NCBI GenBank assembly: GCA_965223845.1 | Contig: CBDCXR010000004.1 | Span: forward strand, 1,728,001-1,792,000 | Origin: Planctomycetota bacterium | Lineage (GTDB): Bacteria > Planctomycetota > UBA8108 > SXIK01 | Direction: 5' to 3' | DNA: 64,000 nt | Shown: positions 1-64,000 of the stretch, piece after piece | How positions within the stretch are numbered: position 1 is the first letter of the stretch | How the letters are laid out: every line of letters begins with the position of its first letter | Position numbers and translations under genes: made by a program | Notes under the pieces: model-generated | Database searches by the model: none | What the model was told of the DNA's origin: nothing | What the model saw: the letters and a program-made list of their open reading frames with translations, nothing else

Positions 1-1532
1 AAGAAGTCCGGCGAGATTTCCTTGCCGGGCTCGAACACGAACGAAAGCTCGTCGAACTCGCCGTCGGTGAGGTAGTCGCCGCGCATCAGCTCTTCGCCGG
101 GCGCCGCACCGCCGATCTGGGTGAACGCACCGAGGATGTTCCAGCAGCGGATTCCGCCGCAGTCATCGAAGGGCACGTCCTTGGTGATCGTGCTCATGCC
201 GCCGATTACCACGTTCGCGGAGCCCGCGACGTTCTCGACTACGGACCCGATGCCCCAAGGAACCGTCGCGCCGGCGACGTCCTCGGCGACCACGTTGTAG
301 CTAAGGGTCTTCCCCGCCGTGACGTCGCCCGCATCGAGCATCCACGTGACGACGCCGGCCGCGAAGGAGCCGCCGTCCGAAATGCTACCCGGAACCGGCT
401 CCCATCCGACTGGCGGAGCATCGGTGACGGTCACCGCACCCGCCGCGGAGCAGCAGTCGTTCCCCTCGCGCACGCTCGTGAGCTCGAGCGAGACGTTCAG
501 CGTGTCGCCGGGGAGGAACTCGCCACAATTCTCCTCCGCGGTTCGGTCGCCCGCGATTGTGCGGTTCGCACCGGCGGCCGGCTGGAGGCAGAAATCATCC
601 GGGAGCGGAATGAGCGTCGCCGAGTGGAGGATGTGGTTCTGCTGAGCACCACCGGTCGACGCCGTGACTCCGAGGTAACCCTCGAACGGCTCGAAGTTCT
701 CGACGACGTGGGTGAACAGTCGTCCGAGGTCGACGCCGCCGTTGAAATCGAGCGCTTCGAGGTCGGTCGCAACCGTCAGGGTCCCGCCGCAGTTCTGGGC
801 GAAGACGGTCATTTTGTAACGGTTCGGATCGGCGGGCGGGGGCTGCTCGGTGTGGAGGTCCGCAACGTCCTCCGGGATCTCCACCTTCACATCCGGCTGG
901 ATCGCATCGCTACAGGGGAATCCCGTCGGTGAATACGAGAACGCGACGTGATTTCGGTTCCCGTCGTCCCCCGTGTTGCAGTTCCAGTCGTCGAACTCCC
1001 AAGCCATCTGGGGCTCGGTGTCGGTCACGCCGACGCACGGCGCGCCCATTCCTCCACCGCCCGTACCGGTGCGGTTCGGAGCCTCGGAACCGCCGACGAC
1101 CGTAACGACCATTCCGTCCGCGGGGCCGGCGCCACCGATGGAGCCGTCGCGCAGTTCGAGGATGACCTCGAGGCGGAAGTTGTCGTACTCGTCCGGCTCG
1201 GCGCGGAACACGTTGCCCGCCTGGCTTCCCAGGGCGGGAGTGATGAGCATGTATCCGCCGAAATCTTCGGTGCTCGACCCGAGATCGTCGACGATGTCCT
1301 CGGTGTAGAGGGAGCACTCGTTTCCGAGTTCGACGGCCGCGTTCGGATCGAGGCATTCATCGACGTCGCCGGGAGGCGGTACCCACAGGGCGACTCCGTT
1401 GAAGACCCAATCTCCGGACTCACTCGGATCGTCGAAGAAGTTGTCGTCGAATCCCACTTCCTGCGCCGGCAACCATGCGCTGAGCGCAAGAGCCGCGCAG
1501 AACGAAAGCCCTAGTGTCCGTCGGCGACGCAT
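1..1532 (-). CDS. Large secreted acidic protein with N-terminal L-type (legume/ConA-like) lectin domain; 3' end runs off the window
   Basis: Not in the ORF track because it has no stop in the window. Hand translation from ATG 1532 gives signal peptide MRRRRTLGLSFCAALALSAWLPA, then lectin-like motifs GSQAGNVF, PADG, GGGGMG, AWEFDDW, NHVAF and YLGVTASTGGAQQNH. The same frame reads as protein at the window edge (GDYLTDGEFDELSF). Confidence 0.75.
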   Translation of the reverse strand, partial: MRRRRTLGLSFCAALALSAWLPAQEVGFDDNFFDDPSESGDWVFNGVALWVPPPGDVDECLDPNAAVELGNECSLYTEDIVDDLGSSTEDFGGYMLITPALGSQAGNVFRAEPDEYDNFRLEVILELRDGSIGGAGPADGMVVTVVGGSEAPNRTGTGGGGMGAPCVGVTDTEPQMAWEFDDWNCNTGDDGNRNHVAFSYSPTGFPCSDAIQPDVKVEIPEDVADLHTEQPPPADPNRYKMTVFAQNCGGTLTVATDLEALDFNGGVDLGRLFTHVVENFEPFEGYLGVTASTGGAQQNHILHSATLIPLPDDFCLQPAAGANRTIAGDRTAEENCGEFLPGDTLNVSLELTSVREGNDCCSAAGAVTVTDAPPVGWEPVPGSISDGGSFAAGVVTWMLDAGDVTAGKTLSYNVVAEDVAGATVPWGIGSVVENVAGSANVVIGGMSTITKDVPFDDCGGIRCWNILGAFTQIGGAAPGEELMRGDYLTDGEFDELSFVFEPGKEISPDF

Positions 1533-1632
1533 ACGGAAACCCTCCCTTCGAACGAGGAAAAGGAAAAGAATTGACCCAATCCATACCACTGCTGGGAATC
1601 CCCTCACGGAATTCACAGCATATTACCAGTGC

Positions 1633-1660
1633 ATCTTAGCGGCGAGAGTGGGGGAGTCAA
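1633..1660 (-). promoter_or_regulatory. Putative sigma70-type promoter of the lectin-domain gene
   Basis: Minus strand TTGACT-16 nt-TAAGAT in an AT-richer intergenic region about 100 nt upstream of ATG 1532. Confidence 0.5.
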
Positions 1661-1722
1661 CTACTGCGCCGGCCCGTTCATTTCCCGAACGCGGAGCGTC
1701 GCCGAGCGTCCCGGGGGGCGCT

Positions 1723-3942
1723 TCACTCCGACGGCGGTTCGCTTCTGGAGTCGAGGTCGCGGAGCGCCCGCACGATCTCGTCCGCGCCGGGATGCCGCGT
1801 CATCCCCTCGCGCAGGATACGTCGAGCGGCGTCGAGGTCACCGCGCCGGCCGGCCTCACTCGCGGCGAGAAGAAAGCAGTACGGCGCCTCGCCGCTCGCG
1901 AGCAGCACGTCGGCGAGGCGACGGGCCTCGTCCGCCCGAGTCTCGAGTTCGAGGTAGAGGGCGAGCAACGCTCCCGCCGCCGCTACGTCGTCGGGCGCGC
2001 GCTCGTGCCATTTCCGCGTGAGTGCGAGTCGGTAGAACCGGTCTTCCGGTCGCGTCAGCCGTGGGAGCACGAGGCGAATCGCGTCCACACCGGATGAGTC
2101 GAGCTGCGCGGCGAGAAGCGCGCGATCGGAAGCTGCCGGGTCGCCGATGCGCCCGAGAAAGCGCGCCAGCGCGAGATACGCCGGGGCACGAGTGGCGAAC
2201 GCGCCCTCGTCCACCCCGAGTTCGAGCGCCTGGCGCATCTCGTCCTGGGCGACCGCCCGATCGAGCTCCGCTCGCAGCGCCGCCGACGACTCGCCCGAGC
2301 CGGGGTCGGAATCCAGAATCTCTATGCGAGCCTCGAGTGCCCGCGAGTAGATCCGCTCCCGGGCCTGAATCTGGCGAAGCTGGGCCGACGCCTCGGAATT
2401 GAAACCCTGCTCGCGCAGCGCGACGGCATTCCAGTAGTAGAGATCCGCGAAGTCGGTCGCGCCGCGCGCCGCGGCGAGCCCGAACTCCGTCCGAGCGCGG
2501 GTCGGGTCTCCCCGCGCGAGCGCGATGCGGCCGGACCAGTACGAAACCTCCCAGCGCTCCGGTTCCGACTCCCGCGCGGCAGCGAGCGCCGCCTCGGCTT
2601 CGTCGGGAGCGTTCTCGAGGGCCGCGCGCGTCCAGACGAGAGCCGCCGCCAGACGTGGCGCCTGGGCCTTGACGTACCCGCCGAGCTCACCCTCGGCGTT
2701 CGCCGCCTCGAGCGCGGCGCGTGCGTTCGCGCGCGACGCGTCCCAGCGCTCGAGGTCGAGCTCGATCCGTGCGCGCAGCCAGAGAAGACCGGACGTCGGA
2801 AACGTCGGTCGCGAGAGCGTGCCCTCGACGATCTCTCCGGCCTCGCGCGACCGCCCGATCGAAAGGAGAAACTCAGCGAAGTGAAACGGAACCCGCGCGT
2901 CGATCGGCCTAGCTCCTCCCGCAGAAATCCCGTCGCCGGACGATGGCGCCTCGAGAGCTTGTAAGGCGAATCCGAACGTTCGGTGCGCCTCCACGAATCT
3001 CTTCGCCTTGACCAAATTCATCGCCCGCTGGCTGAGGCCGGCGGCCGCGGCGCCGATCTTCGCCAATTCCACGGCGACGTGATCCTCGAACGCAGCTTGC
3101 TCGAGGGCGCTGTAGACTCGTTCGGCGAGCTGGCCGAGCCGCCGCTTCCGCAACCGGTAGTAAGTGCCCGATAGCTCGGCGTACGCGCGCGATTCGAACG
3201 GGGATCGTTCGATCGCCTCGATCAAGCGGTCGACCGCGGGTTGAAGTTCGCCGGCCGCGCGGAGTGCGCGCCCGTGCGCAAGGAGCGCGGCGCCGGTCGG
3301 CGGAGACGCACCTTCCCGCGCGAAATAGCCGCGAGTCCAGCGGAGCGCTTCTTCGTTCCGACCGAGCTCGAGAAGAACGCGCGCGAACTCGATCGCCGCG
3401 TCATCGTGCTCGGGCTCGGCACGGAGGAGTTTCTCGAGGGTCTCGGCCGCTTCGGAGTGGCGCTCGAGCTCGAGGAGAGCACGACCGCGGACGAAGAGCG
3501 ACGGGACGTGATCCCCCCTCAGCGACAAGGCCTGGTCGGCCTCCTCGAGCGCCGCGCGCGGGAGGCGCGCCGAAGCGTAGTATTCTCCTGCGCGGGAGTG
3601 CGCCTCGACGCGCCGTTCGTCGGGGAGCGTCGGCGCGATCGTGCGCAGCGCTCGCGCGGCACGCACGAGCTGACCCGCGGCGGCCCACTCGGCGGCCTGA
3701 GCGGTCGTCGGATTCGTCGGCCCATGCGAACGACTCTCGTTCGGCGACGACTCCGGAGTGCACCCGAAACCGAGGAACGCGGTCGCCCCGAACAGTCCGG
3801 CGAGGACCACTCGAATCGCGCCTCGCCGAAGCTTTGCGGGCGACCCGAACCGGATAGGAACGCGAACGGCAGCCCTCGACGCGACGGTGCTCGAAGGCGT
3901 TTCGCGCGTACCCCGCCGAGCCGGAGGAAACCTTGCCGTCAT
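1723..3942 (-). CDS. Tetratricopeptide-repeat protein, probable lipoprotein
   Basis: Many Ala/Leu-rich TPR-like helical pairs (e.g. LFVRGRALLELERHSEAAETLEKLLRAEPEH). Hydrophobic stretch ends in lipobox-like FLGFGC. Exact start uncertain. Confidence 0.7.
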   Translation of the reverse strand: MTARFPPARRGTRETPSSTVASRAAVRVPIRFGSPAKLRRGAIRVVLAGLFGATAFLGFGCTPESSPNESRSHGPTNPTTAQAAEWAAAGQLVRAARALRTIAPTLPDERRVEAHSRAGEYYASARLPRAALEEADQALSLRGDHVPSLFVRGRALLELERHSEAAETLEKLLRAEPEHDDAAIEFARVLLELGRNEEALRWTRGYFAREGASPPTGAALLAHGRALRAAGELQPAVDRLIEAIERSPFESRAYAELSGTYYRLRKRRLGQLAERVYSALEQAAFEDHVAVELAKIGAAAAGLSQRAMNLVKAKRFVEAHRTFGFALQALEAPSSGDGISAGGARPIDARVPFHFAEFLLSIGRSREAGEIVEGTLSRPTFPTSGLLWLRARIELDLERWDASRANARAALEAANAEGELGGYVKAQAPRLAAALVWTRAALENAPDEAEAALAAARESEPERWEVSYWSGRIALARGDPTRARTEFGLAAARGATDFADLYYWNAVALREQGFNSEASAQLRQIQARERIYSRALEARIEILDSDPGSGESSAALRAELDRAVAQDEMRQALELGVDEGAFATRAPAYLALARFLGRIGDPAASDRALLAAQLDSSGVDAIRLVLPRLTRPEDRFYRLALTRKWHERAPDDVAAAGALLALYLELETRADEARRLADVLLASGEAPYCFLLAASEAGRRGDLDAARRILREGMTRHPGADEIVRALRDLDSRSEPPSE

Positions 3943-3964
3943 CTGTCTCTGCGGTCGATCCTGG

Positions 3965-5140
3965 TCACTCGAGTACGATGCGGCGCACTTCCTCGAAGCG
4001 AATGTCCTCGATCTGGCTCCTCACGTGCTCGAGAAGCTCGACGTTGGTTCGCCGGAGTACCGATAGCAAGCGGTGCTTGTTCCCGATGTCGAGCGTCGAG
4101 TTCAGAAACCGGAAAATGTAGGGCGCCGAGTCGATCCCGCGCGGCGTTGCGAAGTGGATGTACATCGCGACGGAGAAAGCGAGAGGAACGAATCCGCTCA
4201 GGTGGCGCACCATCGCTTCCTCGGCCTCGGGGCTCGTCATTCGCTGAAGCGCGCCGAGCGCGAGGGCAAGATTCTGATCGGGACGCGGGCGCTGCGACTG
4301 CGTGTCGATATAGCGGACGAGGACGCGGACTGCCGGCGGGTCGTCCCGCGATTCGAGGTGACGAATGTAGAGCGATTTTTCCTGCAGAGTCGCGGCCTCG
4401 GCTAGCTTTCCCGCAACCGTTTCGATCGGCGGGTAGTAGCCGATGGCGCGAGCTGCGTTGAGGAGAAGATCGAGGCTTCCTTCACCGGCCTCGATTTCGG
4501 CGAGAATCTGTCGCGCGAACTCGCCCTCTAGCTCGGCGTATTTTCCCCGGTGGAACTCGAGGAACACCGGGATGTACGAGAACAGTCGGCGGCGAATGAA
4601 CGATTTAGGCGAGTCGCGCGTGGCGACGAGAGTGTAGTGCGCGAACCGCGCCACCTCCGCTTCGTACTCGCGAGCGAAGTGCACCAATCCGAACAGGATC
4701 TGGTAGTTCGCGGTGAATGCTCGAGCAGCGCGAGTGTCCTTGTCGAGGTGCTCGAGAAACGAATACAGTTCTGGAAACGCCTCGGAGCCCCGCGCGAGAT
4801 AGCTGCCGATCTGAGCATGGAGTCCGCGGCCATCCCGTGCCGCGATACCCGCCATGAATCGATCGAGATCACCCGCGGGCAGCTCGACCGGCGATCGCTT
4901 CGCCGCTGCCTCTCCCGCCGCCCTCGTCGACACGTGGGTCCGCGTTCCCGCGTCGGTCGCCGCCTCCCCGCCCGCGCGAGCGAGCTGCTCCTCGAGAAGA
5001 GCGACGCGCGCGCGAAGTGCGAGAACGCGACGTTCGACCGAAGCCTCCTCCGCGCTTGCGGCAGTCGTCACGCAAAACCCGATGCAGAGTGCGCAGATCG
5101 TTGCACCGAGGAACGGTCGTCGAGTCGTGCTAACCGGCAT
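3965..5140 (-). CDS. Exported alpha-helical (HEAT-like) hypothetical protein with N-terminal coiled coil; paralog of 5130..6338
   Basis: Signal-like N-terminus, coiled coil LRARVALLEEQL, and block SPKSFIRRRLFSYIPVFLEFHRGKY shared with its neighbour. Confidence 0.65.
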   Translation of the reverse strand: MPVSTTRRPFLGATICALCIGFCVTTAASAEEASVERRVLALRARVALLEEQLARAGGEAATDAGTRTHVSTRAAGEAAAKRSPVELPAGDLDRFMAGIAARDGRGLHAQIGSYLARGSEAFPELYSFLEHLDKDTRAARAFTANYQILFGLVHFAREYEAEVARFAHYTLVATRDSPKSFIRRRLFSYIPVFLEFHRGKYAELEGEFARQILAEIEAGEGSLDLLLNAARAIGYYPPIETVAGKLAEAATLQEKSLYIRHLESRDDPPAVRVLVRYIDTQSQRPRPDQNLALALGALQRMTSPEAEEAMVRHLSGFVPLAFSVAMYIHFATPRGIDSAPYIFRFLNSTLDIGNKHRLLSVLRRTNVELLEHVRSQIEDIRFEEVRRIVLE

Positions 5141-6338
5141 TGCGGGTCTTCCTCGCGGCTCGTTTCGCCTCGGCGTCGAGGATCTCTCTCGCCTCGGCGT
5201 GCGTGAGATTGTCGCGCGCCTCGACCAACGACGCGACCAGCGCGGCGTTCGCGCGGCGTAGAACTCGAAGGAGAGCGCGCTTCATCCCTTTCGGTGCTTC
5301 GGATTCGAGAAAGTCGCGCGCCAACTCGACGTCGGACCCCGCGCGCTCCTCACGAAAGTAGATCGTAAGCGCCGCGAGTCGTACCGAACTCCGATCGTCG
5401 TGCAAATACCTCGCGAAGCGGTCGCTGGTTCCTTCGAGCGTCGCGATCTTGGTGAGCGCCCGACCGACTGCGGGGCTCCCCTCTGGCGGTGTCGCATCAA
5501 CGTAGCGGTAGATCGCCTCGAGACCATCCGCGCCGCGTCCGGAGAGGTGGTCGATGATCATCGCGTGGAACGCGCGTTTTTCGAGATCGCCGAGAATTCC
5601 CTCGAACGCGTCGACCGGGGGCTCGTACTCGAGAATCTCCGCCGCGAGCATCGTCTTGTACATCCACTCGCCGCCGCTCCGAAGCTGGAGCTCGATCTCT
5701 TCTTTGAGACGCTCGGCGAGCTTGGGGTACTTCCCCTCGTGATGGGCGAGCAGAACGGGAACGAAGTTGAACATCTCCCGCCGGATGAAGGACTCGGGAA
5801 TCTCCGCCGTGCGGTCGAGGAGGTCGTAGACGAGCTTGACGACTTCATCCGGATGCCCGGTGATGACCTGCAGCATCGCGAGGACGGTCTGCGGGTGATG
5901 CGTAAGCTTGAGCATCTTCGGGCGATCGAGATCGCACGCGTGAAAGAAGTCGAAGAGGACCGCGTGTCCCTTCGGGCCCAGCAGAAGGAGGCGCTCGAAC
6001 TCGTGGCTGAGCTTGGCCCCGTCGTGCCGATCGAGGAGATCCATCATGGTCTCGACGTCGGCGAGAGGCGTGACACCGCGATCCCGGAGCTGCGTCTCGA
6101 GCTCACTGACGCGCGCCTCGAGGGCCGCGAGGTCGAGTTGTTCGATCGCTGGGGATCGGTTCTTCGTGTCGGCTCCACCGGGCTCTTCCTGCGGCTGCTC
6201 CGTCGCGACGGGCGTGGCGGGCTGCGTGCTACAGCCGGTGAGCGCGGCGACGAAGAGGGCGATGAAGGTGAGGGGGTGCCCGGAGACTTCGCAGCGCAAG
6301 AAACGCCCCGGGCCGAGTCTTTGGGTCGGCGTCTGCAT
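5130..6338 (-). CDS. Hypothetical lipoprotein, alpha-helical (HEAT-like); paralog of 3965..5140
   Basis: Lipobox ALTGC, coiled coil LEARVSELETQL, block IPESFIRREMFNFVPVLLAHHEGKY. Overlaps the start of the downstream gene. Start set at ATG 6338 (uncertain). Confidence 0.65.
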   Translation of the reverse strand: MQTPTQRLGPGRFLRCEVSGHPLTFIALFVAALTGCSTQPATPVATEQPQEEPGGADTKNRSPAIEQLDLAALEARVSELETQLRDRGVTPLADVETMMDLLDRHDGAKLSHEFERLLLLGPKGHAVLFDFFHACDLDRPKMLKLTHHPQTVLAMLQVITGHPDEVVKLVYDLLDRTAEIPESFIRREMFNFVPVLLAHHEGKYPKLAERLKEEIELQLRSGGEWMYKTMLAAEILEYEPPVDAFEGILGDLEKRAFHAMIIDHLSGRGADGLEAIYRYVDATPPEGSPAVGRALTKIATLEGTSDRFARYLHDDRSSVRLAALTIYFREERAGSDVELARDFLESEAPKGMKRALLRVLRRANAALVASLVEARDNLTHAEAREILDAEAKRAARKTRNAG

Positions 6339-6466
6339 CGAAAGGTTTGCGCAATCCTTCGGCGACCGGACGAGGAGAAGAGGAATCGACGAATCGCACA
6401 TTCTACCCAACCGACCTTCTCCCGACCATGGGCCGTCCCGCGGGGGGTCAAACGGCCGCATTTCGC

Positions 6467-8119
6467 CTACACGATCCGCTGATCGATGTCGCGAAGGACC
6501 GACCGGGCCGAGTTTCGTCCCGGCGCTCCGAGGACTCCGCCGCCGGGATGCGCTCCGGCGCCGCAGAGGTAGAGACCGCGGAGCGGCGTCCGGTAGCGCG
6601 CCCAGCCCGCGGCGGGGCGAAGCCAGAACAGCTGGTCGAGCCCCATGGCGCCGTGAAAGATGTTACCGCCGGTCAGGCCGAACGTGCGCTCGAGATCGGG
6701 CGGCGTGAGGATGTCGCGCCCGACGACCGACGCCGTGAATCCCGGGGCGTACTCTTCGACGACCGCGAACACACGATCGGCGAACGCTTCCCGACGTTCG
6801 GGCTCGTCCCACGAGCCGTCGGCGAGCTCGTACGGAGTGTATTGAACGAACAGGGACGCGACGTGCTTCCCGTGCGGCGCAAGACTGTCGTCGAGCGACG
6901 ACGGGATCGTCATCTCGATGACGGGGCGCTCGGAGGGAATCCCGCGCTCGGCATCGGCGTAGGCGCGCTCCACTTCATCGAGCGTCGACGCGAGGTGAAT
7001 CGTCCCGTGAAGCTCGGGACCGGTACCCGCGCTCGAGTCTCTTGCTTCGCTCAAGCCGGCGAATCGAGGCGCTCGGTCGAGCGCGACGTTGATCTTCGTC
7101 ACCGGCGAGCGGAAATCGAGACTCTCGACCTGACGGCGAAACGAGCCGGGGAGAATCCCTTCGGGGACGAGTCGGCGAAAGGTCACGTGGGGGTCGGCGT
7201 TCGAAAGCACGACCCGAGCGCGGACTTCTCGACCGCTCGCCGTGCGGACGCCGACCGCGCGCTCGTTCTCGACGAGCACTTCCGCGACCCCGTCCCCGGT
7301 CTGGATCACGACCCCCCGCGACTCCGCCGACCGGCGGATCGCTTCACTGAGCGTTCCCATTCCACCGCGGACGTACGCCCAGACGCCGCGAGCACCGTTC
7401 GTTTCCCCCATGACATGGTGGAAGAGGACGTATCCGCTCCCGGGAGTGGACGGACTCGCCATGGCGCCGATGATCGCGTCCGTACCGAGGGTGCCGCGGA
7501 GCGGCTCCGACTCGAACCAAGCGTCGAGGATCCGGCGAGCCGGTGCCGTCATGACTTCGAAGAGGGCCGGGAGATCCGCGCGCATTTTGAGCGCGCGAAG
7601 TCCGATGCGCGAAAAGGCCGTGAGGGAGGCGAGACGCGCGCTCGCGCCCTCCGGCGCGGTATCGGGCGGCGGCTCGTCGAGGAACGGCTCCATGAATCGC
7701 GCGAGCCGATCGAGATGCTGTTCGTACCGCGGGTAGGCCTCGGCGTCGCGCGGCGAGAATCGAGCGATCTCGCGCTGGTTCTCGGCGAGGTCTGAGCCCA
7801 GAAACAAGTGGCCGCCACCGATGAGCGGAGTGAACGACGACGGCTGTCGGGGAAGGAGCTCGAGGCCGAGACGCTCGAGCTCGAGCTCGCGAATGATCTC
7901 CGGACGAAAGAGGCTCGTGACGTAGGCCGCGCGCGAGAACCGGTAGCCGGGGATGAGTTCTTCCGTGACGCAGGCGCCGCCGACGAGTTCGCGCCGCTCG
8001 ATGACGGCCACCCGGAGGCCCGCGCGCGCAAGATAAGCGGCGGCGACGAGGCCGTTGTGCCCTGCGCCGACGATGGCCGCGTCGACTTGCGCGGGGAGAT
8101 TCGATTCCGCAGAAGTCAT
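6467..8119 (-). CDS. Phytoene desaturase-like FAD-dependent oxidoreductase (PYROXD2-like)
   Basis: Rossmann motif IVGAGHNGLVAAAYLAR, GGACVTEE, GGMG, LTGGNIFHG and LYLCGAGAHPGGGV. Confidence 0.85.
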   Translation of the reverse strand: MTSAESNLPAQVDAAIVGAGHNGLVAAAYLARAGLRVAVIERRELVGGACVTEELIPGYRFSRAAYVTSLFRPEIIRELELERLGLELLPRQPSSFTPLIGGGHLFLGSDLAENQREIARFSPRDAEAYPRYEQHLDRLARFMEPFLDEPPPDTAPEGASARLASLTAFSRIGLRALKMRADLPALFEVMTAPARRILDAWFESEPLRGTLGTDAIIGAMASPSTPGSGYVLFHHVMGETNGARGVWAYVRGGMGTLSEAIRRSAESRGVVIQTGDGVAEVLVENERAVGVRTASGREVRARVVLSNADPHVTFRRLVPEGILPGSFRRQVESLDFRSPVTKINVALDRAPRFAGLSEARDSSAGTGPELHGTIHLASTLDEVERAYADAERGIPSERPVIEMTIPSSLDDSLAPHGKHVASLFVQYTPYELADGSWDEPERREAFADRVFAVVEEYAPGFTASVVGRDILTPPDLERTFGLTGGNIFHGAMGLDQLFWLRPAAGWARYRTPLRGLYLCGAGAHPGGGVLGAPGRNSARSVLRDIDQRIV

Positions 8120-9282
8120 TCTGCGGCGGCCTCGGAACGGTCGGATGAGTCGGAGGCGGTCGAGTCGTCGCGCTCGGGGGTTGAAGCGGGGGGAGCTGGC
8201 GGTTCGAGCGCAAAGAACGAGAGCGGCGCCGGAACGGTCTCCGAGGTCGTCACGTAACCGTTTCCGCTCTGGGTGATGGCGATGGCTTCGCTCTGAATCT
8301 CGGCACGGGAGGAGGCGAGACGCCGCGGTGTTCGCGCAAACGCCGACTCGACGTCACCCTCGACGGCGTACTCGAGCACTTCGAGATACGTTCGTACGAG
8401 GACGCGGGAGGCATCGGTCGCGATGTCCGCTGCGGTCACCATGAAGCCCGGAGAAAACGTCGCGACGCGCGGAGCGGTCCGCAGGTTTCCGGTCGCTCCG
8501 AAGTCGAGCCTCAGAACATCGCACCGCGTCACGTCCTTGGTGAAGAGGTAGCCCACCCCCGAGGTGGGATGGACGACGAGGCCTTCGGCGTCCGCGGGCT
8601 CCGCCGGGAAGCCGAACGAGAACGCCGCGATCGAGTCTCGAGGGATCGTCTGCGAAACCTCTCCGCTCGGCCGACTCGCGATCTCGTCGATGTCCGGTTC
8701 CGGAAACCGGTAGATCACGAACCGGTCGCGCCGGCGGCTGTTGTTCCCGGAGTCGGCGATGTAGAGGTACGTTCGGCCGGGCTCCGGTCCGGGCCCGCGC
8801 GCGATATCCTCCCAGTCGATCGCTCGCACCGGGAGCTCGAAGACCGCGGCGATCGTTCCCGCCGCGCGGAGCAGGTAGAGGCGGGCGCCGCCGCCCGAGT
8901 CGTTGTGGGCCCACAAGTGTCCGCGACGCGAGGCGGCCACCATGCCCGAGATTTCATGGAGCCGAGGATCGGTGACGGTTCCGAACTCGACCGCCGAGCC
9001 GGAGTCGCTCACCGCGACAGCGGACTCGCCGGGGGAGCCGGCGACTTTGGATGGGCCAGCGTCTTCCGAAGAACCGGCGACCGGTTGCTCGGGGGAGCCG
9101 GCCCGAGACGCGCGGCGCCGGTCATCCGGCTCGGGCGCAGCGCCTCGTTCGTTGCACCCGAGACCGCTGATCGCTAGGGCGACGAGGCCGAGGACGCAGA
9201 TGCACCGAGACGATGCGAGCGGCCGCGCGCAGGCCCTCACGCGCGAGGCAGGACTGAGCGGCTCCGACGGTCCGATCGGCAT
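8116..9282 (-). CDS. Lipoprotein with SdiA-regulated/phytase-like beta-propeller domain
   Basis: Genuine C-terminal part of ORF 8116..10941. Lipobox GLGC. Motifs EISG, WAHNDSG, DWEDIA, LYIADSGNN, DAEGL and QSEAI. Stop overlaps the next ATG. Confidence 0.7.
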   Translation of the reverse strand: MPIGPSEPLSPASRVRACARPLASSRCICVLGLVALAISGLGCNERGAAPEPDDRRRASRAGSPEQPVAGSSEDAGPSKVAGSPGESAVAVSDSGSAVEFGTVTDPRLHEISGMVAASRRGHLWAHNDSGGGARLYLLRAAGTIAAVFELPVRAIDWEDIARGPGPEPGRTYLYIADSGNNSRRRDRFVIYRFPEPDIDEIASRPSGEVSQTIPRDSIAAFSFGFPAEPADAEGLVVHPTSGVGYLFTKDVTRCDVLRLDFGATGNLRTAPRVATFSPGFMVTAADIATDASRVLVRTYLEVLEYAVEGDVESAFARTPRRLASSRAEIQSEAIAITQSGNGYVTTSETVPAPLSFFALEPPAPPASTPERDDSTASDSSDRSEAAAE

Positions 9283-9317
9283 TCGAAGCGAAGAACGACC
9301 CACGCTCTCAAGCGCTC

Positions 9318-10406
9318 TCAGGCGACGGGGCCGAAGCGCGCGGTCCACGTGGGAGCGAGCTTCCGGCCGAGCTCGTCGAGCTGCTTCTGCTCGGCCGCCG
9401 TCAGCTTGCGTGAGCTCGCGACGCGGCGAATGTTGTCGACGAGCTGTTCCTCCGAGTGAACACCGATCACCATCGCGTGGACGCCTTCGAGACTGCGGGC
9501 GTACGCGATCGATTTTTCGTGGAGATCCTCCGCGAGGCGCGACGGCACGGGATCCTTGCGGCCGTACGCCTCCCAGCCGCCGCGTAGACCACCGTAAACC
9601 TTCATCGCGAGGACGCCGGTACGGTGCTTTCGCGCAGTCGGGAGCACCTTCGACTCGAAGCCGTAAATGTGCTGATCGACGAAATTGAGAACGACCATCA
9701 TCACGTCTACGGTGCCGGTCTCGAGCATGCGAACGTACTTCTTCGGATGCTCGTGTCCGGTGATCCCGATGAACCGCGTCTTGCCGGCCTTCTTCGCCTG
9801 CTCGAGGTATTTCCACGCGCCGTTTTTCTCGTCGAGAACGCGGTCGACGTCCTTGCCGCCGAGATCGTGGATGTGGAGGACGTCGACGTGGTCGACGCCG
9901 AGCGTGCGCAGCGACTCTTCGAAGGACTTCTTCGCCTCTTCGTAGGTGTTCGCCCAGGCCTTCGTCGCGAGGAAGGTCTTGTCCCGTCGTGTCTTGAGGA
10001 CCCCGCGCAGAGCTTCCTCGGCCCGCCCGTAGATCCTCGCGGTATCGACGTAATTGATGCCCCGATCGATCGCGGCCGCACAAACTCCGGCGACTTGTTT
10101 CACGTCGGGTTTGTTGCCGTTTCGGTGTCCGAGGAGAGCGGTTCCGAGGCCGAGGAGGCTGACCTTCTCTCCGGTCCGGCCGAGGAGGACGCGGGGCACC
10201 GGCGGGGTCTCCTCGGCGCGCGCGAGACCGTGAGAGAGACCTGAAACCGCCGCGGCGGTTCCCGCAACCCAAGATCCACTTCGCCGGACGAAGTGCCGGC
10301 GGCTGAGCTCCGCGCTCGCGCCGTCGGAGCGCTCCCCTTCGGGAGTGGCCGGTGCGGGCGAGGGGGATGGGGTGGGGCCCGGGAGAGGCTTCGAGTCCTT
10401 GGCCAT
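9318..10406 (-). CDS. Aldo/keto reductase with Tat-like signal peptide
   Basis: LGRTGEKVSLLGLG, GINYVDTARIYG, FLATK, SLRTLGVDHVDVLHIH, RFIGITGH and AMKVYGG. N-terminus has SRRHFV followed by an ARA cleavage-like site. Confidence 0.85.
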   Translation of the reverse strand: MAKDSKPLPGPTPSPSPAPATPEGERSDGASAELSRRHFVRRSGSWVAGTAAAVSGLSHGLARAEETPPVPRVLLGRTGEKVSLLGLGTALLGHRNGNKPDVKQVAGVCAAAIDRGINYVDTARIYGRAEEALRGVLKTRRDKTFLATKAWANTYEEAKKSFEESLRTLGVDHVDVLHIHDLGGKDVDRVLDEKNGAWKYLEQAKKAGKTRFIGITGHEHPKKYVRMLETGTVDVMMVVLNFVDQHIYGFESKVLPTARKHRTGVLAMKVYGGLRGGWEAYGRKDPVPSRLAEDLHEKSIAYARSLEGVHAMVIGVHSEEQLVDNIRRVASSRKLTAAEQKQLDELGRKLAPTWTARFGPVA

Positions 10407-10521
10407 GCTGCTCCTCTTGGTCGAAGAGAGTGCGATCGCGAGACGTTCGCGAAGCGGGCGAAGCGCGGATCGCTCGGGATCCGGGCGCGCTCACTTGCCA
10501 GCCTACCAAACATTCGATTCG

Positions 10522-11748
10522 ATGGGGACGACTCGAGTTCGTTCGGGTCGGTTCTCGGTTTCCGAGCAAAGATCCGTGCCGAATTCGCGACCGCTTTCCA
10601 TATCGTTGCCGCTCGACCGCTGGGATCCTCGCCGGGGCGGAGCGGAGATCTACTTGGACGGCTTCGCTCGGGAGCTCTGCCGGCGCGGGCACCAGGTCAC
10701 CGTGCTCTGTATGGAGAGCGGGGCGGAGGGTGAACCGCCTCCGGGACTCGTGATCGAGTGCCTCCCCGTGCGAGCGCGACAGCGGTGGCGGCGCGAGCTC
10801 GAGTTTGCTCGTCGTTCGGCGATCCGCCACCGAGAGAGCGGTCGTGATCTCCTCTTCGCCGTTCGACACCCCTACGAAGCCGACGTGTTTCAACCTCACG
10901 GTGGCTGCATCGTCGCCGCGAGGCGCGGGAAAAACGCCCATCGTTCGCGAATCGGCCGGTGGGCGTTCGATTTCGCCGGCCGCTGGCGACCTACCCAGAG
11001 GGTTCTTCGTCGTCTCGAGCGCGAGCTCTTTGCGCGCTCGCCGGAGGTCGTTCTCGTGGCGAATTCACGCAAGGTCGACGAGGAGTTTCGACGAACGTAT
11101 CCGAATCTCTCCGTTGCGCGAAGGGTGATCCATCTGGGCGTCGATACGGAGCGCTTCCACGATCGTGACCGCTCGCATGCGAGGGCCGGACTCGAGAGCC
11201 GGATCGGGGAGCGACCCGAACGACTCGCGTGTTTCATCGCGCATCAGTTCGCGCCCAAGGGACTCGGAACGGCCGTTCGAGCTCTCGGGGCCTCGCCGGG
11301 ATGGCGGCTCGCCGTAGCGGGACGCGGCGATCCGTCGCCGTTCCGGACTCTCGCGCGTCGACTCGGTGTCGCCGATCGCGTCCACTTCCTCGGGCCCGTC
11401 GACGAACCGCGCTCGCTGCTCGCCGCTGCGGACGCGCTCGTCCTTCCGACCCACTACGATGCCTGCGCGCTCGTCGTGCTCGAGTCGATGTCCTGCGGGA
11501 CCCCGGTGGTGGCCTCGACGCTCAGTGGTTCGGGGGAGTTGCTCGAAGAGTTCGACGCCGGTTGCCTCATCTCACCGCCGGACGATGTCGCCGGCGTCGC
11601 GCGAGCGCTCCGGTCGATCGCCGAGGATTGGAATCGCTATCACACCCGGGCCCTCGCCTCGCGACCGCGGATCGCCTGGGCTCGCCACGTCGACGAGATG
11701 GAGCGTCTCCTCGTCGACGTCGCTAGTGAGCGCCAGCGGACGGTCTAA
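10522..11748 (+). CDS. Glycosyltransferase family 4 (RfaG/WabG-like)
   Basis: GGAE motif, IHLGVDTERF, PKGL, and ADALVLPTHYDACALVVLESMSCGTPVV. Start is ATG 10522 or GTG 10576; the ORF-track start overlaps the divergent gene. Confidence 0.85.
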   Translation: MGTTRVRSGRFSVSEQRSVPNSRPLSISLPLDRWDPRRGGAEIYLDGFARELCRRGHQVTVLCMESGAEGEPPPGLVIECLPVRARQRWRRELEFARRSAIRHRESGRDLLFAVRHPYEADVFQPHGGCIVAARRGKNAHRSRIGRWAFDFAGRWRPTQRVLRRLERELFARSPEVVLVANSRKVDEEFRRTYPNLSVARRVIHLGVDTERFHDRDRSHARAGLESRIGERPERLACFIAHQFAPKGLGTAVRALGASPGWRLAVAGRGDPSPFRTLARRLGVADRVHFLGPVDEPRSLLAAADALVLPTHYDACALVVLESMSCGTPVVASTLSGSGELLEEFDAGCLISPPDDVAGVARALRSIAEDWNRYHTRALASRPRIAWARHVDEMERLLVDVASERQRTV

Positions 11749-11915
11749 CCGGCGGACAGCGCGTCGCCGGCGGTCTCCGGTCGCTCGAGGTATCGGTCCG
11801 CGCGCGATTCCGGCGTATGCCGGCTTCGAGAAGCGTCCGCGCGATCGCGGAGCCCGTCGACGGACGGACTTCGATTCCGGCGCCGAGCGACGGGAACCGA
11901 GCGCCGCTCGGGGGG

Positions 11916-12920
11916 TCAGTCTCCGCCGATCTCTTCGCGAAGGATTCCCTCCATGAGGTATCCCTCCGCCGTCTTGCGGGGCCCCGGGCTGCCGGACACG
12001 GCCCGGTACTCGGCCCTCGTTCGCCGCCGCCGGTAGGAAGCGTACATCTGGTCCGGCGTCGGATATCCGAAGAACGGCGGGCGCACCGGCGACTTGATCA
12101 GCTCACGCACCTCCTCCGGCGAAATGACGGTCATCTCGCGATCCTTCATGTACTCGCGAACCTCGCAGAGCTCCTCGTACGCGAGCCCGAAGAGGAACTC
12201 TTGAAAGGCCTGAGTTTCGTCCTGTGTGACTTTGTCGCGCGAGAAGTAGTTGAGGAACTGCGATTCGCAGTCCGCCTTCATCAGGGAGAACACTTCCGTG
12301 ACTCCGATCAACGTGCCGAAGATCGCGCGGACGCGGCGTCGCGCCTTCCAGCTCGAGAGGAGAGCCTGGGGGAACTCGCCGACCGGCATCTTGAGTCGGT
12401 CCTTCCACATCGAAACGAGCCGAGTTGCCGCGACTCGCTTGAGTTCGATCGGATTGTGGGGGTTGGCGAGCACGGCCGAGAGCAACTCCTCGGCGAGGCG
12501 CGAGAAGACGGCGTCGCCGACGAGGTCGCCGAGCTCGGATGGTTGTCCCTCCTCGGGAGCCGGGAAAAGACGCTCGAGCGATTTCAGAAAGTTGATCTTC
12601 GCCTGGACGAACGCCCGCCCGAGGACCGCGCCGGTCGGGATCATGAAGTCCATGTCGGCTTCGTCCGTGCGGCAGAGCGATTCGATGAGCGTGCTGTTGT
12701 CGCGCTCGCGTCCGCCGAAGGTGGTTCGGGCATCGGCCGAGGGGTACTCGCGGATCGCTTCGGCCACCAGGGGGAGGCTCCGGCTGGCGTGGCGAAACGC
12801 CTCCTCGAGCTCCGCGCGAAGAGCCGGCTCGAGCCCCGCGCCGGATTCGTAGATCGCCTTTAGGCGCTCCGCTTCGGAGTCCGCGAGGCAATTCCAGAGT
12901 CCAGCCAGTTCGTCCCGCAA
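11916..12920 (-). CDS. Alpha-helical hypothetical protein
   Basis: Long ORF with normal composition from about TTG 12920. The part further upstream overlaps the CBS gene and reads as junk. No motif recognised. Confidence 0.65.
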   Translation of the reverse strand: MRDELAGLWNCLADSEAERLKAIYESGAGLEPALRAELEEAFRHASRSLPLVAEAIREYPSADARTTFGGRERDNSTLIESLCRTDEADMDFMIPTGAVLGRAFVQAKINFLKSLERLFPAPEEGQPSELGDLVGDAVFSRLAEELLSAVLANPHNPIELKRVAATRLVSMWKDRLKMPVGEFPQALLSSWKARRRVRAIFGTLIGVTEVFSLMKADCESQFLNYFSRDKVTQDETQAFQEFLFGLAYEELCEVREYMKDREMTVISPEEVRELIKSPVRPPFFGYPTPDQMYASYRRRRTRAEYRAVSGSPGPRKTAEGYLMEGILREEIGGD

Positions 12921-12988
12921 AATAGAGCTCTTCGTCTCGAAATCGATTCGCCCGCTTTCGCCGCGAGCGGGGCAGCGAAGCGCCGAGG

Positions 12989-13384
12989 CTACATCATGGA
13001 ATTGACGAGGTGAAGGTCCGTCATGAGGTCCTTGATCGCCACGACGCCGATGATCTCGCCACTGTCGACGACGGGAGCGCGCGAAACGCGATTGTTCGCG
13101 AAGAGGCGCGCCACGTGCTTCACGCTCATCTCGGGAAGGCAGAAGATAATCGGCTTCGTCATGATCTCGTGAACCCGCACGTTGTTGACGCTGAGTCCAC
13201 GCGCGACGACCTTGTAGCAAACATCCCGCATACTGAGGATGCCGAACGTGTCGCCGGGACTCTGCTTGTCGACGATGAGGCTCGAGATGCTGTGCTCGTT
13301 CATCTTGAGCACCGCCTGTTCGACCGTGGCCTCGCGGTCGATCCGGCGGACAACCTTGGACATCACATCGCGCGCCGTCGCCAT
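12989..13384 (-). CDS. Stand-alone CBS-pair domain protein
   Basis: TARDVMSK, ISSLIV, GILSMRD, VHEIMTKP, RAPVVDSGEIIGVV. RBS GGAGGA upstream. Confidence 0.9.
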   Translation of the reverse strand: MATARDVMSKVVRRIDREATVEQAVLKMNEHSISSLIVDKQSPGDTFGILSMRDVCYKVVARGLSVNNVRVHEIMTKPIIFCLPEMSVKHVARLFANNRVSRAPVVDSGEIIGVVAIKDLMTDLHLVNSMM

Positions 13385-13455
13385 GATTCGGTCCTCCCAG
13401 TCGTGGTCTAGCCGAAAGCTTGAATGGAATCCTCCGTGCGGGAGGAGTTCTTCGG

Positions 13456-14850
13456 TCAGATTTGGATCGCTTCGCCGGCCCAGTCGGCCGCCGCTTCCAT
13501 GATCGATTCAGAAAGCGTGGGGTGAGAGTGAATGGAGTGGTGGAGGTCGTTCACCGTGAGCTCGGTCGCCTTGGCGACGGCGAGCTCGCCGATGAGCTCC
13601 GTGGCTTCGTGGCCGATCACGTGGGCGCCGAGGATTTCTCCGAACTTGGCGTCCCCGATGATCTTGACGAAGCCTTCGGTGTCGCCGACCGCGACCGACT
13701 TTCCGTTCGCAGCGAACGGAAAGCGGCCGACGCGCACATCGTGCCCCTGCTCGACCGCCTCTTCCTCCGTGAGGCCGACGCTTCCCACCTGCGGCTGGCA
13801 GTAGATGCACGCGGGGATATTCGAGTAGTCGATCGGCTCGGGGTCACGCCCGGCGATCGTCCCCACGGCGACGAGCCCTTCGGCGCTCGCGACGTGCGCC
13901 AAGGCCGGCGGCCCGGCGACGTCTCCGATCGCGAACACACTGCCAGCGGAGGTTCGGTAGTGATCGTCCACTTCGATGAATCCACGTTCGACCTTGACGC
14001 CGATCTCCTCGAGGCCGATTCCCTCGACATTTCCGCGAACGCCGACCGCCATCAGCGTGGTCTCGGACTCGACGGTGAACTGGGTATTGTCCTTCTCGAA
14101 CGTCGTGACCGTGCCCTCGTCGCTCGTCTCGACCGAAAGAACTCGGCTCGAGGTGTGAATCTTCATTCCCTGTTTCTTGAAGGCTCTCGTGAGAGTGGCG
14201 CAGATGTCCTGGTCGCCACTCGGGAGCAGGCGGTCGAGGTACTCGACAATCGTCACTTCGGTTCCGAACGCACGATAGAAGTAGGCGAACTCGAGGCCGA
14301 TCGCGCCCGCGCCGATGATCGTCATGCTCGCGGGCCGGCGCTCGAGGGTCATCGCCTCCTTGCTCGAGATTACGCCGCGACCGTCGATCTCCACTCCGGG
14401 AATCGTACTCGGCCGCGCGCCGGTCGCGATGATCGAGTGCTTCGTCGACAGCTCTCGCGTCGCGTCGCCTTCGCCCGCGACGGCGATTCGGTTCGGAGTG
14501 ACGAAGCGGCCGTGGCCGGTGACGATCGTGATCTTGTTCTTCTTCATCAGATGGGCGACGCCCTTCGAGAGCTTGCCCGCGGCGCCACGACTCCGAGCGA
14601 TGACGCGCGACCAATCGACCGCGACCTCGCCGATGTCGAAACCCCAGTCGCCCGAGGATTTGAGGAGCTCGTAGTTCTCGGCGTTCTTGAGCAGAGCTTT
14701 CGTCGGGATGCAGCCCCAGTTGAGGCAGACGCCGCCGAGCTCGGCGCGCTCGACGATCGCGACGTTCATTCCGAGCTGGGCGGCGCGGATCGCCGCTACG
14801 TACCCTCCGGGACCGGAGCCGAGCACGGTCAAGTCGTAGGAGTCGGACAT
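13456..14850 (-). CDS. lpdA: Dihydrolipoyl dehydrogenase (E3)
   Basis: GSGPGGYVAAIRAAQLG, redox disulfide GGVCLNWGCIPTK, GAGAIG and HPTLSE. Last gene of the pdh operon. Confidence 0.97.
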   Translation of the reverse strand: MSDSYDLTVLGSGPGGYVAAIRAAQLGMNVAIVERAELGGVCLNWGCIPTKALLKNAENYELLKSSGDWGFDIGEVAVDWSRVIARSRGAAGKLSKGVAHLMKKNKITIVTGHGRFVTPNRIAVAGEGDATRELSTKHSIIATGARPSTIPGVEIDGRGVISSKEAMTLERRPASMTIIGAGAIGLEFAYFYRAFGTEVTIVEYLDRLLPSGDQDICATLTRAFKKQGMKIHTSSRVLSVETSDEGTVTTFEKDNTQFTVESETTLMAVGVRGNVEGIGLEEIGVKVERGFIEVDDHYRTSAGSVFAIGDVAGPPALAHVASAEGLVAVGTIAGRDPEPIDYSNIPACIYCQPQVGSVGLTEEEAVEQGHDVRVGRFPFAANGKSVAVGDTEGFVKIIGDAKFGEILGAHVIGHEATELIGELAVAKATELTVNDLHHSIHSHPTLSESIMEAAADWAGEAIQI

Positions 14851-15020
14851 CGATGGAAATCCTCAAGGAATGAAGAGCGAAACGGCTTGGGGCAGCGGTG
14901 CGTCGTGGGACTCGTGCGCTCGGCGGGCGGGGCCATCCGATTCCGTGGTCGACATGCTCCGACACTCCGGTGGTCCCTCGCGTTCACGCGATCGACGGCG
15001 GGTCGCGGCGGGACTCGCCG

Positions 15021-16349
15021 TCAGAGTGCGAGTGAAACGGGATTCTCCAGGATCGATTTGAGGTCGCGCATGAAATGCGCTGCCTGCGCGCCGTCAACCA
15101 CGCGGTGATCGCAGCTGACCGTACACTCCATCACCGAACCGGGGACCACCTTCCCGTCGTCGACGACGGGAACGTCGCGAATCGCACTGACAGCGAGAAT
15201 GCAGGTCTGTGGCGGATTAACGATCGCCGTGAAGTGTTTGACGCCGAACATCCCGAGGTTGCTGATCGTGAACGAGCCGCCCTGATACTCCTCCGGCTTC
15301 AGCTTTCTCTCTTTCGCCCGTTGAGCGAGCTCGCGGATCTCCTGGGAGAGCCGCGCGAGCCCCTTCAGATGGCACCCGCGCACGACCGGTGTGAGGAGTC
15401 CCTCGGGAAGCGCGACGGCGATGCCGATGTCGATCGACTTGTAGTAGTGAATCTTGTCGCCGGCCCACGATGAATTGAGCGTCGGGTGACGGGTGAGCGC
15501 GAGCGCGGTGGCCTTGACGACGAAGTCGTTGAAGCTCACCTTCACGCCCTCCATGCCGTTGACGTGCTCGCGCGCCCGGATCGCGTTGCGCATGTCGATC
15601 TGCATCGTGAGATAGAAATGCGGCGCGACCTGCATGCTGTGAGTGAGCCGCTCGGCGATGACCTTCCGCATGGAGGTGACCGGAACGGACTCGAAGGACT
15701 GCTCGGGAACCGCATCGAGACCGACAGGCTGGAACGGCGGGGGAGCGGTGCTCGCGAACGCGTTCGAGGCGGCCACGGCGTCGGCTCGCCGTCGAGCGAG
15801 GGCTTGCTCGACGTCTCGCTTGACGATGCGCCCTTCGGGGCCCGTCCCGGGGACTTCGGCCGGACCGAGTCCGTATTCCGCCATCATGCGAAGCGCGAGC
15901 GGGGAGGCGAGAACTCGACCGCCCGCGGGTGGCGGGGGTGGGCCTGGAGCAGCCGGCGGAGCGGGAGCAGGCGCCGGCTCTTGCGTCTGCGATGGCGCGG
16001 CCGGCGCGGGAGCGCGTGGCTCCTCCGCACGGGGAGCGCTCTCCTCCTTCGTGCCGTTCGTGGAGCTCGGTGACTTCAGGCCGGCGAGCGCCGCCTCGAT
16101 GTCCTCGTCTGCCTCTTCCGTGACGACGGCGATCGCCGCTCCGACGGGACAGGCCTCGCCCGGTGCGACGAGCAGCTTTCGGAGAAAGCCCGCGTCGTAG
16201 ACTTCGAGCTCCATGTTCGCCTTGTCGCTCTCGACCTCGGCGAGAATCTCACCGGGCTCTAGCTCATCGCCTTCGCTCTTCAGCCACGAGAGGATCTTCC
16301 CTTCCGTCATCGTGTCGCTGAGCTTCGGCATCTCGATGATGATCGCCAC
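15021..16349 (-). CDS. pdhC: Pyruvate dehydrogenase E2, dihydrolipoamide acetyltransferase
   Basis: Single lipoyl domain (ESDKA), Pro/Ala linker, E3-binding ASPLA...GTGPEGRI and catalytic DHRVVDG. Confidence 0.95.
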   Translation of the reverse strand: MAIIIEMPKLSDTMTEGKILSWLKSEGDELEPGEILAEVESDKANMELEVYDAGFLRKLLVAPGEACPVGAAIAVVTEEADEDIEAALAGLKSPSSTNGTKEESAPRAEEPRAPAPAAPSQTQEPAPAPAPPAAPGPPPPPAGGRVLASPLALRMMAEYGLGPAEVPGTGPEGRIVKRDVEQALARRRADAVAASNAFASTAPPPFQPVGLDAVPEQSFESVPVTSMRKVIAERLTHSMQVAPHFYLTMQIDMRNAIRAREHVNGMEGVKVSFNDFVVKATALALTRHPTLNSSWAGDKIHYYKSIDIGIAVALPEGLLTPVVRGCHLKGLARLSQEIRELAQRAKERKLKPEEYQGGSFTISNLGMFGVKHFTAIVNPPQTCILAVSAIRDVPVVDDGKVVPGSVMECTVSCDHRVVDGAQAAHFMRDLKSILENPVSLAL

Positions 16350-16419
16350 GCAAACTCTCCGCTAGTTCTTGGCTCGCTCTCGAGTCCCCGCGACGGCCGC
16401 TCTCGCGAGCCGGTCGAGT

Positions 16420-17400
16420 TCAGTCGAGATACATGACCTTCTTGACTGCCGCGATGCAGCGCTCCACGCTCGGAAGCACGGTCTTTTCGAGCGAGTGCGC
16501 GTAGGGCATCGGAACATCGAGCGATGTGACTCGCTCCACCGGCGCATCCAGGAATCCGAAGCACGCGCGGTAGATGCGGTCCGCGATCTCCGCCCCAACA
16601 CCGCAGAACCGGTAGTCCTCCTCGAGAACGACGACCCGATTCGTCTTCTTGACGGAGCGGTGAATCATCTCTTCATCGAGCGGCTTGATCGTCCGCGGGT
16701 CGATGATCTCCACATCGATCCCCTGATCCGAGAGCTCGTCCGCCACCTTGACCGCGAGATCTACCATCTTCGACCAGGCGATGAGGGTCACGTCGCGACC
16801 GGGTCGGCGGATGTGGCCCTGTCCGAGGGGAATCACGTACTCGCCATCTGGGACCTCCCCCTTATCGCCGTACGTCATCTCGCTTTCGAGAAAGATCACG
16901 GGATCGTCGTCGCGGATCGCGGACTTGAGGAGTCCCTTTGCGTCCTGCGCGGTCGAGTACGTCACGACTTTCAGGCCCGGAAAATGGGCGTAGACCGACT
17001 CGAAGGACTGGGAGTGCGTTGCCGCGAGCATGTGCGCGGCGCCGTTCGGGCCGCGGAAGACGATCGGGACGTGAAACTGACCGCCCGACATCATCGACAT
17101 CTTCGCGGAGTTGTTGACGATCTGGTCGAACGCCTGAGTCGCGAAATTGAACGTCATCATCTCGATGATGGGGCGAAGCCCGACCATCGCCGATCCGATC
17201 CCGACGCCGGCGAAACCACACTCCGTGATCGGCGTGTCGATGACTCGGTTTTCGCCGAAGCGCTCGAGGAGCCCTTGGCTCACCTTGTACGCGCCGTTGT
17301 AGAACGCGACCTCTTCCCCCATGAGGAAAACGTTTGGATCGCGTTCCATCTCTTCCGCCATCGCCTGATTGAGGGCTTCGCGGATCTGCAGTGTAGCCAT
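16420..17400 (-). CDS. pdhB: Pyruvate dehydrogenase E1 beta
   Basis: REALNQAMAEEM, GEEVAFYNGAYKVSQGL, DTPITE and PIVFRGPNG. Confidence 0.96.
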   Translation of the reverse strand: MATLQIREALNQAMAEEMERDPNVFLMGEEVAFYNGAYKVSQGLLERFGENRVIDTPITECGFAGVGIGSAMVGLRPIIEMMTFNFATQAFDQIVNNSAKMSMMSGGQFHVPIVFRGPNGAAHMLAATHSQSFESVYAHFPGLKVVTYSTAQDAKGLLKSAIRDDDPVIFLESEMTYGDKGEVPDGEYVIPLGQGHIRRPGRDVTLIAWSKMVDLAVKVADELSDQGIDVEIIDPRTIKPLDEEMIHRSVKKTNRVVVLEEDYRFCGVGAEIADRIYRACFGFLDAPVERVTSLDVPMPYAHSLEKTVLPSVERCIAAVKKVMYLD

Positions 17401-17494
17401 TTCGCTCTCGCTCGGTTCGTCGAAGCATCGGACGGCATCGCGCTCGCGCGTGAACTCGTTCGCGCTGGTTCGCGACCCCGATCGCCGTGGTGGA

Positions 17495-18544
17495 TCAGCG
17501 TCGTCCGACGTACGGGTCGTTCTTGTAGACGAAGTCGTACACGTCGTCGGGGTTCGGCTCCGGACTCTCCAAGGCGGCCTCCATCGCCGCCTTGATCTCG
17601 GCGGTGACTTCCTTGTCCAGAGCTTTCACTTCCGTTTCCGACAGGACGCCGCGCTCTTGGATGAGCGCGGATAGATTCGTGATCGGATCACGCTTTCGGT
17701 GGTCGTCCACCTCGTCCTTGGTGCGGTAATGGGAGTGAATGGGATCGGACATCGAGTGCCCGCGAAATCGGTAGGTCCGGATCTCGAGAAAGGCTGGATG
17801 TCCCTCACGCGCGCGGTCGACCGCCTTCTTGACGCCGTCGTACACCTCGAGCACATCCATGCCGTCGAGGCAGGCGTTGTCCATGTCGTAGCCGGCGGCT
17901 TTCTTGTGGAGATCGTAGACGGAGCTCGCCCGCTCGACCGGCGTCCCCATCCCGTAGCGGTTGTTCTCGCAGATATAGACGATCGGAAGTCCCCACAGAG
18001 CCGCGAGGTTGAGCGACTCATGGAAGGCGCCGTTGTTGACCGCACCCTCGCCGAAGAGGCAGAGGACGACGTTCTTTTCGGCGCGGTACTTCGCCGCGAA
18101 AGCTACGCCCGTCCCGATCGGGATATGACCTCCGACGATCGCGTGCCCGCCGAGGAAGTTCTTCTCTTTGCTGAAGAAGTGCATCGAGCCGCCTCGCCCC
18201 TTCGAGCAGCCGTCGACCCGGCCGAAGAGCTCGGCGAAGCAAGGCATCGCGTCGATCCCCGCCGCGAGGGCGAGTCCGTGGTCTCGGTAGGTCGTGAGCG
18301 AGGCGTCGCCCGGCTTGAGGGCCGCCAGGGCGCCGACCGCGACGGCTTCCTGGCCGATATAGAGGTGGCAGAATCCACCGATCTTCCCCTGGCCGTACGC
18401 CTGTGCCGCTCGCTCCTCCAGCCGGCGAATCCGGAGCATCTCGCGGAGAAACTCGATCAGCTTCTCTTTCGAGACGGGGAGGGATTTAGCCTTCTGCGCT
18501 TTCTGCGCCTTCTGCTTGCTCAACGTCTTCACCGGGGGGGCCAT
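17495..18544 (-). CDS. pdhA: Pyruvate dehydrogenase E1 alpha
   Basis: GKIGGFCHLYIGQEA, GRGGSMH, TPP motif GEGA...ENN and TYRFRGHSMSDP. Confidence 0.96.
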   Translation of the reverse strand: MAPPVKTLSKQKAQKAQKAKSLPVSKEKLIEFLREMLRIRRLEERAAQAYGQGKIGGFCHLYIGQEAVAVGALAALKPGDASLTTYRDHGLALAAGIDAMPCFAELFGRVDGCSKGRGGSMHFFSKEKNFLGGHAIVGGHIPIGTGVAFAAKYRAEKNVVLCLFGEGAVNNGAFHESLNLAALWGLPIVYICENNRYGMGTPVERASSVYDLHKKAAGYDMDNACLDGMDVLEVYDGVKKAVDRAREGHPAFLEIRTYRFRGHSMSDPIHSHYRTKDEVDDHRKRDPITNLSALIQERGVLSETEVKALDKEVTAEIKAAMEAALESPEPNPDDVYDFVYKNDPYVGRR

Positions 18545-18575
18545 CGGGGCGTTTTCCTAGTGCGGAGAAACAGCG

Positions 18576-18638
18576 CGGAAAACTCGTCGCGAGTTTCCGT
18601 AAGCCTTGGAGCATAACGACTTGCCGCTTCGCCCGCAA
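18576..18638 (-). promoter_or_regulatory. Putative pdh operon promoter plus 5'-UTR inverted repeat
   Basis: Minus strand TTGCGG(18638-18633)-17 nt-TATGCT(18615-18610), and imperfect inverted repeat cggaaaactcg-tcg-cgagtttccg at 18576-18599. Confidence 0.45.
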
Positions 18639-18722
18639 GGTGCTGAGAGAGCGCCGGCGATCGAGCTCGGAAGTGCGGTGGCGAGGGCTCGAGGGCTCCG
18701 TAAGCCTTTTCTTTTAGGTTGT

Positions 18723-18872
18723 TTATGATCGCGACGGTGAGTCGGAGTTCGCCGGGCGTTCCGCGCCCTTGAGCTCAGACCGCCGGCGACGAGAACCGAG
18801 CACGAAATAGCCGATCCCCATGAGGAGGAGGGGGATCACGACCGCAGCCATCGCGAGGTAGGGGTACCACAT
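18723..18872 (-). CDS. Small single-pass membrane protein (49 aa)
   Basis: Hand translation: MWYPYLAMAAVVIPLLLMGIGYFVLGSRRRRSELKGAERPANSDSPSRS*. One TM helix followed by an Arg cluster. Below the ORF-track cutoff. Confidence 0.6.
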   Translation of the reverse strand: MWYPYLAMAAVVIPLLLMGIGYFVLGSRRRRSELKGAERPANSDSPSRS

Positions 18873-19023
18873 CGGAGCACGTCACCTGATTTGGTCGCCG
18901 GGACACCGATCGAGGCCCGCCAAGATGCCACGGCTCGGCGGGAGCGCAAGGGTCCGGTCACGTCATCGGGCCGAGTCGGCGGAGGGTATACTCTCTCAGC
19001 CCGTCCCTCGAGAAACCTCCGAT

Positions 19024-20346
19024 ATGCGTACTCGCCCCCAGAGATTCCCTGTCGTCCCGGCTTTCCTCGCGCTCTTGTGCGCGCTCGAGTTCTCGGCGGC
19101 GAAGCTCGTCGCGGATACGTCCGCCGAGGCGCAGCCGCGGAACATCATCCTCATGATCGGCGACGGGATGGGACTGCCGCAGATCACCTCGGGCCGGTTT
19201 CAAAAGGGCGCTCTCGCTCTCGATGACATGCCGGTCGTCGGATTTTCCGAGACGCAGAGTCTCGAGGATTTCGTGACCGACTCCGCGGCGGGCGCGACCG
19301 CCCTCGCGAGTGGGTTCCGGGTGAAGAACGGAGCGATCGCGCAGCACCCCGACGGATCTCCGACGAAAACGCTCTTCGAGTACGCGCACGAGCGCGGCAA
19401 GTGGACCGGCATCGTGGCGACTAGCCGCATCACTCACGCGACGCCGGCCTGCATGGTGACTCACGTCGCATCGCGGAACGATGAGTTCGAGATCGCCGCT
19501 CAGATCGCAGCGAGCGGGACGCACGTCATCCTCGGCGGGGGATGGGACAAGTTTCTTCCGTTTCCGCACCGGCGACTCGACGCTCCGCGCGGGAACCCGA
19601 GGGCGACGGAGGTCCTCACGCGAGCGACGAGTGCGTTAGGCCGCAAAGTCGCCGCCGCGCCGCCGGCCGGATTCGTTCACGACGGAGTGCCCTACGGCGC
19701 GCGACCCGACGGCCGCCACCTCGTCGCGGAAATGGTCGAGCGCGGCTACACCTTCGTTCGCAGCGCCCCCGAGCTCGCGGTCGCGGTCGGGCGCGGCCCG
19801 AATAAGATCATCGGTCTCTTCGACGGCGAGGCGATGCCCAAGGTGACCGAGGGACGCAGTCCCGGTCTCCAGGCGATGGCGATCGCCGCGCTGAGAACTC
19901 TGTCGCAATCGCCCGGCGGCTTCGTGCTCATGATCGAGGGATCACAGATCGACTGGGGCGGCCACGACAACGATCCGGGCTACGTCGTGCAGGAAATGGC
20001 GGACTTCGACAACACTCTCGAGTCCGTGCAGCGATTCCTCGAGAAGGCCGGAATCGCCGATGAGACTCTGATCGTTCTCACTTCGGACCACGAAACGGGA
20101 GGCCTCACCCTCACGAGGGACGAGAACTCGTCACTCGGTTGCACGCCGAAGTTCTCGACCGATTCTCACACGGGAGCCCCGGTTCCCGTCTTCTCGACCG
20201 GACCGGGATCGCGGCGCTTTCACGGCGTCCAGGATCACGCCTCGATCGGGAGAAAACTGATCCGAATCCTCGCGGGCGACGAAGTCGAGTTTCAGTATCC
20301 GATCACACACCGCCATCCCGACGGTGAGTCGACGAGCTCGCTATGA
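19024..20346 (+). CDS. phoA: Alkaline phosphatase (PhoA family)
   Basis: Signal peptide, NIILMIGDGMG, catalytic VTDSAAGATA, THATPA, IEGSQIDWGGHDND, TSDHETGG and HTG. Confidence 0.9.
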   Translation: MRTRPQRFPVVPAFLALLCALEFSAAKLVADTSAEAQPRNIILMIGDGMGLPQITSGRFQKGALALDDMPVVGFSETQSLEDFVTDSAAGATALASGFRVKNGAIAQHPDGSPTKTLFEYAHERGKWTGIVATSRITHATPACMVTHVASRNDEFEIAAQIAASGTHVILGGGWDKFLPFPHRRLDAPRGNPRATEVLTRATSALGRKVAAAPPAGFVHDGVPYGARPDGRHLVAEMVERGYTFVRSAPELAVAVGRGPNKIIGLFDGEAMPKVTEGRSPGLQAMAIAALRTLSQSPGGFVLMIEGSQIDWGGHDNDPGYVVQEMADFDNTLESVQRFLEKAGIADETLIVLTSDHETGGLTLTRDENSSLGCTPKFSTDSHTGAPVPVFSTGPGSRRFHGVQDHASIGRKLIRILAGDEVEFQYPITHRHPDGESTSSL

Positions 20347-20437
20347 TGTGAGCGGGAGATCCACCCGTGGGAGCACGGCGCAGTAGCCAAAGCGCCTGCC
20401 CGCTGCCTGCGCTCGTCCGAGGAACTCGAACCGTTTC

Positions 20438-21085
20438 CTAAGCGGACGTCGGTCGCCAGCGACCGCACGCGAGCGTTCCGGCGCGGAGCAGCACGGCACC
20501 GACGACGATCGACGCGAGGAATGCGAGGTGATCGGCGCTCGAACGTTCGTGAGGCACGGGGAGACGAGTGGAGCGAAACGCCGACTCGGCGTAGCGGTCG
20601 GCGTCGCGTCCCGGGGCGGAGACGGCGATGACGTAGGTCTGTTCCGCGCTGAGGACGAGAACGTTCTGGGCGTAGGCGAATCCGCGCTCGTCCACCCACT
20701 CGAGGTGGGCGCGGTACGCCGGCCGGCCGGCGTACTCGTCATAGGAGAACTGATCTAGATCGGGACCGAGATCACCCCCGAGCCTCGACTCGAGAGAATG
20801 GTGGGTGAGAGCCGCGTGCGCGCGAGAAAGGGCGGTCGCGCGGGGGAGAACGCCGACGACGAGATCCGCACGGCCGTCGGGGCTCGTCCAGCGGCGAACC
20901 GTGCTCTCGCCACGGGCGGGCGACCTCGATTCCCAGCCGTCGGGGACGGATACGGTGAGCTCTTCGAGGGTTATGTCACGCGCTTCGACCGTCGTCGTGA
21001 CGACGAGGGCTGTCACGAGGGCGATCGCTGTGCGGGCGAGGAAACTTCCGCGAGCAGGATTACGGGTTCGCTTCGAAGCGGTCAT
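20438..21085 (-). CDS. Hypothetical exported/membrane-anchored protein
   Basis: N-terminal signal-like segment, VSVPDGW and a C-terminal hydrophobic helix. Confidence 0.55.
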   Translation of the reverse strand: MTASKRTRNPARGSFLARTAIALVTALVVTTTVEARDITLEELTVSVPDGWESRSPARGESTVRRWTSPDGRADLVVGVLPRATALSRAHAALTHHSLESRLGGDLGPDLDQFSYDEYAGRPAYRAHLEWVDERGFAYAQNVLVLSAEQTYVIAVSAPGRDADRYAESAFRSTRLPVPHERSSADHLAFLASIVVGAVLLRAGTLACGRWRPTSA

Positions 21086-21412
21086 CGATTTCTCGGTCCT
21101 CGAACGCCGGTCGTTATGCGGAACGGTTGGGCCGCCGGAGGCCCCAAAACGTTCGCAACCTCCAGGAAAGTATTCCCTGGGGGCCGAGAACCGGCAAACG
21201 GTCCCGAAATCCGCCGCGGTTATCGGCGCCCGAACGACGCAAGTTCCGATCTCGCCGCATTCAGCGCAAGCTTGCTCGCCGCGCGTTTTCGGATGTTGCC
21301 GCTGATTCCGACCGAGAAGTCCTCGCCTGCGTCGAACCCCCGCTTCGAGCGAGAGTCTGAGGCGCTGAGTTCGAGGCGGGTCGGAGGCCGCCGCGCGGGC
21401 CGTCGGGTGCGT

Positions 21413-21667
21413 TCAATCTCCGACTAAGTCGGTTAGGGATTCGAGCCAGCTTCGCTTCTTGGGTTTCTCTCTCCGTTGCTCGTAGCGCCCTTCGTCGCGG
21501 GCTCTCCATGTCGAATCGTCGTCGAAGTCGCTGCGAGCGCGCGCGACGAGTCGCTCGAGTTCGCCGCGATCGAGCCACAGTCCGCGGCACTCGGGGCAAA
21601 CGTCGACGGTCACACCGTCGCGATCCCTTTCGAAGCGCTCTGCTGTGCAGCCTCGTGGACAGTTCAT
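21413..21667 (-). CDS. zf-TFIIB-type zinc-ribbon protein
   Basis: MNCPRGC...VDVCPECRGLWLDRGELERL with C-terminal KKRSWLESLTDL. RBS AAGGAG. Confidence 0.85.
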   Translation of the reverse strand: MNCPRGCTAERFERDRDGVTVDVCPECRGLWLDRGELERLVARARSDFDDDSTWRARDEGRYEQRREKPKKRSWLESLTDLVGD

Positions 21668-21733
21668 GGAAAACTCCTTTCCTTGTGAGCGGATTCCTCT
21701 AGGTGTGGTTCGGCGCCGCCGAGGCGGCCTGTG

Positions 21734-22999
21734 TCATGTACGGACCTCCGCGTGTTCCGCGTGTGGCCGGACGGTTCGATCCGTCGCTTCATCGTCTCGG
21801 GCGAGAAGGCGCTTGACGAGCAGGATGAAGAGCCCGGTGAGAGAGATATTGAGCGCGAGGGACAGGAGCGCGACGGTGAGGATCGGCCCTCCGATTCCGT
21901 AGGAGAGGGAGACGATCAGAACTCCAGCGCCCACCTCCCCGCGAGGCCACATGGCGACGCATACGGCGAGTCGCTCTTTGAGAGTGGCTTCCTTGCGGTA
22001 GCAGAAGAGCGGAAACATCTTGCCGAGATTCGAGAGCACCGTGACTGCGATGACGTGCAGCGCGATCGTTCCCCAGCCCAGCATCGGTTGAGAGCCGCTG
22101 AGAGTCTCGGCCGAGCCTGCTCCTGCGCTCAGAATCGCAGGCATGGACAGACCGACGAGCACCATGAACACCGCCGATATGATCGTCGAGACTCGCTGCT
22201 CCGACTCGCTCTCTGGTCCCTCGAGATGTCCTTCTCGAGCGTCGTCGGAATGAGGAGCATGCCCCGGTGGACGCGCCATCACACAGCCGAGCACGAAGGC
22301 GGGAAGGAGCACTTCGATGTGGATCGGGAGAGTGTCATCGAAGAGCTTGCTCCCGTGGTAAATGATCTCGGAGATCACCGTGATCACCCCGGAGTAGCCC
22401 AGCACCCACGGCCACGTAATCGGAATCCGGATTCGGTGCAGGTACTTCCAACCGAGCAGAAGGAGCACGGCCATGAACACCACGATGCCGCCGAGCTGCC
22501 AGGCGAGCCCGACCATGAGCATCTTGAGCGGGATCATGAGGAGAACGGTGTCGAGATCGTCGAAGATCGCGAGGATCCGCGTCTTTCGAAACATCCACGT
22601 CGCACTCAGACCCGCTGCGGCCAGCATCGAGAAGAGCACTCCGGCGGAGGTCGGGGCGGCGAACCGGCCGCTGAGGAGAGTTTCCTTCCACGCGTCGAAG
22701 GACTCGTACGAGCCCGCGGGAAGCATGACAAACAGGAAGTAGAGCGTGACGAAGATCCACGGAAATGCCGCGGCCGTCATGGCGACTACGTAGTCCCAGC
22801 CGTACTGCCGGAGGTTTTTCTTATCGACGTCGAACTCGTAGCCGACGTGGATCATGATGAACGCGAGCATCCACATCGTGAGCGCAGTCAGCACGTGCTT
22901 GATCGGGCCGAGGTGCTCGTCCCCGACGAGGAGCGGTAGGATCTGCGAGCCCGCGAGACCGAGAAGCAGTAGTACGGAAAATGCCGCGACCTTTTTCAC
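21734..22999 (-). CDS. Cation:proton antiporter (Na+/H+ exchanger family)
   Basis: Many TM segments with motifs APTSAGV, LAIFDDLD and MWPRGEVG. Lies next to nhaR. Confidence 0.85.
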   Translation of the reverse strand: MKKVAAFSVLLLLGLAGSQILPLLVGDEHLGPIKHVLTALTMWMLAFIMIHVGYEFDVDKKNLRQYGWDYVVAMTAAAFPWIFVTLYFLFVMLPAGSYESFDAWKETLLSGRFAAPTSAGVLFSMLAAAGLSATWMFRKTRILAIFDDLDTVLLMIPLKMLMVGLAWQLGGIVVFMAVLLLLGWKYLHRIRIPITWPWVLGYSGVITVISEIIYHGSKLFDDTLPIHIEVLLPAFVLGCVMARPPGHAPHSDDAREGHLEGPESESEQRVSTIISAVFMVLVGLSMPAILSAGAGSAETLSGSQPMLGWGTIALHVIAVTVLSNLGKMFPLFCYRKEATLKERLAVCVAMWPRGEVGAGVLIVSLSYGIGGPILTVALLSLALNISLTGLFILLVKRLLARDDEATDRTVRPHAEHAEVRT

Positions 23000-23178
23000 G
23001 AGATTCCTCCGTCGTCGTTCTCGGCCGGTCCCGAGCCCGTATCGGTCCTCACGATCTTCCCCGGCTCGATGCTGCGGACAGCGCCACGGACTCGCGCGAG
23101 CGCCTTCGAGATGGTTTTTCCGAGGAGGATTCGGTCCTGGTCCGCGTTTGCTGCGGAAATGGTTTCGAATCGGTTCAT
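22996..23178 (-). CDS. Small hypothetical protein (60 aa) coupled to the antiporter start
   Basis: RBS GGAAGGA before ATG 23178. TGA stop overlaps the antiporter GTG (GTGA). Confidence 0.45.
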   Translation of the reverse strand: MNRFETISAANADQDRILLGKTISKALARVRGAVRSIEPGKIVRTDTGSGPAENDDGGIS

Positions 23179-23212
23179 GGCTTTCCTTCCCATCGAATTC
23201 TGTTCTCAGGGA

Positions 23213-23277
23213 AGGGTAGGCGTTCGGGGACAGTTCGACAAATACGTATTATCGAGTTGAAGCATAGAGAAAACCGA
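23213..23277 (-). promoter_or_regulatory. Putative promoter and LysR (NhaR) box for the antiporter operon
   Basis: Minus strand TTGTCG-17 nt-TACCCT. T-N11-A box TAGAGAAAACCGA at 23265-23277 in the divergent intergenic region. Confidence 0.5.
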
Positions 23278-23291
23278 ACTACGATCTCGAC

Positions 23292-24197
23292 ATGGAATGG
23301 CTCAACTATCACCACCTGCTCTATTTCTGGGTTGTTTCCCGAGAGGGGAGCATCGTCAAAGCGACGGAGAAGCTCCGCGTCGCTCAGCCGACGATCAGCG
23401 GTCAGATTCGCGAGCTGGAGAACGCTCTCGGAGAGAAGCTCTTCGAGCGCGTCGGACGGAGCTTAGCGCTCACCGAGACCGGTCGGGTCGTCCAGCGATA
23501 CGCGGACGAGATCTTTGGTCTCGGCCAGGAAATGCTCCAGACGCTCAAAGGCCAGAGTCCGACGGGCAGGCAGCTCCGTGTGACCATCGGCATCGCGGAC
23601 GTCGTCCCCAAGCTCATCGCGCATCACTTGATCGAGGCGGTTCTCGCGCTCCCGGAGGATGTGCAAGTCACTTGTCTCGAGGGGAAGCCCGAAGGACTTC
23701 TCGCGGAGCTCGCGCGGCACAATCTCGATGTCGTGATCTCCGACTCGCCGATTCCGCCGACCGTACGGGTGCGCGCGTTCAATCATGTACTCGGTGAGAG
23801 CGCCGTCACTCTGTGCGGCGTGAGAGAGCTCGCCAGAAAGTACCGGAGGGGATTTCCGCGATCCCTGAACGAAGCGCCTCTCTTGCTGCCGACCGCGAAC
23901 GCCGTCTTGCGCCGGGATGTCGAGGACTGGCTCGAGTCCGAGGGGATCACGCCGACGATACGAGGCGAGTTCGACGACAGCGCGCTGATCAAGGTTGTCG
24001 GTCAGAGTGGAGCTGGGCTCTTTTTCGTGCCGTCCATCCTCGAGCGCGAGGTCAAGAAGCGTTACGGAGTCGAAAAGGTTGGGACGGTCGAATCCATCCG
24101 TGAGCGCTTTTACGCGATCTCTGTCGAGCGCCGGTTCAAGAACCCCGCGGTCATCGCCCTTTCGGAAAAGGCGAAGACTCTGCTTCTAACGGACTGA
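23292..24197 (+). CDS. nhaR: LysR-family transcriptional activator NhaR
   Basis: MEWLNYHHLLYFWVVSREGSI...QPTISGQIRELE, GIADVVPKLIA, EFDDSAL and FYAISVERR. Confidence 0.9.
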   Translation: MEWLNYHHLLYFWVVSREGSIVKATEKLRVAQPTISGQIRELENALGEKLFERVGRSLALTETGRVVQRYADEIFGLGQEMLQTLKGQSPTGRQLRVTIGIADVVPKLIAHHLIEAVLALPEDVQVTCLEGKPEGLLAELARHNLDVVISDSPIPPTVRVRAFNHVLGESAVTLCGVRELARKYRRGFPRSLNEAPLLLPTANAVLRRDVEDWLESEGITPTIRGEFDDSALIKVVGQSGAGLFFVPSILEREVKKRYGVEKVGTVESIRERFYAISVERRFKNPAVIALSEKAKTLLLTD

Positions 24198-24400
24198 TCG
24201 GCGCGCTGCCGAGTGGAACCTTCCCGACTCGACTCGGCAGCACGCGCGTGAGGGTCGCAACCCGCGGGAGTTACCCGGTGCGGTCGGGAACATATGCCGC
24301 GAGCCCGATGGTGGAATTGCGCGGAGCAGTCCTACCGGATCTCGGATCGACCTGCCCGCGGGCGCGACGAACGAGTGGGGAACCCGCAGTCGTCCACTCG

Positions 24401-24751
24401 CTACACTCCGATCGGCTGGAGCCCTCTCAAGCCGGCGCTGATTCGTCGGGCCCTAAATTTCCCGAGTTGTCGTGAGACCGCGCGCTTCGCTCGCTCAGCC
24501 GCAAAGTCGATCGCCTCGCGGGCACTCGCGGCGATGCCGGAGATCGCGATGGGATCGCCTCGCCGCAGAGTGATGACGAGACGGACGTATTTGTCGACTC
24601 CGCCGCGCGGACCGTTGACGTCATCGAGAGTCAGCGCGACGCGGAGCACTCGATTGGCGAAACGTCCGACGGCGAACCGCAGTTGCCTTTGAGCGTATTC
24701 TCGGTCGCTGGGGGTGAGGACGCTGCGGCGACTGGTGAGGACGAGTTCCAT
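24401..24751 (-). CDS. HPF/RaiA-family ribosome-associated protein (short form)
   Basis: RQLRFAVGRF...LDDVNGPRGGVDK...AIDFAAERAKRAV. RBS AAAGGAGG before ATG 24751. Confidence 0.8.
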   Translation of the reverse strand: MELVLTSRRSVLTPSDREYAQRQLRFAVGRFANRVLRVALTLDDVNGPRGGVDKYVRLVITLRRGDPIAISGIAASAREAIDFAAERAKRAVSRQLGKFRARRISAGLRGLQPIGV

Positions 24752-24846
24752 GTCATTTCCTCCTTTGGCGTGACTAGGTCTGTCTTTCACTTCGAGCATC
24801 GGGCGGAAACGACAAATCGTCCATTACGAAAGGTCGAGGCGTTCGT

Positions 24847-24859
24847 TCGGAAAAACCGA
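24847..24859. promoter_or_regulatory. Palindromic LysR-type box TCGG-N5-CCGA upstream of the HPF-like gene
   Basis: TCGGAAAAACCGA fits T-N11-A and resembles the 23265-23277 box. Confidence 0.45.
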
Positions 24860-25008
24860 GCTTTGTGCGAAGCCGGAATCGGTTGGCGAGACGGAACCCG
24901 TCGTGCGGAGAGATGGCGGCTCACCGTGAGCCCCCGCGCACGGTCTTCAACGCTCACGGGGCACCGGGAAGTGCAGCCGTCTCGGCTGGCTCCGGCGGCG
25001 AGGGGGAG

Positions 25009-26100
25009 TCAGCGCGTGCCCGGTACAAGTCGGGACATCGGCACCGTGAAGAAGAGCGGCGTATACTCCGCGAAGCGTCCTTCGGCTCGAGGTGTCGAAG
25101 CCGCGCGGTAGTTCCCGCGCACGGAGTCGGGATCGTTGACGATCCAAACCATTTCGGTCTTACGATCAACTGCGATGGCCTCCGGCGACACCCAGAGAAT
25201 CTCGCGTCCGTCCGGTGTGCGGAGCTCGAGATCGACGACCGCCGGTACGTCCTCGGGACGGGCGGGATCGATCACGAGAACGCGTTCCTGATCGCGCGCG
25301 AGGGCGAGGAGGACGCTGGTGTCGCCTCGATCGGCGAACGCGAGGCCGTTCAGATTGAGCCGGGCGTTCGGCTTCTCCGCGCGAGGCGGAACGCGAACGA
25401 ACGGGACGGGAACATCCTCCCACTCCGAATCGCCCAGGAGTTCTCCAGTTTCGAGCGCTCGACGGAGCAGCCGAGGTCGCTCGTCGCGAGCGCGCTCGAA
25501 TGCGATGTAGAGCCACCGTCCATCGGGAGACGCGACGATGCCTTCGCAGCGAAAGTTCGTGTCACCACGCCACGGCTCGACGCCAGCGGGCAGACGAATC
25601 GGAGTCAGAGTCTCGATCTCGAACTCTCCGCCGCTCGTCCGCTGGATCGTGGCCACCCACGGGATCTTGTCCTCGGTCACCGCGAAGAAGCGATTCGGAC
25701 GCGAGGGGTGGTGGCAAAGGCCTTCGAAATCGTGATTCGGAATCGCTTTGTAGCGTCGACCATCCTCGGCCGCGGCGAGATCGGCGGAGAGGCGAAGGCG
25801 AACCGGCGCATCCGACCAGCGTGCGGTTCGCGGGTCGATGCGCACGATATGGCCCGGATACGCGCTCCGCTGGTCGCCGATACACCAGAGCTCTCCCTTC
25901 GAGTAGGTGAGTCCCGACGGCTGATGGCCGCGCGTGAACGACCCGGGCAAGGTCGGCTCGCCGCGCTGGTCGAGAAGCCAACGACCCTCGAGGCGAACTC
26001 GTACGATCGGAGGCCGGTCCGGGGCGGCGCTCGAACGCACGGAGCCCACGAGCAGCGCCGCTGCAAGAAGAGTGATCGAGCTGCGAAGGGCTAGGGGCAT
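25009..26100 (-). CDS. Secreted SdiA-regulated/esterase-like phytase beta-propeller protein
   Basis: Signal peptide and blade motifs QPSGL, DFEGL, RCEGI, LNGL and SPEAIAVD. Confidence 0.6.
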
Positions 26101-26178
26101 ACGGTGACTTCAGGCTGGCGGAGAAGGCGCGCTCTTCCCATCATACCTGGCTTATCCGCAATGTGGAGGACGACGCGA

Positions 26179-27288
26179 ATGACCGAGTCACCGAACGATC
26201 TCGACTACCGCCCCGAACTTCCCAAGGACCGCAGCGTCGGAATCGGCTGCATCGGCGCCGGCTTCATCATGGCGGACTGCCATCTTGTCGCCTACCGAAA
26301 CGCCGGGTTTCGGCCGGTCGCCATTCAGAGTCGATCGCGCTCGCGCGCAGAGGAAGTCGCGGCCCGACATGGCATCGATCGCGTGCACTCGGATTGGCGC
26401 TCCGTCGTCGACGACCCGGGCGTCGAAGTGATCGATCTCGCCGTACCGCCACATGCGCAGCCCGAGATGATCGAATCGATCGCGTCGCGCCCGAACGGAG
26501 TCCGTGGAATCCTCGCGCAAAAGCCGCTCGCTCTCGACTACGTGACGGCCGAGCGTCTCGTCCGCGTGTGCGCTGATGCCGGAGTTGTTCTGAGCGTCAA
26601 TCAGAACATGCGCTACGACCAATCGATCCGTGCGCTTCGCGATGTCCTCGCCCGCGGACTCCTCGGCGAGCCCGTTCTTGCGACGATCGACATGCGCGCG
26701 ATCCCGCACTGGATGGACTGGGTGAAGGCCTACGGAAAGCTCTCGTACTACGTGATGAGCATCCACCACCTCGACGCCTTCCGCTTCTTGTTCGGCTCTC
26801 CCGAGCGTGTTCTCGCGAGCTGCCGCCCGGACCCGCGTACGGAGTTCCAGCATCGCGACGGAATCACGCTCTACATCCTCGAGTACGCGAGCGGTCTTCG
26901 GTGCCTCGGGCTCGACGACGTTTGGGCCGGACCGGCGCGGGAGGGCGCCGCGGCGGACATCTCCATTCGCTGGCGCGTCGAAGGGACCGAGGGACTCGCG
27001 ACGGGGACGATCGGCTGGCCCAGCTATCCGGAGCGAACGCCGAGCACGCTTCGGTACTCGACGCGGGCGAGCGGCAGCGAGTGGATCGAGCCGACCTGGG
27101 ACGAGGTCTGGTTTCCCGACGCGTTCGTCGGGACGATGGCTCAGCTCCTCGTCGCCCTCGAACGAGGCGAGACGCCGGAGATCAGCGCCGAGGACAATCT
27201 CGAGACGCTCGCTCTGGTCGAGGCATGCTACCGAGGAGCGACCGAGGGGCGAGTGATCTCCCCGGCCGAAGTTCGCGCGGGAGCGTAG
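26179..27288 (+). CDS. Gfo/Idh/MocA-family oxidoreductase
   Basis: [24 protein letters not shown] and SIHHLD. Confidence 0.88.
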
Positions 27289-27392
27289 TTCCCACGAATC
27301 GCCCTCCTCATTTGCAATCCCGCGACGGCGCTGCACAATGTGCCTCGTCGTGAGAGTCTGTTCGCGAAAGGTAGAGGAGGAGGAGATCAGTC

Positions 27393-27851
27393 GTGGCCAA
27401 ACGCGCCGGGTGGGATGAGTACTTCATGCGAATCGCGGTCGAGGTCGCGAGCCGCGCGACTTGCGACCGAAAGCACGTCGGCGCGGTCATCGTTCGCGAG
27501 AAAAACATTCTCTCGACGGGATACAACGGCTCCATCGTCGGTATGCCGCACTGCGACGATGTCGGCCACATGATGGAGAACGGTCACTGCGTCGGTACCG
27601 TGCACGCTGAAGCGAATGCGATCCTTCAAGCGGCGAAGCACGGCGTGAGCATCCACGGGGCGTCGATCTACACGACGGCGAGTCCCTGTTGGAACTGCTT
27701 CAAGCTGATCGCCAACGCCGGAATGAACCGGATTTTCTTCGGCGAGTTCTACCGCGACGAGCGTATCTTCGAGATCGCACAGAGGGTGGGGATCGAGCTC
27801 GTCGACCTGTCGCGAATCGTGAAGCTCGAACCGAGCTCGACGGGACGCTGA
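27393..27851 (+). CDS. dCMP deaminase (ComEB-like)
   Basis: WDEYFM, RATCDRKHVGAVI, TGYNG, HAEANA and SPCWNC. Strong RBS GAGGAGGAG. Confidence 0.9.
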   Translation: MAKRAGWDEYFMRIAVEVASRATCDRKHVGAVIVREKNILSTGYNGSIVGMPHCDDVGHMMENGHCVGTVHAEANAILQAAKHGVSIHGASIYTTASPCWNCFKLIANAGMNRIFFGEFYRDERIFEIAQRVGIELVDLSRIVKLEPSSTGR

Positions 27852-27982
27852 CATTGAAGGAACCGGCCGTCCGCCTCAATACGTTCGGCCGATGAATCGG
27901 AGCACGCCCGTGGTCTGAGTCCATCCAGACCACGGCCGTGCTCGCGAGGGGTCCCGGCCACGGACGAGCTACGATTCGCGGA

Positions 27983-30442
27983 CTACCGACAGCCGGGATT
28001 CGCCGCGCAGTTGAGCTCTTCGAGGACGTCGAAGCAGCCCGCGCCCTGGGACGGCGCGCTTCCGTCGCCAAAGAGGAACATGGCGAGGTGGACGGCGTCG
28101 CCGGTGTTGACCTCGCCGTCGCCACTGACGTCGAGGATCGCTGCGTTGCCGTCCGACCCGATCTCACCGGCGCACGGGAGCGCTCCGTTTTGCGAGCCGA
28201 GGAGCAGGAATCCGGGAAAGAGGTTCTTGACGTAACAGACCACGTCTTCGATCCCGCGACTCCCGTCTCCGCTGCAGTCTCCCGCTACCGCGGGGACGGC
28301 CGGTGGGGGTTCGTTCCCGAAGCCGAACGTCGCGGCGTTCCGAATCTCGGTGGGGGAGAGAGCGTCTTGGAGAATCAGGACGTCGTCGATGATCCCGACG
28401 AGGTTCTCGTTGACGATGCCTCCGAGGTCCTCACCGATGCGGAGAGGAAACTCTCCCAAATCGATCGCGCCGCCGCCACCCGTCGTCGTCTCGACGGGTT
28501 CTCCGTCGAGGTAGATCGTGAGGTCACCCATATTGTACGTCGCCGCGAGATGGTGATCCTCGTTCACGCTGAATCCACTCGAATGCGTGAGGGCGGTCCC
28601 ATCCGGAAGAATGACGCGGATCCCGATGCTCTCGACCGACGCATTCGGATCGAAATCGAAGATCAGGCGCCCGGCCGGGCTCCCGGTGCCGGCGAACGTA
28701 CTGAAGAGCCGCGTCAGGCCGCCGCCGGCGAATCCACCGCCGGGGACGTTGACGACGGCGGCGAGCGTAAAGGAGTCGCCGAGGTTCCCGATGGGGCCGA
28801 CGTCGATCACGCTGAACGGGACGTCGGGGGCGACGTCGTCGAGAATCGCGGAGCCTACGCCGCGCGCGGCGTTGGCCGAGTTCGGGTCGAGGGCGACGTT
28901 GTTGAGGAACACCGCGTCTTGGGCCCCGTCGTTCACGAGTCGATCGCCCATGTCGCCTTCGAAGTCGTAGTAGATCGAAAGCGCCTGATTGTCGGGAATC
29001 GCTGAGCTCACTCCATCTTCGGCGATCTCAGCGATCGTCGCCGCGTCGAGCGCGCGGCCGAGGACGAGGAGCTCATCGACATTGCCTCGGAACTGCTCGT
29101 TCGCGGAGCCGCCCAGGTCGTGCGGGTCTTCGCCGAACTCGAGATCGCGGGCCATCGAGATCGCTCCGGCCCCGACGTTTCCCATCGCGACTTCACTCCC
29201 GTCGAAGTAGATCGCGACGTCGCCGCCGTCAAACGTGACCGCGACGTGGTGATATCCGGGGTCGGTGATTCCGGCCGGTGGAGAGGCCGTCTGGACGACG
29301 GTGTTGTTCAGAATCGCGCGGATCCCCGGGATCACTCCGCCACTCGGATCGAAATCGATCAGCATCCGCTCGGTCCCGACGGGCCCGCTTCCGCCGTAGT
29401 TCGAAAAGAGGCGGGTGAAGCTGTCGTTCTCGAAGCTCACCTCGGCTGCGAGGGTGAACGAGCGCCCGAGATCGGCGGATCCCGGAATCAGAATCGAGCT
29501 GAACAGCCGCTCGGGTTCCGGGTCGCCGAGAACGGCGGACTGCGTCCCGAACGCAGCGTTCGCGGAATTAGGGTCGACCGCTACGTTGTTGTGCGCGATT
29601 CCATCGTTTGCGGGATCCCCGAACTGATTGGTGATCGTCCCGCCTGAGTCCGGCGGCTCGAAGTTGTAGAAGATCGCGGGTTCCGCGCCGCCCGGCGTAA
29701 ACGCTACGCCGTTCTCGGCGAGATTCGCGATGGCGGCCGCATTGAGGACGCGACCGAGGACGAGTACCTCGTCGACATTGCCGCGGAACTGTTCATTCGC
29801 CGAGCCACCACCGTCGTGCGGATCCTCGCCGAATTCGAGGTCGGCGCTCATCGAGACCGGACCGCTGCCGACGTTTCCGGCCGCGACCTCGCTCCCGTCG
29901 AAGTAGATCGCGACGTCGCCGTCATCGTACGTGAGCGCGATATGGTGATACCCGGGATCCGTGATCCCGGCGGGAGGAGAAGCGGTCTGGACGACGGTGT
30001 TGTTCACGATCGCCCGGATCCCGGGAATCACTCCGCCGCTCGGATCGAAATCGATCAACATCCGGTCGGTTGCGACGGGTCCCGTACCCCGAAAGCTCGA
30101 GAAGAGCCGCGTGAATCCGGTGTTGTCGTAGTCGACATGGGCCGCGACGGTGAACGCGCTCCCGAGCTCACTCGAACCCTGGAGTTGAATCGTGCTGAAG
30201 AGGCGGGACTCGGCCGGAGGATCGGGCGGCGAGAAACGCGCCGCGCTCGCGCCGAAGGGGACCTGCTCGCCTTGCACTTCGACGTTATTGAAGATCGTTC
30301 CGTTTTGGGCCCCGTCGGCGTCGAGCTTGTCGGTGACAATCATTCCAACGTCCTCTTCGAAGTCGAAGAAAACGTCCGCACGGGGCGGCGCAGAAGTGAC
30401 GCCGAGTAGCAGCACCACGATCGAGCTCAAGATCAATCGCAT
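27983..30442 (-). CDS. Secreted triple LamG-like jellyroll protein with C-terminal dockerin-like domain
   Basis: Signal peptide and three repeats of FTRLFS...DFDP...HH.A.T...IY.DG...GED...G.VD. C-terminus has paired Ca-loop motifs GDCSGDGSRGIED and DVSGDGEVNTGD. Confidence 0.8.
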   Translation of the reverse strand: MRLILSSIVVLLLGVTSAPPRADVFFDFEEDVGMIVTDKLDADGAQNGTIFNNVEVQGEQVPFGASAARFSPPDPPAESRLFSTIQLQGSSELGSAFTVAAHVDYDNTGFTRLFSSFRGTGPVATDRMLIDFDPSGGVIPGIRAIVNNTVVQTASPPAGITDPGYHHIALTYDDGDVAIYFDGSEVAAGNVGSGPVSMSADLEFGEDPHDGGGSANEQFRGNVDEVLVLGRVLNAAAIANLAENGVAFTPGGAEPAIFYNFEPPDSGGTITNQFGDPANDGIAHNNVAVDPNSANAAFGTQSAVLGDPEPERLFSSILIPGSADLGRSFTLAAEVSFENDSFTRLFSNYGGSGPVGTERMLIDFDPSGGVIPGIRAILNNTVVQTASPPAGITDPGYHHVAVTFDGGDVAIYFDGSEVAMGNVGAGAISMARDLEFGEDPHDLGGSANEQFRGNVDELLVLGRALDAATIAEIAEDGVSSAIPDNQALSIYYDFEGDMGDRLVNDGAQDAVFLNNVALDPNSANAARGVGSAILDDVAPDVPFSVIDVGPIGNLGDSFTLAAVVNVPGGGFAGGGLTRLFSTFAGTGSPAGRLIFDFDPNASVESIGIRVILPDGTALTHSSGFSVNEDHHLAATYNMGDLTIYLDGEPVETTTGGGGAIDLGEFPLRIGEDLGGIVNENLVGIIDDVLILQDALSPTEIRNAATFGFGNEPPPAVPAVAGDCSGDGSRGIEDVVCYVKNLFPGFLLLGSQNGALPCAGEIGSDGNAAILDVSGDGEVNTGDAVHLAMFLFGDGSAPSQGAGCFDVLEELNCAANPGCR

Positions 30443-30606
30443 GATTCCCTCCTAGCTTGTTCCCGCGTGAGTCATCTCTGTCGAGTGGAGACGGCGCGTG
30501 AAGGCGATGGGATCAACCGCAAATCCCGTCTTCTCCGGCTTTCTTTGCGCAGTTCGTGTGAATCTCTGACCTTCTTGTCTCTGATCTCTGAATGCCCCGC
30601 TTCAGG

Positions 30607-33078
30607 CTAGCAGCTCGTGTACGCCTCGCAACCGACGGAGGTCCCCGGCTCGGGATCGGGACCACACAGCTCCGACCCGGGAAGATTCGTCGGGGGTCCG
30701 TCGCCGAAGAGAAAATTCAGCTGGAAGATCGGGTCGGCGATGTTGACCTGCCCGTCGTCGTTCGCGTCGGCGGCCTCCGCGCAGGTCGGAGGCGGACCGT
30801 CGCCGAAGAGATTGTTGAGCAGGAAAATCGCGTCGGCGATATCGTCGGCTCCGGAGTCGTTGGGATCGCCTCGACGGAACTGACCCTCGGGAGGATCGCC
30901 GCCGCCGAACCCCTCGCTGGCGATTCGAGCGATCTCGTCTGCGCTCAGTGCCTCTTCGAGAATCAACACCTCGTCGAGAACACCGATGAAGTTCTCGTTC
31001 ACGACGCCGTCCAGGTCCTCGCCGATCCGGAGAGGAAACTCTCCGAGGTCGAAGTCGCCGCCGAAGCTCTCACGCGCAGCCACCTGCACACCGTCGAGAA
31101 AGATCTCGATCGATCCGCTCGAATAGACGGCAGCGATGTGATGGTCCTCGTCTACGGAAAACGTCCCGTCGTAGATCAAGGCCGTCCCGTCGGGAACGAG
31201 AAAGCGAATGCCGATCCCTTCGACCGACGCGTTCGGGTCAAAATCGAAGACGAGACGACCCGCAGGGTTCCCCGTGCCAGAAAAGGTGCTGAAGAGGCGA
31301 GTGAGTCCGCCGGCGCTGAACCCACCGCCGGGGACGTTGACCACCGCGGCGAACGTGACCTCGGGGCCGAGGTTGCCCACCGGACCGACCGAGATGACGC
31401 TGAAGGGGTTCTCCTCTTGGACGTCGCCTTTGGGGCCGAGCTTCGCCGACTGACTCCCGAAGAGCGGATGCGCTACGTCGGGGTCGATCCGCACGTTGTT
31501 GTGCGCGATCCCGTTTTGCGCGCCGTCTGCCTGGAAACGATCCGTGAGCGTCGTCCCGCTGTCTGGCGGTTCGAAATCGTAGAAGATGGCGAACTCACCG
31601 TCCTGGGGTGTCACGTTGCCATCGACGCCCGAATCCGCCACCGCGGCGATGTCGGCCGGGGAAAGGGCGCGACCGATCACGAGAAGATCGTCGACGTGTC
31701 CGCGAAACTGCTCGTTCGCCGTTCCACCGCCGTCGTGCGGATCTTCACCAAAGCGAAGATTCACCGGAGCGAACGCCTCGGTTTCGGGAAACTCGTCGAG
31801 GTCCATGTCGACCTCGACGCCGTTTAGGTAGACCGCGATGCTCCCAGAATCGAACGTGAGCGCGACGTGCTTGAAGCCCGGCTCGCCGAGCTCGGGAGGA
31901 ACGGAAATCGCCTGAGATGCGGTGGGACCGACGATGACGCGAAGCCCGTTGATGACGGAACCGCTCGGATCGAAGTCGAGGATGACGCGATTCGGCTCGA
32001 TCGGGCCCGTTCCCTGAAAGCTCGAGAACAGTCGCGTGAAGCCTTCATTCTCGTAGTCGACGAATGCTGCGAGGGTCCACTCGCTCCCGAGCTCGGCCGT
32101 CTCGGGAAACTCGATCGTACTGAAGAGCTGCGGCGGCGTGGGTAACTCGAGTCGAGCGGACTGCGCCCCGAAGAGCGGGTGCGCGCGGTTCGGATCGATC
32201 GCGACGCGATTGCGCACCACTCCGTTCTGCGCGCCGTCGGCGTCGAATCGATCGGTGATGGTCGTCCCGGCGTCGGGGCTCTCGAAATCGTAGTAGACGG
32301 CAAAGACGCCGTCGCCCGGCGTGAAGTTCCCCTCGACGCCGGAGTCCGCGATGGCTGCTATCTCTGCCGGTGAGAGCGCCTGTCCGACGACGATGAGATC
32401 GTCGACGTTGCCGAGGAACTGCTCGTTTGCCGCGCCGCCGCCGTCGTGGGGATCCTCACCGAAGCGGAGGTTCACCGGCGCAAACGCGCTCGTCGCTTCG
32501 AACTGATCGCGGTCCATCGCGACCGGGACACCGTTCAGATAGACAGCGATCTCTCCCAGCTCGAAGGTGACGGCGACGTGCTTGAATCCCGCCTCGCTCA
32601 GCTCGGGCGGAACGACGGTGGACGTCGCTCCGTCCGAGCCGACGAGAAGGCGAATCCCGTTGATGGCGGCACCCGAGGGGTCGAAATCGAGAATGACTCG
32701 ATTGGGTTCGACCGCACCCGTCCCCTGGTAGCTCGAAAAGAGTCGCGTGAATCCCGTGTTCTCGTAGTCGACAAAGGCGGCGAGAGTCCACTCGTCGCCC
32801 AGCTCCGTCGAATCGGGGATCTCGATCGTGCTGAACTGCTCTGGCGGCCCGACGGGAGTGGGGGGAGAGAAGCGCGACGCTCGGTCTCCGAAGGGAACAT
32901 CGTCCGACTGGATCTCGACGTTTCCGAGGAGGGTTCCGTCCTGAGCGCCGTCCTCGCTGAGCTTGTCGGTGGCGGTAGATCCGGAGTCGCCCTCGAAGTC
33001 GTAGAAGATCTCGATCGCCACGGCCGGAAGCGGCAGCAGTGACCCTACTGCGATCGCGCAAGCGTACAGCGTCCGCAT
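30607..33078 (-). CDS. Secreted triple LamG-like jellyroll protein with C-terminal dockerin-like domain (paralog of 27983..30442)
   Basis: Same three-repeat architecture. Tail reads FRRGDPNDSGADDIAD...ADANDDGQVNIAD. Confidence 0.8.
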   Translation of the reverse strand: MRTLYACAIAVGSLLPLPAVAIEIFYDFEGDSGSTATDKLSEDGAQDGTLLGNVEIQSDDVPFGDRASRFSPPTPVGPPEQFSTIEIPDSTELGDEWTLAAFVDYENTGFTRLFSSYQGTGAVEPNRVILDFDPSGAAINGIRLLVGSDGATSTVVPPELSEAGFKHVAVTFELGEIAVYLNGVPVAMDRDQFEATSAFAPVNLRFGEDPHDGGGAANEQFLGNVDDLIVVGQALSPAEIAAIADSGVEGNFTPGDGVFAVYYDFESPDAGTTITDRFDADGAQNGVVRNRVAIDPNRAHPLFGAQSARLELPTPPQLFSTIEFPETAELGSEWTLAAFVDYENEGFTRLFSSFQGTGPIEPNRVILDFDPSGSVINGLRVIVGPTASQAISVPPELGEPGFKHVALTFDSGSIAVYLNGVEVDMDLDEFPETEAFAPVNLRFGEDPHDGGGTANEQFRGHVDDLLVIGRALSPADIAAVADSGVDGNVTPQDGEFAIFYDFEPPDSGTTLTDRFQADGAQNGIAHNNVRIDPDVAHPLFGSQSAKLGPKGDVQEENPFSVISVGPVGNLGPEVTFAAVVNVPGGGFSAGGLTRLFSTFSGTGNPAGRLVFDFDPNASVEGIGIRFLVPDGTALIYDGTFSVDEDHHIAAVYSSGSIEIFLDGVQVAARESFGGDFDLGEFPLRIGEDLDGVVNENFIGVLDEVLILEEALSADEIARIASEGFGGGDPPEGQFRRGDPNDSGADDIADAIFLLNNLFGDGPPPTCAEAADANDDGQVNIADPIFQLNFLFGDGPPTNLPGSELCGPDPEPGTSVGCEAYTSC

Positions 33079-33177
33079 GTCTCACCCTCCAGTCTGCACT
33101 TCCACACGCGCCGAGAGTTCGACCGCTCGTCGACCGCGTGCCTCGATCCTACCCGAACTCCTCTGGGGCACGCACGA

Positions 33178-36100
33178 TCAAGGTGCGCAAAGGTCGGGAC
33201 AGCCGGGAATCCGCACGCACTCCACCCCGAGTGCAGGCGGCCTGCCGTCGCCGAAGAGAAAATTGAGAATGCTGATGACGTCGGAAATATCGACCGATGC
33301 ATCTCCGTTCACGTCCGCGACGAGAGCGCTCGCACCTTCGGTGATCAACGCGTCACCGCACGGCGTCGCGAGGACGGGGCCGCCACCGAACAGATCGCGA
33401 ATCAGCCGGAGGGCGTCGGCGATGTTGAGTCCTCCGTCCTGATTCGTGTCGCCGGGAATCTGCGTTCCCGCATCCTCCGGATCCGCGTCGACGACGCCCG
33501 GCGTACCTCCGATTGCAGCGCTCGGTCGCCACGCGTCTTCGTCGCCCCACGCGGACGCGGGTCCCCCTGGATCTTCGGCGATGAGCGAGAAGCCGGGTCC
33601 GTCGGTGATCGCGTACCACTCGTCGTCGTACTCGAACTCGAGAAGAGGTTCGTCGACGGGTCCGAAAAGAATGAGCGTTTCGCCGCCGTTACTGAGTCGT
33701 CCGTCGAACTCGCCGACGACCGCGCCCAACGCGTCGGGGTAGCGCTCTCCAAACGCCTCTTCGTTGTGGACGACGACGACGGCCTCGCCGGGATCGAGTA
33801 CGCGAGCCGGAAACTCGAAGCGGATTCCTCCGTCGATGCGGAGCCCCTCGAGGTTGAACTCCGCGCCCGTCATGTTCGCCACCTCGACGAACTCGAACGC
33901 GTCTTCGAGCCAGGGGGAATCGTCGGGCGGCTCGGCCGGATGGTAGAGGATCTCGGTGATGCGAACGCCGAGATCGAAGAAGTAGAGCGCGTCCCGACGA
34001 GCGCTCCAACTGTTGCCGTCGCGCGCGCGAGCGAAGACTCGCGCCGGAGCCTCCACGACGAACGCGGCGCTCCCTTCGCCTTCGACCGCGTCCGGGGACA
34101 CCTCTCCTCCCGGAAGTCGGGGGTCGGTGCCGTCGGTCGTGAAGACGACGGTCGCGTTCGGCGCGGTGATCGTGATCTCCGTTCCCGGCGCGACGGAGCC
34201 CTCGGGAAGACTCAGACTCGGCGGGGGAAGAGGAGGGTAGAGTCCGCGTCGACGAAACTGGTCGAGGACGATGTCTGGTCGCCGAGGAAAGAATGTTTCG
34301 ACGATCCACCGACGCTGGCTCTCCCACCGGCCGTCGGGAACGTCGGGCGGTTCGCGCCGGACGTCTCCCCAGCGCGCGGACTCTCCGTGAAGCGCGGCGA
34401 AGATTTCGTCCGTGCGCCGGCCGTACAGCTCGATTGCGTTTTCGGGCGCTAAGACTCCGCCGTCGACGATGTGTTGCTGAAGACGATCGGCGAATCGGAC
34501 GCGGAAGTCCGCGTGACCGCGGAAGCGGTTGTAGATCTCGCCGGGTCCGTTCGCGAGCGCGGATGCCGATACGTCCGCCCGCGAGCCGGTGAGATCGACG
34601 GTGAGAACGTTCGGGCGGATCGGGCCGGGGATGTTGACGTCGAGCCCTAGGCCGACTTCTGCGTCCCATACGACGAACCGGAACTTCTCGTCGAGTGCGC
34701 GCCTGCGGACTGCGTGCCAGTTGTGATCCGGCCAATCCCAGTTCCCGGTGAACATGTTGACGAGCATGTAGTCGATGAAGTTGTCGACATCGAGAAGCTC
34801 GGTCACGCCCGGGTAGTCGTTCGCGCGCACTCGCTGAATCAGCGTGCTCCACGCCCGCGTGTCGCCGCTGAACGCCGCGCGATCGATGATGACATCGTAG
34901 TCCTCGGAATCTCCGCCGAAATGCTCGGCCGCGAACGACTCGTCGACGCGCTCGACGAGGTTGTAGAGGCCCCAGTAGAGTCCGTTCAGATAGAGGTGAA
35001 CGAAGATTCCGGCGACGTGCTCGTGTCCCATGTCGCGGTGAACGTCGCGGGCCCACTGGTCGCGGATGAACTGGGCGTTCTGGCCGGTCGCGAGATTTGC
35101 GCTCGTCCAGTTGTCGCTCGAGCTCGCGCTGAGGACGAGGGTGTCGAAGCGGTCGACGGAGCTGTCGTCGAAGAGCGCAAAGTCGAGTTTCGGAGCGCCG
35201 TACTCGCTTCGAAAGTGGAGCCGGAGCGAATGCTGAGGGGTGATGCTCGGATCGCGGCTGCTTCCACCGTGGGCTCGCAGTCCGGCGTCGATCTGAAACT
35301 CTCCCGGTCCTGCGTCACCAAAGAGCTCGACCGAACACTCGCGCTCCCAGGCGCGCCCGCGCTGCGTCGGATTCGAGTAGACGCCTTCGGGGCCAAAGAG
35401 ATCTTCGACGGGCGCGACGACGCTCACGGTCGGGATCGCCTGGAGATCGTGTGCGAGGCGATCGGAGTACCTCGCGTCGTCGACGACGTTCGGGTCCATC
35501 GCGTAGTCGGGACGCGTGCCGTTCCAGCTCGCGGGGAATCCCGCGCCCGTCTGCTCTATGACTTCCTCGGGGAAGAGATACGTCTGCGTGTCGACGTTCG
35601 TCGGAAAAAACCCGGGCCGAGTCGCGCAGGCGCGGAGCACCGTCGTACCCGTAATCGTGATCGGTCCGGTGTAGAGACTTGCGGCCGGTCCCCGGGGATC
35701 GCTTCCGTCGAGCGAGAAGTGGATCGCCGCGCCGTTCGTGTCGCTCTCGATCTCCACCTCGAACGGTTCGGAGAAGAAACCGCGATCGACGGTGAATCGC
35801 GTGTCGCCGACGAACCCGAAGAGCCCGGGCCCGTTCGGCGCCCCCGGCGTCGGTCGGGGAAAATAGAGCCGTCGACTGGTCTCGCGAGGCTCGAGCCCGA
35901 TATCGAGGAGGAAATCGGGGCTGTCCGGACCGTCGTTCAGCGCGTGCACCCCGAGGACGTTCCGTCCCGGGACGAGCGCGTCCAGGTGGCCGCCGATGTC
36001 GATCGTCTCGACTCTCAGCGCATCGAGACGGGGGCGATCACTCTCGGCAGCCGAACTCGAGTCGAGAACTGCGGGCGCGTTTCGGCGGACGACCTCACGC

Positions 36101-37611
36101 CCGTTGAGATAGAGAGCGCAGCCGTCGTCGTAGCGAAGATGAACGAGGAGGGACTCGAGGCCGCCGGGGTCGTCGATCTCGAACGTGAACCGGGCGTAGA
36201 GTGACGAGCTCACACCGCGGAGCTCGGTCTCGACGTCAGTGCGAACGATCTCATCGAAGCCGCGGGGCTCGATCCCGGCCGCGAAATGATCTGCGATCTC
36301 AGCGGGGCCGAGCGCGCGCCGATAGATCGCTACCTCGTCCAGTCCACCGCGATACCTCTGACTCGTCCCGAACGGGCGATCGCCGATCCGAAGAAGCGAC
36401 GATGGCTCGACCCCCCGCTCCTCGAGCTCGGCCGCTGCGACGAGATCGCCGTTTACGTAGAGCGCCAATGACTCCGCGGCGAGATCTTGGATACCGACGA
36501 CGTGAAACCAGGTGTCACCATCGAAGGTGTAGGTCGCTGGAGACGTCAAGACGTTCGCGAGCCCCTGAGTGATGAAGCGAAACTGATCCGCGCTCGTGAT
36601 GCCGAGCAAGAAGTCGGTGGCGGAAGCACTCGAACCTTTGGCCGTGATCCACTGAAAGCTGCCGCCCGACAACGGCTTCACCCACGCTTCGATCGAGATC
36701 GACTCTCCGATTGCGGTCAGGTCCCCGGCGTCCGAGATGTCGAGATAGCCGCCCGCGAGCTCGGCCGCGGGATCATCGTCTCCGACGAGCGCGCCGGCGG
36801 CGCCGAGCGACACGTCGCCCTGATACTCGCCCGGGTAGCGGCCGGTTTCGTCAGCCGCGGCATCCGGTTCTGAGTCGCCGAGTCGCCAGTAGGCGCCGAG
36901 TCGATCGCTCGCGCGCACGATGGCTGCGTATACGCTCACGCCTTCGACCTCGCCGTCGGCTTCGTACCCGAGGGGTAGCGCCGCTCGAGTGCCGCTCGGA
37001 GCGTGCGACCAGCTCGAATCGTCGAATTCGATCGCCGTCCACTCGAGGTCCGCGTCACCGGGGACGGGGACCAGCCACGAGAGCCCGCCATCGATCGGCT
37101 CCGGCGCGTCTGGCCGGCCGAGGCCGTAAGAGATGTCTTCCCGCTGGGGTGGATAGCTCGGCGCAAATTCATGCGCGAGTTCCCCATTCGGACGAACGAG
37201 CGCGAGATGTTCGCCGGCGCTCCGCAGACTGAAGCTCGCGTGAAGCTCGCCGAACGCCGGACTCCGATCTTTTCCCGACGCGAAGACGACGAGGTAATCG
37301 CCCGGACTGAGAACGCGCTCCGGGAACACCCACGGTTCGCCGCGGTCGTCGACGATCGCCCAGCCGGCTAGGTCGACGTCGCCGCCGCTTCGATTGCAAA
37401 TCTCGATCCAGTCGGAGGCGTCGCCGTCCTCGTCCTCGATGCCGCTCCGGTTGGACGCGAGAAGCTCGCTGATCACGAGGTCTTCCGGGAGACCCGCGCG
37501 CGCTTCTGTTCCGACCGACACCCACGCCATCGTCGCGATCGCGAACGCGAGGAGACCGGGCGAGTGCATCGAGGAACGGATCATAGTACTCTCCGAAGCG
37601 GGAGGTCTCAC
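33178..37611 (-). CDS. Secreted lamin-tail/LamG/Fn3-like/CotH-kinase multidomain protein with dockerin-like tail
   Basis: Lamin tail (ISELLASN...DWIEI), LamG (AYWRLGD...LDEVAIY) and CotH (HLYLNGLYWGLYNLVER, WDWPDHNW, VWDAE). Second lamin tail ITEILYHP. Tail GDTNQDGGLNIAD/DVNGDASVDISD. True start may be 37584 or 37569. Confidence 0.85.
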   Translation of the reverse strand: MRPPASESTMIRSSMHSPGLLAFAIATMAWVSVGTEARAGLPEDLVISELLASNRSGIEDEDGDASDWIEICNRSGGDVDLAGWAIVDDRGEPWVFPERVLSPGDYLVVFASGKDRSPAFGELHASFSLRSAGEHLALVRPNGELAHEFAPSYPPQREDISYGLGRPDAPEPIDGGLSWLVPVPGDADLEWTAIEFDDSSWSHAPSGTRAALPLGYEADGEVEGVSVYAAIVRASDRLGAYWRLGDSEPDAAADETGRYPGEYQGDVSLGAAGALVGDDDPAAELAGGYLDISDAGDLTAIGESISIEAWVKPLSGGSFQWITAKGSSASATDFLLGITSADQFRFITQGLANVLTSPATYTFDGDTWFHVVGIQDLAAESLALYVNGDLVAAAELEERGVEPSSLLRIGDRPFGTSQRYRGGLDEVAIYRRALGPAEIADHFAAGIEPRGFDEIVRTDVETELRGVSSSLYARFTFEIDDPGGLESLLVHLRYDDGCALYLNGREVVRRNAPAVLDSSSAAESDRPRLDALRVETIDIGGHLDALVPGRNVLGVHALNDGPDSPDFLLDIGLEPRETSRRLYFPRPTPGAPNGPGLFGFVGDTRFTVDRGFFSEPFEVEIESDTNGAAIHFSLDGSDPRGPAASLYTGPITITGTTVLRACATRPGFFPTNVDTQTYLFPEEVIEQTGAGFPASWNGTRPDYAMDPNVVDDARYSDRLAHDLQAIPTVSVVAPVEDLFGPEGVYSNPTQRGRAWERECSVELFGDAGPGEFQIDAGLRAHGGSSRDPSITPQHSLRLHFRSEYGAPKLDFALFDDSSVDRFDTLVLSASSSDNWTSANLATGQNAQFIRDQWARDVHRDMGHEHVAGIFVHLYLNGLYWGLYNLVERVDESFAAEHFGGDSEDYDVIIDRAAFSGDTRAWSTLIQRVRANDYPGVTELLDVDNFIDYMLVNMFTGNWDWPDHNWHAVRRRALDEKFRFVVWDAEVGLGLDVNIPGPIRPNVLTVDLTGSRADVSASALANGPGEIYNRFRGHADFRVRFADRLQQHIVDGGVLAPENAIELYGRRTDEIFAALHGESARWGDVRREPPDVPDGRWESQRRWIVETFFPRRPDIVLDQFRRRGLYPPLPPPSLSLPEGSVAPGTEITITAPNATVVFTTDGTDPRLPGGEVSPDAVEGEGSAAFVVEAPARVFARARDGNSWSARRDALYFFDLGVRITEILYHPAEPPDDSPWLEDAFEFVEVANMTGAEFNLEGLRIDGGIRFEFPARVLDPGEAVVVVHNEEAFGERYPDALGAVVGEFDGRLSNGGETLILFGPVDEPLLEFEYDDEWYAITDGPGFSLIAEDPGGPASAWGDEDAWRPSAAIGGTPGVVDADPEDAGTQIPGDTNQDGGLNIADALRLIRDLFGGGPVLATPCGDALITEGASALVADVNGDASVDISDVISILNFLFGDGRPPALGVECVRIPGCPDLCAP

Positions 37612-37677
37612 TCCATCGTAGCACTAAGCATTTCCGGTCCGCCGTCCTTTCCCCCGCGATCCGAAGAGCGATCCCGC

Positions 37678-38469
37678 ATGAGAAAAAGCCGCATTCTGCC
37701 GAAGCTGCGTCGGGACGAGCCGGTGCTCCTCACCCAGCTTCACTTCACCGACGAGTCCGTATGGGAGCTCGCGAGTGGAATGGGGTTCGACGGGATCTGG
37801 ATGGACCTCGAGCACCACTTCTACAGTGCGGAAACCGCGGCGCGGCTGATGCGGGCGACGCGGGTGGGGGACTGCGACGTCGTGGCACGCGCGGCGCGCG
37901 GCGAATTCATGCGATTCGCGCGACTACTCGAGGCGGGCGCGACTGGCGTGATGTATCCGCGCTGTGAGAGCGCGGACGAGGCGGTCGAGATCGTCCGGAA
38001 CGCGAAGTTCGCCCCGGAAGGCGTCCGAGGATTTGACGGCGGCAATCCCGATATGCCGTACTGCTCGATGCCGATCGCCGAGTACGTGAAGGAGGCAAAC
38101 GCGGAGACTTTCGTCGTCGTTCAGATCGAGAGTCCCGCTGCGCTCGAGAATGTCGAAGCGATCGCCGCGGTCCAAGGTGTCGACGTGATCTTCTTCGGGC
38201 CGGCCGACTTCTCGGTGCTTGCGGGAATCCCGGGGCAGTTCGGCCACGAGCGGATCCGGTCGGCGGTCGACCGGGTGGCGAACGCCGCCCGTTCTGCGGG
38301 GAAGCACTGGGGAACGCCCTGTTTCTCTGTCGACCACGCGCGTGAGCTCGTGGATCGCGGCGCGCGGTTCCTGTGTCACTCGGCGGACCTGATTCTCGTC
38401 AAGGAGGGGTTCGAATCGATCCGCGACGAGTTTGCCGCAATCGGTGTCGGCTCTCCGCGCGCGGAATGA
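37678..38469 (+). CDS. HpcH/HpaI aldolase family protein
   Basis: GFDGIWMDLEH, LEAGATGVMYP, KFAPEGVRG, VQIES and FFGPADFS. Confidence 0.88.
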   Translation: MRKSRILPKLRRDEPVLLTQLHFTDESVWELASGMGFDGIWMDLEHHFYSAETAARLMRATRVGDCDVVARAARGEFMRFARLLEAGATGVMYPRCESADEAVEIVRNAKFAPEGVRGFDGGNPDMPYCSMPIAEYVKEANAETFVVVQIESPAALENVEAIAAVQGVDVIFFGPADFSVLAGIPGQFGHERIRSAVDRVANAARSAGKHWGTPCFSVDHARELVDRGARFLCHSADLILVKEGFESIRDEFAAIGVGSPRAE

Positions 38470-38490
38470 CGAGCGCCCTCGTGCGGGCTC

Positions 38491-39207
38491 TTAGTTCCGG
38501 GTCGCCGACGAGCGTGCCTTGTCGTACGCCGCTTGTAACTCCGGGTCTACCGTGGTGTGACGACCGCGGTACACGACGACGATGCTCCGTCGCGCGCGTT
38601 CGCTCCGATTGGGGTGGCTGCGGTGAATGATCTGCGAATGATGGAGGAGCGCGTCTCCAGGTTCGAGCTCGGGCTGATACACCTCGAATCGGTTCGCCGG
38701 CGGTTCGTTCGCAAGTGCGAAAGAGTTGCCGCGGACTCCCGACGCCCGGTGGGGCTCGAGCTCGCGATGGGATCCTAGCAGGTACTCGACGGCGCCGTTC
38801 TCACGCGTGACGCGGTCGAGCGCGATCCAAAGCGTCACCACATCCGCAGGGCGCCGACAGAAGTACGCGTTGTCCTGGTGGTAGGGAACGACGGACCCCA
38901 CGCGCGCCGGCTTCCAGAACGTCTCGACACCGAGAGGTTCCGGCTCGCCCACGAGTTCGGCCGCGAGCTCGAGAAAGCTCGGCTGCACCATCCACCGCCG
39001 GAAGTACGGATCGTGCTTGTCCATGCGCCAAAAGTTCCGCACGCTCTCACCGTCTGATTCGAGAACGTAGTCGTCTTCCGGGAGTCGGGGGAGAACCTCG
39101 CGCCGGTAGCGATCGAGCGCGGCTTCGAGCTCGGCGACCGCGCCTGTGTCGAGGAGTCCCCGCTGCAGCACGACGCCGCGGCGATCGTAGTCATCTCGGA
39201 TTCGCAT
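38491..39207 (-). CDS. Phytanoyl-CoA dioxygenase (PhyH) family Fe(II)/2-oxoglutarate oxygenase
   Basis: FWKPA, HQD, WIALD...ENG...GSH, PGDALLHH...HRS and distal Arg. Confidence 0.88.
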   Translation of the reverse strand: MRIRDDYDRRGVVLQRGLLDTGAVAELEAALDRYRREVLPRLPEDDYVLESDGESVRNFWRMDKHDPYFRRWMVQPSFLELAAELVGEPEPLGVETFWKPARVGSVVPYHQDNAYFCRRPADVVTLWIALDRVTRENGAVEYLLGSHRELEPHRASGVRGNSFALANEPPANRFEVYQPELEPGDALLHHSQIIHRSHPNRSERARRSIVVVYRGRHTTVDPELQAAYDKARSSATRN

Positions 39208-39255
39208 CGGTCCCTCCCGGCGCTGATCCAATCGGCTCGCGGAGGGACGCGGCGG

Positions 39256-40596
39256 TCACAAGACCTCGCGACGCGTCGGTCGGATCTTTCTCGACCGCCC
39301 TCGCGTCGCGCGTCGTGCCTCCCGACTCTCCCACTCGCGAAGCGCGGGAAGATTCTCCTCGAGCTTCGTGAAGATCGACGCGAGACGGCGCATGCGACCG
39401 GCGTCCTGCCGGATGAAGTTCCATTCCATGTCGAGCGACTTCGAGATCTTCTCTTCGCAGGCCGGAAAACGCTGACCGCGAAAGCGCACGCGAGCGTCGC
39501 GAAGGTGCTTCGTCCAAATCGTCTTCGGCCCACGATAGCCACTCGCGCGAAGTCGCTCCCAATGCGGAATCGGTGCGGGCACGTAGCCGCCGACCTCGAG
39601 ACCCTCCGCTGCGAGCGCACGGATGTACGTCTCTCGGCGGATTCCGGCCGCAGCCTCGTCGAAATTGAGGCTCAGGGTGTAGTAGCCCGGCTTCTCGTCG
39701 GCACGAAAGTCTGGAAAGCGAACCGCGCTCACGCCGGCGAGGAGTCGTTTGAGCCGGGCGACGTTCTTTCGTCGACCTTCGACCTCGCGGTCGACCTTCT
39801 TCAGTTGCTCCGTGAGGAGCACGGCGGCCACGGGCGACAAACGATACGAGTAGACGAGCGAATCGACGTAGGGGAGAAGCGCGCGCGGGAAACCGGGATC
39901 CGGCGATCGACCCATGTGCTGACAACAGAGTGCGGCCTTCCAGTACACGTCTTCCTGCTTCGTTAGGAGATATCCCGCCTCGAGTGTCCCGAGGAGCTTG
40001 AATCCCATGCAGCTGAATCCCGCCGCATCGCCGAACTCTCCGACCTTGCGACCGCGCACCTCCGCTCCGTGGGCTTGACTTCCGTCCTCGACCACGGGGA
40101 TGCCGCGCTTTCTCGCGACGCGGAGAATCGCCGGCATGTCGCAGGGGTGGCCGTGGATGTGGACCGGGAGGATCGCCTTCGTGCGCCGCGTAATGAGCGG
40201 CTCGATCGTCGCTGGATCCATGACTCCGGTGTCGGGATCGACGTCCGTGAACACCGGGACCGCACCGCAGTGGAGGATGCAGGAGACCGACGCCCCCCAG
40301 GAATACGGGGTCGTGATCACTTCGTCCCCCGGCTCGATCTCGAGGCCGACGAGGGCCATCTGAAGCGACGCATGACCCGACGAGAGAACCATCGCGTGCT
40401 TCGCGTTCTGCCACTCGGCGATGGCTTCTTCCGCTTCGCGAATGATCGGGTGATGCTTCCCGAGACCGACCGTCATGCCGGTTTCGAGGAGCTTGGTCGC
40501 TCGCGCGATCGCACGACGGCTGAATTCCGGGTGTTGATCGGGATCGATCGAGCCCACCGGATCGCCGCCGAGAAGAGCGGCCTTGTTGTCAGTCAC
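39256..40596 (-). CDS. DegT/DnrJ/EryC1/StrS PLP-dependent aminotransferase
   Basis: SSGHASL, PGDEVITTPY, PVHIHG, EDGSQAHGA and FSCMGFK (PLP lysine). GTG start at 40596. Confidence 0.88.
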   Translation of the reverse strand: MTDNKAALLGGDPVGSIDPDQHPEFSRRAIARATKLLETGMTVGLGKHHPIIREAEEAIAEWQNAKHAMVLSSGHASLQMALVGLEIEPGDEVITTPYSWGASVSCILHCGAVPVFTDVDPDTGVMDPATIEPLITRRTKAILPVHIHGHPCDMPAILRVARKRGIPVVEDGSQAHGAEVRGRKVGEFGDAAGFSCMGFKLLGTLEAGYLLTKQEDVYWKAALCCQHMGRSPDPGFPRALLPYVDSLVYSYRLSPVAAVLLTEQLKKVDREVEGRRKNVARLKRLLAGVSAVRFPDFRADEKPGYYTLSLNFDEAAAGIRRETYIRALAAEGLEVGGYVPAPIPHWERLRASGYRGPKTIWTKHLRDARVRFRGQRFPACEEKISKSLDMEWNFIRQDAGRMRRLASIFTKLEENLPALREWESREARRATRGRSRKIRPTRREVL

Positions 40597-40734
40597 GGAT
40601 CTCTTCCCTCCTTTGCGCGATCGGCGGATCACACCCGTCGGGCGGGCGCATCGCCGACTCGCCGGTGTGCGTTCGCCCGCCGACGAAGCTCGATCATCGA
40701 ATTCTCCGCACCGCCCGCTCGAGCGTCAACGGTG

Positions 40735-41235
40735 TCAGGCGGGAGGCTTCGAGAGCGCCCGGACAAACGGCGTCCGTCCGAGCCGGGAGAGTCCGAGAAT
40801 CGCGGCGCACACGATCGCCGCCGCGATCGCCTCGTCGATCTCGGCCTTGACGGCGCAAGAGCCCGCGAGCGAGGCGACGTAGACCGAGAGGTTGGGCGCG
40901 AGACTCGACGCGGATTGTGCCTCCATGTCTTCGACGGCCTGGACGAGCGGGCCGAACACCGCCGCGGGGAGCTGCGGATCGGTCCGCTCGAGGTCGTCGA
41001 AGAAACTCTCGATGGACGCCTCCGGGTTCTCCTCGAACCAGTATCGCTCCGGCACGGTACGTCCGCCCGGAGGACCGGAGAGAAACTGCCTCACCGCGTC
41101 GCACCCGAGCCGCGCTCGTTCCGACGTGTCTCGAGCTTCGTGGTAGGCCTTGAGCACGAATTCGCGCAAGGCTTCCTCGTCGACAGCGAATCCGTTCCCC
41201 GCGGGAACGTTCTCTTCACCTTCCGTCACCGTCAA
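40735..41235 (-). CDS. Hypothetical protein
   Basis: TTG start overlaps the upstream TGA (TTGA), with GGAG RBS. No motif recognised. Confidence 0.5.
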   Translation of the reverse strand: MTVTEGEENVPAGNGFAVDEEALREFVLKAYHEARDTSERARLGCDAVRQFLSGPPGGRTVPERYWFEENPEASIESFFDDLERTDPQLPAAVFGPLVQAVEDMEAQSASSLAPNLSVYVASLAGSCAVKAEIDEAIAAAIVCAAILGLSRLGRTPFVRALSKPPA

Positions 41236-43697
41236 ACTCCTTCTCGCTGATCGCGGAGAAGTGCGCCGTCCGTCCGGTCGGTCGTCGGCTGGTACCCCGC
41301 GAGCGGCAGCATCCGCGTGTGGATCGCGTCGAGGATCCAGTCGGCGCTCGGAAAAAACAGATCCTCGCACTCTGCTGCGGGAGTGATCCAGTTCCGCGCG
41401 CCCACGATCGTGACCGGGGCGTCGAGGTCGTCGAACGCGAGCTGCTGGATGGTCGTCGCCATGGTCTGGAGCGCGCTCCCACGTTCGCAGGCGTCGGAGG
41501 CGAGCAGAATGCGTCCGGTCTTTCTCACCGAAGCGAGGACGAGGTCGTAGTCGAAGGGGACGAGGCTCCGCGCATCGATCAGTTCGACGCTCAACCCGAA
41601 TTCTCGCTCCAGCCGATCCGCGGCTTCGACCGCGCGGTAGAGCGTCGCGCCGACGGTGAGGATCGTCAGATCGCGCCCTTCGCGCTTCACATCGGGAAGG
41701 CCGATCGGAATCGTGTAGAGCTCCGCGGGAACTTCGTCGCGAAACTGCTCGGTGACTCCGTAGGTGCGCTGACTCTCGAAAAAGACGACCGGATCGTTGC
41801 CGCGGAGGGCCGACGCCATGAGCCCCTTTGCGTCGTACGGCGTCGCCGGGAAGACGACCTTCAGACCGGGGATGTGAGCCGTGAGCGCCGTCCAGTCCTG
41901 CGAATGCTGCGCGCCGTACTTGCTACCCACGCTCACGCGGAGCACGACCGGCATGCGGAGAACTCCCGCGGACATCGACTGCCACTTGGCGAGCTGATTG
42001 AAGATCTCGTCGCCCGCCCGGCCCATGAAGTCGCAGTACATGAGCTCGACGAGAGCCCGTCCACCCTCCATGGCGTACCCGACCGCCGTACCCACGATCG
42101 CTCCTTCGGAGATCGGGGCGTTGAAGAATCGGTGGTAGGGGAGGCTCTCCGTCATTCCGCGATAGACGGCGAACGCGCCGTCCCAGTCGCGGTTCTCTTC
42201 CCCGTACGCGACGAGTCGCTCGTCGTTGTAGAAGTGGTGAACGATGGACTCGAAGAGCGCATCGCGATACGAGACCGCACGGCTTTCCGGGAGCTCGGCG
42301 CCGGTCTCGGGGTCGCGGCCCGACCGACTCTTTCCCGCGATCGCGCGAACGCGCGAGTTCTCCTCCAGCGGCTTCAAAACCGCGTCCGGACCGATTCCAG
42401 GGAGATCGCTCTCCGGCGTGTGGCAGAACATCACGCGGGCGATGTCGTCCCCCCCGAGCCGCGGTGAGATCTCGAGATCGATCGCGAACCGGTACGCGCG
42501 TTCGAGCTTTCCGTCCACGTAACTTCCCGCGCGGTCGATATCCTCGTCGGAGGCGCATCCCGCCGCGAGAAGCTGTTCGGCGAACTCCTTGATCGGGTCG
42601 ACTTCGCGCCAGAGGGCGATCTCTTCCCGCGTCCGATAGGCACTCGCGTCGCTTGGCGAGTGACCGCTCTGCCGGTAGGTGAGGATGTCGAGCAGCACCG
42701 GCCCATCGCCGCCTTGGATGACCTCGATCTTGCGTCGGAACGCGTCTGCGACCGCGAGAGGGTTATTCCCGTCGACCGTCTCCGCGTGCAGGTTGAACCG
42801 ATTGAGCCCCGCCGCGATGCACGCGAGGCGCGCGAACCCCATCGTTTCGCCCTGAGTCTGGCCGCCCATGCCGTAGAAGTTGTTCATGAAGGCGAACACG
42901 ATGGGTAGTCCGCCGCGGTAAGGATCTTTCCAGAGGCTCCAGAGCTGCCCCATCGTCGCAAAATTGAACGACTCCCACACGGGACCGCAGCCGGTCGATG
43001 CATCGCCGATGTTCGCCACCGCGATCCCCGGCGCGCGTCGGACCCGCTTGTAGAGCGCTGCGCCCGTGGCGATATCGGCGCTGCCGCCGACGAGAGCGTT
43101 GTTCGGGAAAACGCCGAAAGGCGGAAAGAACGCGTGCATCGATCCGCCGAGTCCGCGATTGAACCCGGGGCTGCGCGCGAAGATCTCGGCGAGAAGTCCG
43201 TAGACGAGATAGTCGACGGCGCGGTCGCGGATGCTCTCGACCCGTTCTCGCTCGATCACTCGCAGGACGTCTCCGCCGAGGTACGACGTCATGATGCGCT
43301 CGAGGCTCGAGTCGTCGAGGGTCTCGATCGCGCGCATTCCCTTCGCGAGAATCTCGCCGTGGCTGCGGTGGCTTCCGAAGATGTGGTCGTCGACCGTCAG
43401 ATGAAAAGCTTCACCGACGGCGGCGGCCTCCTGGCCGACCGAGAGGTGCGCCGGGCCCTTGTGATCGTAGGCGACGCCGCCGAAGCTGCCGAGCTTCTTC
43501 ACCTCGCCGAGCATCTCCTCGAAGCGCCGGATGAGAAGCATGTCGCGGTACATGCGCAGCGCGTCGCCGGCGGAGAGCGCGCCGGCCGCGATCTCGTCCG
43601 CGAGCGATCTCGCGTACTGATTGACCGGAATCGATCCGAGCTCGACCTGTGTCGAACGGCGGACCTTGCTCGGATCTACGAGGATCTCTTTAACCAT
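41232..43697 (-). CDS. Fused E1 alpha/beta TPP-dependent 2-oxoacid dehydrogenase-like protein
   Basis: Alpha half: HLSVGQEA, GLGGSMH, GDAS...MNN and TYRQSGHS. Beta half: NAPISE, YGAQHSQ and PGLKVVFPATPYDAKG. Confidence 0.9.
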   Translation of the reverse strand: MVKEILVDPSKVRRSTQVELGSIPVNQYARSLADEIAAGALSAGDALRMYRDMLLIRRFEEMLGEVKKLGSFGGVAYDHKGPAHLSVGQEAAAVGEAFHLTVDDHIFGSHRSHGEILAKGMRAIETLDDSSLERIMTSYLGGDVLRVIERERVESIRDRAVDYLVYGLLAEIFARSPGFNRGLGGSMHAFFPPFGVFPNNALVGGSADIATGAALYKRVRRAPGIAVANIGDASTGCGPVWESFNFATMGQLWSLWKDPYRGGLPIVFAFMNNFYGMGGQTQGETMGFARLACIAAGLNRFNLHAETVDGNNPLAVADAFRRKIEVIQGGDGPVLLDILTYRQSGHSPSDASAYRTREEIALWREVDPIKEFAEQLLAAGCASDEDIDRAGSYVDGKLERAYRFAIDLEISPRLGGDDIARVMFCHTPESDLPGIGPDAVLKPLEENSRVRAIAGKSRSGRDPETGAELPESRAVSYRDALFESIVHHFYNDERLVAYGEENRDWDGAFAVYRGMTESLPYHRFFNAPISEGAIVGTAVGYAMEGGRALVELMYCDFMGRAGDEIFNQLAKWQSMSAGVLRMPVVLRVSVGSKYGAQHSQDWTALTAHIPGLKVVFPATPYDAKGLMASALRGNDPVVFFESQRTYGVTEQFRDEVPAELYTIPIGLPDVKREGRDLTILTVGATLYRAVEAADRLEREFGLSVELIDARSLVPFDYDLVLASVRKTGRILLASDACERGSALQTMATTIQQLAFDDLDAPVTIVGARNWITPAAECEDLFFPSADWILDAIHTRMLPLAGYQPTTDRTDGALLRDQREGV

Positions 43698-43913
43698 GGA
43701 GTTTGATTCTGCCTTGTCGCGATGCCGCGTGCTGCTCGGAGGAGCCGGTCACGACGGAGGACCGTCACCTCGGTCGCCCGTCCGCGCTTCGCGTCGCTGA
43801 CCTGGACCCGGTCAACATCGGCTTCGGCCGGTGTCTCGAACCGGCTCCCAGCGCGGGAGTGGGACTTATCCGAGTGCACCGCCGTAAATCGGTGACGCGC
43901 TCGAGAATCCCGT

Positions 43914-43942
43914 AGTGTAGGAACTGAGGCGCGACGCGACAA
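43914..43942 (-). promoter_or_regulatory. Putative promoter of the fused E1 gene
   Basis: Minus strand TTGTCG(43942-43937)-17 nt-TACACT(43919-43914), about 215 nt before ATG 43697. Confidence 0.5.
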
Positions 43943-44026
43943 GAGAGGACCGCCCCGTGACGGGCCGAAGATGCGGGAATTGGGCCGCTGTTCGCCGAAC
44001 CAGACCCGCGAGCGCTCGATCGCCCG

Positions 44027-44659
44027 CTACCGCCCTAGGACCAGCGTGCGCTCCGGCACCGTGAGTCCGCTCACGTACTCGAAGCGGCTGACGTTCGCGA
44101 GGCGGTTGATGCCGACGCTATCGATCGAGTTCACCGCCAGTCGCTCGAGCTCAGCGGCGAGATCGATCACCAGCGTGCGCGCATCGCGCCAGGCGAGCGA
44201 ACCGGGGCTCGCGCGGGCGAATCCGTGCTCGAGCTCGCGCGAGTCGAGTCGGAGATTCTCGCCCCGCCGACGAGTGTCGTCCGGGAACTGCACCTCGATC
44301 ACCGTTCGGCCGTGCCGGTCGACAACGACGCTAGCGGTGAAGTCGGTTCCCCGGATGCGATCGCCGATCTCCGGGTAGACGACCTGAACGAGCCAGGGCG
44401 CGCAGAGGAGCCCCGAAAGTACGGCGACGGGAAACGCGATCCACGCGAGCGTCGTCGCCGGTTCACGGCGCGCGCTCTGGCGGACGACGACTTCCCACGC
44501 GAGCCCGGAGACAAGCGCGAACCCCGCTGCCCAACCGAGCGGGACGAGAACGCGCTCCGCCGGGGTTCCCGTTGCGACGTGAACGAGACCGACCAGCGCG
44601 GCGACGACGACGAGCAGTCCGAGCGCTCGCGAGTACCGCCGCGACGCCGCGGACGTCAA
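44027..44659 (-). CDS. Hypothetical membrane protein (3 TM helices plus soluble C-terminal domain)
   Basis: Three hydrophobic segments. TTG start overlaps the upstream TGA. Confidence 0.55.
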   Translation of the reverse strand: MTSAASRRYSRALGLLVVVAALVGLVHVATGTPAERVLVPLGWAAGFALVSGLAWEVVVRQSARREPATTLAWIAFPVAVLSGLLCAPWLVQVVYPEIGDRIRGTDFTASVVVDRHGRTVIEVQFPDDTRRRGENLRLDSRELEHGFARASPGSLAWRDARTLVIDLAAELERLAVNSIDSVGINRLANVSRFEYVSGLTVPERTLVLGR

Positions 44660-45114
44660 TCGCCGATCCGCCGGAGCGTCCACCGTCCCTCGACGACCAG
44701 ATTCTCGTACTCGAGCGCCCGCGCGAGGAATGCGCCGCCGGTGACGGTCTGAGGATCGGCGACGACGCCGCTCATGCGCCAAAACCAATCTTCGCTCCGG
44801 TGCTCGACCAAGACGACGGTCGCCGGCTTCTCTCCGTCGCGAGACTTGGCCGTCTTGACGTCGCCGTAGAGGGGCGGAATGCCCGGAGCCGTCAGCTCGA
44901 TGAGCTCGTTCTTCTCACCCCAGCCGATCCGCAGGTCGACGTCTCGATCCTCGATTGGAAACGGGAGGAGGTTTTGACTCCGCTGAAGGTGAAAGCTGAG
45001 GCGCCACTTTCCGGGTTCGAGGCTGTGCGACGCGCAACCGGACGATCCGAGCGCGATCGCTGCGAGAACGAGGCCTCGAGAAATCCAGACAGAATTCGTG
45101 TGCGTTCGTTCCAT
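44656..45114 (-). CDS. Hypothetical lipoprotein
   Basis: LVLAAIALGSSGC lipobox-like signal and beta-rich mature part. Confidence 0.6.
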   Translation of the reverse strand: MERTHTNSVWISRGLVLAAIALGSSGCASHSLEPGKWRLSFHLQRSQNLLPFPIEDRDVDLRIGWGEKNELIELTAPGIPPLYGDVKTAKSRDGEKPATVVLVEHRSEDWFWRMSGVVADPQTVTGGAFLARALEYENLVVEGRWTLRRIGD

Positions 45115-45356
45115 AGTATTTCGTTTATCGGTGGGGCCGCCGCGGAATCTCCACCCAATCGGTAAAGAATGACGAGGTCCGGCTGCGGGAAGGAGGAGGG
45201 ACCTCTTTCGTACCACGAAGACGCCCCGAATCAAGCTCGTCGCCCCTTGTGCACGTCCCTTTCAGATCGCTCCCGCTGTGGTATCGTGCGGGCGCGAAGC
45301 GAGTTCGAAGAGCGGGATCGCGGACTCGAGCTTCTCGGCCCGCCAAGGATGAAGGC

Positions 45357-46142
45357 ATGGACCAGGACGAACTCGATCGAAGGCGGAGCCTGGCGGAAGC
45401 CGCGGCGGTCGACGCCGGACGGATCACCCTCCGCTACTTTCAGTCCGCGGATCTCGAGACCGAGCTCAAGGCGGACGACACCCCGGTGACCGTCGCTGAC
45501 CGCGAGGCCGAGGCGCTCCTCTTCGATCGCCTCCTCGGTGAATTCCCCGCGGATGCCTTCCTCGGCGAGGAGCGGGGGGATCGCCCCGGAACCTCTCCCT
45601 ACCGGTGGATCGTCGATCCGATCGACGGCACGCGATCGTTCGTGCAGGGCGTTCCCCTGTACGGTGTTCTCGTCGCTCTGGTGGACGCGAGCGGCGAGCC
45701 TCTCATCGGCGTGGCGCACTTCCCGGCGCTCGACGAGACGGTTTCGGCCGCTAAGGGACGCGGCTGTCGCTGGAATGATCGACCGGCGCGCGTCTCGGAC
45801 ACGAGAACGCTCGACGAGGCTTGCGTTGTTTTCACGGGGCTCGAGACCGTTGCCGAAGGAGATGCGAACGCGGCCTTCGACGCGGTCAGCCGGCGTGCCC
45901 GACTGGTCCGCAACTGGGGTGATTGCTACGGCCACATCCTCGTCGCGACCGGCCGCGCCGAAGTGATGCTCGACCCGGTCCTCTCCGACTGGGACTGCGC
46001 CGCGCTGCTTCCGATCCTCGAGGAAGCCGGTGGATCCTTCACCGATTGGCGCGGCGCGCGGACCGTGTTCGGAAAGAGCGGAATCTCGACGAATGCTCGC
46101 GTCCGCGCCGAGATCTCGCACCTGCTCGAACCGCCGTCGTGA
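45357..46142 (+). CDS. hisN: Histidinol-phosphatase, inositol monophosphatase family
   Basis: KADDTPVTVADREAE, GEE, WIVDPIDGTRSF, WGDCYG and WDCAA. Confidence 0.8.
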   Translation: MDQDELDRRRSLAEAAAVDAGRITLRYFQSADLETELKADDTPVTVADREAEALLFDRLLGEFPADAFLGEERGDRPGTSPYRWIVDPIDGTRSFVQGVPLYGVLVALVDASGEPLIGVAHFPALDETVSAAKGRGCRWNDRPARVSDTRTLDEACVVFTGLETVAEGDANAAFDAVSRRARLVRNWGDCYGHILVATGRAEVMLDPVLSDWDCAALLPILEEAGGSFTDWRGARTVFGKSGISTNARVRAEISHLLEPPS

Positions 46143-46158
46143 CCCGGTCGAGTCGCTA

Positions 46159-46242
46159 CCCGGTGATTCAACCCCGGTTATTCAACCCCGGTTATTCAAC
46201 CCCGGTTATTCAACCCCGGTTATTCAACCCCGGTTATTCAAC
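46159..46242. repeat. Tandem repeat, 6 x 14 bp (CCCGGTTATTCAAC)
   Basis: Five identical units at 46173-46242 plus one variant (CCCGGTGATTCAAC) at 46159-46172, between convergent genes. Confidence 0.95.
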
Positions 46243-46647
46243 CCTGTCGACGAGGCTCGACGTGACGTCCGCCTGGCGCTGACAGTCGATGCACAGCCGA
46301 GCGAACGGAAGAAACTCGAGTCGTGCGGGGGCGATCGCGCCGCCGCAGTCCTCGCACCGGCCGTAGGTGCCGGCCGCGATCTTCTCGAGAGCGGAATCGA
46401 TCTGATCGATGTTGCTCGCACCGAGATCGACGATGGCGCAGAGCGAATCGGCGTCCGACGAGTCGCCGGACATCTCCTCGAGATCGGCGATGTGGTGTCG
46501 GTCGGCGCTCCGCAGAGCGCTCAACTGACTGTTTTGCTGCTGCACGAGCTGCTCACGGCGCGCGAGCAGCGCACCGCGGATGGACTTCAACTGCGACGCG
46601 GTGAACGACGGTCCCGAGTCGTTCCCTGACTCATTCTTTCTCGTCAC
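46234..46647 (-). CDS. DksA/TraR C4-type zinc-finger protein
   Basis: Coiled coil followed by IDSALEKIAAGTYGRCEDCGGAIAPARLEFLPFARLCIDCQ. Start set at GTG 46647. Confidence 0.85.
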   Translation of the reverse strand: MTRKNESGNDSGPSFTASQLKSIRGALLARREQLVQQQNSQLSALRSADRHHIADLEEMSGDSSDADSLCAIVDLGASNIDQIDSALEKIAAGTYGRCEDCGGAIAPARLEFLPFARLCIDCQRQADVTSSLVDRVE

Positions 46648-47001
46648 TGATTTCTCGTTGGCTGACGTTGTGCTCGAAGCTTCTACGTCTTCTCGACGTC
46701 TCGGTTCGAAGCCTTGAGTGTTGCTCTTCGATTCGAATCCCGGTTCTGCGGTGGGATTTCGGAGAGCCCTCTCGAGTTCCTCGCTCGATGACACTCTCCA
46801 GCCTACCACCGCCGAGACACTCTCGCACTTTCTCCGGCCGGCGCGATGCGGGGAAGTGGTTGTAACGATGTCCGAGGGAAAAACCCAGTCGCAATCTCGC
46901 GCGAAGTGTGCTTCCTCTCGCCGTCGACTTCGATCGGGTGGCGGGCGAGAATGTGTTCGTCGTGGCGATCGCGCCGTCCCCCATCTCGACGAACCGACTC
47001 G

Positions 47002-48924
47002 ATGTCCCGGAAACGAAGCTCCGTTCCAACTCACGATCGCGATGCCCGCGAATTCTTTCACGCGCAGGCCAACGCACCACTCGCCGCGCGAATGCGTCCG
47101 CGCACGCTCGAGGAGTTTGTCGGTCAGCGCCATATTCTCGGATCTGGGATGCTGCTCCGCCGCGCGATCGAAGCGGATCGACTCGGTTCTCTCGTCTTCG
47201 CCGGCCCACCGGGTTCCGGGAAAACGACGCTCGCGCGCGTGATCGCCGGGACGACGCACGCGGAGTTCGAGAGTCTGAACGCGGTGTTCGCGGGCGTGAA
47301 GGACATCCGGGAAGTCGTCGCCCGCGCGAAGGAGCGCCTCGAAACGGGCCTCGCCGGCTCACAGCGAACGATGCTCTTCGTCGACGAGGTGCACCGATTC
47401 AATAAGGCGCAGCAAGACGCCCTCCTCCCGCACGTCGAGAACGGCACGCTCACGTTCGTCGGCGCGACGACGGAGAACCCGTACTTCGAAGTCAACAAAG
47501 CGCTCGTCAGCCGCTCGCGCGTCTTCGAGCTTCGACCGCTCAGCGATGACGAAGTCGGAGAGGTTCTTCGTGCGGCCCTCGCCGATTCCGATCGCGGGTA
47601 CGGCTCACGTTCGGTCGAGCTCGCTTCCGACGCCCTCCGGCACCTCGCTCTTATGGCGCAGGGCGACGCTCGGAACGCCCTCAATGCGCTCGAGCTCGCC
47701 GTCGAGACGACTCCGGAGAACGAGGCCGGGGTGATCGAGGTGACTCTCGCCGTGGCGGAGGAGTCGATTCAGCGGCGGGCGCTCCTTTACGACAAAGACG
47801 GCGACGCTCACTACGACATGGTGAGCGCCTTCATTAAGAGCCTGCGGGGTTCCGATCCGGACGCGGCCCTCTACTGGATGGCGCGCATGCTCGCCGCCGG
47901 CGAAGACCCGCGCTTCATCGCCCGTCGACTCGTCATCTTCGCGAGCGAGGACGTCGGCCTCGCAGATCCGGGGGCCCTCGCGGTCGCGACCGGGGCGGCG
48001 CACGCGGTCGAGTACGTCGGAATGCCGGAGTGCCAGTGGTCCCTCTCGCAGGCTAGCCTCTACCTCGCGCTCGCGCCCAAATCGAACAGTACCGCGGGCT
48101 ACTTCGCCGCCCGGCGCGCGGTGGAGGAAGGAGCCTCGGACGAGGTTCCGAATCACTTGAAGGATCCTTCGCGCGATCGGCACGGTCTCGGACACGGGAA
48201 GGGATACCGGTATCCGCACGCGTTTCGCGAGCACTGGGTGCCGCAGCAGTATCTTCCCGGCGAGCTCCAGGGGGCGCGGTTTTACGAACCGGGGCGCATC
48301 GGCCGGGAGCGCGAGCTCGCCGACGGGCTGGATGGGCGCCGAGAGCGTCAGGGCGTAGCGCTCCCAGCCGCGGCGCGCCTCGACGCCGAACGCGATCGGG
48401 TCGAGCGGGCGATGCGCGATCTCGCGAGCGAGTTCGGTAAGGGCGCAGTCGAGCTCGCCGGTGAGCTCGCGCGTTCGATCGCCCTCGATCGCGCCGATCG
48501 CGTGCTCGTCCTCGGACGAGAGCGACTCCTCGCGTGGGCACTCGCAGCCGAGAACCCCCTCGTAAAGATTTATGGGACACAATCCGAGATGGAGGAAGCG
48601 AAGGCGCAGCGGTCCCGACTCGCGCGGGAAGGCGTTGATCGACTCGTTCGGTACGTGGTCGATCGAACCGGAACGCAGTGCTTCCGAGCGGCAGGCATCG
48701 ACGCGGTCGCCGGCTGGAGGCTCGTCGGAGCACGATCTGATCGAGTCCGCGTGTGTGCCGAGCTCGCCCGGATCCTCGCGCCGGGCGGCGAGCTCGCGCT
48801 CGCCGAGCGAAGCACGGAGAGCGACGACCTCGAGCGCGTCGTTCGCGAGAACGGAGCGTTCGAGTCCGTCGAGGTACACAAAAAGGGCGGCGCGCTTCTT
48901 CTCTGGGCGCGAAAATCAGAATGA
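47002..48924 (+). CDS. rarA: Replication-associated recombination protein RarA/MgsA with C-terminal methyltransferase-like extension
   Basis: PLAARMRPRTLEEFVGQ, GPPGSGKTT, FVDEVHRFNKAQQD, GATTENP, SAFIKSLRGSDPDAA, ASEDVG and VPNHLKD. Confidence 0.92.
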   Translation: MSRKRSSVPTHDRDAREFFHAQANAPLAARMRPRTLEEFVGQRHILGSGMLLRRAIEADRLGSLVFAGPPGSGKTTLARVIAGTTHAEFESLNAVFAGVKDIREVVARAKERLETGLAGSQRTMLFVDEVHRFNKAQQDALLPHVENGTLTFVGATTENPYFEVNKALVSRSRVFELRPLSDDEVGEVLRAALADSDRGYGSRSVELASDALRHLALMAQGDARNALNALELAVETTPENEAGVIEVTLAVAEESIQRRALLYDKDGDAHYDMVSAFIKSLRGSDPDAALYWMARMLAAGEDPRFIARRLVIFASEDVGLADPGALAVATGAAHAVEYVGMPECQWSLSQASLYLALAPKSNSTAGYFAARRAVEEGASDEVPNHLKDPSRDRHGLGHGKGYRYPHAFREHWVPQQYLPGELQGARFYEPGRIGRERELADGLDGRRERQGVALPAAARLDAERDRVERAMRDLASEFGKGAVELAGELARSIALDRADRVLVLGRERLLAWALAAENPLVKIYGTQSEMEEAKAQRSRLAREGVDRLVRYVVDRTGTQCFRAAGIDAVAGWRLVGARSDRVRVCAELARILAPGGELALAERSTESDDLERVVRENGAFESVEVHKKGGALLLWARKSE

Positions 48925-49089
48925 ACGAACCGGGGCTCGCTCGGAGGATTCTCTGCGATCCCGACCGAGTGCAGCGAGTCCGAACCGCATCCGCGAACGA
49001 GGCATCCCGACACACGACACCGACGCGATCGTCCAGTCGCGACCGAAGGGACGCGAGGGTCTGAGCTCGTCCGGCGAAGGGAGAGTGCA

Positions 49090-51474
49090 ATGATCAAGAA
49101 AGCCGCCGTCATCGGCGCCGGAACGATGGGAGCGGGCATCGCCGCTCAACTCGCCAACACGGGTGTGTCCTGTCTCCTCCTCGACATCGTGCCACCCGAC
49201 CTCCCGGATGCGGCGAAGAGCGATCCGCGCGCGCGCTCGAAGTTCGCGATCGACGGTGTCGATCGGATGGCGAAGGGAAGGCCGCCGGGGTTCATGACGG
49301 CCGCTCAGCGCGACCTCGTCGACGTCGGCAACATCGATGACGATCTCGAGCGGATCTCCGACTGCGACTGGATCGTCGAAGCGGTGACGGAGAACCTCGA
49401 GATCAAGCGTTCGCTCTACGAGAAGATCGCGCGCGTGAAGCGTCCGGACGCCGTTGTCTCTTCGAATACGTCGGGGCTCGCGCTCCGCCTGCTGACCGAA
49501 GGCTTCGATGAGACCTTCCGCAAGAACTTCCTCATCACGCACTTCTTCAACCCGCCGCGGTACATGCACCTCCTCGAGATCGTTCCCGGTCCCGAGACCG
49601 CTCCGGAAGTCGTCGCGGAGATCGAGCGATTCTGTGACGTCCGGCTCGGGAAGGGGGTCGTCCACTGCAAGGACAGTCCGAACTTCATCGCGAACCGCAT
49701 CGGCGTCTACGTCATGGGAGTGGGCGCCCAGCTCATGGCGGAGGAGGGCCTCAACATCGAGGAGATCGACGCGATCACCGGTCCGGTGCTCGGCCGCCCC
49801 AAGACGGCGTCGTTCAAGCTCCAGGATCTAGTCGGAATCGATGTGTCGGTCCTCGTCATGGAGAATGCGAAGCGTCTGCTGCCGGACGACGAAAGCCTCG
49901 CCGGATTCGAAGTGCCCGAGATTCTTCGCCGGCTCGTCGACGCGGGACGTCTCGGCCGAAAGAGCGGGGCCGGCTTCTACAAGAAAGTAGGGCGCGACAT
50001 TCTCGTTCTCGATCTCGAGACGTTCGAATACCGCGAATCGAAGCCGGTGGAGTTCGCAAGCCTCGCTGCCGCGTCCAAGGTGCGGACGCCGGGCGAGCGG
50101 ATTCGAGCGCTCGTCGGTGGCGACGATGCCGCGGCGCGTTACGCCTGGAAGTTGCTCGCGGCTACGCTTCTCTACTCGGCGCGGCGCATCCCGGAAATTT
50201 CGGACGATCTTGTCAGTGTCGACCGCGCGCTTCGCTGGGGATTCAACTGGGAGCTCGGCCCGTTCGAGACGTGGGACGCGATCGGTGTCCGTGAGTCTGT
50301 CGAGAGGATGCGAGCCGACGGTCACGACATTCCCCCTCTCTGCACGCAGCTTCTCGACGCCGGACACGAGTCGTTCTACGGCTACATCGAGAGTTCGTCC
50401 GGAAAGACGCGCTCGGTCTTCGATCCCGGTACGAGAGAGTTTGCGCCGATAGAGGAACGGCCAGGCGTCCTCTCCCTGACGGCGCTGCGCGATCGTAGTC
50501 GACCGATCGACGGCTGTGACGACGCGAGCATCTGGGATCTCGGGGACGGAGTCCTCGGCGTCGAATTCCACTCGAAGATGAACTCGATCTCAGGCGACAC
50601 GCTCGACACGATTCAGCGCGCCGTCGAACTGGCCGAGACGGGTGGATACGAGGGCGTCGTGGTGGGGAACGAGGCTCCGCACTTCTCGGTCGGAGCGAAC
50701 CTCAAGCAAGTCGTCGCGGCGATGGACCAGGAACAGTGGGATGGAATCGACGCGATGATCCGCCGTTTCCACCGAACCGCACTCGCGATGCGATACTCCG
50801 CGGCGCCGGTCGTCGTTGCGACGCAGGGCATGGCGCTCGGCGGCGGCTGCGAGATCGCGCTCGCGGGCACTCGGGTCCAGTCGGCGGCAGAAACCTACAT
50901 GGGCCTCGTCGAGCTCGGCGTCGGATTGATCCCGGCGGGCGGAGGAACGCGCGAGCTCGCGTGCCGCGCGCATGAACGCGCACCGGGAAAGTCGCCGAAC
51001 GCGGTGTTCGCGTATCTCCAAGAGTTTTTCGATACGGTGGCGAACGCGAAGACTTCGAGCAGCGCCGATGACGCCCGAGCGCTCGGGTTTCTCGAGCGCG
51101 AGGATGCCGTCACGATGAGTCCGGATCGCGTCATCGCCGATGCGAAGGCGCGCGTCCTCGCACTCGCCGCGACGGGATACCGTCCGCCTCTCCCCCGACG
51201 TTCCGTGCGCGTTGCGGGTCGTCCCGGATGGGCAGAGTTCAAGGTTCTCCTTCACCAGTACCGCGAGGGAGAGTTCATCAGCGACTACGACCTCCACCTC
51301 GGAAAGAAGTTCGCCTACGTCCTCTGCGGCGGAGACATCGACCACGAGTTCACGGTCTCGGAGGAGTACTTGCTCGACCTCGAACGCGAGGTGTTCCTCG
51401 AACTCGTCCGGGAAAAGAAAACTCAGGAGCGCATCGCGCACACGCTGAAGACCGGAAAACCGCTCCGGAATTGA
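49090..51474 (+). CDS. fadN: 3-hydroxyacyl-CoA dehydrogenase/enoyl-CoA hydratase (FadN type)
   Basis: GAGTMGAGIA, SNTSG, HFFNPPRYM and NFIANRIG. Crotonase part ALGGGCE/GLVELGVGLIPAGGG. Ends TGKPLRN. Confidence 0.9.
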   Translation: MIKKAAVIGAGTMGAGIAAQLANTGVSCLLLDIVPPDLPDAAKSDPRARSKFAIDGVDRMAKGRPPGFMTAAQRDLVDVGNIDDDLERISDCDWIVEAVTENLEIKRSLYEKIARVKRPDAVVSSNTSGLALRLLTEGFDETFRKNFLITHFFNPPRYMHLLEIVPGPETAPEVVAEIERFCDVRLGKGVVHCKDSPNFIANRIGVYVMGVGAQLMAEEGLNIEEIDAITGPVLGRPKTASFKLQDLVGIDVSVLVMENAKRLLPDDESLAGFEVPEILRRLVDAGRLGRKSGAGFYKKVGRDILVLDLETFEYRESKPVEFASLAAASKVRTPGERIRALVGGDDAAARYAWKLLAATLLYSARRIPEISDDLVSVDRALRWGFNWELGPFETWDAIGVRESVERMRADGHDIPPLCTQLLDAGHESFYGYIESSSGKTRSVFDPGTREFAPIEERPGVLSLTALRDRSRPIDGCDDASIWDLGDGVLGVEFHSKMNSISGDTLDTIQRAVELAETGGYEGVVVGNEAPHFSVGANLKQVVAAMDQEQWDGIDAMIRRFHRTALAMRYSAAPVVVATQGMALGGGCEIALAGTRVQSAAETYMGLVELGVGLIPAGGGTRELACRAHERAPGKSPNAVFAYLQEFFDTVANAKTSSSADDARALGFLEREDAVTMSPDRVIADAKARVLALAATGYRPPLPRRSVRVAGRPGWAEFKVLLHQYREGEFISDYDLHLGKKFAYVLCGGDIDHEFTVSEEYLLDLEREVFLELVREKKTQERIAHTLKTGKPLRN

Positions 51475-51525
51475 GAGCTGAGCTCGACTCGACGGCGAGA
51501 CGGCGATGCACGGAGGAATCGACTC

Positions 51526-52704
51526 ATGAAAGAAGCAGTGATCGTCAGCGGTGCACGGACCGCGATGGGAAAGGGACGCAAGGGAACGCTGCGGACAGTG
51601 CGACCCGACGACCTCGCCGCGGCGGTGATCCGCGAGTGCGTCGAGCGCGCCCCCGGGCTCGAGCCGAAGGATGTCGGTGACGTTCTCCTCGGGTGCGCGA
51701 TTCCCGAGCAGGAGCAAGGGATGAACGTCGCGCGCATCGCGAGCCTGAGGGCCGGTCTTCCGCCCGTGGTCCCGGCGGCGACGGTCAACCGGTTCTGCTC
51801 GTCGGGGCTGCAGACGATCGCGATGGGAGTGGACGCGATTCAGTGCGGGCGTACCGACTGCGTCATCGCGGGCGGAACGGAGACGATGAGCCGCATCGAA
51901 ATGTTCGCTCGCGCGTACCCGAATCCAGAGCTGGCCGAGGCCTGGCCGGACGTGTATCTCGGGATGGGACTCACCGCCGAGAATCTCGCCAGAAAGTACG
52001 GAGTCTCCCGCGAGGACGCGGACGCCTTCGCTGTCGAGAGCCATCAGAAGGCGCTCGCGGCGATCGACGCCGGGAACTTCGATGCCGAGATCGTGCCCTA
52101 CCCGGTCGCGATTCGGCGTCCCGGCGCGGAGGGAGCGACCGTCGTCGAGACCATCGAGTTCAAGCGCGACGAATGTCCGCGGGCCGACACCTCGCTCGAA
52201 GGACTCGGACGGCTGCGGCCGGTCTTTCACCGAAAAGGGACCGTCACCGCAGGAAACGCGTCCCAGATGAGCGACGGCGCCGCGGCGGTTGCCCTTCTCT
52301 CGCGCGAGAAGGCCGACGCCCTCGGACTCAAGCCGCGCGCCGTGCTGCGGAGTTTCGCGGTCGCGGGCGTCCTCCCGGAGATCATGGGGATCGGTCCGGT
52401 CGCCGCGGTTCCGAAGGCGCTCGACCAATGCGGACTTTCGCTCGCGGACATGGATTTCATCGAGCTCAACGAAGCCTTCGCGTGTCAGGCGCTCAGCGTC
52501 ATTAAGGAGCTCGAGCTCGATCCTGAAAAGGTGAACGTCAACGGTGGGGCGGTCGCGCTCGGGCATCCTCTCGGATGCACGGGAGCGCGTCTCTCGCTCA
52601 GCGCGGTCCACGAGCTCGAGCGCCGATCCGCTCGGTTCGCCCTCGTCACGATGTGCATCGGCGGGGGCATGGGTGCGGCGGGAGTGTTCGAACGGGTCGC
52701 CTGA
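51526..52704 (+). CDS. fadA: Acetyl-CoA C-acyltransferase (thiolase)
   Basis: NRFCSSGLQ, NEAFA, GHPLGCTG and MCIGGGMG. Confidence 0.93.
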   Translation: MKEAVIVSGARTAMGKGRKGTLRTVRPDDLAAAVIRECVERAPGLEPKDVGDVLLGCAIPEQEQGMNVARIASLRAGLPPVVPAATVNRFCSSGLQTIAMGVDAIQCGRTDCVIAGGTETMSRIEMFARAYPNPELAEAWPDVYLGMGLTAENLARKYGVSREDADAFAVESHQKALAAIDAGNFDAEIVPYPVAIRRPGAEGATVVETIEFKRDECPRADTSLEGLGRLRPVFHRKGTVTAGNASQMSDGAAAVALLSREKADALGLKPRAVLRSFAVAGVLPEIMGIGPVAAVPKALDQCGLSLADMDFIELNEAFACQALSVIKELELDPEKVNVNGGAVALGHPLGCTGARLSLSAVHELERRSARFALVTMCIGGGMGAAGVFERVA

Positions 52705-52869
52705 CACCGCCGCGGATCGCCGAAAGGCCGTAGTTCGAGGGTCGGCGCGGTAGAATCCAGCCCGCGACCCGGGATAAAATCGGGCGTTTCGTCCCGCCCG
52801 AGGGGCGAGCGCGGTCGCCACCGGGCGCGCGCCAAACCCGATTCCTCTCGACCGGACAAGCATCGACCG

Positions 52870-54174
52870 GTGACCCGCGCTCACCTCGCCCGCGTCCAGC
52901 TAGCTAGACTCACCGCGCTCCTCCGCGCGCTCTGGGAGCGGAATCCGTTCTACACGCGGAAGCTGCGCGCGGCGGGATGGTCGCCTTCGGTGCTCGACGG
53001 CCCGCTCGAGCTCGACTCGCTTCTCGACTCGCTCCCGCTCACGACGAAGGCGGAGCTTCAAGCCGCGCAAGCCGAGCATCCGCCGTTCGGCGACAACCTC
53101 ACGTCGCCGCTCGAGGAGTACGTGCGCGTCCACCAGACCTCGGGATCGACGGGCGAGCCGCTCCGCTGGGTCGACACTCGCGAGAGTTGGGATTGGGTGG
53201 TCCGCTGCTGGAGCGAAGTCCTCCACGGAGCGGCGGTCACCCCCGGTGATCGCGCCCTATTCCCGTTTTCATTCGGTCCGTTTCTCGGGTTCTGGGCTGG
53301 CTTCGAAGCGGCGGAACGACTCGGAGTGTTCGTGATCGCCGGCGGCGGAATGCGATCGACGCAGCGGCTCCGATGCATCGTCGATCAGGATGTGTCCGTC
53401 ATCGCTTGTACGCCGACTTACGCGCTCCATCTGGCGGAAGTCGCGCGCGACGAGGGGATCGAGCTCGCGCAGTCGAGTGTACGCGCGGTAATCGTCGCCG
53501 GTGAGCCGGGCGGTTGCATTCCCGCGACGCGAAGCCGCATCGAGGAATCATGGGGTGCGCGCTGCTTCGATCACTGCGGCATGACGGAGGTCGGACCGTT
53601 TGGTGTCGACGATGGCTCGCGCGGGCAGTGCCTTCGCGTCCTCGAGGATGAGTTCATCGTCGAAGTGCTCGCGCCCGATTCGCAATCGCGCGCCGCAGAC
53701 GGTGAAGGCGAACTCGTCATCACCAATCTCGGTCGAACCGCGAGCCCCGTCGTTCGCTACCGAACGGGCGACTCGGTCCGCTGGGTCACGGGAACCGGTG
53801 ACGACGGCTCGGCGTGCGGCTGGCTCGATGGTGGGATCCGGGGGCGCATCGACGAGATGGTGATTGTGAAGGGAAACAACGTATACCCGTCGGCGATCGA
53901 ATCCGTGCTGCGCGAGTTCGACGACGTCGCCGAGTATCGCGTCCGCGTTCTCCCGAGTGGAGAAATGGCGGAGCTTGTCGTAGAGATCGAGCCTCGAGCG
54001 GGATCTAAGCGGTCGGTTTCGCATCGAGGCGAGCTCGCGGCCGCAGTGGCCGCGAGGCTCGAGACGCGCCTCCTCTTCCGCGCGGAAGTGAAGGAAGTGT
54101 CCCCGGGCTCGCTCCCGAGATTCGAGCTCAAGGGACGGCGCGTCGTCCGTGAATCCTCGGGAGAGAATCAGTAA
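52870..54174 (+). CDS. Phenylacetate-CoA ligase (PaaK) family adenylating enzyme
   Basis: HQTSGSTGEP, CTPTYA, GMTEVG, RYRTGD and GRIDEMVIVKGNNVYP. Confidence 0.85.
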   Translation: MTRAHLARVQLARLTALLRALWERNPFYTRKLRAAGWSPSVLDGPLELDSLLDSLPLTTKAELQAAQAEHPPFGDNLTSPLEEYVRVHQTSGSTGEPLRWVDTRESWDWVVRCWSEVLHGAAVTPGDRALFPFSFGPFLGFWAGFEAAERLGVFVIAGGGMRSTQRLRCIVDQDVSVIACTPTYALHLAEVARDEGIELAQSSVRAVIVAGEPGGCIPATRSRIEESWGARCFDHCGMTEVGPFGVDDGSRGQCLRVLEDEFIVEVLAPDSQSRAADGEGELVITNLGRTASPVVRYRTGDSVRWVTGTGDDGSACGWLDGGIRGRIDEMVIVKGNNVYPSAIESVLREFDDVAEYRVRVLPSGEMAELVVEIEPRAGSKRSVSHRGELAAAVAARLETRLLFRAEVKEVSPGSLPRFELKGRRVVRESSGENQ

Positions 54175-54277
54175 GGAACACGCGCCGGAAGTGGATCCAA
54201 CCTCTTCTGCGTGGGATGCAAACTGGACGGTAGACACCCTCTCCGACGGTGATCACCGACGGAGGGGAAGGAGATCG

Positions 54278-56518
54278 ATGGTGATACCTAAAGTGGCTCG
54301 AGCGAAGACCGAAAGTCCGCGGACTCGCAGTGTCGCGATCGGAGCGGTAAGCGTCGTCGCGGCGCTCCTCAGTGTTTCTGCGTTTGCCGGTGACTGGCCC
54401 AACTGGCGAGGCCCCGAGAACAACGGCGCGGCGCGAGAGACGAAGCTGCCCGGTGAATGGGAGCTGCGCTGGAAGGCGCCCTTCGGAGGTCGTTCGACCC
54501 CCGTCGTGCACAACGGGCGCGTCTATGTTCTCAACCGGGCTGGTTCGGGTGTGAACGAGCAGGAGCGGGTCCTTTGCGTCGACGCCAAGAGCGGCGATGT
54601 CCTCTGGGAGCACCGCTTCGGCGTCTACCTCACCGACATCCCTTCGACTCGCATCGGATGGGCGAGTCCGGTCGTCGATCCGGAGACAGGACACGTTTAC
54701 GCGCACGGCGTCCAGAACACGTTCATCTGTCTCGACCGCGACGGCAAAGTCATTTGGCGTCGCCAGCTTCACGAAGAGTACGGGACGATCAACGGGTACG
54801 GTGGTCGCACGCATACTCCCATCATCGACGAAGACCGCGTCGTGATCAGCTTCCTCAACTCGAGCTGGGGACCGCAGGCACCGGGTCGACATCGCTATGT
54901 CGCTTTCGACAAGCGCACCGGCGCCGTGCAGTGGTGGGCGACGCCCGGGGGGCCTCCCCTCGACACGACCTATTCCGTTCCGGTCGTCGCCGTCGTCGGC
55001 GGCGTGCGACAACTCATCGCGGGAAACGCCGATGGCAACGTCTACGGTATGGAGGCGCGCACCGGCCGTCGGCTGTGGACATTCCGCGTGTCGAAGCGAG
55101 GCATCAATGCCTCGCTGGTCGAGTGGAACGGGAAGGTCTTCGTCTCGCACAGCGAGGAGAACATCGACGAAGCTTCGATGGGGCGCGTGATCTGCATCGA
55201 TGCGACCGGACGCGGCGACATCACGAAGACTCACGAAGTGTGGCGCCAGGACGGAATCACGGCCGGCTACGCCTCTCCAGCGATCTCGAATGGACGATGC
55301 TACGTCGCGGACAACTCCGCGAATCTTCACTGCTACGATGCAACGACCGGAACTGAACTCTGGGCGATCAACTTCGGCACGGTTGCCAAGGGGTCGCCCG
55401 TCGTCGCGGACGGGAAGATTTACATCTGCGAAGTCAACGGCAAGTTCCTGATCCTCGATGCGGGCGAAACGAAGAGCAAGATTCTGAGCACCAAGGAGTT
55501 CCACACCGACGACGGCGTCGTCGAAATGTTCGGATCACCGGCGATCGCGGGCGGCCGCATCTACTTCAACACGCGCGACGAGCTCTACTGCTTGGGCGCG
55601 AAGGAATGGGACGGAAGCACCGCCGAAGCCCCCGCCGCGCCGACCGAGGTCGCTTCCGCGGATGCGAAGGCGACTCTGCTTCACGTCGTGCCGGCGGACG
55701 TCGTCCTCGAGCCCGGTCAGTCGATCGCGTTCGGAACGAAGGCGTTCGACGACACCGGCCGCGCCGTCGAGCTCTCGGGCGAGGCGGAGTGGTCGGTCGT
55801 GGGGGTCGAGGGTGAAATCTCCGCAAGCGGGAAGCTGACGGTGTCCGCCGCGAATTCCTTCGGGCAGGGCTTCGTCGTCGCGAAGCTCGGAGATCTCGAG
55901 GGGCGCGCACGGATTCGTACGACGCCACCGATCCCATTCAGCGTGGACTTCTCGGGGGTGGCTGCGACGAAGCCGCCGGCGGGTTGGGTCGGTGCAGGGA
56001 TCAAGTTCGTCGGCGCAGAGTACAAGGGCGAAGCGGTTCTCACAAAGCCGGGGACTCGCTCTAAGTTCATGGACGCCGAGACGTTCTTCGGACTGTCGAC
56101 GTGGCGCAATTACACCATCGAAGCCGATGTGCTCGCGATCGAGCGCAAGCGGAATCTGCCCAACATCGGCGTGATCAACTCCGGATACGAGTTCGTGCTG
56201 ATGGGAAACCATCAGCGCCTCCGCATCGTGTCGTGGGTGCCGCAGCCGCGCATCGAGAAGAAGGTGCGCTTCAAGTGGGACCCGGAAGTTTGGTACCGTA
56301 TGAAGTTTCGTGTCGCGGAGAAGGGGGGAGTCGCGACCCTTCAGGGAAAAGTCTGGAAGCGCGACGATGCCGAGCCGGAAGCGTGGACGGTCGAACTCGA
56401 AGACCCGAACCCGAACGGGGGCGGGGCTCCGGCTCTCCACGGTTACTCGGCGGGGGCGCGAGCCAAGTCGGCGGGCGCTCAGATTTATTACGACAACGTC
56501 AAGGTGACGCGAAATTGA
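54278..56518 (+). CDS. Secreted PQQ-like beta-propeller protein with Ig-like and C-terminal jellyroll (DUF1080-like) domains
   Basis: Signal peptide (SAFA), DWPNWRGP, repeated C.D..G..LW and SP blades, Ig-like VVPADVVLEPGQ and C-terminal NYTIEADV...WYRMK. RBS GAAGGAG. Confidence 0.85.
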   Translation: MVIPKVARAKTESPRTRSVAIGAVSVVAALLSVSAFAGDWPNWRGPENNGAARETKLPGEWELRWKAPFGGRSTPVVHNGRVYVLNRAGSGVNEQERVLCVDAKSGDVLWEHRFGVYLTDIPSTRIGWASPVVDPETGHVYAHGVQNTFICLDRDGKVIWRRQLHEEYGTINGYGGRTHTPIIDEDRVVISFLNSSWGPQAPGRHRYVAFDKRTGAVQWWATPGGPPLDTTYSVPVVAVVGGVRQLIAGNADGNVYGMEARTGRRLWTFRVSKRGINASLVEWNGKVFVSHSEENIDEASMGRVICIDATGRGDITKTHEVWRQDGITAGYASPAISNGRCYVADNSANLHCYDATTGTELWAINFGTVAKGSPVVADGKIYICEVNGKFLILDAGETKSKILSTKEFHTDDGVVEMFGSPAIAGGRIYFNTRDELYCLGAKEWDGSTAEAPAAPTEVASADAKATLLHVVPADVVLEPGQSIAFGTKAFDDTGRAVELSGEAEWSVVGVEGEISASGKLTVSAANSFGQGFVVAKLGDLEGRARIRTTPPIPFSVDFSGVAATKPPAGWVGAGIKFVGAEYKGEAVLTKPGTRSKFMDAETFFGLSTWRNYTIEADVLAIERKRNLPNIGVINSGYEFVLMGNHQRLRIVSWVPQPRIEKKVRFKWDPEVWYRMKFRVAEKGGVATLQGKVWKRDDAEPEAWTVELEDPNPNGGGAPALHGYSAGARAKSAGAQIYYDNVKVTRN

Positions 56519-56595
56519 GTGTCTCGGGAGACTCCCGAACGCTCGCGCGAGCACGGAACGAATTCATCAACCCACGAGAAGAGATCAGCGAAGCA

Positions 56596-58215
56596 ATGAG
56601 GTATCTCTCGAGTCGCACCGTCGGTGGCTGGATCGCCGCCGCTCTGGTTTTCGCGGTGGCCATCGGCTGCCATTCGTCGGCGAGCGTCGAGGATGTCGAC
56701 GCGGCCGAGTCCGCGTCCGAGTCGGCCGGCGATGGCGATGCGGAATCGGCGGCCGTCGAGGTCGCTTCCGATGCCGCTTCTTCGAATTCGGCCGGCGGGA
56801 CCAACGCCGAACCGGAGCCCACCCCTGAACCTGCTCCCGCGCGAACGGACTGGACGATGTGGGGTGGCACACCCGGGCGGAACATGATCAACACCGTCGC
56901 GAAGAACATCCCCGCCGAGTGGGACCTCGAATCGAAGAAGAACATCCTCTGGGCGCAGGCGCTCGGCTCGCAGTCCTACGGGAACACGGTCGTTCACGAC
57001 GGCAGGATCTTCATCGGCACGAACAACGAAGGCCACCGGAACCCGGAAATCAAGGGCGACAAGGGCGTGATCATGTGCTTTCGGGAGAAGGACGGCGAGT
57101 TCCTTTGGCAGATGGTGCACGACAAGCTGGAAGCGGGGCGAGTGAACGACTGGCCGGAGCAGGGGATTTGCTCGTCACCGGTTTGCGAGGACGGCCGGAT
57201 CTACTACGTGAGCAACCGCGCCGAGGTCGTGTGCGCCGACGTCGAGGGGTTCCTCGACGGCGAAAACGATGGACCCTACAAGGACGAAAAGTACACGAGC
57301 AAGATCGACGGAGACGCCATCTGGGTCTTCGACATGATGGACGAGCTCGGAGTCTTTCCTCACAATCTCGCGACCTGCTCTCCGCTCGTCATCGGTGACC
57401 TCATCTTCGTGATCACTTCGAACGGAGTCGAGCGCGACCACATTACGATCCCGAACCCGCGCGCGCCGAGCCTCCTCGCGCTCGATAAGAATACGGGCGA
57501 GCTGAAGTGGGATCGCGCCGATCCCGGCGAGGACATCCTGCACGGGCAGTGGTCGGCACCCTCCTTCATTCGAGCGGGAGGGAAGGACCAGATCATCTTC
57601 CCGGCGGGAGACGGCTGGGTCCGCAGCCACAAACCGGAAGACGGCGAGATCATTTGGGAATTCGATACCAACCCGAAAGACTCCGTGTGGGAGCTCGGAG
57701 GTCGCGGCACCCGCAACAACTTGATCTCGACCGCGGCGTGCGTCGACGGAGTGGTCTACATCGCGGTCGGACAGGATCCCGAGCACGGTGAGGGAATCGG
57801 CCATCTCTACGCGATCGACGCATCGAAGACGGGCGATATCACCGAGTCCGGAAAGCTCTGGCACTACGGGGGCAAGGAGTTCAAGCGAACGATCTCCTCG
57901 TTTGCGGTCGCGGACGGCCTCGTCTACGCGGCGGACTTGAGCGGATTCCTCCACTGCATCGACGCGTCGACCGGCCGTCCGTACTGGATTCACGATACCT
58001 TCGCCGCCGTCTGGGGCTCGCCGACGGTCATCGACGGCAAGGTGTTTCTCGGCGACGAGGACGGCGACGTCGTCGTGCTGCGCCACAGCAAGGACGCGAA
58101 GGAAGTCCTCTTCGAGACGAACATGGAGGACTCCGTCTACACGACACCGATCGTCGCCAACGGAATCCTCTACATCTCGACGCGTACGCACCTGTACGCG
58201 ATCGGAGCGAAGTAG
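56596..58215 (+). CDS. PQQ-like beta-propeller lipoprotein
   Basis: Lipobox AIGC, acidic linker, WTMWGGTPGRNM, LGSQSYG, GICSSP and WGSP blades. Confidence 0.85.
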   Translation: MRYLSSRTVGGWIAAALVFAVAIGCHSSASVEDVDAAESASESAGDGDAESAAVEVASDAASSNSAGGTNAEPEPTPEPAPARTDWTMWGGTPGRNMINTVAKNIPAEWDLESKKNILWAQALGSQSYGNTVVHDGRIFIGTNNEGHRNPEIKGDKGVIMCFREKDGEFLWQMVHDKLEAGRVNDWPEQGICSSPVCEDGRIYYVSNRAEVVCADVEGFLDGENDGPYKDEKYTSKIDGDAIWVFDMMDELGVFPHNLATCSPLVIGDLIFVITSNGVERDHITIPNPRAPSLLALDKNTGELKWDRADPGEDILHGQWSAPSFIRAGGKDQIIFPAGDGWVRSHKPEDGEIIWEFDTNPKDSVWELGGRGTRNNLISTAACVDGVVYIAVGQDPEHGEGIGHLYAIDASKTGDITESGKLWHYGGKEFKRTISSFAVADGLVYAADLSGFLHCIDASTGRPYWIHDTFAAVWGSPTVIDGKVFLGDEDGDVVVLRHSKDAKEVLFETNMEDSVYTTPIVANGILYISTRTHLYAIGAK

Positions 58216-58275
58216 CGCTGATCCTGTCCTCGAGAACACCTCCTTACGGCGCGCCCGCCGCCTCCCGAGTACATC

Positions 58276-59379
58276 ATGACGAATGACGTTAGAGAACTGA
58301 CGGCTCCCGCGTCCGAGGAGCAGATCCGTACCGCCCGGGAACGCCTCGACGCTTGGGTTGTCGAGGTCGTCGACTGGCACTTCGATCCCGCGACGGGCTG
58401 TCCGTTTTGGCTCGACTACGCATCGAAGCTCGATTGGGATCCGCGAAAAGAGGTGCGCTGCTTCGCCGATCTCAACAAATTCGACGAGTTCGAGGACGAG
58501 TGGCTCCGAGGCGGTCCGGTCCAGCGCTGGGTTCCGAAGGGACTCGAAGGAAAACCCGTCTACGTGTTCGAAACGGGTGGGACGACCGGCGTTCCGAAGT
58601 CACGCATCAACATCGAAGACTTCCGCACCGACTACTCGATGTTCAGTGAGACGCTCTCGGACGACGGCTTCCCGCGCGGCGCCGATTGGCTGTCGCTCGG
58701 GCCGACCGGTCCACGGCGACTTCGCCTCGCGGTCGAGCACCTAGCCCAGGTGCGCGGAGGCATCTGTTTCTGCCTCGACATGGACCCACGCTGGTTCACG
58801 AAGTGTCTCAAGCGAGGCTGGCTCGACGTCGCCGAGGCGTACAAGACTCACGTGATCGACCAAGCTCTCACGCTTCTCAAGGCGCACGAGAACATTCAGT
58901 GTCTCTTCACGACGCCGAAGCTGCTCGAGGCGCTCTGCGAGAAGATCTCGCTCAAGCAGGTCGGCATCAAAGGCATATTCTGCGGCGGCACGCAGATGAC
59001 TCCCCAGTTCCATCGTTTCGCGCGAGAGGAGCTCCTCGAGGGCGTCGAGTTCGTCCCGACCTACGGGAACACGCTCATGGGGCTCGCGTGTCACAAGCCG
59101 TACATTCCGGAGGACGACTACGCGATCATCTACTTCCCACCGCATCCGCGAGCCGTTCTCTCGGTGGTGGATCCCGACGATCCGAAGCGCGACGTCGATG
59201 TGGGCGGAGTGGGCCGCGTGAAGCTCACCACGCTCACCAAGGAGTTTTTCGTACCGGGCTTTCTCGAGCGCGACGAAGCCGAACTCGTCGGACCGATCGC
59301 AAGATACCCCTGGCCGGGAGTGAAGAACGTCCGTCCGTTCTCCCGCTTCCAAACGGCCGTGATCGAGGGAGTTTACTGA
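58276..59379 (+). CDS. GriC/EhpF/LuxE-like short adenylate-forming enzyme
   Basis: WHFDPATGCPFW, AMP-binding loop FETGGTTGVPK, YGNTL and FLERD. At 367 aa it lacks the usual ANL C-terminal domain. Confidence 0.7.
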   Translation: MTNDVRELTAPASEEQIRTARERLDAWVVEVVDWHFDPATGCPFWLDYASKLDWDPRKEVRCFADLNKFDEFEDEWLRGGPVQRWVPKGLEGKPVYVFETGGTTGVPKSRINIEDFRTDYSMFSETLSDDGFPRGADWLSLGPTGPRRLRLAVEHLAQVRGGICFCLDMDPRWFTKCLKRGWLDVAEAYKTHVIDQALTLLKAHENIQCLFTTPKLLEALCEKISLKQVGIKGIFCGGTQMTPQFHRFAREELLEGVEFVPTYGNTLMGLACHKPYIPEDDYAIIYFPPHPRAVLSVVDPDDPKRDVDVGGVGRVKLTTLTKEFFVPGFLERDEAELVGPIARYPWPGVKNVRPFSRFQTAVIEGVY

Positions 59380-59382
59380 GCG

Positions 59383-60801
59383 ATGCTTCACATTCCGATC
59401 CTCCGCGGCGGCCGGCCCTACGAGAGTATCGACAAGACCGAAGTGCGGGACTACCGAACGGGCGAGCCCGTCGCGATGCTCAGCGTCGCGAACGGTGGGC
59501 TCATTTCGCGTGACCTCCGCGACCAGAGCATCGCGACGAGCCCACTTCGCCACGTGTCGACGACCGAGCTGATCTCCCGCACGCAGGAAGCGGCGGAGCA
59601 TTTCCTTCACGGTGAGCTTCCGCTCGGGGACTCCACGCAGAGCTACGACGACTACATCGAGCAGCTCTCGTGGACGACGGGATTGCCGAAGACTCTCTGC
59701 CGAGCGAATGCGGAAAAGATCTACCATGTGATGGCGAAGATCGACGAGGTGCTCGGAGGGCTCACGCGAGGCCTTGACCTCTCGATCCTCGATCGCGGCT
59801 TCGGCGAGCAGAACGGACGGACTCTCTGCTTCATGCAGCAGGCGCGCACGCTCGGTGCGGTTCTTCCGAGCAACTCGCCCGGAGTTCATTCGCTGTGGGT
59901 GCCGGCGATCGCTCTCAAGGCGTGCCTCTGCCTGAAGCCGGGGCGGGAGGAGCCGTGGTCTCCGTACCGAGTGCTCCAGGCCTTCCTCAAGGCGGGGATC
60001 CCGGGCGATGCGTGCGGTTTCTATCCGACGACGCACGACGGTGCGCGCGAGATTCTCATGCGTTCCGGTCGCGCGATGGTGTTCGGCGACGCGTCGACGA
60101 CCCGACAGTGGGAAAACAATCCCGCCGTCCAGGTTCACGGACCTGGTTTCAGCAAGGTGATCTTCGGGCCGGATACCGCCGCGAGTTGGCGCGAGCATCT
60201 CGATGTCCTCGCCGAGTCGGTGGCCCTCAACGGCGGACGCTCCTGCATCAATGCCTCGGCGATCTGGACGCCTTCGCACGGACGCGAGCTCGCCGCTGCG
60301 CTCGCCGAACGCCTGGCGTCGATCGCGCCGCGTCCGGCAGACGATCCCGCCGCGGAGCTCCCGGCCTTCGTGAACCCGAAGTTCGCGGAGATGATGGACG
60401 CCGCGATCACGGCTGGTCTCGGAACGCCGGGCGCCGAGGACTTGTCGCTCGCTCACCGGCCGGAGCGCCTCGTTCGACAAGACGGCTGCACGTATCTACT
60501 CCCAACGGTGATTTGGTGCCGCGATCGCGAGCATCCACTGGCGGGGAAGGAGTTTCTCTTCCCGTACGTCGCGGTCGTCGAGTGTCCACCGGAGGACATG
60601 CTCGAAAGCATCGGCCCCACTCTCGTCGCGACCGTCATCACGGATGATCCCGCGCTGAAGGCCGCTCTCATGACTTGCCCGCACGTCGACCGCCTCAACA
60701 TCGGCCCTCAGCCGACCTGCCGCATCAGCTGGGATCAACCGCACGAAGGGAATCTCTTCGAGCACCTCTACCGCCAGCGCGCGTTCCAGTACGTGGCGTA
60801 G
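59383..60801 (+). CDS. Aldehyde dehydrogenase-fold acyl reductase (GriD/LuxC-like)
   Basis: LPSNSPG, LKPG, HGPGFSK in place of ELGG, catalytic NGGRSCINAS and EFLFP. Starts 3 nt after the preceding stop. Confidence 0.8.
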   Translation: MLHIPILRGGRPYESIDKTEVRDYRTGEPVAMLSVANGGLISRDLRDQSIATSPLRHVSTTELISRTQEAAEHFLHGELPLGDSTQSYDDYIEQLSWTTGLPKTLCRANAEKIYHVMAKIDEVLGGLTRGLDLSILDRGFGEQNGRTLCFMQQARTLGAVLPSNSPGVHSLWVPAIALKACLCLKPGREEPWSPYRVLQAFLKAGIPGDACGFYPTTHDGAREILMRSGRAMVFGDASTTRQWENNPAVQVHGPGFSKVIFGPDTAASWREHLDVLAESVALNGGRSCINASAIWTPSHGRELAAALAERLASIAPRPADDPAAELPAFVNPKFAEMMDAAITAGLGTPGAEDLSLAHRPERLVRQDGCTYLLPTVIWCRDREHPLAGKEFLFPYVAVVECPPEDMLESIGPTLVATVITDDPALKAALMTCPHVDRLNIGPQPTCRISWDQPHEGNLFEHLYRQRAFQYVA

Positions 60802-60825
60802 ACGAAGCCCGAGTACGCCGCACCC

Positions 60826-61989
60826 ATGTCGAAATCGATTCTCGATCGCCTCCACTTCCAGTACGCACCGAGGACGCGGATCCTCTTCGGGAACGGAACG
60901 ATCGACGAGCTCGGTCCGACGGCAGTACTCGAAGGCGGGACGAGCGTCCTCCTCGTCACCGACCCGGGAATCGAACGCGCCGGCCACGTCGCCCGCGCCG
61001 TCGCCAGCCTCGACGCGGCGGGGGTTCGCACGCGCGTCTTCAGCGGAGTCGCGGAGAATCCGACCTCGAATCACGTCGCGGAAGGCGTCCAGTTCGCGCA
61101 GCGAGAGGCGTTCGACATGATCGTCGGACTCGGTGGCGGAAGCGCGATGGATTGCGCGAAGGGGATCAACTTCATCCACTCGTGCGGCGGCACGATGCGC
61201 GATTACCTCGGGGTCGGCAAGGCGACCGGACCGATGCTGCCGATGATCGCCGTGCCGACCACCGCCGGAACGGGGAGCGAGTCCCAGTCCTTCGCCCTGA
61301 TCTCCGATCCGGACACGCACCAGAAGATGGCCTGCGGCGACTCACGGGCGGCATTCCGAGTCGCTATCCTCGATCCTCTGCTGACGTTGTCGCAACCGAA
61401 CGCGGTCACGGCAGCGACCGGGATCGACGCACTAGCGCACGCGGTCGAGAGCTTCGTGACGACGAAGCGCACCCCGTTCTCAGAGGTGTTTTCGCGAGAA
61501 GCCTTCCGGTTGATCGCGGGGAGCCTCGAGCGAGTCCTCGAAGCACCCGATGACGTGGACGCCCGCGGCCGGATGCAGCTCGGCGCGACGTTCGCCGGCA
61601 TCGGAATCGAAAACTCGATGCTCGGGGCAACCCACTCGGCCGCGAATCCCGTCACGGCGCATTACGGCACCGTGCACGGCGTTGCGATCGGAATTCTTCT
61701 TCCTCACGTCGTCCGCTACAACGCGCCCGACGTCGGCGAACGCTACGCCGAGCTCGCGGCGCTCGCCGGGGTTCAAGTCGACGAGCTCGGGGCCGGCGCG
61801 GCGCTCGCGGGGCTTCTCGAGCGCATCCACGGGAGGACCGGACTTTCAGCGCGACTCGGTGATTGCGGGGTGACGGCGGACGCCGTCGCCGCGCTCGCCG
61901 CGGAGGCCGCGACGCAGTGGACGGCGCAGTTCAACCCGCGTCCGATCTCGAGTCCCGATTTCGAGGAGATCTATCGATGCGCTCTGTGA
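60826..61989 (+). CDS. Iron-containing alcohol dehydrogenase
   Basis: LGGGSAMDCAK, PTTAGTGSE, DALAHAVE, THS and HGVAIG. Confidence 0.92.
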   Translation: MSKSILDRLHFQYAPRTRILFGNGTIDELGPTAVLEGGTSVLLVTDPGIERAGHVARAVASLDAAGVRTRVFSGVAENPTSNHVAEGVQFAQREAFDMIVGLGGGSAMDCAKGINFIHSCGGTMRDYLGVGKATGPMLPMIAVPTTAGTGSESQSFALISDPDTHQKMACGDSRAAFRVAILDPLLTLSQPNAVTAATGIDALAHAVESFVTTKRTPFSEVFSREAFRLIAGSLERVLEAPDDVDARGRMQLGATFAGIGIENSMLGATHSAANPVTAHYGTVHGVAIGILLPHVVRYNAPDVGERYAELAALAGVQVDELGAGAALAGLLERIHGRTGLSARLGDCGVTADAVAALAAEAATQWTAQFNPRPISSPDFEEIYRCAL

Positions 61990-63443
61990 ATCGTTGCGCC
62001 CGGATCTGGATCGCGGGTCTCTGGCTCGCCGGTGGTGCGGGGATCTCCATCGCTCTTTCCTGCGGCGAGAGCGCTCCGCTCGTCGAACCGGCGGACGATC
62101 GACCCGAGCGCGAATCTACCGGTGCGAAGTCGGATGCCGGCGCCGCGTCGAGTCTCTTCGCGGGGGCCGAACCCTACACGGCCGACTGGCCGACGTTTCG
62201 GGGCGACCCGATGCTGCGCGGGTATCGCACCGGCCGCGTCGCGCGCGAACCGAAGCTTCTCTGGACATACGAGATCGACACCTACATCGAGTCGACGCCA
62301 GCCATCGTGGGGGACACCGTCTATGTCGGCACCGACGACCAGGGTCTACTCGCCCTCCGCCTTTCGCCGACGTCGAAGAGCGGCGAGCTCCGTTGGAAGT
62401 ACCCGGTCGAGCTGTCGATCCGCTCGTCTCCTTCGGTCCGCGACGGACGAGTGTACGTGACCTGCGACGAGGGATATCTCCACTGCGTCGATGCCGACTC
62501 CGGGGAACGGATCTGGCGCTTCGATACGGAGAGCGGAACGGAGACCCCGTCGTCTCCTCAATTCGCGGGCGACCTCGTTCTTTTCGGTTCGTACGACGCG
62601 TATCTCTACGCCGTGAACGCGACGAGCGGAAAGCTCGCGTGGAAGGTCGAGACGCTCGGTCCGATCCACTGCACTCCCGCCATCGCGAACGGCTACACCT
62701 TCGTCGCCGGCTGCGACGAGTCGCTCCGGGTGATTTCCTTCGCCGAGCGCGCTTGCGTCGGCGCGGCTCCGCTCGGTGCCTACAGTGCTGCGTCGCCGGC
62801 GATTCTCGGTGACCGCTTGTTCGTCGGAACCTACGCCAACCAGTTCGTCGCAGTCGACTGGAGGCGCGAGGGGAAGATCACTCTGCCCCCTCCGGAGGAC
62901 GATTTCGCCGTCGCGAGCACGTCGAACTCCGCCTCGGACGAACGCCCGTCGACGACCCCAGCACCCAGTCCGTCTCCGGCTCCGGCCCCCAGTCCCGCTC
63001 CGGCCCCGACCGCGGAGAAAGCCACACCGGACGTCTCGTCTCCCGTCGCGTGGGTCTACGAGCACGCGCGGCGCAAGTTCCCCTACCACGCGAGCGCCGC
63101 GATCGCTCCGATCGCGACCGCAGAAGGCGCGCCCGCGCGGACCGTCGTGATCGCGCCGGGACGGGACAAGCTCGTTCACTGCCTCGACGCGAACACCGGC
63201 GACCACCTCTGGGACTTTCCCACTCGGGCCCGCATCGACGCCTCTCCGGTCATCGTCGGGGAGACGGCGATCGTGTGTGGACTCGACGGGCGCGTCTACT
63301 TCCTCTCGGCGCGTTCCGGCGAGCTCGAATGGAGTTTCAACGCGGGGTCCCCTTTCCGGGCCTCGCCGGCCGTCGCGAGAGGTCGGCTCGTCGTCGCTTC
63401 GGACGAGGGACTCATCCACTGCTTCGATCTCACACCGCGTTGA
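61977..63443 (+). CDS. PQQ-like (BamB-like) beta-propeller lipoprotein
   Basis: Lipobox ALSC, DWPTFRGD and repeated S.P...G...W blades. Start overlaps the ADH stop (ATG 61977 or GTG 61986). Confidence 0.85.
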   Translation: MRSVNRCARIWIAGLWLAGGAGISIALSCGESAPLVEPADDRPERESTGAKSDAGAASSLFAGAEPYTADWPTFRGDPMLRGYRTGRVAREPKLLWTYEIDTYIESTPAIVGDTVYVGTDDQGLLALRLSPTSKSGELRWKYPVELSIRSSPSVRDGRVYVTCDEGYLHCVDADSGERIWRFDTESGTETPSSPQFAGDLVLFGSYDAYLYAVNATSGKLAWKVETLGPIHCTPAIANGYTFVAGCDESLRVISFAERACVGAAPLGAYSAASPAILGDRLFVGTYANQFVAVDWRREGKITLPPPEDDFAVASTSNSASDERPSTTPAPSPSPAPAPSPAPAPTAEKATPDVSSPVAWVYEHARRKFPYHASAAIAPIATAEGAPARTVVIAPGRDKLVHCLDANTGDHLWDFPTRARIDASPVIVGETAIVCGLDGRVYFLSARSGELEWSFNAGSPFRASPAVARGRLVVASDEGLIHCFDLTPR

Positions 63444-63477
63444 CGCCGTCCGCAGAGCGAGGGTGGACTCGCGAACG

Positions 63478-64000
63478 ATGAACATCGCTCTCGTAGCGGC
63501 CGGAGCGGCCGGGATGTACTGCGGCAGTTGCCTCCGCGACAACGCGCTCGCGCTCGCGCTCGTCGATCTCGGTCACGGCGTCACCTTCGTTCCGACGTAC
63601 ACTCCGCTCCGTGTCGACGGACGAGCGGCGCCGGCGGAGCGCGTGTTCCTCAATGGACTGCAGGTGTACGCGGAAAACTCGCTCGGAATCGCTCGACGCG
63701 CAGGGTGGTTCCGCCGTCTTCTCGGCTCGAACGCGCTTCTCCGCTGGGTGTCGCGGCTCGCCGTTGACAACGATCCACGGAAGCTCGGCTCGCTCACGGT
63801 TTCGATGCTCCGAGGGACGGACGGGAACCAGCGAACGAGCTGTCTCGAGCTCGTCGACTGGCTCGCGGCAAACGTCCGCGCGGACGTGATCCACCTCAGC
63901 AATCTTCTCCTCACCGGCCTCGCGCCGGCGCTTCGGGCCCGGCTCGGGGTACCGATGACCTGCGGACTCACGGGCGAGGATCAGTTCGTCGAGAACATTC
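63478..64000 (+). CDS. Glycosyltransferase family 4 with N-terminal MYCGSC motif (partial)
   Basis: Not in the ORF track because it has no stop in the window. Hand translation: MNIALVAAGAAGMYCGSCLRDNALALALVDLGHGVTFVPTYTP...ADVIHLSNLLL...LTGEDQF. The family call rests on the N-terminal domain only. Confidence 0.7.
   Translation, partial: MNIALVAAGAAGMYCGSCLRDNALALALVDLGHGVTFVPTYTPLRVDGRAAPAERVFLNGLQVYAENSLGIARRAGWFRRLLGSNALLRWVSRLAVDNDPRKLGSLTVSMLRGTDGNQRTSCLELVDWLAANVRADVIHLSNLLLTGLAPALRARLGVPMTCGLTGEDQFVENI

Follow-up and report, generated by a model that had tools for sequence, protein, structure and literature searches.

EhpF and EhpG, encoded in the D-alanylgriseoluteic acid cluster of Pantoea agglomerans, initiate a route in which one carboxylate of phenazine-1,6-dicarboxylate is converted by reduction to a hydroxymethyl group, the site of a later O-acylation. 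The same overall chemistry, reduction of an ATP-activated acid to an aldehyde, is carried out by CAR and by LuxC/LuxE. To our knowledge, the characterised relatives of the EhpF/EhpG type of reductase pair all act on aromatic acids. For GriC/GriD of grixazone synthesis in Streptomyces griseus, a published account describes an AMP-binding protein that makes the acyl-AMP and a second protein that reduces it to the aldehyde (PMC10179220). [quoted passage not shown] Here we analyze a module that is built on a known enzyme pair of the EhpF/EhpG kind and is real, widespread and so far uncharacterised; a literature search found no published account of it, in agreement with a preliminary description of the locus as a candidate undescribed pathway.

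The module lies at the end of the 64-kb stretch of DNA that was analyzed as a whole, here called the window (Table 1). Seven co-oriented genes had been described, separated by gaps of 77, 60, 3 and 24 nt, a 13-nt overlap and a further gap of 34 nt, and this layout was confirmed by the ORF listing and by inspection of start sites, while Pfam and NCBIfam profiles agreed with the types assigned to the seven genes. The run does continue past the window edge, as its final gene, encoding the GT4, is truncated at position 64000. Its extent at the other end had to be revised: the gene positions stood, but the gene named as the first is not the first, since the co-oriented run begins further upstream and a PaaK-like ligase gene, 103 nt before propeller 1, had been missed. 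The shortest gap, of 3 nt, separates the ALDH-fold gene from the adenylase gene upstream of it, and the overlap is that of the propeller 3 start with the Fe-ADH stop. The window holds three propeller genes only, all within the module. Just upstream, on the plus strand, are a FadB-like gene (49090-51474) and a thiolase gene (51526-52704).

Table 1. Genes of the module in the window, with the profile or structural match behind each assignment
Feature	Position	Strand	Evidence
PaaK-like acyl-CoA ligase, 434 aa	52870..54174	+	Pfam AMP-binding and AMP-binding_C_2
Exported propeller 1, 746 aa	54278..56518	+	signal segment; PQQ_2/BamB-like; C-terminal ~300 aa without family
Exported propeller 2, 539 aa, probable lipoprotein (AIGC)	56596..58215	+	Pfam PQQ_2; lipobox-like N-terminus
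EhpF-type adenylating enzyme, 367 aa	58276..59379	+	Pfam AMP-binding only; PDB EhpF match
EhpG-type ALDH-fold protein, 472 aa	59383..60801	+	Pfam Aldedh, weak, E 3.7e-9
Group III iron-containing alcohol dehydrogenase (Fe-ADH), 387 aa	60826..61989	+	Pfam Fe-ADH and ADH_Fe_C
Exported propeller 3, 488 aa, probable lipoprotein (ALSC)	61977..63443	+	Beta-prop_ACSF4, PQQ_2
GT4 glycosyltransferase, N-terminal 174 aa	63478..>64000	+	MYCGSC; Glyco_trans_4_4 below cut-off

Other genomes have the same neighbours in their related loci, so the arrangement is not due to chance. Scans for regulatory signals over positions 46000-64000 were uninformative, with 0 promoter-like sites and 13 terminator-like sites against 10.9 expected, none of them in the intergenic gaps of the module. 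No riboswitch or other RNA was found at E up to 1 in positions 44000-64000 of the window, and an RNA search of seven related loci returned just RNase P and Acido-Lenti-1 matches, away from the module.

Homology of both proteins bears out the proposal that the adenylating enzyme and the ALDH-fold protein are a pair of the EhpF/EhpG (GriC/GriD-like) kind. In both systems an ANL adenylase without its C-terminal domain is followed by a diverged ALDH-fold protein, the two proteins align with their counterparts over the full length, and the Cys and Asn are conserved, although identity is as low as 30% for the adenylase and 26% for the partner. EhpF (PDB 3l2k/3hgu) was matched by the adenylase with a phmmer E of 2.3e-39 (residues 27-367 versus 23-366). 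The ANL C-terminal domain is absent, as the 367-aa protein ends level with the last residue of EhpF and shows Pfam AMP-binding alone; the neighbouring PaaK-like ligase, by contrast, shows AMP-binding_C_2. The P-loop aligns with ESGGTTGAPK of EhpF, and its residues E99, T100, G101, G102, T104, G105, P107 and K108 are invariant in 12 adenylase sequences, as are 160 other columns.

Relatives of the adenylase form more than 8000 matching clusters and are encoded by at least 593 stretches in species genomes. Across Planctomycetota- and Acidobacteriota-labelled genomes the enzyme is 65-74% identical, and wherever any source names it there the label is 'hypothetical'; identity falls to only 30-38% with all plasmid-borne relatives from secondary metabolism. 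The relatives on Streptomyces plasmids that PGAP names 'arylcarboxylate reductase' are 32-34% identical, and the one inspected adjoins futalosine-pathway genes and has no adjacent ALDH gene.

In BLASTP, the ALDH-fold protein matched the product of the ALDH gene adjoining ehpF on a Pantoea plasmid (26% identity, E 4e-34), the partner in a Streptomyces pair (30% identity, E 2e-42) and the partner in a haloarchaeal pair (E 3e-31). Residues N164, C288 and E390 are invariant in nine sequences, three of them from outside the clade, and the general-base position reads GPGxSK, compared with ELGGK of ALDHs, so that the general-base Glu is absent. Retention of the Cys and Asn together with loss of this Glu is what one would expect if the enzyme goes no further than the thioester. 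The likeness to GriC/GriD, a two-protein acid-to-aldehyde reductase, is drawn from their published description. Unlike single-chain CAR, the module pair has no carrier domain, phosphopantetheine or SDR-type reductase domain, and Pfam LuxC and LuxE gave no match among the window proteins at E up to 0.01.

A complex model of the adenylase with the ALDH-fold protein scored 0.68, compared with 0.00 for the best of three controls; this score is reached by 116 of 157 solved complexes and by 2 of 215 mismatched pairs, counts that apply only roughly to the present model because its alignments were our own. Contact agreement between runs was at least 81% and partner pLDDT at least 90. The predicted interface includes ALDH-fold residues 35-46, a segment with little or no variation within the clade, and the invariant N-terminal SQANxGLIRRD found there is peculiar to the clade of the module. 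The model thus supports binding of the two proteins to each other as a prediction; in PDB searches no solved complex of this kind was found, the matches being EhpF alone and generic ALDHs. Fused forms were also considered, and the 16 longer proteins are all single-member clusters, mostly with broken coverage, that we read as read-through or frameshift calls; as support for coupling they are weak at best. In four loci (L003, L009, L039 and L076) the Fe-ADH gene directly follows the adenylase gene and the DNA examined contains no ALDH match, so the adenylase/ALDH pair is not always adjacent.

The PaaK-like ligase scored 205 and 199.5 bits with the NCBIfam PaaK models, far under their cut-offs, and its best PDB relative is 2-hydroxyisobutyryl-CoA synthetase (6hdw, E 5.2e-67); orthologues with 48-50% identity take the same position in six loci (L003, L021, L047, L058, L067 and L073). 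For the Fe-ADH all NCBIfam scores were below cut-off, the best being ErcA with 295 bits (cut-off 550), followed by lactaldehyde reductase with 257 bits, and methanol dehydrogenase and lactaldehyde reductase are its best PDB relatives. Among solved structures, those nearest to the ligase and to the Fe-ADH are of enzymes that use small aliphatic hydroxy compounds as substrates. An Fe-ADH gene adjoins the adenylase or ALDH gene only in L003, L009, L021, L039, L046, L047, L073 and L076.

The N-terminus of the GT4 scored 20.7 bits with Glyco_trans_4_4 (cut-off 29.7), a shortfall explained by the fact that just 174 aa lie within the window. This piece is 36-47% identical to full-length orthologues of 425-450 aa, which contain Glyco_transf_4 and Glycos_transf_1, and in the MYCGSCLRDN motif M13, C15, G16, C18, R20, D21 and N22 are invariant in 22 sequences. 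A model of an orthologue (pLDDT 89.6) matched GT4 enzymes of the GT-B fold, namely sucrose-phosphate synthase, GlgM, MshA and BshA, with TM about 0.7. Judged by profile matches and predicted structure, the full-length orthologues are retaining GT4 glycosyltransferases with both GT4 domains and a GT-B fold, of which the window copy is seen up to residue 174.

All three propellers of the window have PQQ_2 repeats and N-terminal hydrophobic signal segments, and propellers 2 and 3 carry lipobox-like AIGC and ALSC, respectively. Propeller 1 matched Pfam PQQ_2 with E 1.3e-38, and propeller 3 matched Beta-prop_ACSF4 with 163.7 bits and PQQ_2 with E 3e-38. The label 'PQQ-like' given to them earlier applies to repeat and fold alone; the family scores, and for propeller 2 the ranking of folds, do not agree with PQQ dehydrogenases: against TIGR03075, the PQQ alcohol dehydrogenase model, propellers 1, 2 and 3 reached 50.1, 27.7 and 57.4 bits (cut-off 480.05). 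Assignment to BamB proper was rejected as well, with TIGR03300 scores of 66.4, 59.5 and 116.5 bits (cut-off 285.2). Propeller 2 is the best conserved of the three, with nine Planctomycetota-labelled orthologues at 56-68% identity, and its model (pLDDT 75.2) has BamB as best PDB fold (E 3e-20, TMt 0.74-0.79), PQQ alcohol dehydrogenases appearing only from rank 45 onward. With an eight-bladed fold like that of BamB and scores far under the BamB cut-off, propeller 2 is BamB-like, not BamB. Propeller 1, whose orthologues (42-50% identity) lie upstream of the adenylase in seven loci, differs from BamB and from PQQ dehydrogenases by an extra C-terminal part of about 300 aa. Pfam and PDB sequence searches with these C-terminal 302 aa gave no match; the ESM Atlas provides a lead only, to clusters resembling Big_2, Laminin_G and 3-keto-disaccharide hydrolase (score 0.90). 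In L003 and L076 the Fe-ADH is followed by a weakly conserved counterpart of propeller 3 (29-38% identity). The idea that the product could serve as a cofactor of quinoprotein-like propellers found no direct support, as the propellers are BamB-like and not PQQ-dehydrogenase-like.

Comparison of Planctomycetota and Acidobacteriota loci agreed with the expectation that the neighbourhood is conserved across phyla. We compared 80 loci, which are the best-scoring of at least 593, so that all counts describe close relatives only, and synteny was counted in the 49 of them whose DNA extends at least 9.5 kb past the adenylase start. Downstream of the adenylase, the ALDH-fold gene is present in 43 of these 49 and the CxxC GT4 in 39; a LolD/MacB-like ATPase occurs in 34 and a double FtsX permease of ~1,100 aa in 33, and all four are found together in 31. 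Fe-ADH, present in 4/49 loci, is not part of the common Acidobacteriota form. Among 49 loci of at least 15 kb, 27 have a propeller gene in the core block or no more than 400 bp away from it. The order PaaK-like ligase, propeller 1, propeller 2, adenylase is seen again in 6-7 loci of the Planctomycetota type, and it is only in this variant that Fe-ADH, the PaaK-like ligase and propellers 1 and 2 occur. The ABC and FtsX genes follow GT4 in most Acidobacteriota loci and are beside the module in one Planctomycetota-type locus (L058); the window itself ends inside the GT4 gene.

The double FtsX permease is about 1,000-1,340 aa long, of which roughly 490 aa make up its first periplasmic part. As in YbbAP-TesA and other type VII systems (MacB/LolCDE/FtsEX), the related loci encode a LolD/YbbA-like ATPase and a two-FtsX permease with large periplasmic parts, followed by the gene of a periplasmic partner; the differences are the larger permease, a propeller instead of a hydrolase as partner, and the location of these genes in related loci and not in the window. 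All 901 called ORFs of the 80 loci were clustered, and no conserved neighbour families emerged besides those reported here. An EamA-like gene and an opposite-strand outer-membrane barrel are confined to some Acidobacteriota loci, flanking genes vary among the Planctomycetota-type loci, and the related loci share no adaptor or TolC-like gene. Small ORFs between the GT4 and ABC genes were rejected as separate genes, as they are GT4 fragments.

Homologies, conserved catalytic residues, synteny and a supportive complex model are the direct results from which a pathway can be proposed. We suggest, giving it an even chance, that the Planctomycetota-type module has a two-protein carboxylate reductase as its core and leads through an alcohol to a glycoside handled in the periplasm by the propellers. 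The adenylase would use ATP to convert a carboxylic acid to an acyl-adenylate, the acyl group would pass to Cys288 of the bound ALDH-fold partner, and NAD(P)H would release it as an aldehyde. In the Planctomycetota-type variant the aldehyde would most likely be reduced to the alcohol by the Fe-ADH, and the CxxC-bearing GT4 would most likely glycosylate this alcohol or a close derivative with a nucleotide sugar as donor. The exported BamB-like propellers would handle the glycosylated product at the periplasmic face, together with the LolD/MacB-like ATPase and the double FtsX permease in one Phycisphaerales locus and the majority of Acidobacteriota loci. We infer the direction of the reaction, the order of the steps, the acceptor of GT4, what the PaaK-like ligase might contribute and how the cytoplasmic enzymes connect to the propellers. 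The line from acid to aldehyde, alcohol and glycoside drawn in the preliminary description may thus hold for the Planctomycetota-type variant only and not as a universal core, given the rarity of Fe-ADH. It closely parallels the EhpF/EhpG route from carboxylate to hydroxymethyl to O-acyl. MacB-type transporters are not known to translocate substrates through the inner membrane, and the pathway model therefore lacks a flippase.

An unlikely alternative is that the adenylase, the ALDH-fold protein and GT4 alone form the pathway and that the propellers, with ABC/FtsX elsewhere, are a separate envelope system that shares no substrate with it and became adjacent through operon history. Propeller genes are very common in these phyla, with 20 elsewhere in the same loci, and by a crude measure their density is just slightly higher near the core (0.57 per 10 kb versus 0.47 elsewhere). 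The window propellers and those of Acidobacteriota are distant paralogues, with 21-25% identity and without the invariant motifs of propeller 2 in the latter, and GT4 is missing downstream in 10 of the 49 loci and ABC or FtsX in 15-16. Such a history does not account well for loci such as L006 and L012, where GT4 is followed by translationally packed ABC, FtsX and propeller genes, overlapping or 5-19 nt apart, nor for the co-occurrence of the four non-propeller neighbours, the placement of propellers 1 and 2 between ligase and adenylase in the Planctomycetota-type loci, or the overlap of propeller 3 with the Fe-ADH stop codon.

The protein types would also suit a catabolic regulon like the ethanol system of Pseudomonas, a regulon for alcohol, aldehyde and acid utilisation that is composed of such types. 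Propellers would then oxidise an alcohol and the ALDH-fold protein the aldehyde, the ligases would make a CoA thioester, and the FadB-like protein and thiolase would degrade it. PQQ-repeat propellers, an ALDH fold, two AMP-forming enzymes and an Fe-ADH closest in NCBIfam, below cut-off, to the regulatory ErcA are all consistent with this, as are the affinity of the ligase to 2-hydroxyisobutyryl-CoA synthetase and the same-strand FadB-like and thiolase genes just upstream. However, these two genes are conserved beside the module in none of the 80 loci, the propellers score far below the PQQ alcohol dehydrogenase cut-off and propeller 2 is BamB-like in fold, the ALDH-fold protein of the EhpG family lacks the general-base Glu needed for release of a free acid, and GT4, among the most conserved neighbours, would have no role, which makes catabolism very unlikely. 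We see equally little chance that the module is a strain-level tailoring cassette for an aromatic acid, of the D-alanylgriseoluteic acid or grixazone type, with scaffold genes elsewhere. Every relative of named context does sit in such a setting: ehpF and its ALDH gene lie inside a phz operon in Pantoea, a Streptomyces pair adjoins DAHP synthase and PabB genes, and GriC/GriD reduce 3-amino-4-hydroxybenzoate (PMC10179220). The EhpF/EhpG locus differs from the module, though, in its phenazine, methyltransferase, MFS, SDR and carrier-protein genes, where the module has GT4 and propellers and its relatives ABC/FtsX. Scaffold genes of the phzA-G or griH/griI type were found neither by Pfam in the window's ORFs nor in the neighbour families that are conserved, and these results likewise upheld the earlier remark that phenazine, lux and pqq genes are lacking in the window, with none seen among the conserved neighbours either. 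The close identity of the adenylase over two phyla and at least 593 species genomes, set against its distance from plasmid-borne secondary-metabolism relatives, points to a conserved physiological function more than to an accessory antibiotic.

Returning to the reductase-to-glycoside pathway, a more specific reading is that the product is a new envelope glycoconjugate common to Acidobacteriota and Planctomycetota, a conjecture that we consider unlikely. An acid, lipid-like or aromatic, would be reduced to an alcohol, glycosylated by the redox-sensitive CxxC GT4, extracted by a giant type VII ABC machine with BamB-like propeller lipoproteins, and installed or processed in the periplasm or outer membrane. 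In a bolder form, a long-chain or dicarboxylic fatty acid would feed alcohol-derived (ether or glycosidic) membrane lipids. If true, the envelope-glycoconjugate reading would mean a new class of lipid or cofactor and a first function for many orphan propellers of both phyla.

Soils and waters harbour large numbers of Acidobacteriota and Planctomycetota, a large share of whose conserved genes lack a known function. The module offers a testable entry point, as it combines an enzyme whose chemistry is known, 65-74% identical across both phyla, with a glycosyltransferase, large ABC machinery and exported propellers in one recurrent operon. If its product is found, members of the large family of BamB-like propellers in these bacteria would gain a first function, and a new metabolite or envelope component would be named.

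Seven genes on the + strand follow one another up to the window end, separated by gaps of 77, 60, 3 and 24 nt, an overlap of 13 nt and a gap of 34 nt, and both the ORF listing and start inspection returned the co-oriented order and spacing of the preliminary description. Upstream, the co-oriented run is extended by genes for a RarA-like ATPase, a FadB-like protein, a thiolase and a PaaK-like ligase. The G+C content of the window is 62-70% throughout; a simple scan found no promoter-like sites in the region of the set and no terminator-like sites in its intergenic gaps, and an Rfam search of 44000-64000 matched no family.

Genes of the set, with position, strand and the evidence on which each is named
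Gene	Position (nt)	Strand	Evidence or remark
PaaK-like ligase	52870-54174	same strand as set	upstream part of the co-oriented run
propeller 1	54278-56518	+	ORF listing, start inspection, PQQ_2-type (Pfam/NCBIfam)
propeller 2	56596-58215	+	ORF listing, start inspection, PQQ_2-type (Pfam/NCBIfam)
adenylase	58276-59379	+	AMP-binding, without C-terminal domain (Pfam/NCBIfam)
ALDH-fold protein	59383-60801	+	weak Aldedh match, E 3.7e-9
Fe-ADH	60826-61989	+	clear Fe-ADH match (Pfam/NCBIfam)
propeller 3	61977-63443	+	ORF listing, start inspection, PQQ_2-type
GT4 glycosyltransferase	63478 to window end	+	first 174 residues, MYCGSC; window ends inside the gene

The adenylase, ALDH-fold and Fe-ADH genes (58276-61989) share one reading frame, so that loss of a stop codon would give an in-frame fusion. 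Fused forms in the databases (n = 16, every one a single-member cluster) comprised 11 collinear adenylase-then-ALDH proteins, 3 propeller-then-adenylase proteins and one adenylase-ALDH-ADH protein; P0121 (1258 aa) is an example with adenylase, ALDH-fold and Fe-ADH in that order. They have the look of frameshift or read-through calls, and we give them little weight.

Other genes of the window form groups of their own. At 37564-43697, an HpcH/HpaI aldolase gene on the + strand stands with minus-strand genes for a PhyH-family dioxygenase, a DegT-type aminotransferase and a dehydrogenase of 821 aa in which E1 alpha and beta are fused; together they are a candidate small-molecule or sugar-modifying set. 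At 27983-37611, three minus-strand genes of very large size (819, 823 and 1477 aa) encode repeated Laminin_G_3 domains, and the 1477-aa product has lamin-tail, CotH kinase and chitobiase-C domains as well. The minus strand also holds, at 13456-18544, a complete 2-oxoacid dehydrogenase set (E1 alpha, E1 beta, E2, E3), and a second GT4 gene (467 aa) lies on the + strand at 10345-11748, in a position unrelated to the set.

The 367-aa adenylase matched solved EhpF (3l2k, 3hgu) with an E of 2.3e-39, residues 27-367 aligning with 23-366, and because it stops where EhpF stops, the ANL C-terminal domain is absent. A tblastn search of plasmid records with the adenylase found 29 relatives at 30-38% identity. 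The Pantoea agglomerans match lies within a phenazine operon, directly followed by a gene for an 'aldehyde dehydrogenase family protein', and the same pairing occurs in Streptomyces goshikiensis and on a haloarchaeal plasmid. Our 472-aa ALDH-fold protein resembles these Pantoea, Streptomyces and haloarchaeal partners over nearly its whole length (E 4e-34, 2e-42 and 3e-31). The end-to-end EhpF match and the homologous ALDH partners thus bear out the earlier proposal of an EhpF/GriC-GriD-like pair. In tables of PMC11278526 a pair of this kind bears the names ehpF and ehpG, an excerpt of PMC10179220 describes GriC/GriD as the same kind of two-step acid reductase, and a passage of PMC3175449 assigns to EhpF-O the conversion of phenazine-1,6-dicarboxylate to D-alanylgriseoluteic acid.

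In a nine-sequence alignment of the ALDH-fold protein, N164, C288, E390 and H454 were invariant, and GPGxSK stood in place of ELGGK, the general-base motif of ALDHs. The protein keeps the Cys that forms the thioester and the oxyanion Asn but not the thioester-hydrolysing residue, a pattern that fits a reductase releasing aldehyde. A complex model of the adenylase with the ALDH-fold protein scored 0.68, the best of 3 controls scoring 0.00; among solved complexes 116 of 157 reach that mark, among mismatched pairs 2 of 215, counts that are only rough because our own alignments (A1 and A3) were used. Contact agreement between runs was at least 81% and partner pLDDT at least 90, and the model supports binding of the two proteins. 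Since sequence searches of the PDB gave EhpF by itself and generic ALDHs, the score is unlikely to reflect memory of a solved complex. The predicted interface involves ALDH residues 15-17 and 35-46, the SQANxGLIRRD stretch, which is invariant or nearly so in the clade and absent from EhpG and other outgroups.

On the haloarchaeal plasmid, plasmid 2 of Halalkalicoccus jeotgali (L084 7950-10566), the EhpF-like/ALDH-fold pair shows 36% and 27% identity to the window's proteins and directly follows a sodium:solute symporter gene; the two-protein unit thus occurs in Archaea too. On Streptomyces angustmyceticus plasmid p1 (L082 5989-7071), a relative annotated 'arylcarboxylate reductase' stands among futalosine-pathway genes (MqnD-like, MqnE, MqnC) with no ALDH-fold gene adjacent.

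Adenylase matches fell into >8000 clusters at 90% identity, and, leaving out the window's own, the 119 best were 69-79% identical and, where named, called 'hypothetical' or 'PaaK-like'. A one-genome-per-species scan returned at least 594 stretches, at least 593 of which encode an adenylase relative; the best 80 of these (L001-L080) underlie all counts on related loci. All 80 are MAGs, labelled as Acidobacteriota groups (64), Planctomycetota including Phycisphaerae (11), Verrucomicrobiia (one) or with other or no label (four), and the window's own genome is not among them (highest identity 74%). Three loci labelled Bifidobacteriaceae, Clostridia and Acidimicrobiia (L013, L022, L080) show the Acidobacteriota-type arrangement at 68-71% identity, and they probably owe these labels to errors of binning or classification. 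In L002, a Blastocatellia MAG, two Acido-Lenti-1 RNA matches exceed the gathering score, at 396-440 and 7149-7193; both are upstream of the set and do not adjoin it.

The 80 loci yielded 901 called ORFs, which we clustered; each family was then counted anew by tblastn, using a single representative. Forty-nine loci extend at least 9.5 kb past the adenylase start, and in these the genes found downstream on the same strand were ALDH-fold (43), GT4 (39), ABC ATPase (34) and FtsX permease (33), all four together in 31. Comparison across phyla, which the preliminary description had pointed to, found the same neighbours recurring in Acidobacteriota- and Planctomycetota-labelled loci. The ATPase resembles LolD, YbbA and MacB, scoring 242.9 bits where the LolD cut-off is 307.75, and the permease has two FtsX domains, with periplasmic parts of ~490 and ~240 residues predicted from its hydropathy profile. 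Six loci (L003, L021, L047, L058, L067, L073) share the second architecture, that of the window, in which the PaaK-like ligase, propeller 1 (C-terminal part included) and propeller 2 immediately precede the adenylase, and L039 has both propellers without the ligase. Fe-ADH lies downstream in L003, L009, L021, L039, L046, L047, L073 and L076, followed by propeller 3 counterparts in L003 and L076; in L003, L009, L039 and L076 it comes straight after the adenylase, with no ALDH match in the fetched DNA. In L058, GT4, ABC ATPase and FtsX permease are divergently read from the same point. Genes flanking the Planctomycetota-type (window-like) loci vary by locus, with no conservation.

Adenylase identity had a median of 70% to both Acidobacteriota-labelled (n = 64, range 66-74) and Planctomycetota-labelled copies (n = 11, range 65-74), as against 53% and 55% for the ALDH-fold protein and 44% and 39% for the GT4 fragment, which is slightly closer to the former group. 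The adenylase is therefore under much more constraint than its neighbours. That it is no closer to same-phylum copies could reflect a constraint ceiling, an old transfer or the choice of the 80 best-scoring loci.

A full-length GT4 orthologue was modelled with a pLDDT of 89.6 and resembled GT-B GT4 enzymes, led by sucrose-phosphate synthase, GlgM, MshA and BshA (TM ~0.7); the model settles the fold, not the acceptor. In the model, the CxxC pair falls in the loop that follows strand one and at the beginning of helix one, and M13, C15, G16, C18, R20, D21 and N22 were invariant in 22 sequences. We know of no GT4 with such a CxxC feature.

All three propellers have an N-terminal hydrophobic segment, two with a lipobox-like AIGC or ALSC. 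As candidates for BamB or PQQ dehydrogenases all three fell far below the curated cut-offs; "PQQ-like" holds for the repeat and the fold only. Propeller 2 (model pLDDT 75.2) was closest in fold to BamB (E 3e-20, TMt 0.74-0.79), whereas a tetrathionate hydrolase ranked tenth and the PQQ alcohol dehydrogenases came only from rank 45 on. Ten orthologues share dense invariant His, Asp, Asn and other polar positions (e.g., H175/K177, D185-S193, H256/N257, T274-H282 and Q393-G398), which would suit an active or binding site better than mere scaffolding. The C-terminal 302 residues of propeller 1 matched no Pfam family or PDB sequence, and an Atlas look-up gave, as a lead only, Ig-like plus laminin-G/3-keto-disaccharide-hydrolase-like proteins (score 0.90).

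Our favoured reading is a conserved module with an EhpF/EhpG-type carboxylate reductase and GT4 at its centre, coupled to envelope proteins. This reading is built on homologies, conserved residues, synteny and the supportive complex model, and we infer the reaction direction, step order, GT4 acceptor, ligase role and propeller tie. In the window's variant Fe-ADH would perform the aldehyde-to-alcohol step, making acid to aldehyde to alcohol to glycoside a reasonable chain; the line so drawn in the preliminary description suits this variant, but Fe-ADH is found downstream on the same strand in only 4 of the 49 loci. Griseoluteic acid synthesis, with its EhpF/EhpG reduction step and later O-acylation, resembles the proposed reduction and subsequent glycosylation. 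The ABC/FtsX pair and following propeller of related loci likewise recall type VII ABC systems with a periplasmic partner, such as YbbAP-TesA, so described in PMC12646458. As to the substrate, all characterised relatives, to our knowledge, act on aromatic acids, but the closest solved proteins are 2-hydroxyisobutyryl-CoA synthetase for the ligase (E 5.2e-67) and methanol dehydrogenase and lactaldehyde reductase for Fe-ADH, which act on small aliphatic hydroxy compounds; the transporter type would suit an amphiphile.

We consider it unlikely that the cytoplasmic trio (adenylase, ALDH-fold protein, GT4) and the envelope genes are separate systems. In favour of separation, propeller density is, by a crude measure, only slightly higher near the core than elsewhere (0.57 vs 0.47 per 10 kb), and the Acidobacteriota propellers, at 22% identity, are without the invariant positions of propeller 2. 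Against it, of the 49 loci that span 15 kb or more, 27 have a propeller gene inside the core block or within 400 bp of it, and in loci such as L006 and L012 the GT4, ABC, FtsX and propeller genes overlap or lie 5-19 nt apart. Still less probable is a catabolic alcohol/aldehyde/acid regulon; the window's FadB-like and thiolase genes are conserved beside the set in 0 of 80 loci. An accessory aromatic tailoring cassette seems to us just as improbable as the regulon.

The EhpF/EhpG-type enzyme pair is of an already known kind. Our literature search found no paper in which this pair is linked to a CxxC-bearing GT4, a very large type VII-like ABC system and BamB-like propellers, and none on the breadth of the module and its conservation in two phyla. 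Nothing in the module overturns current understanding; it is a solid, widespread orphan module and a clear entry point for experiments.
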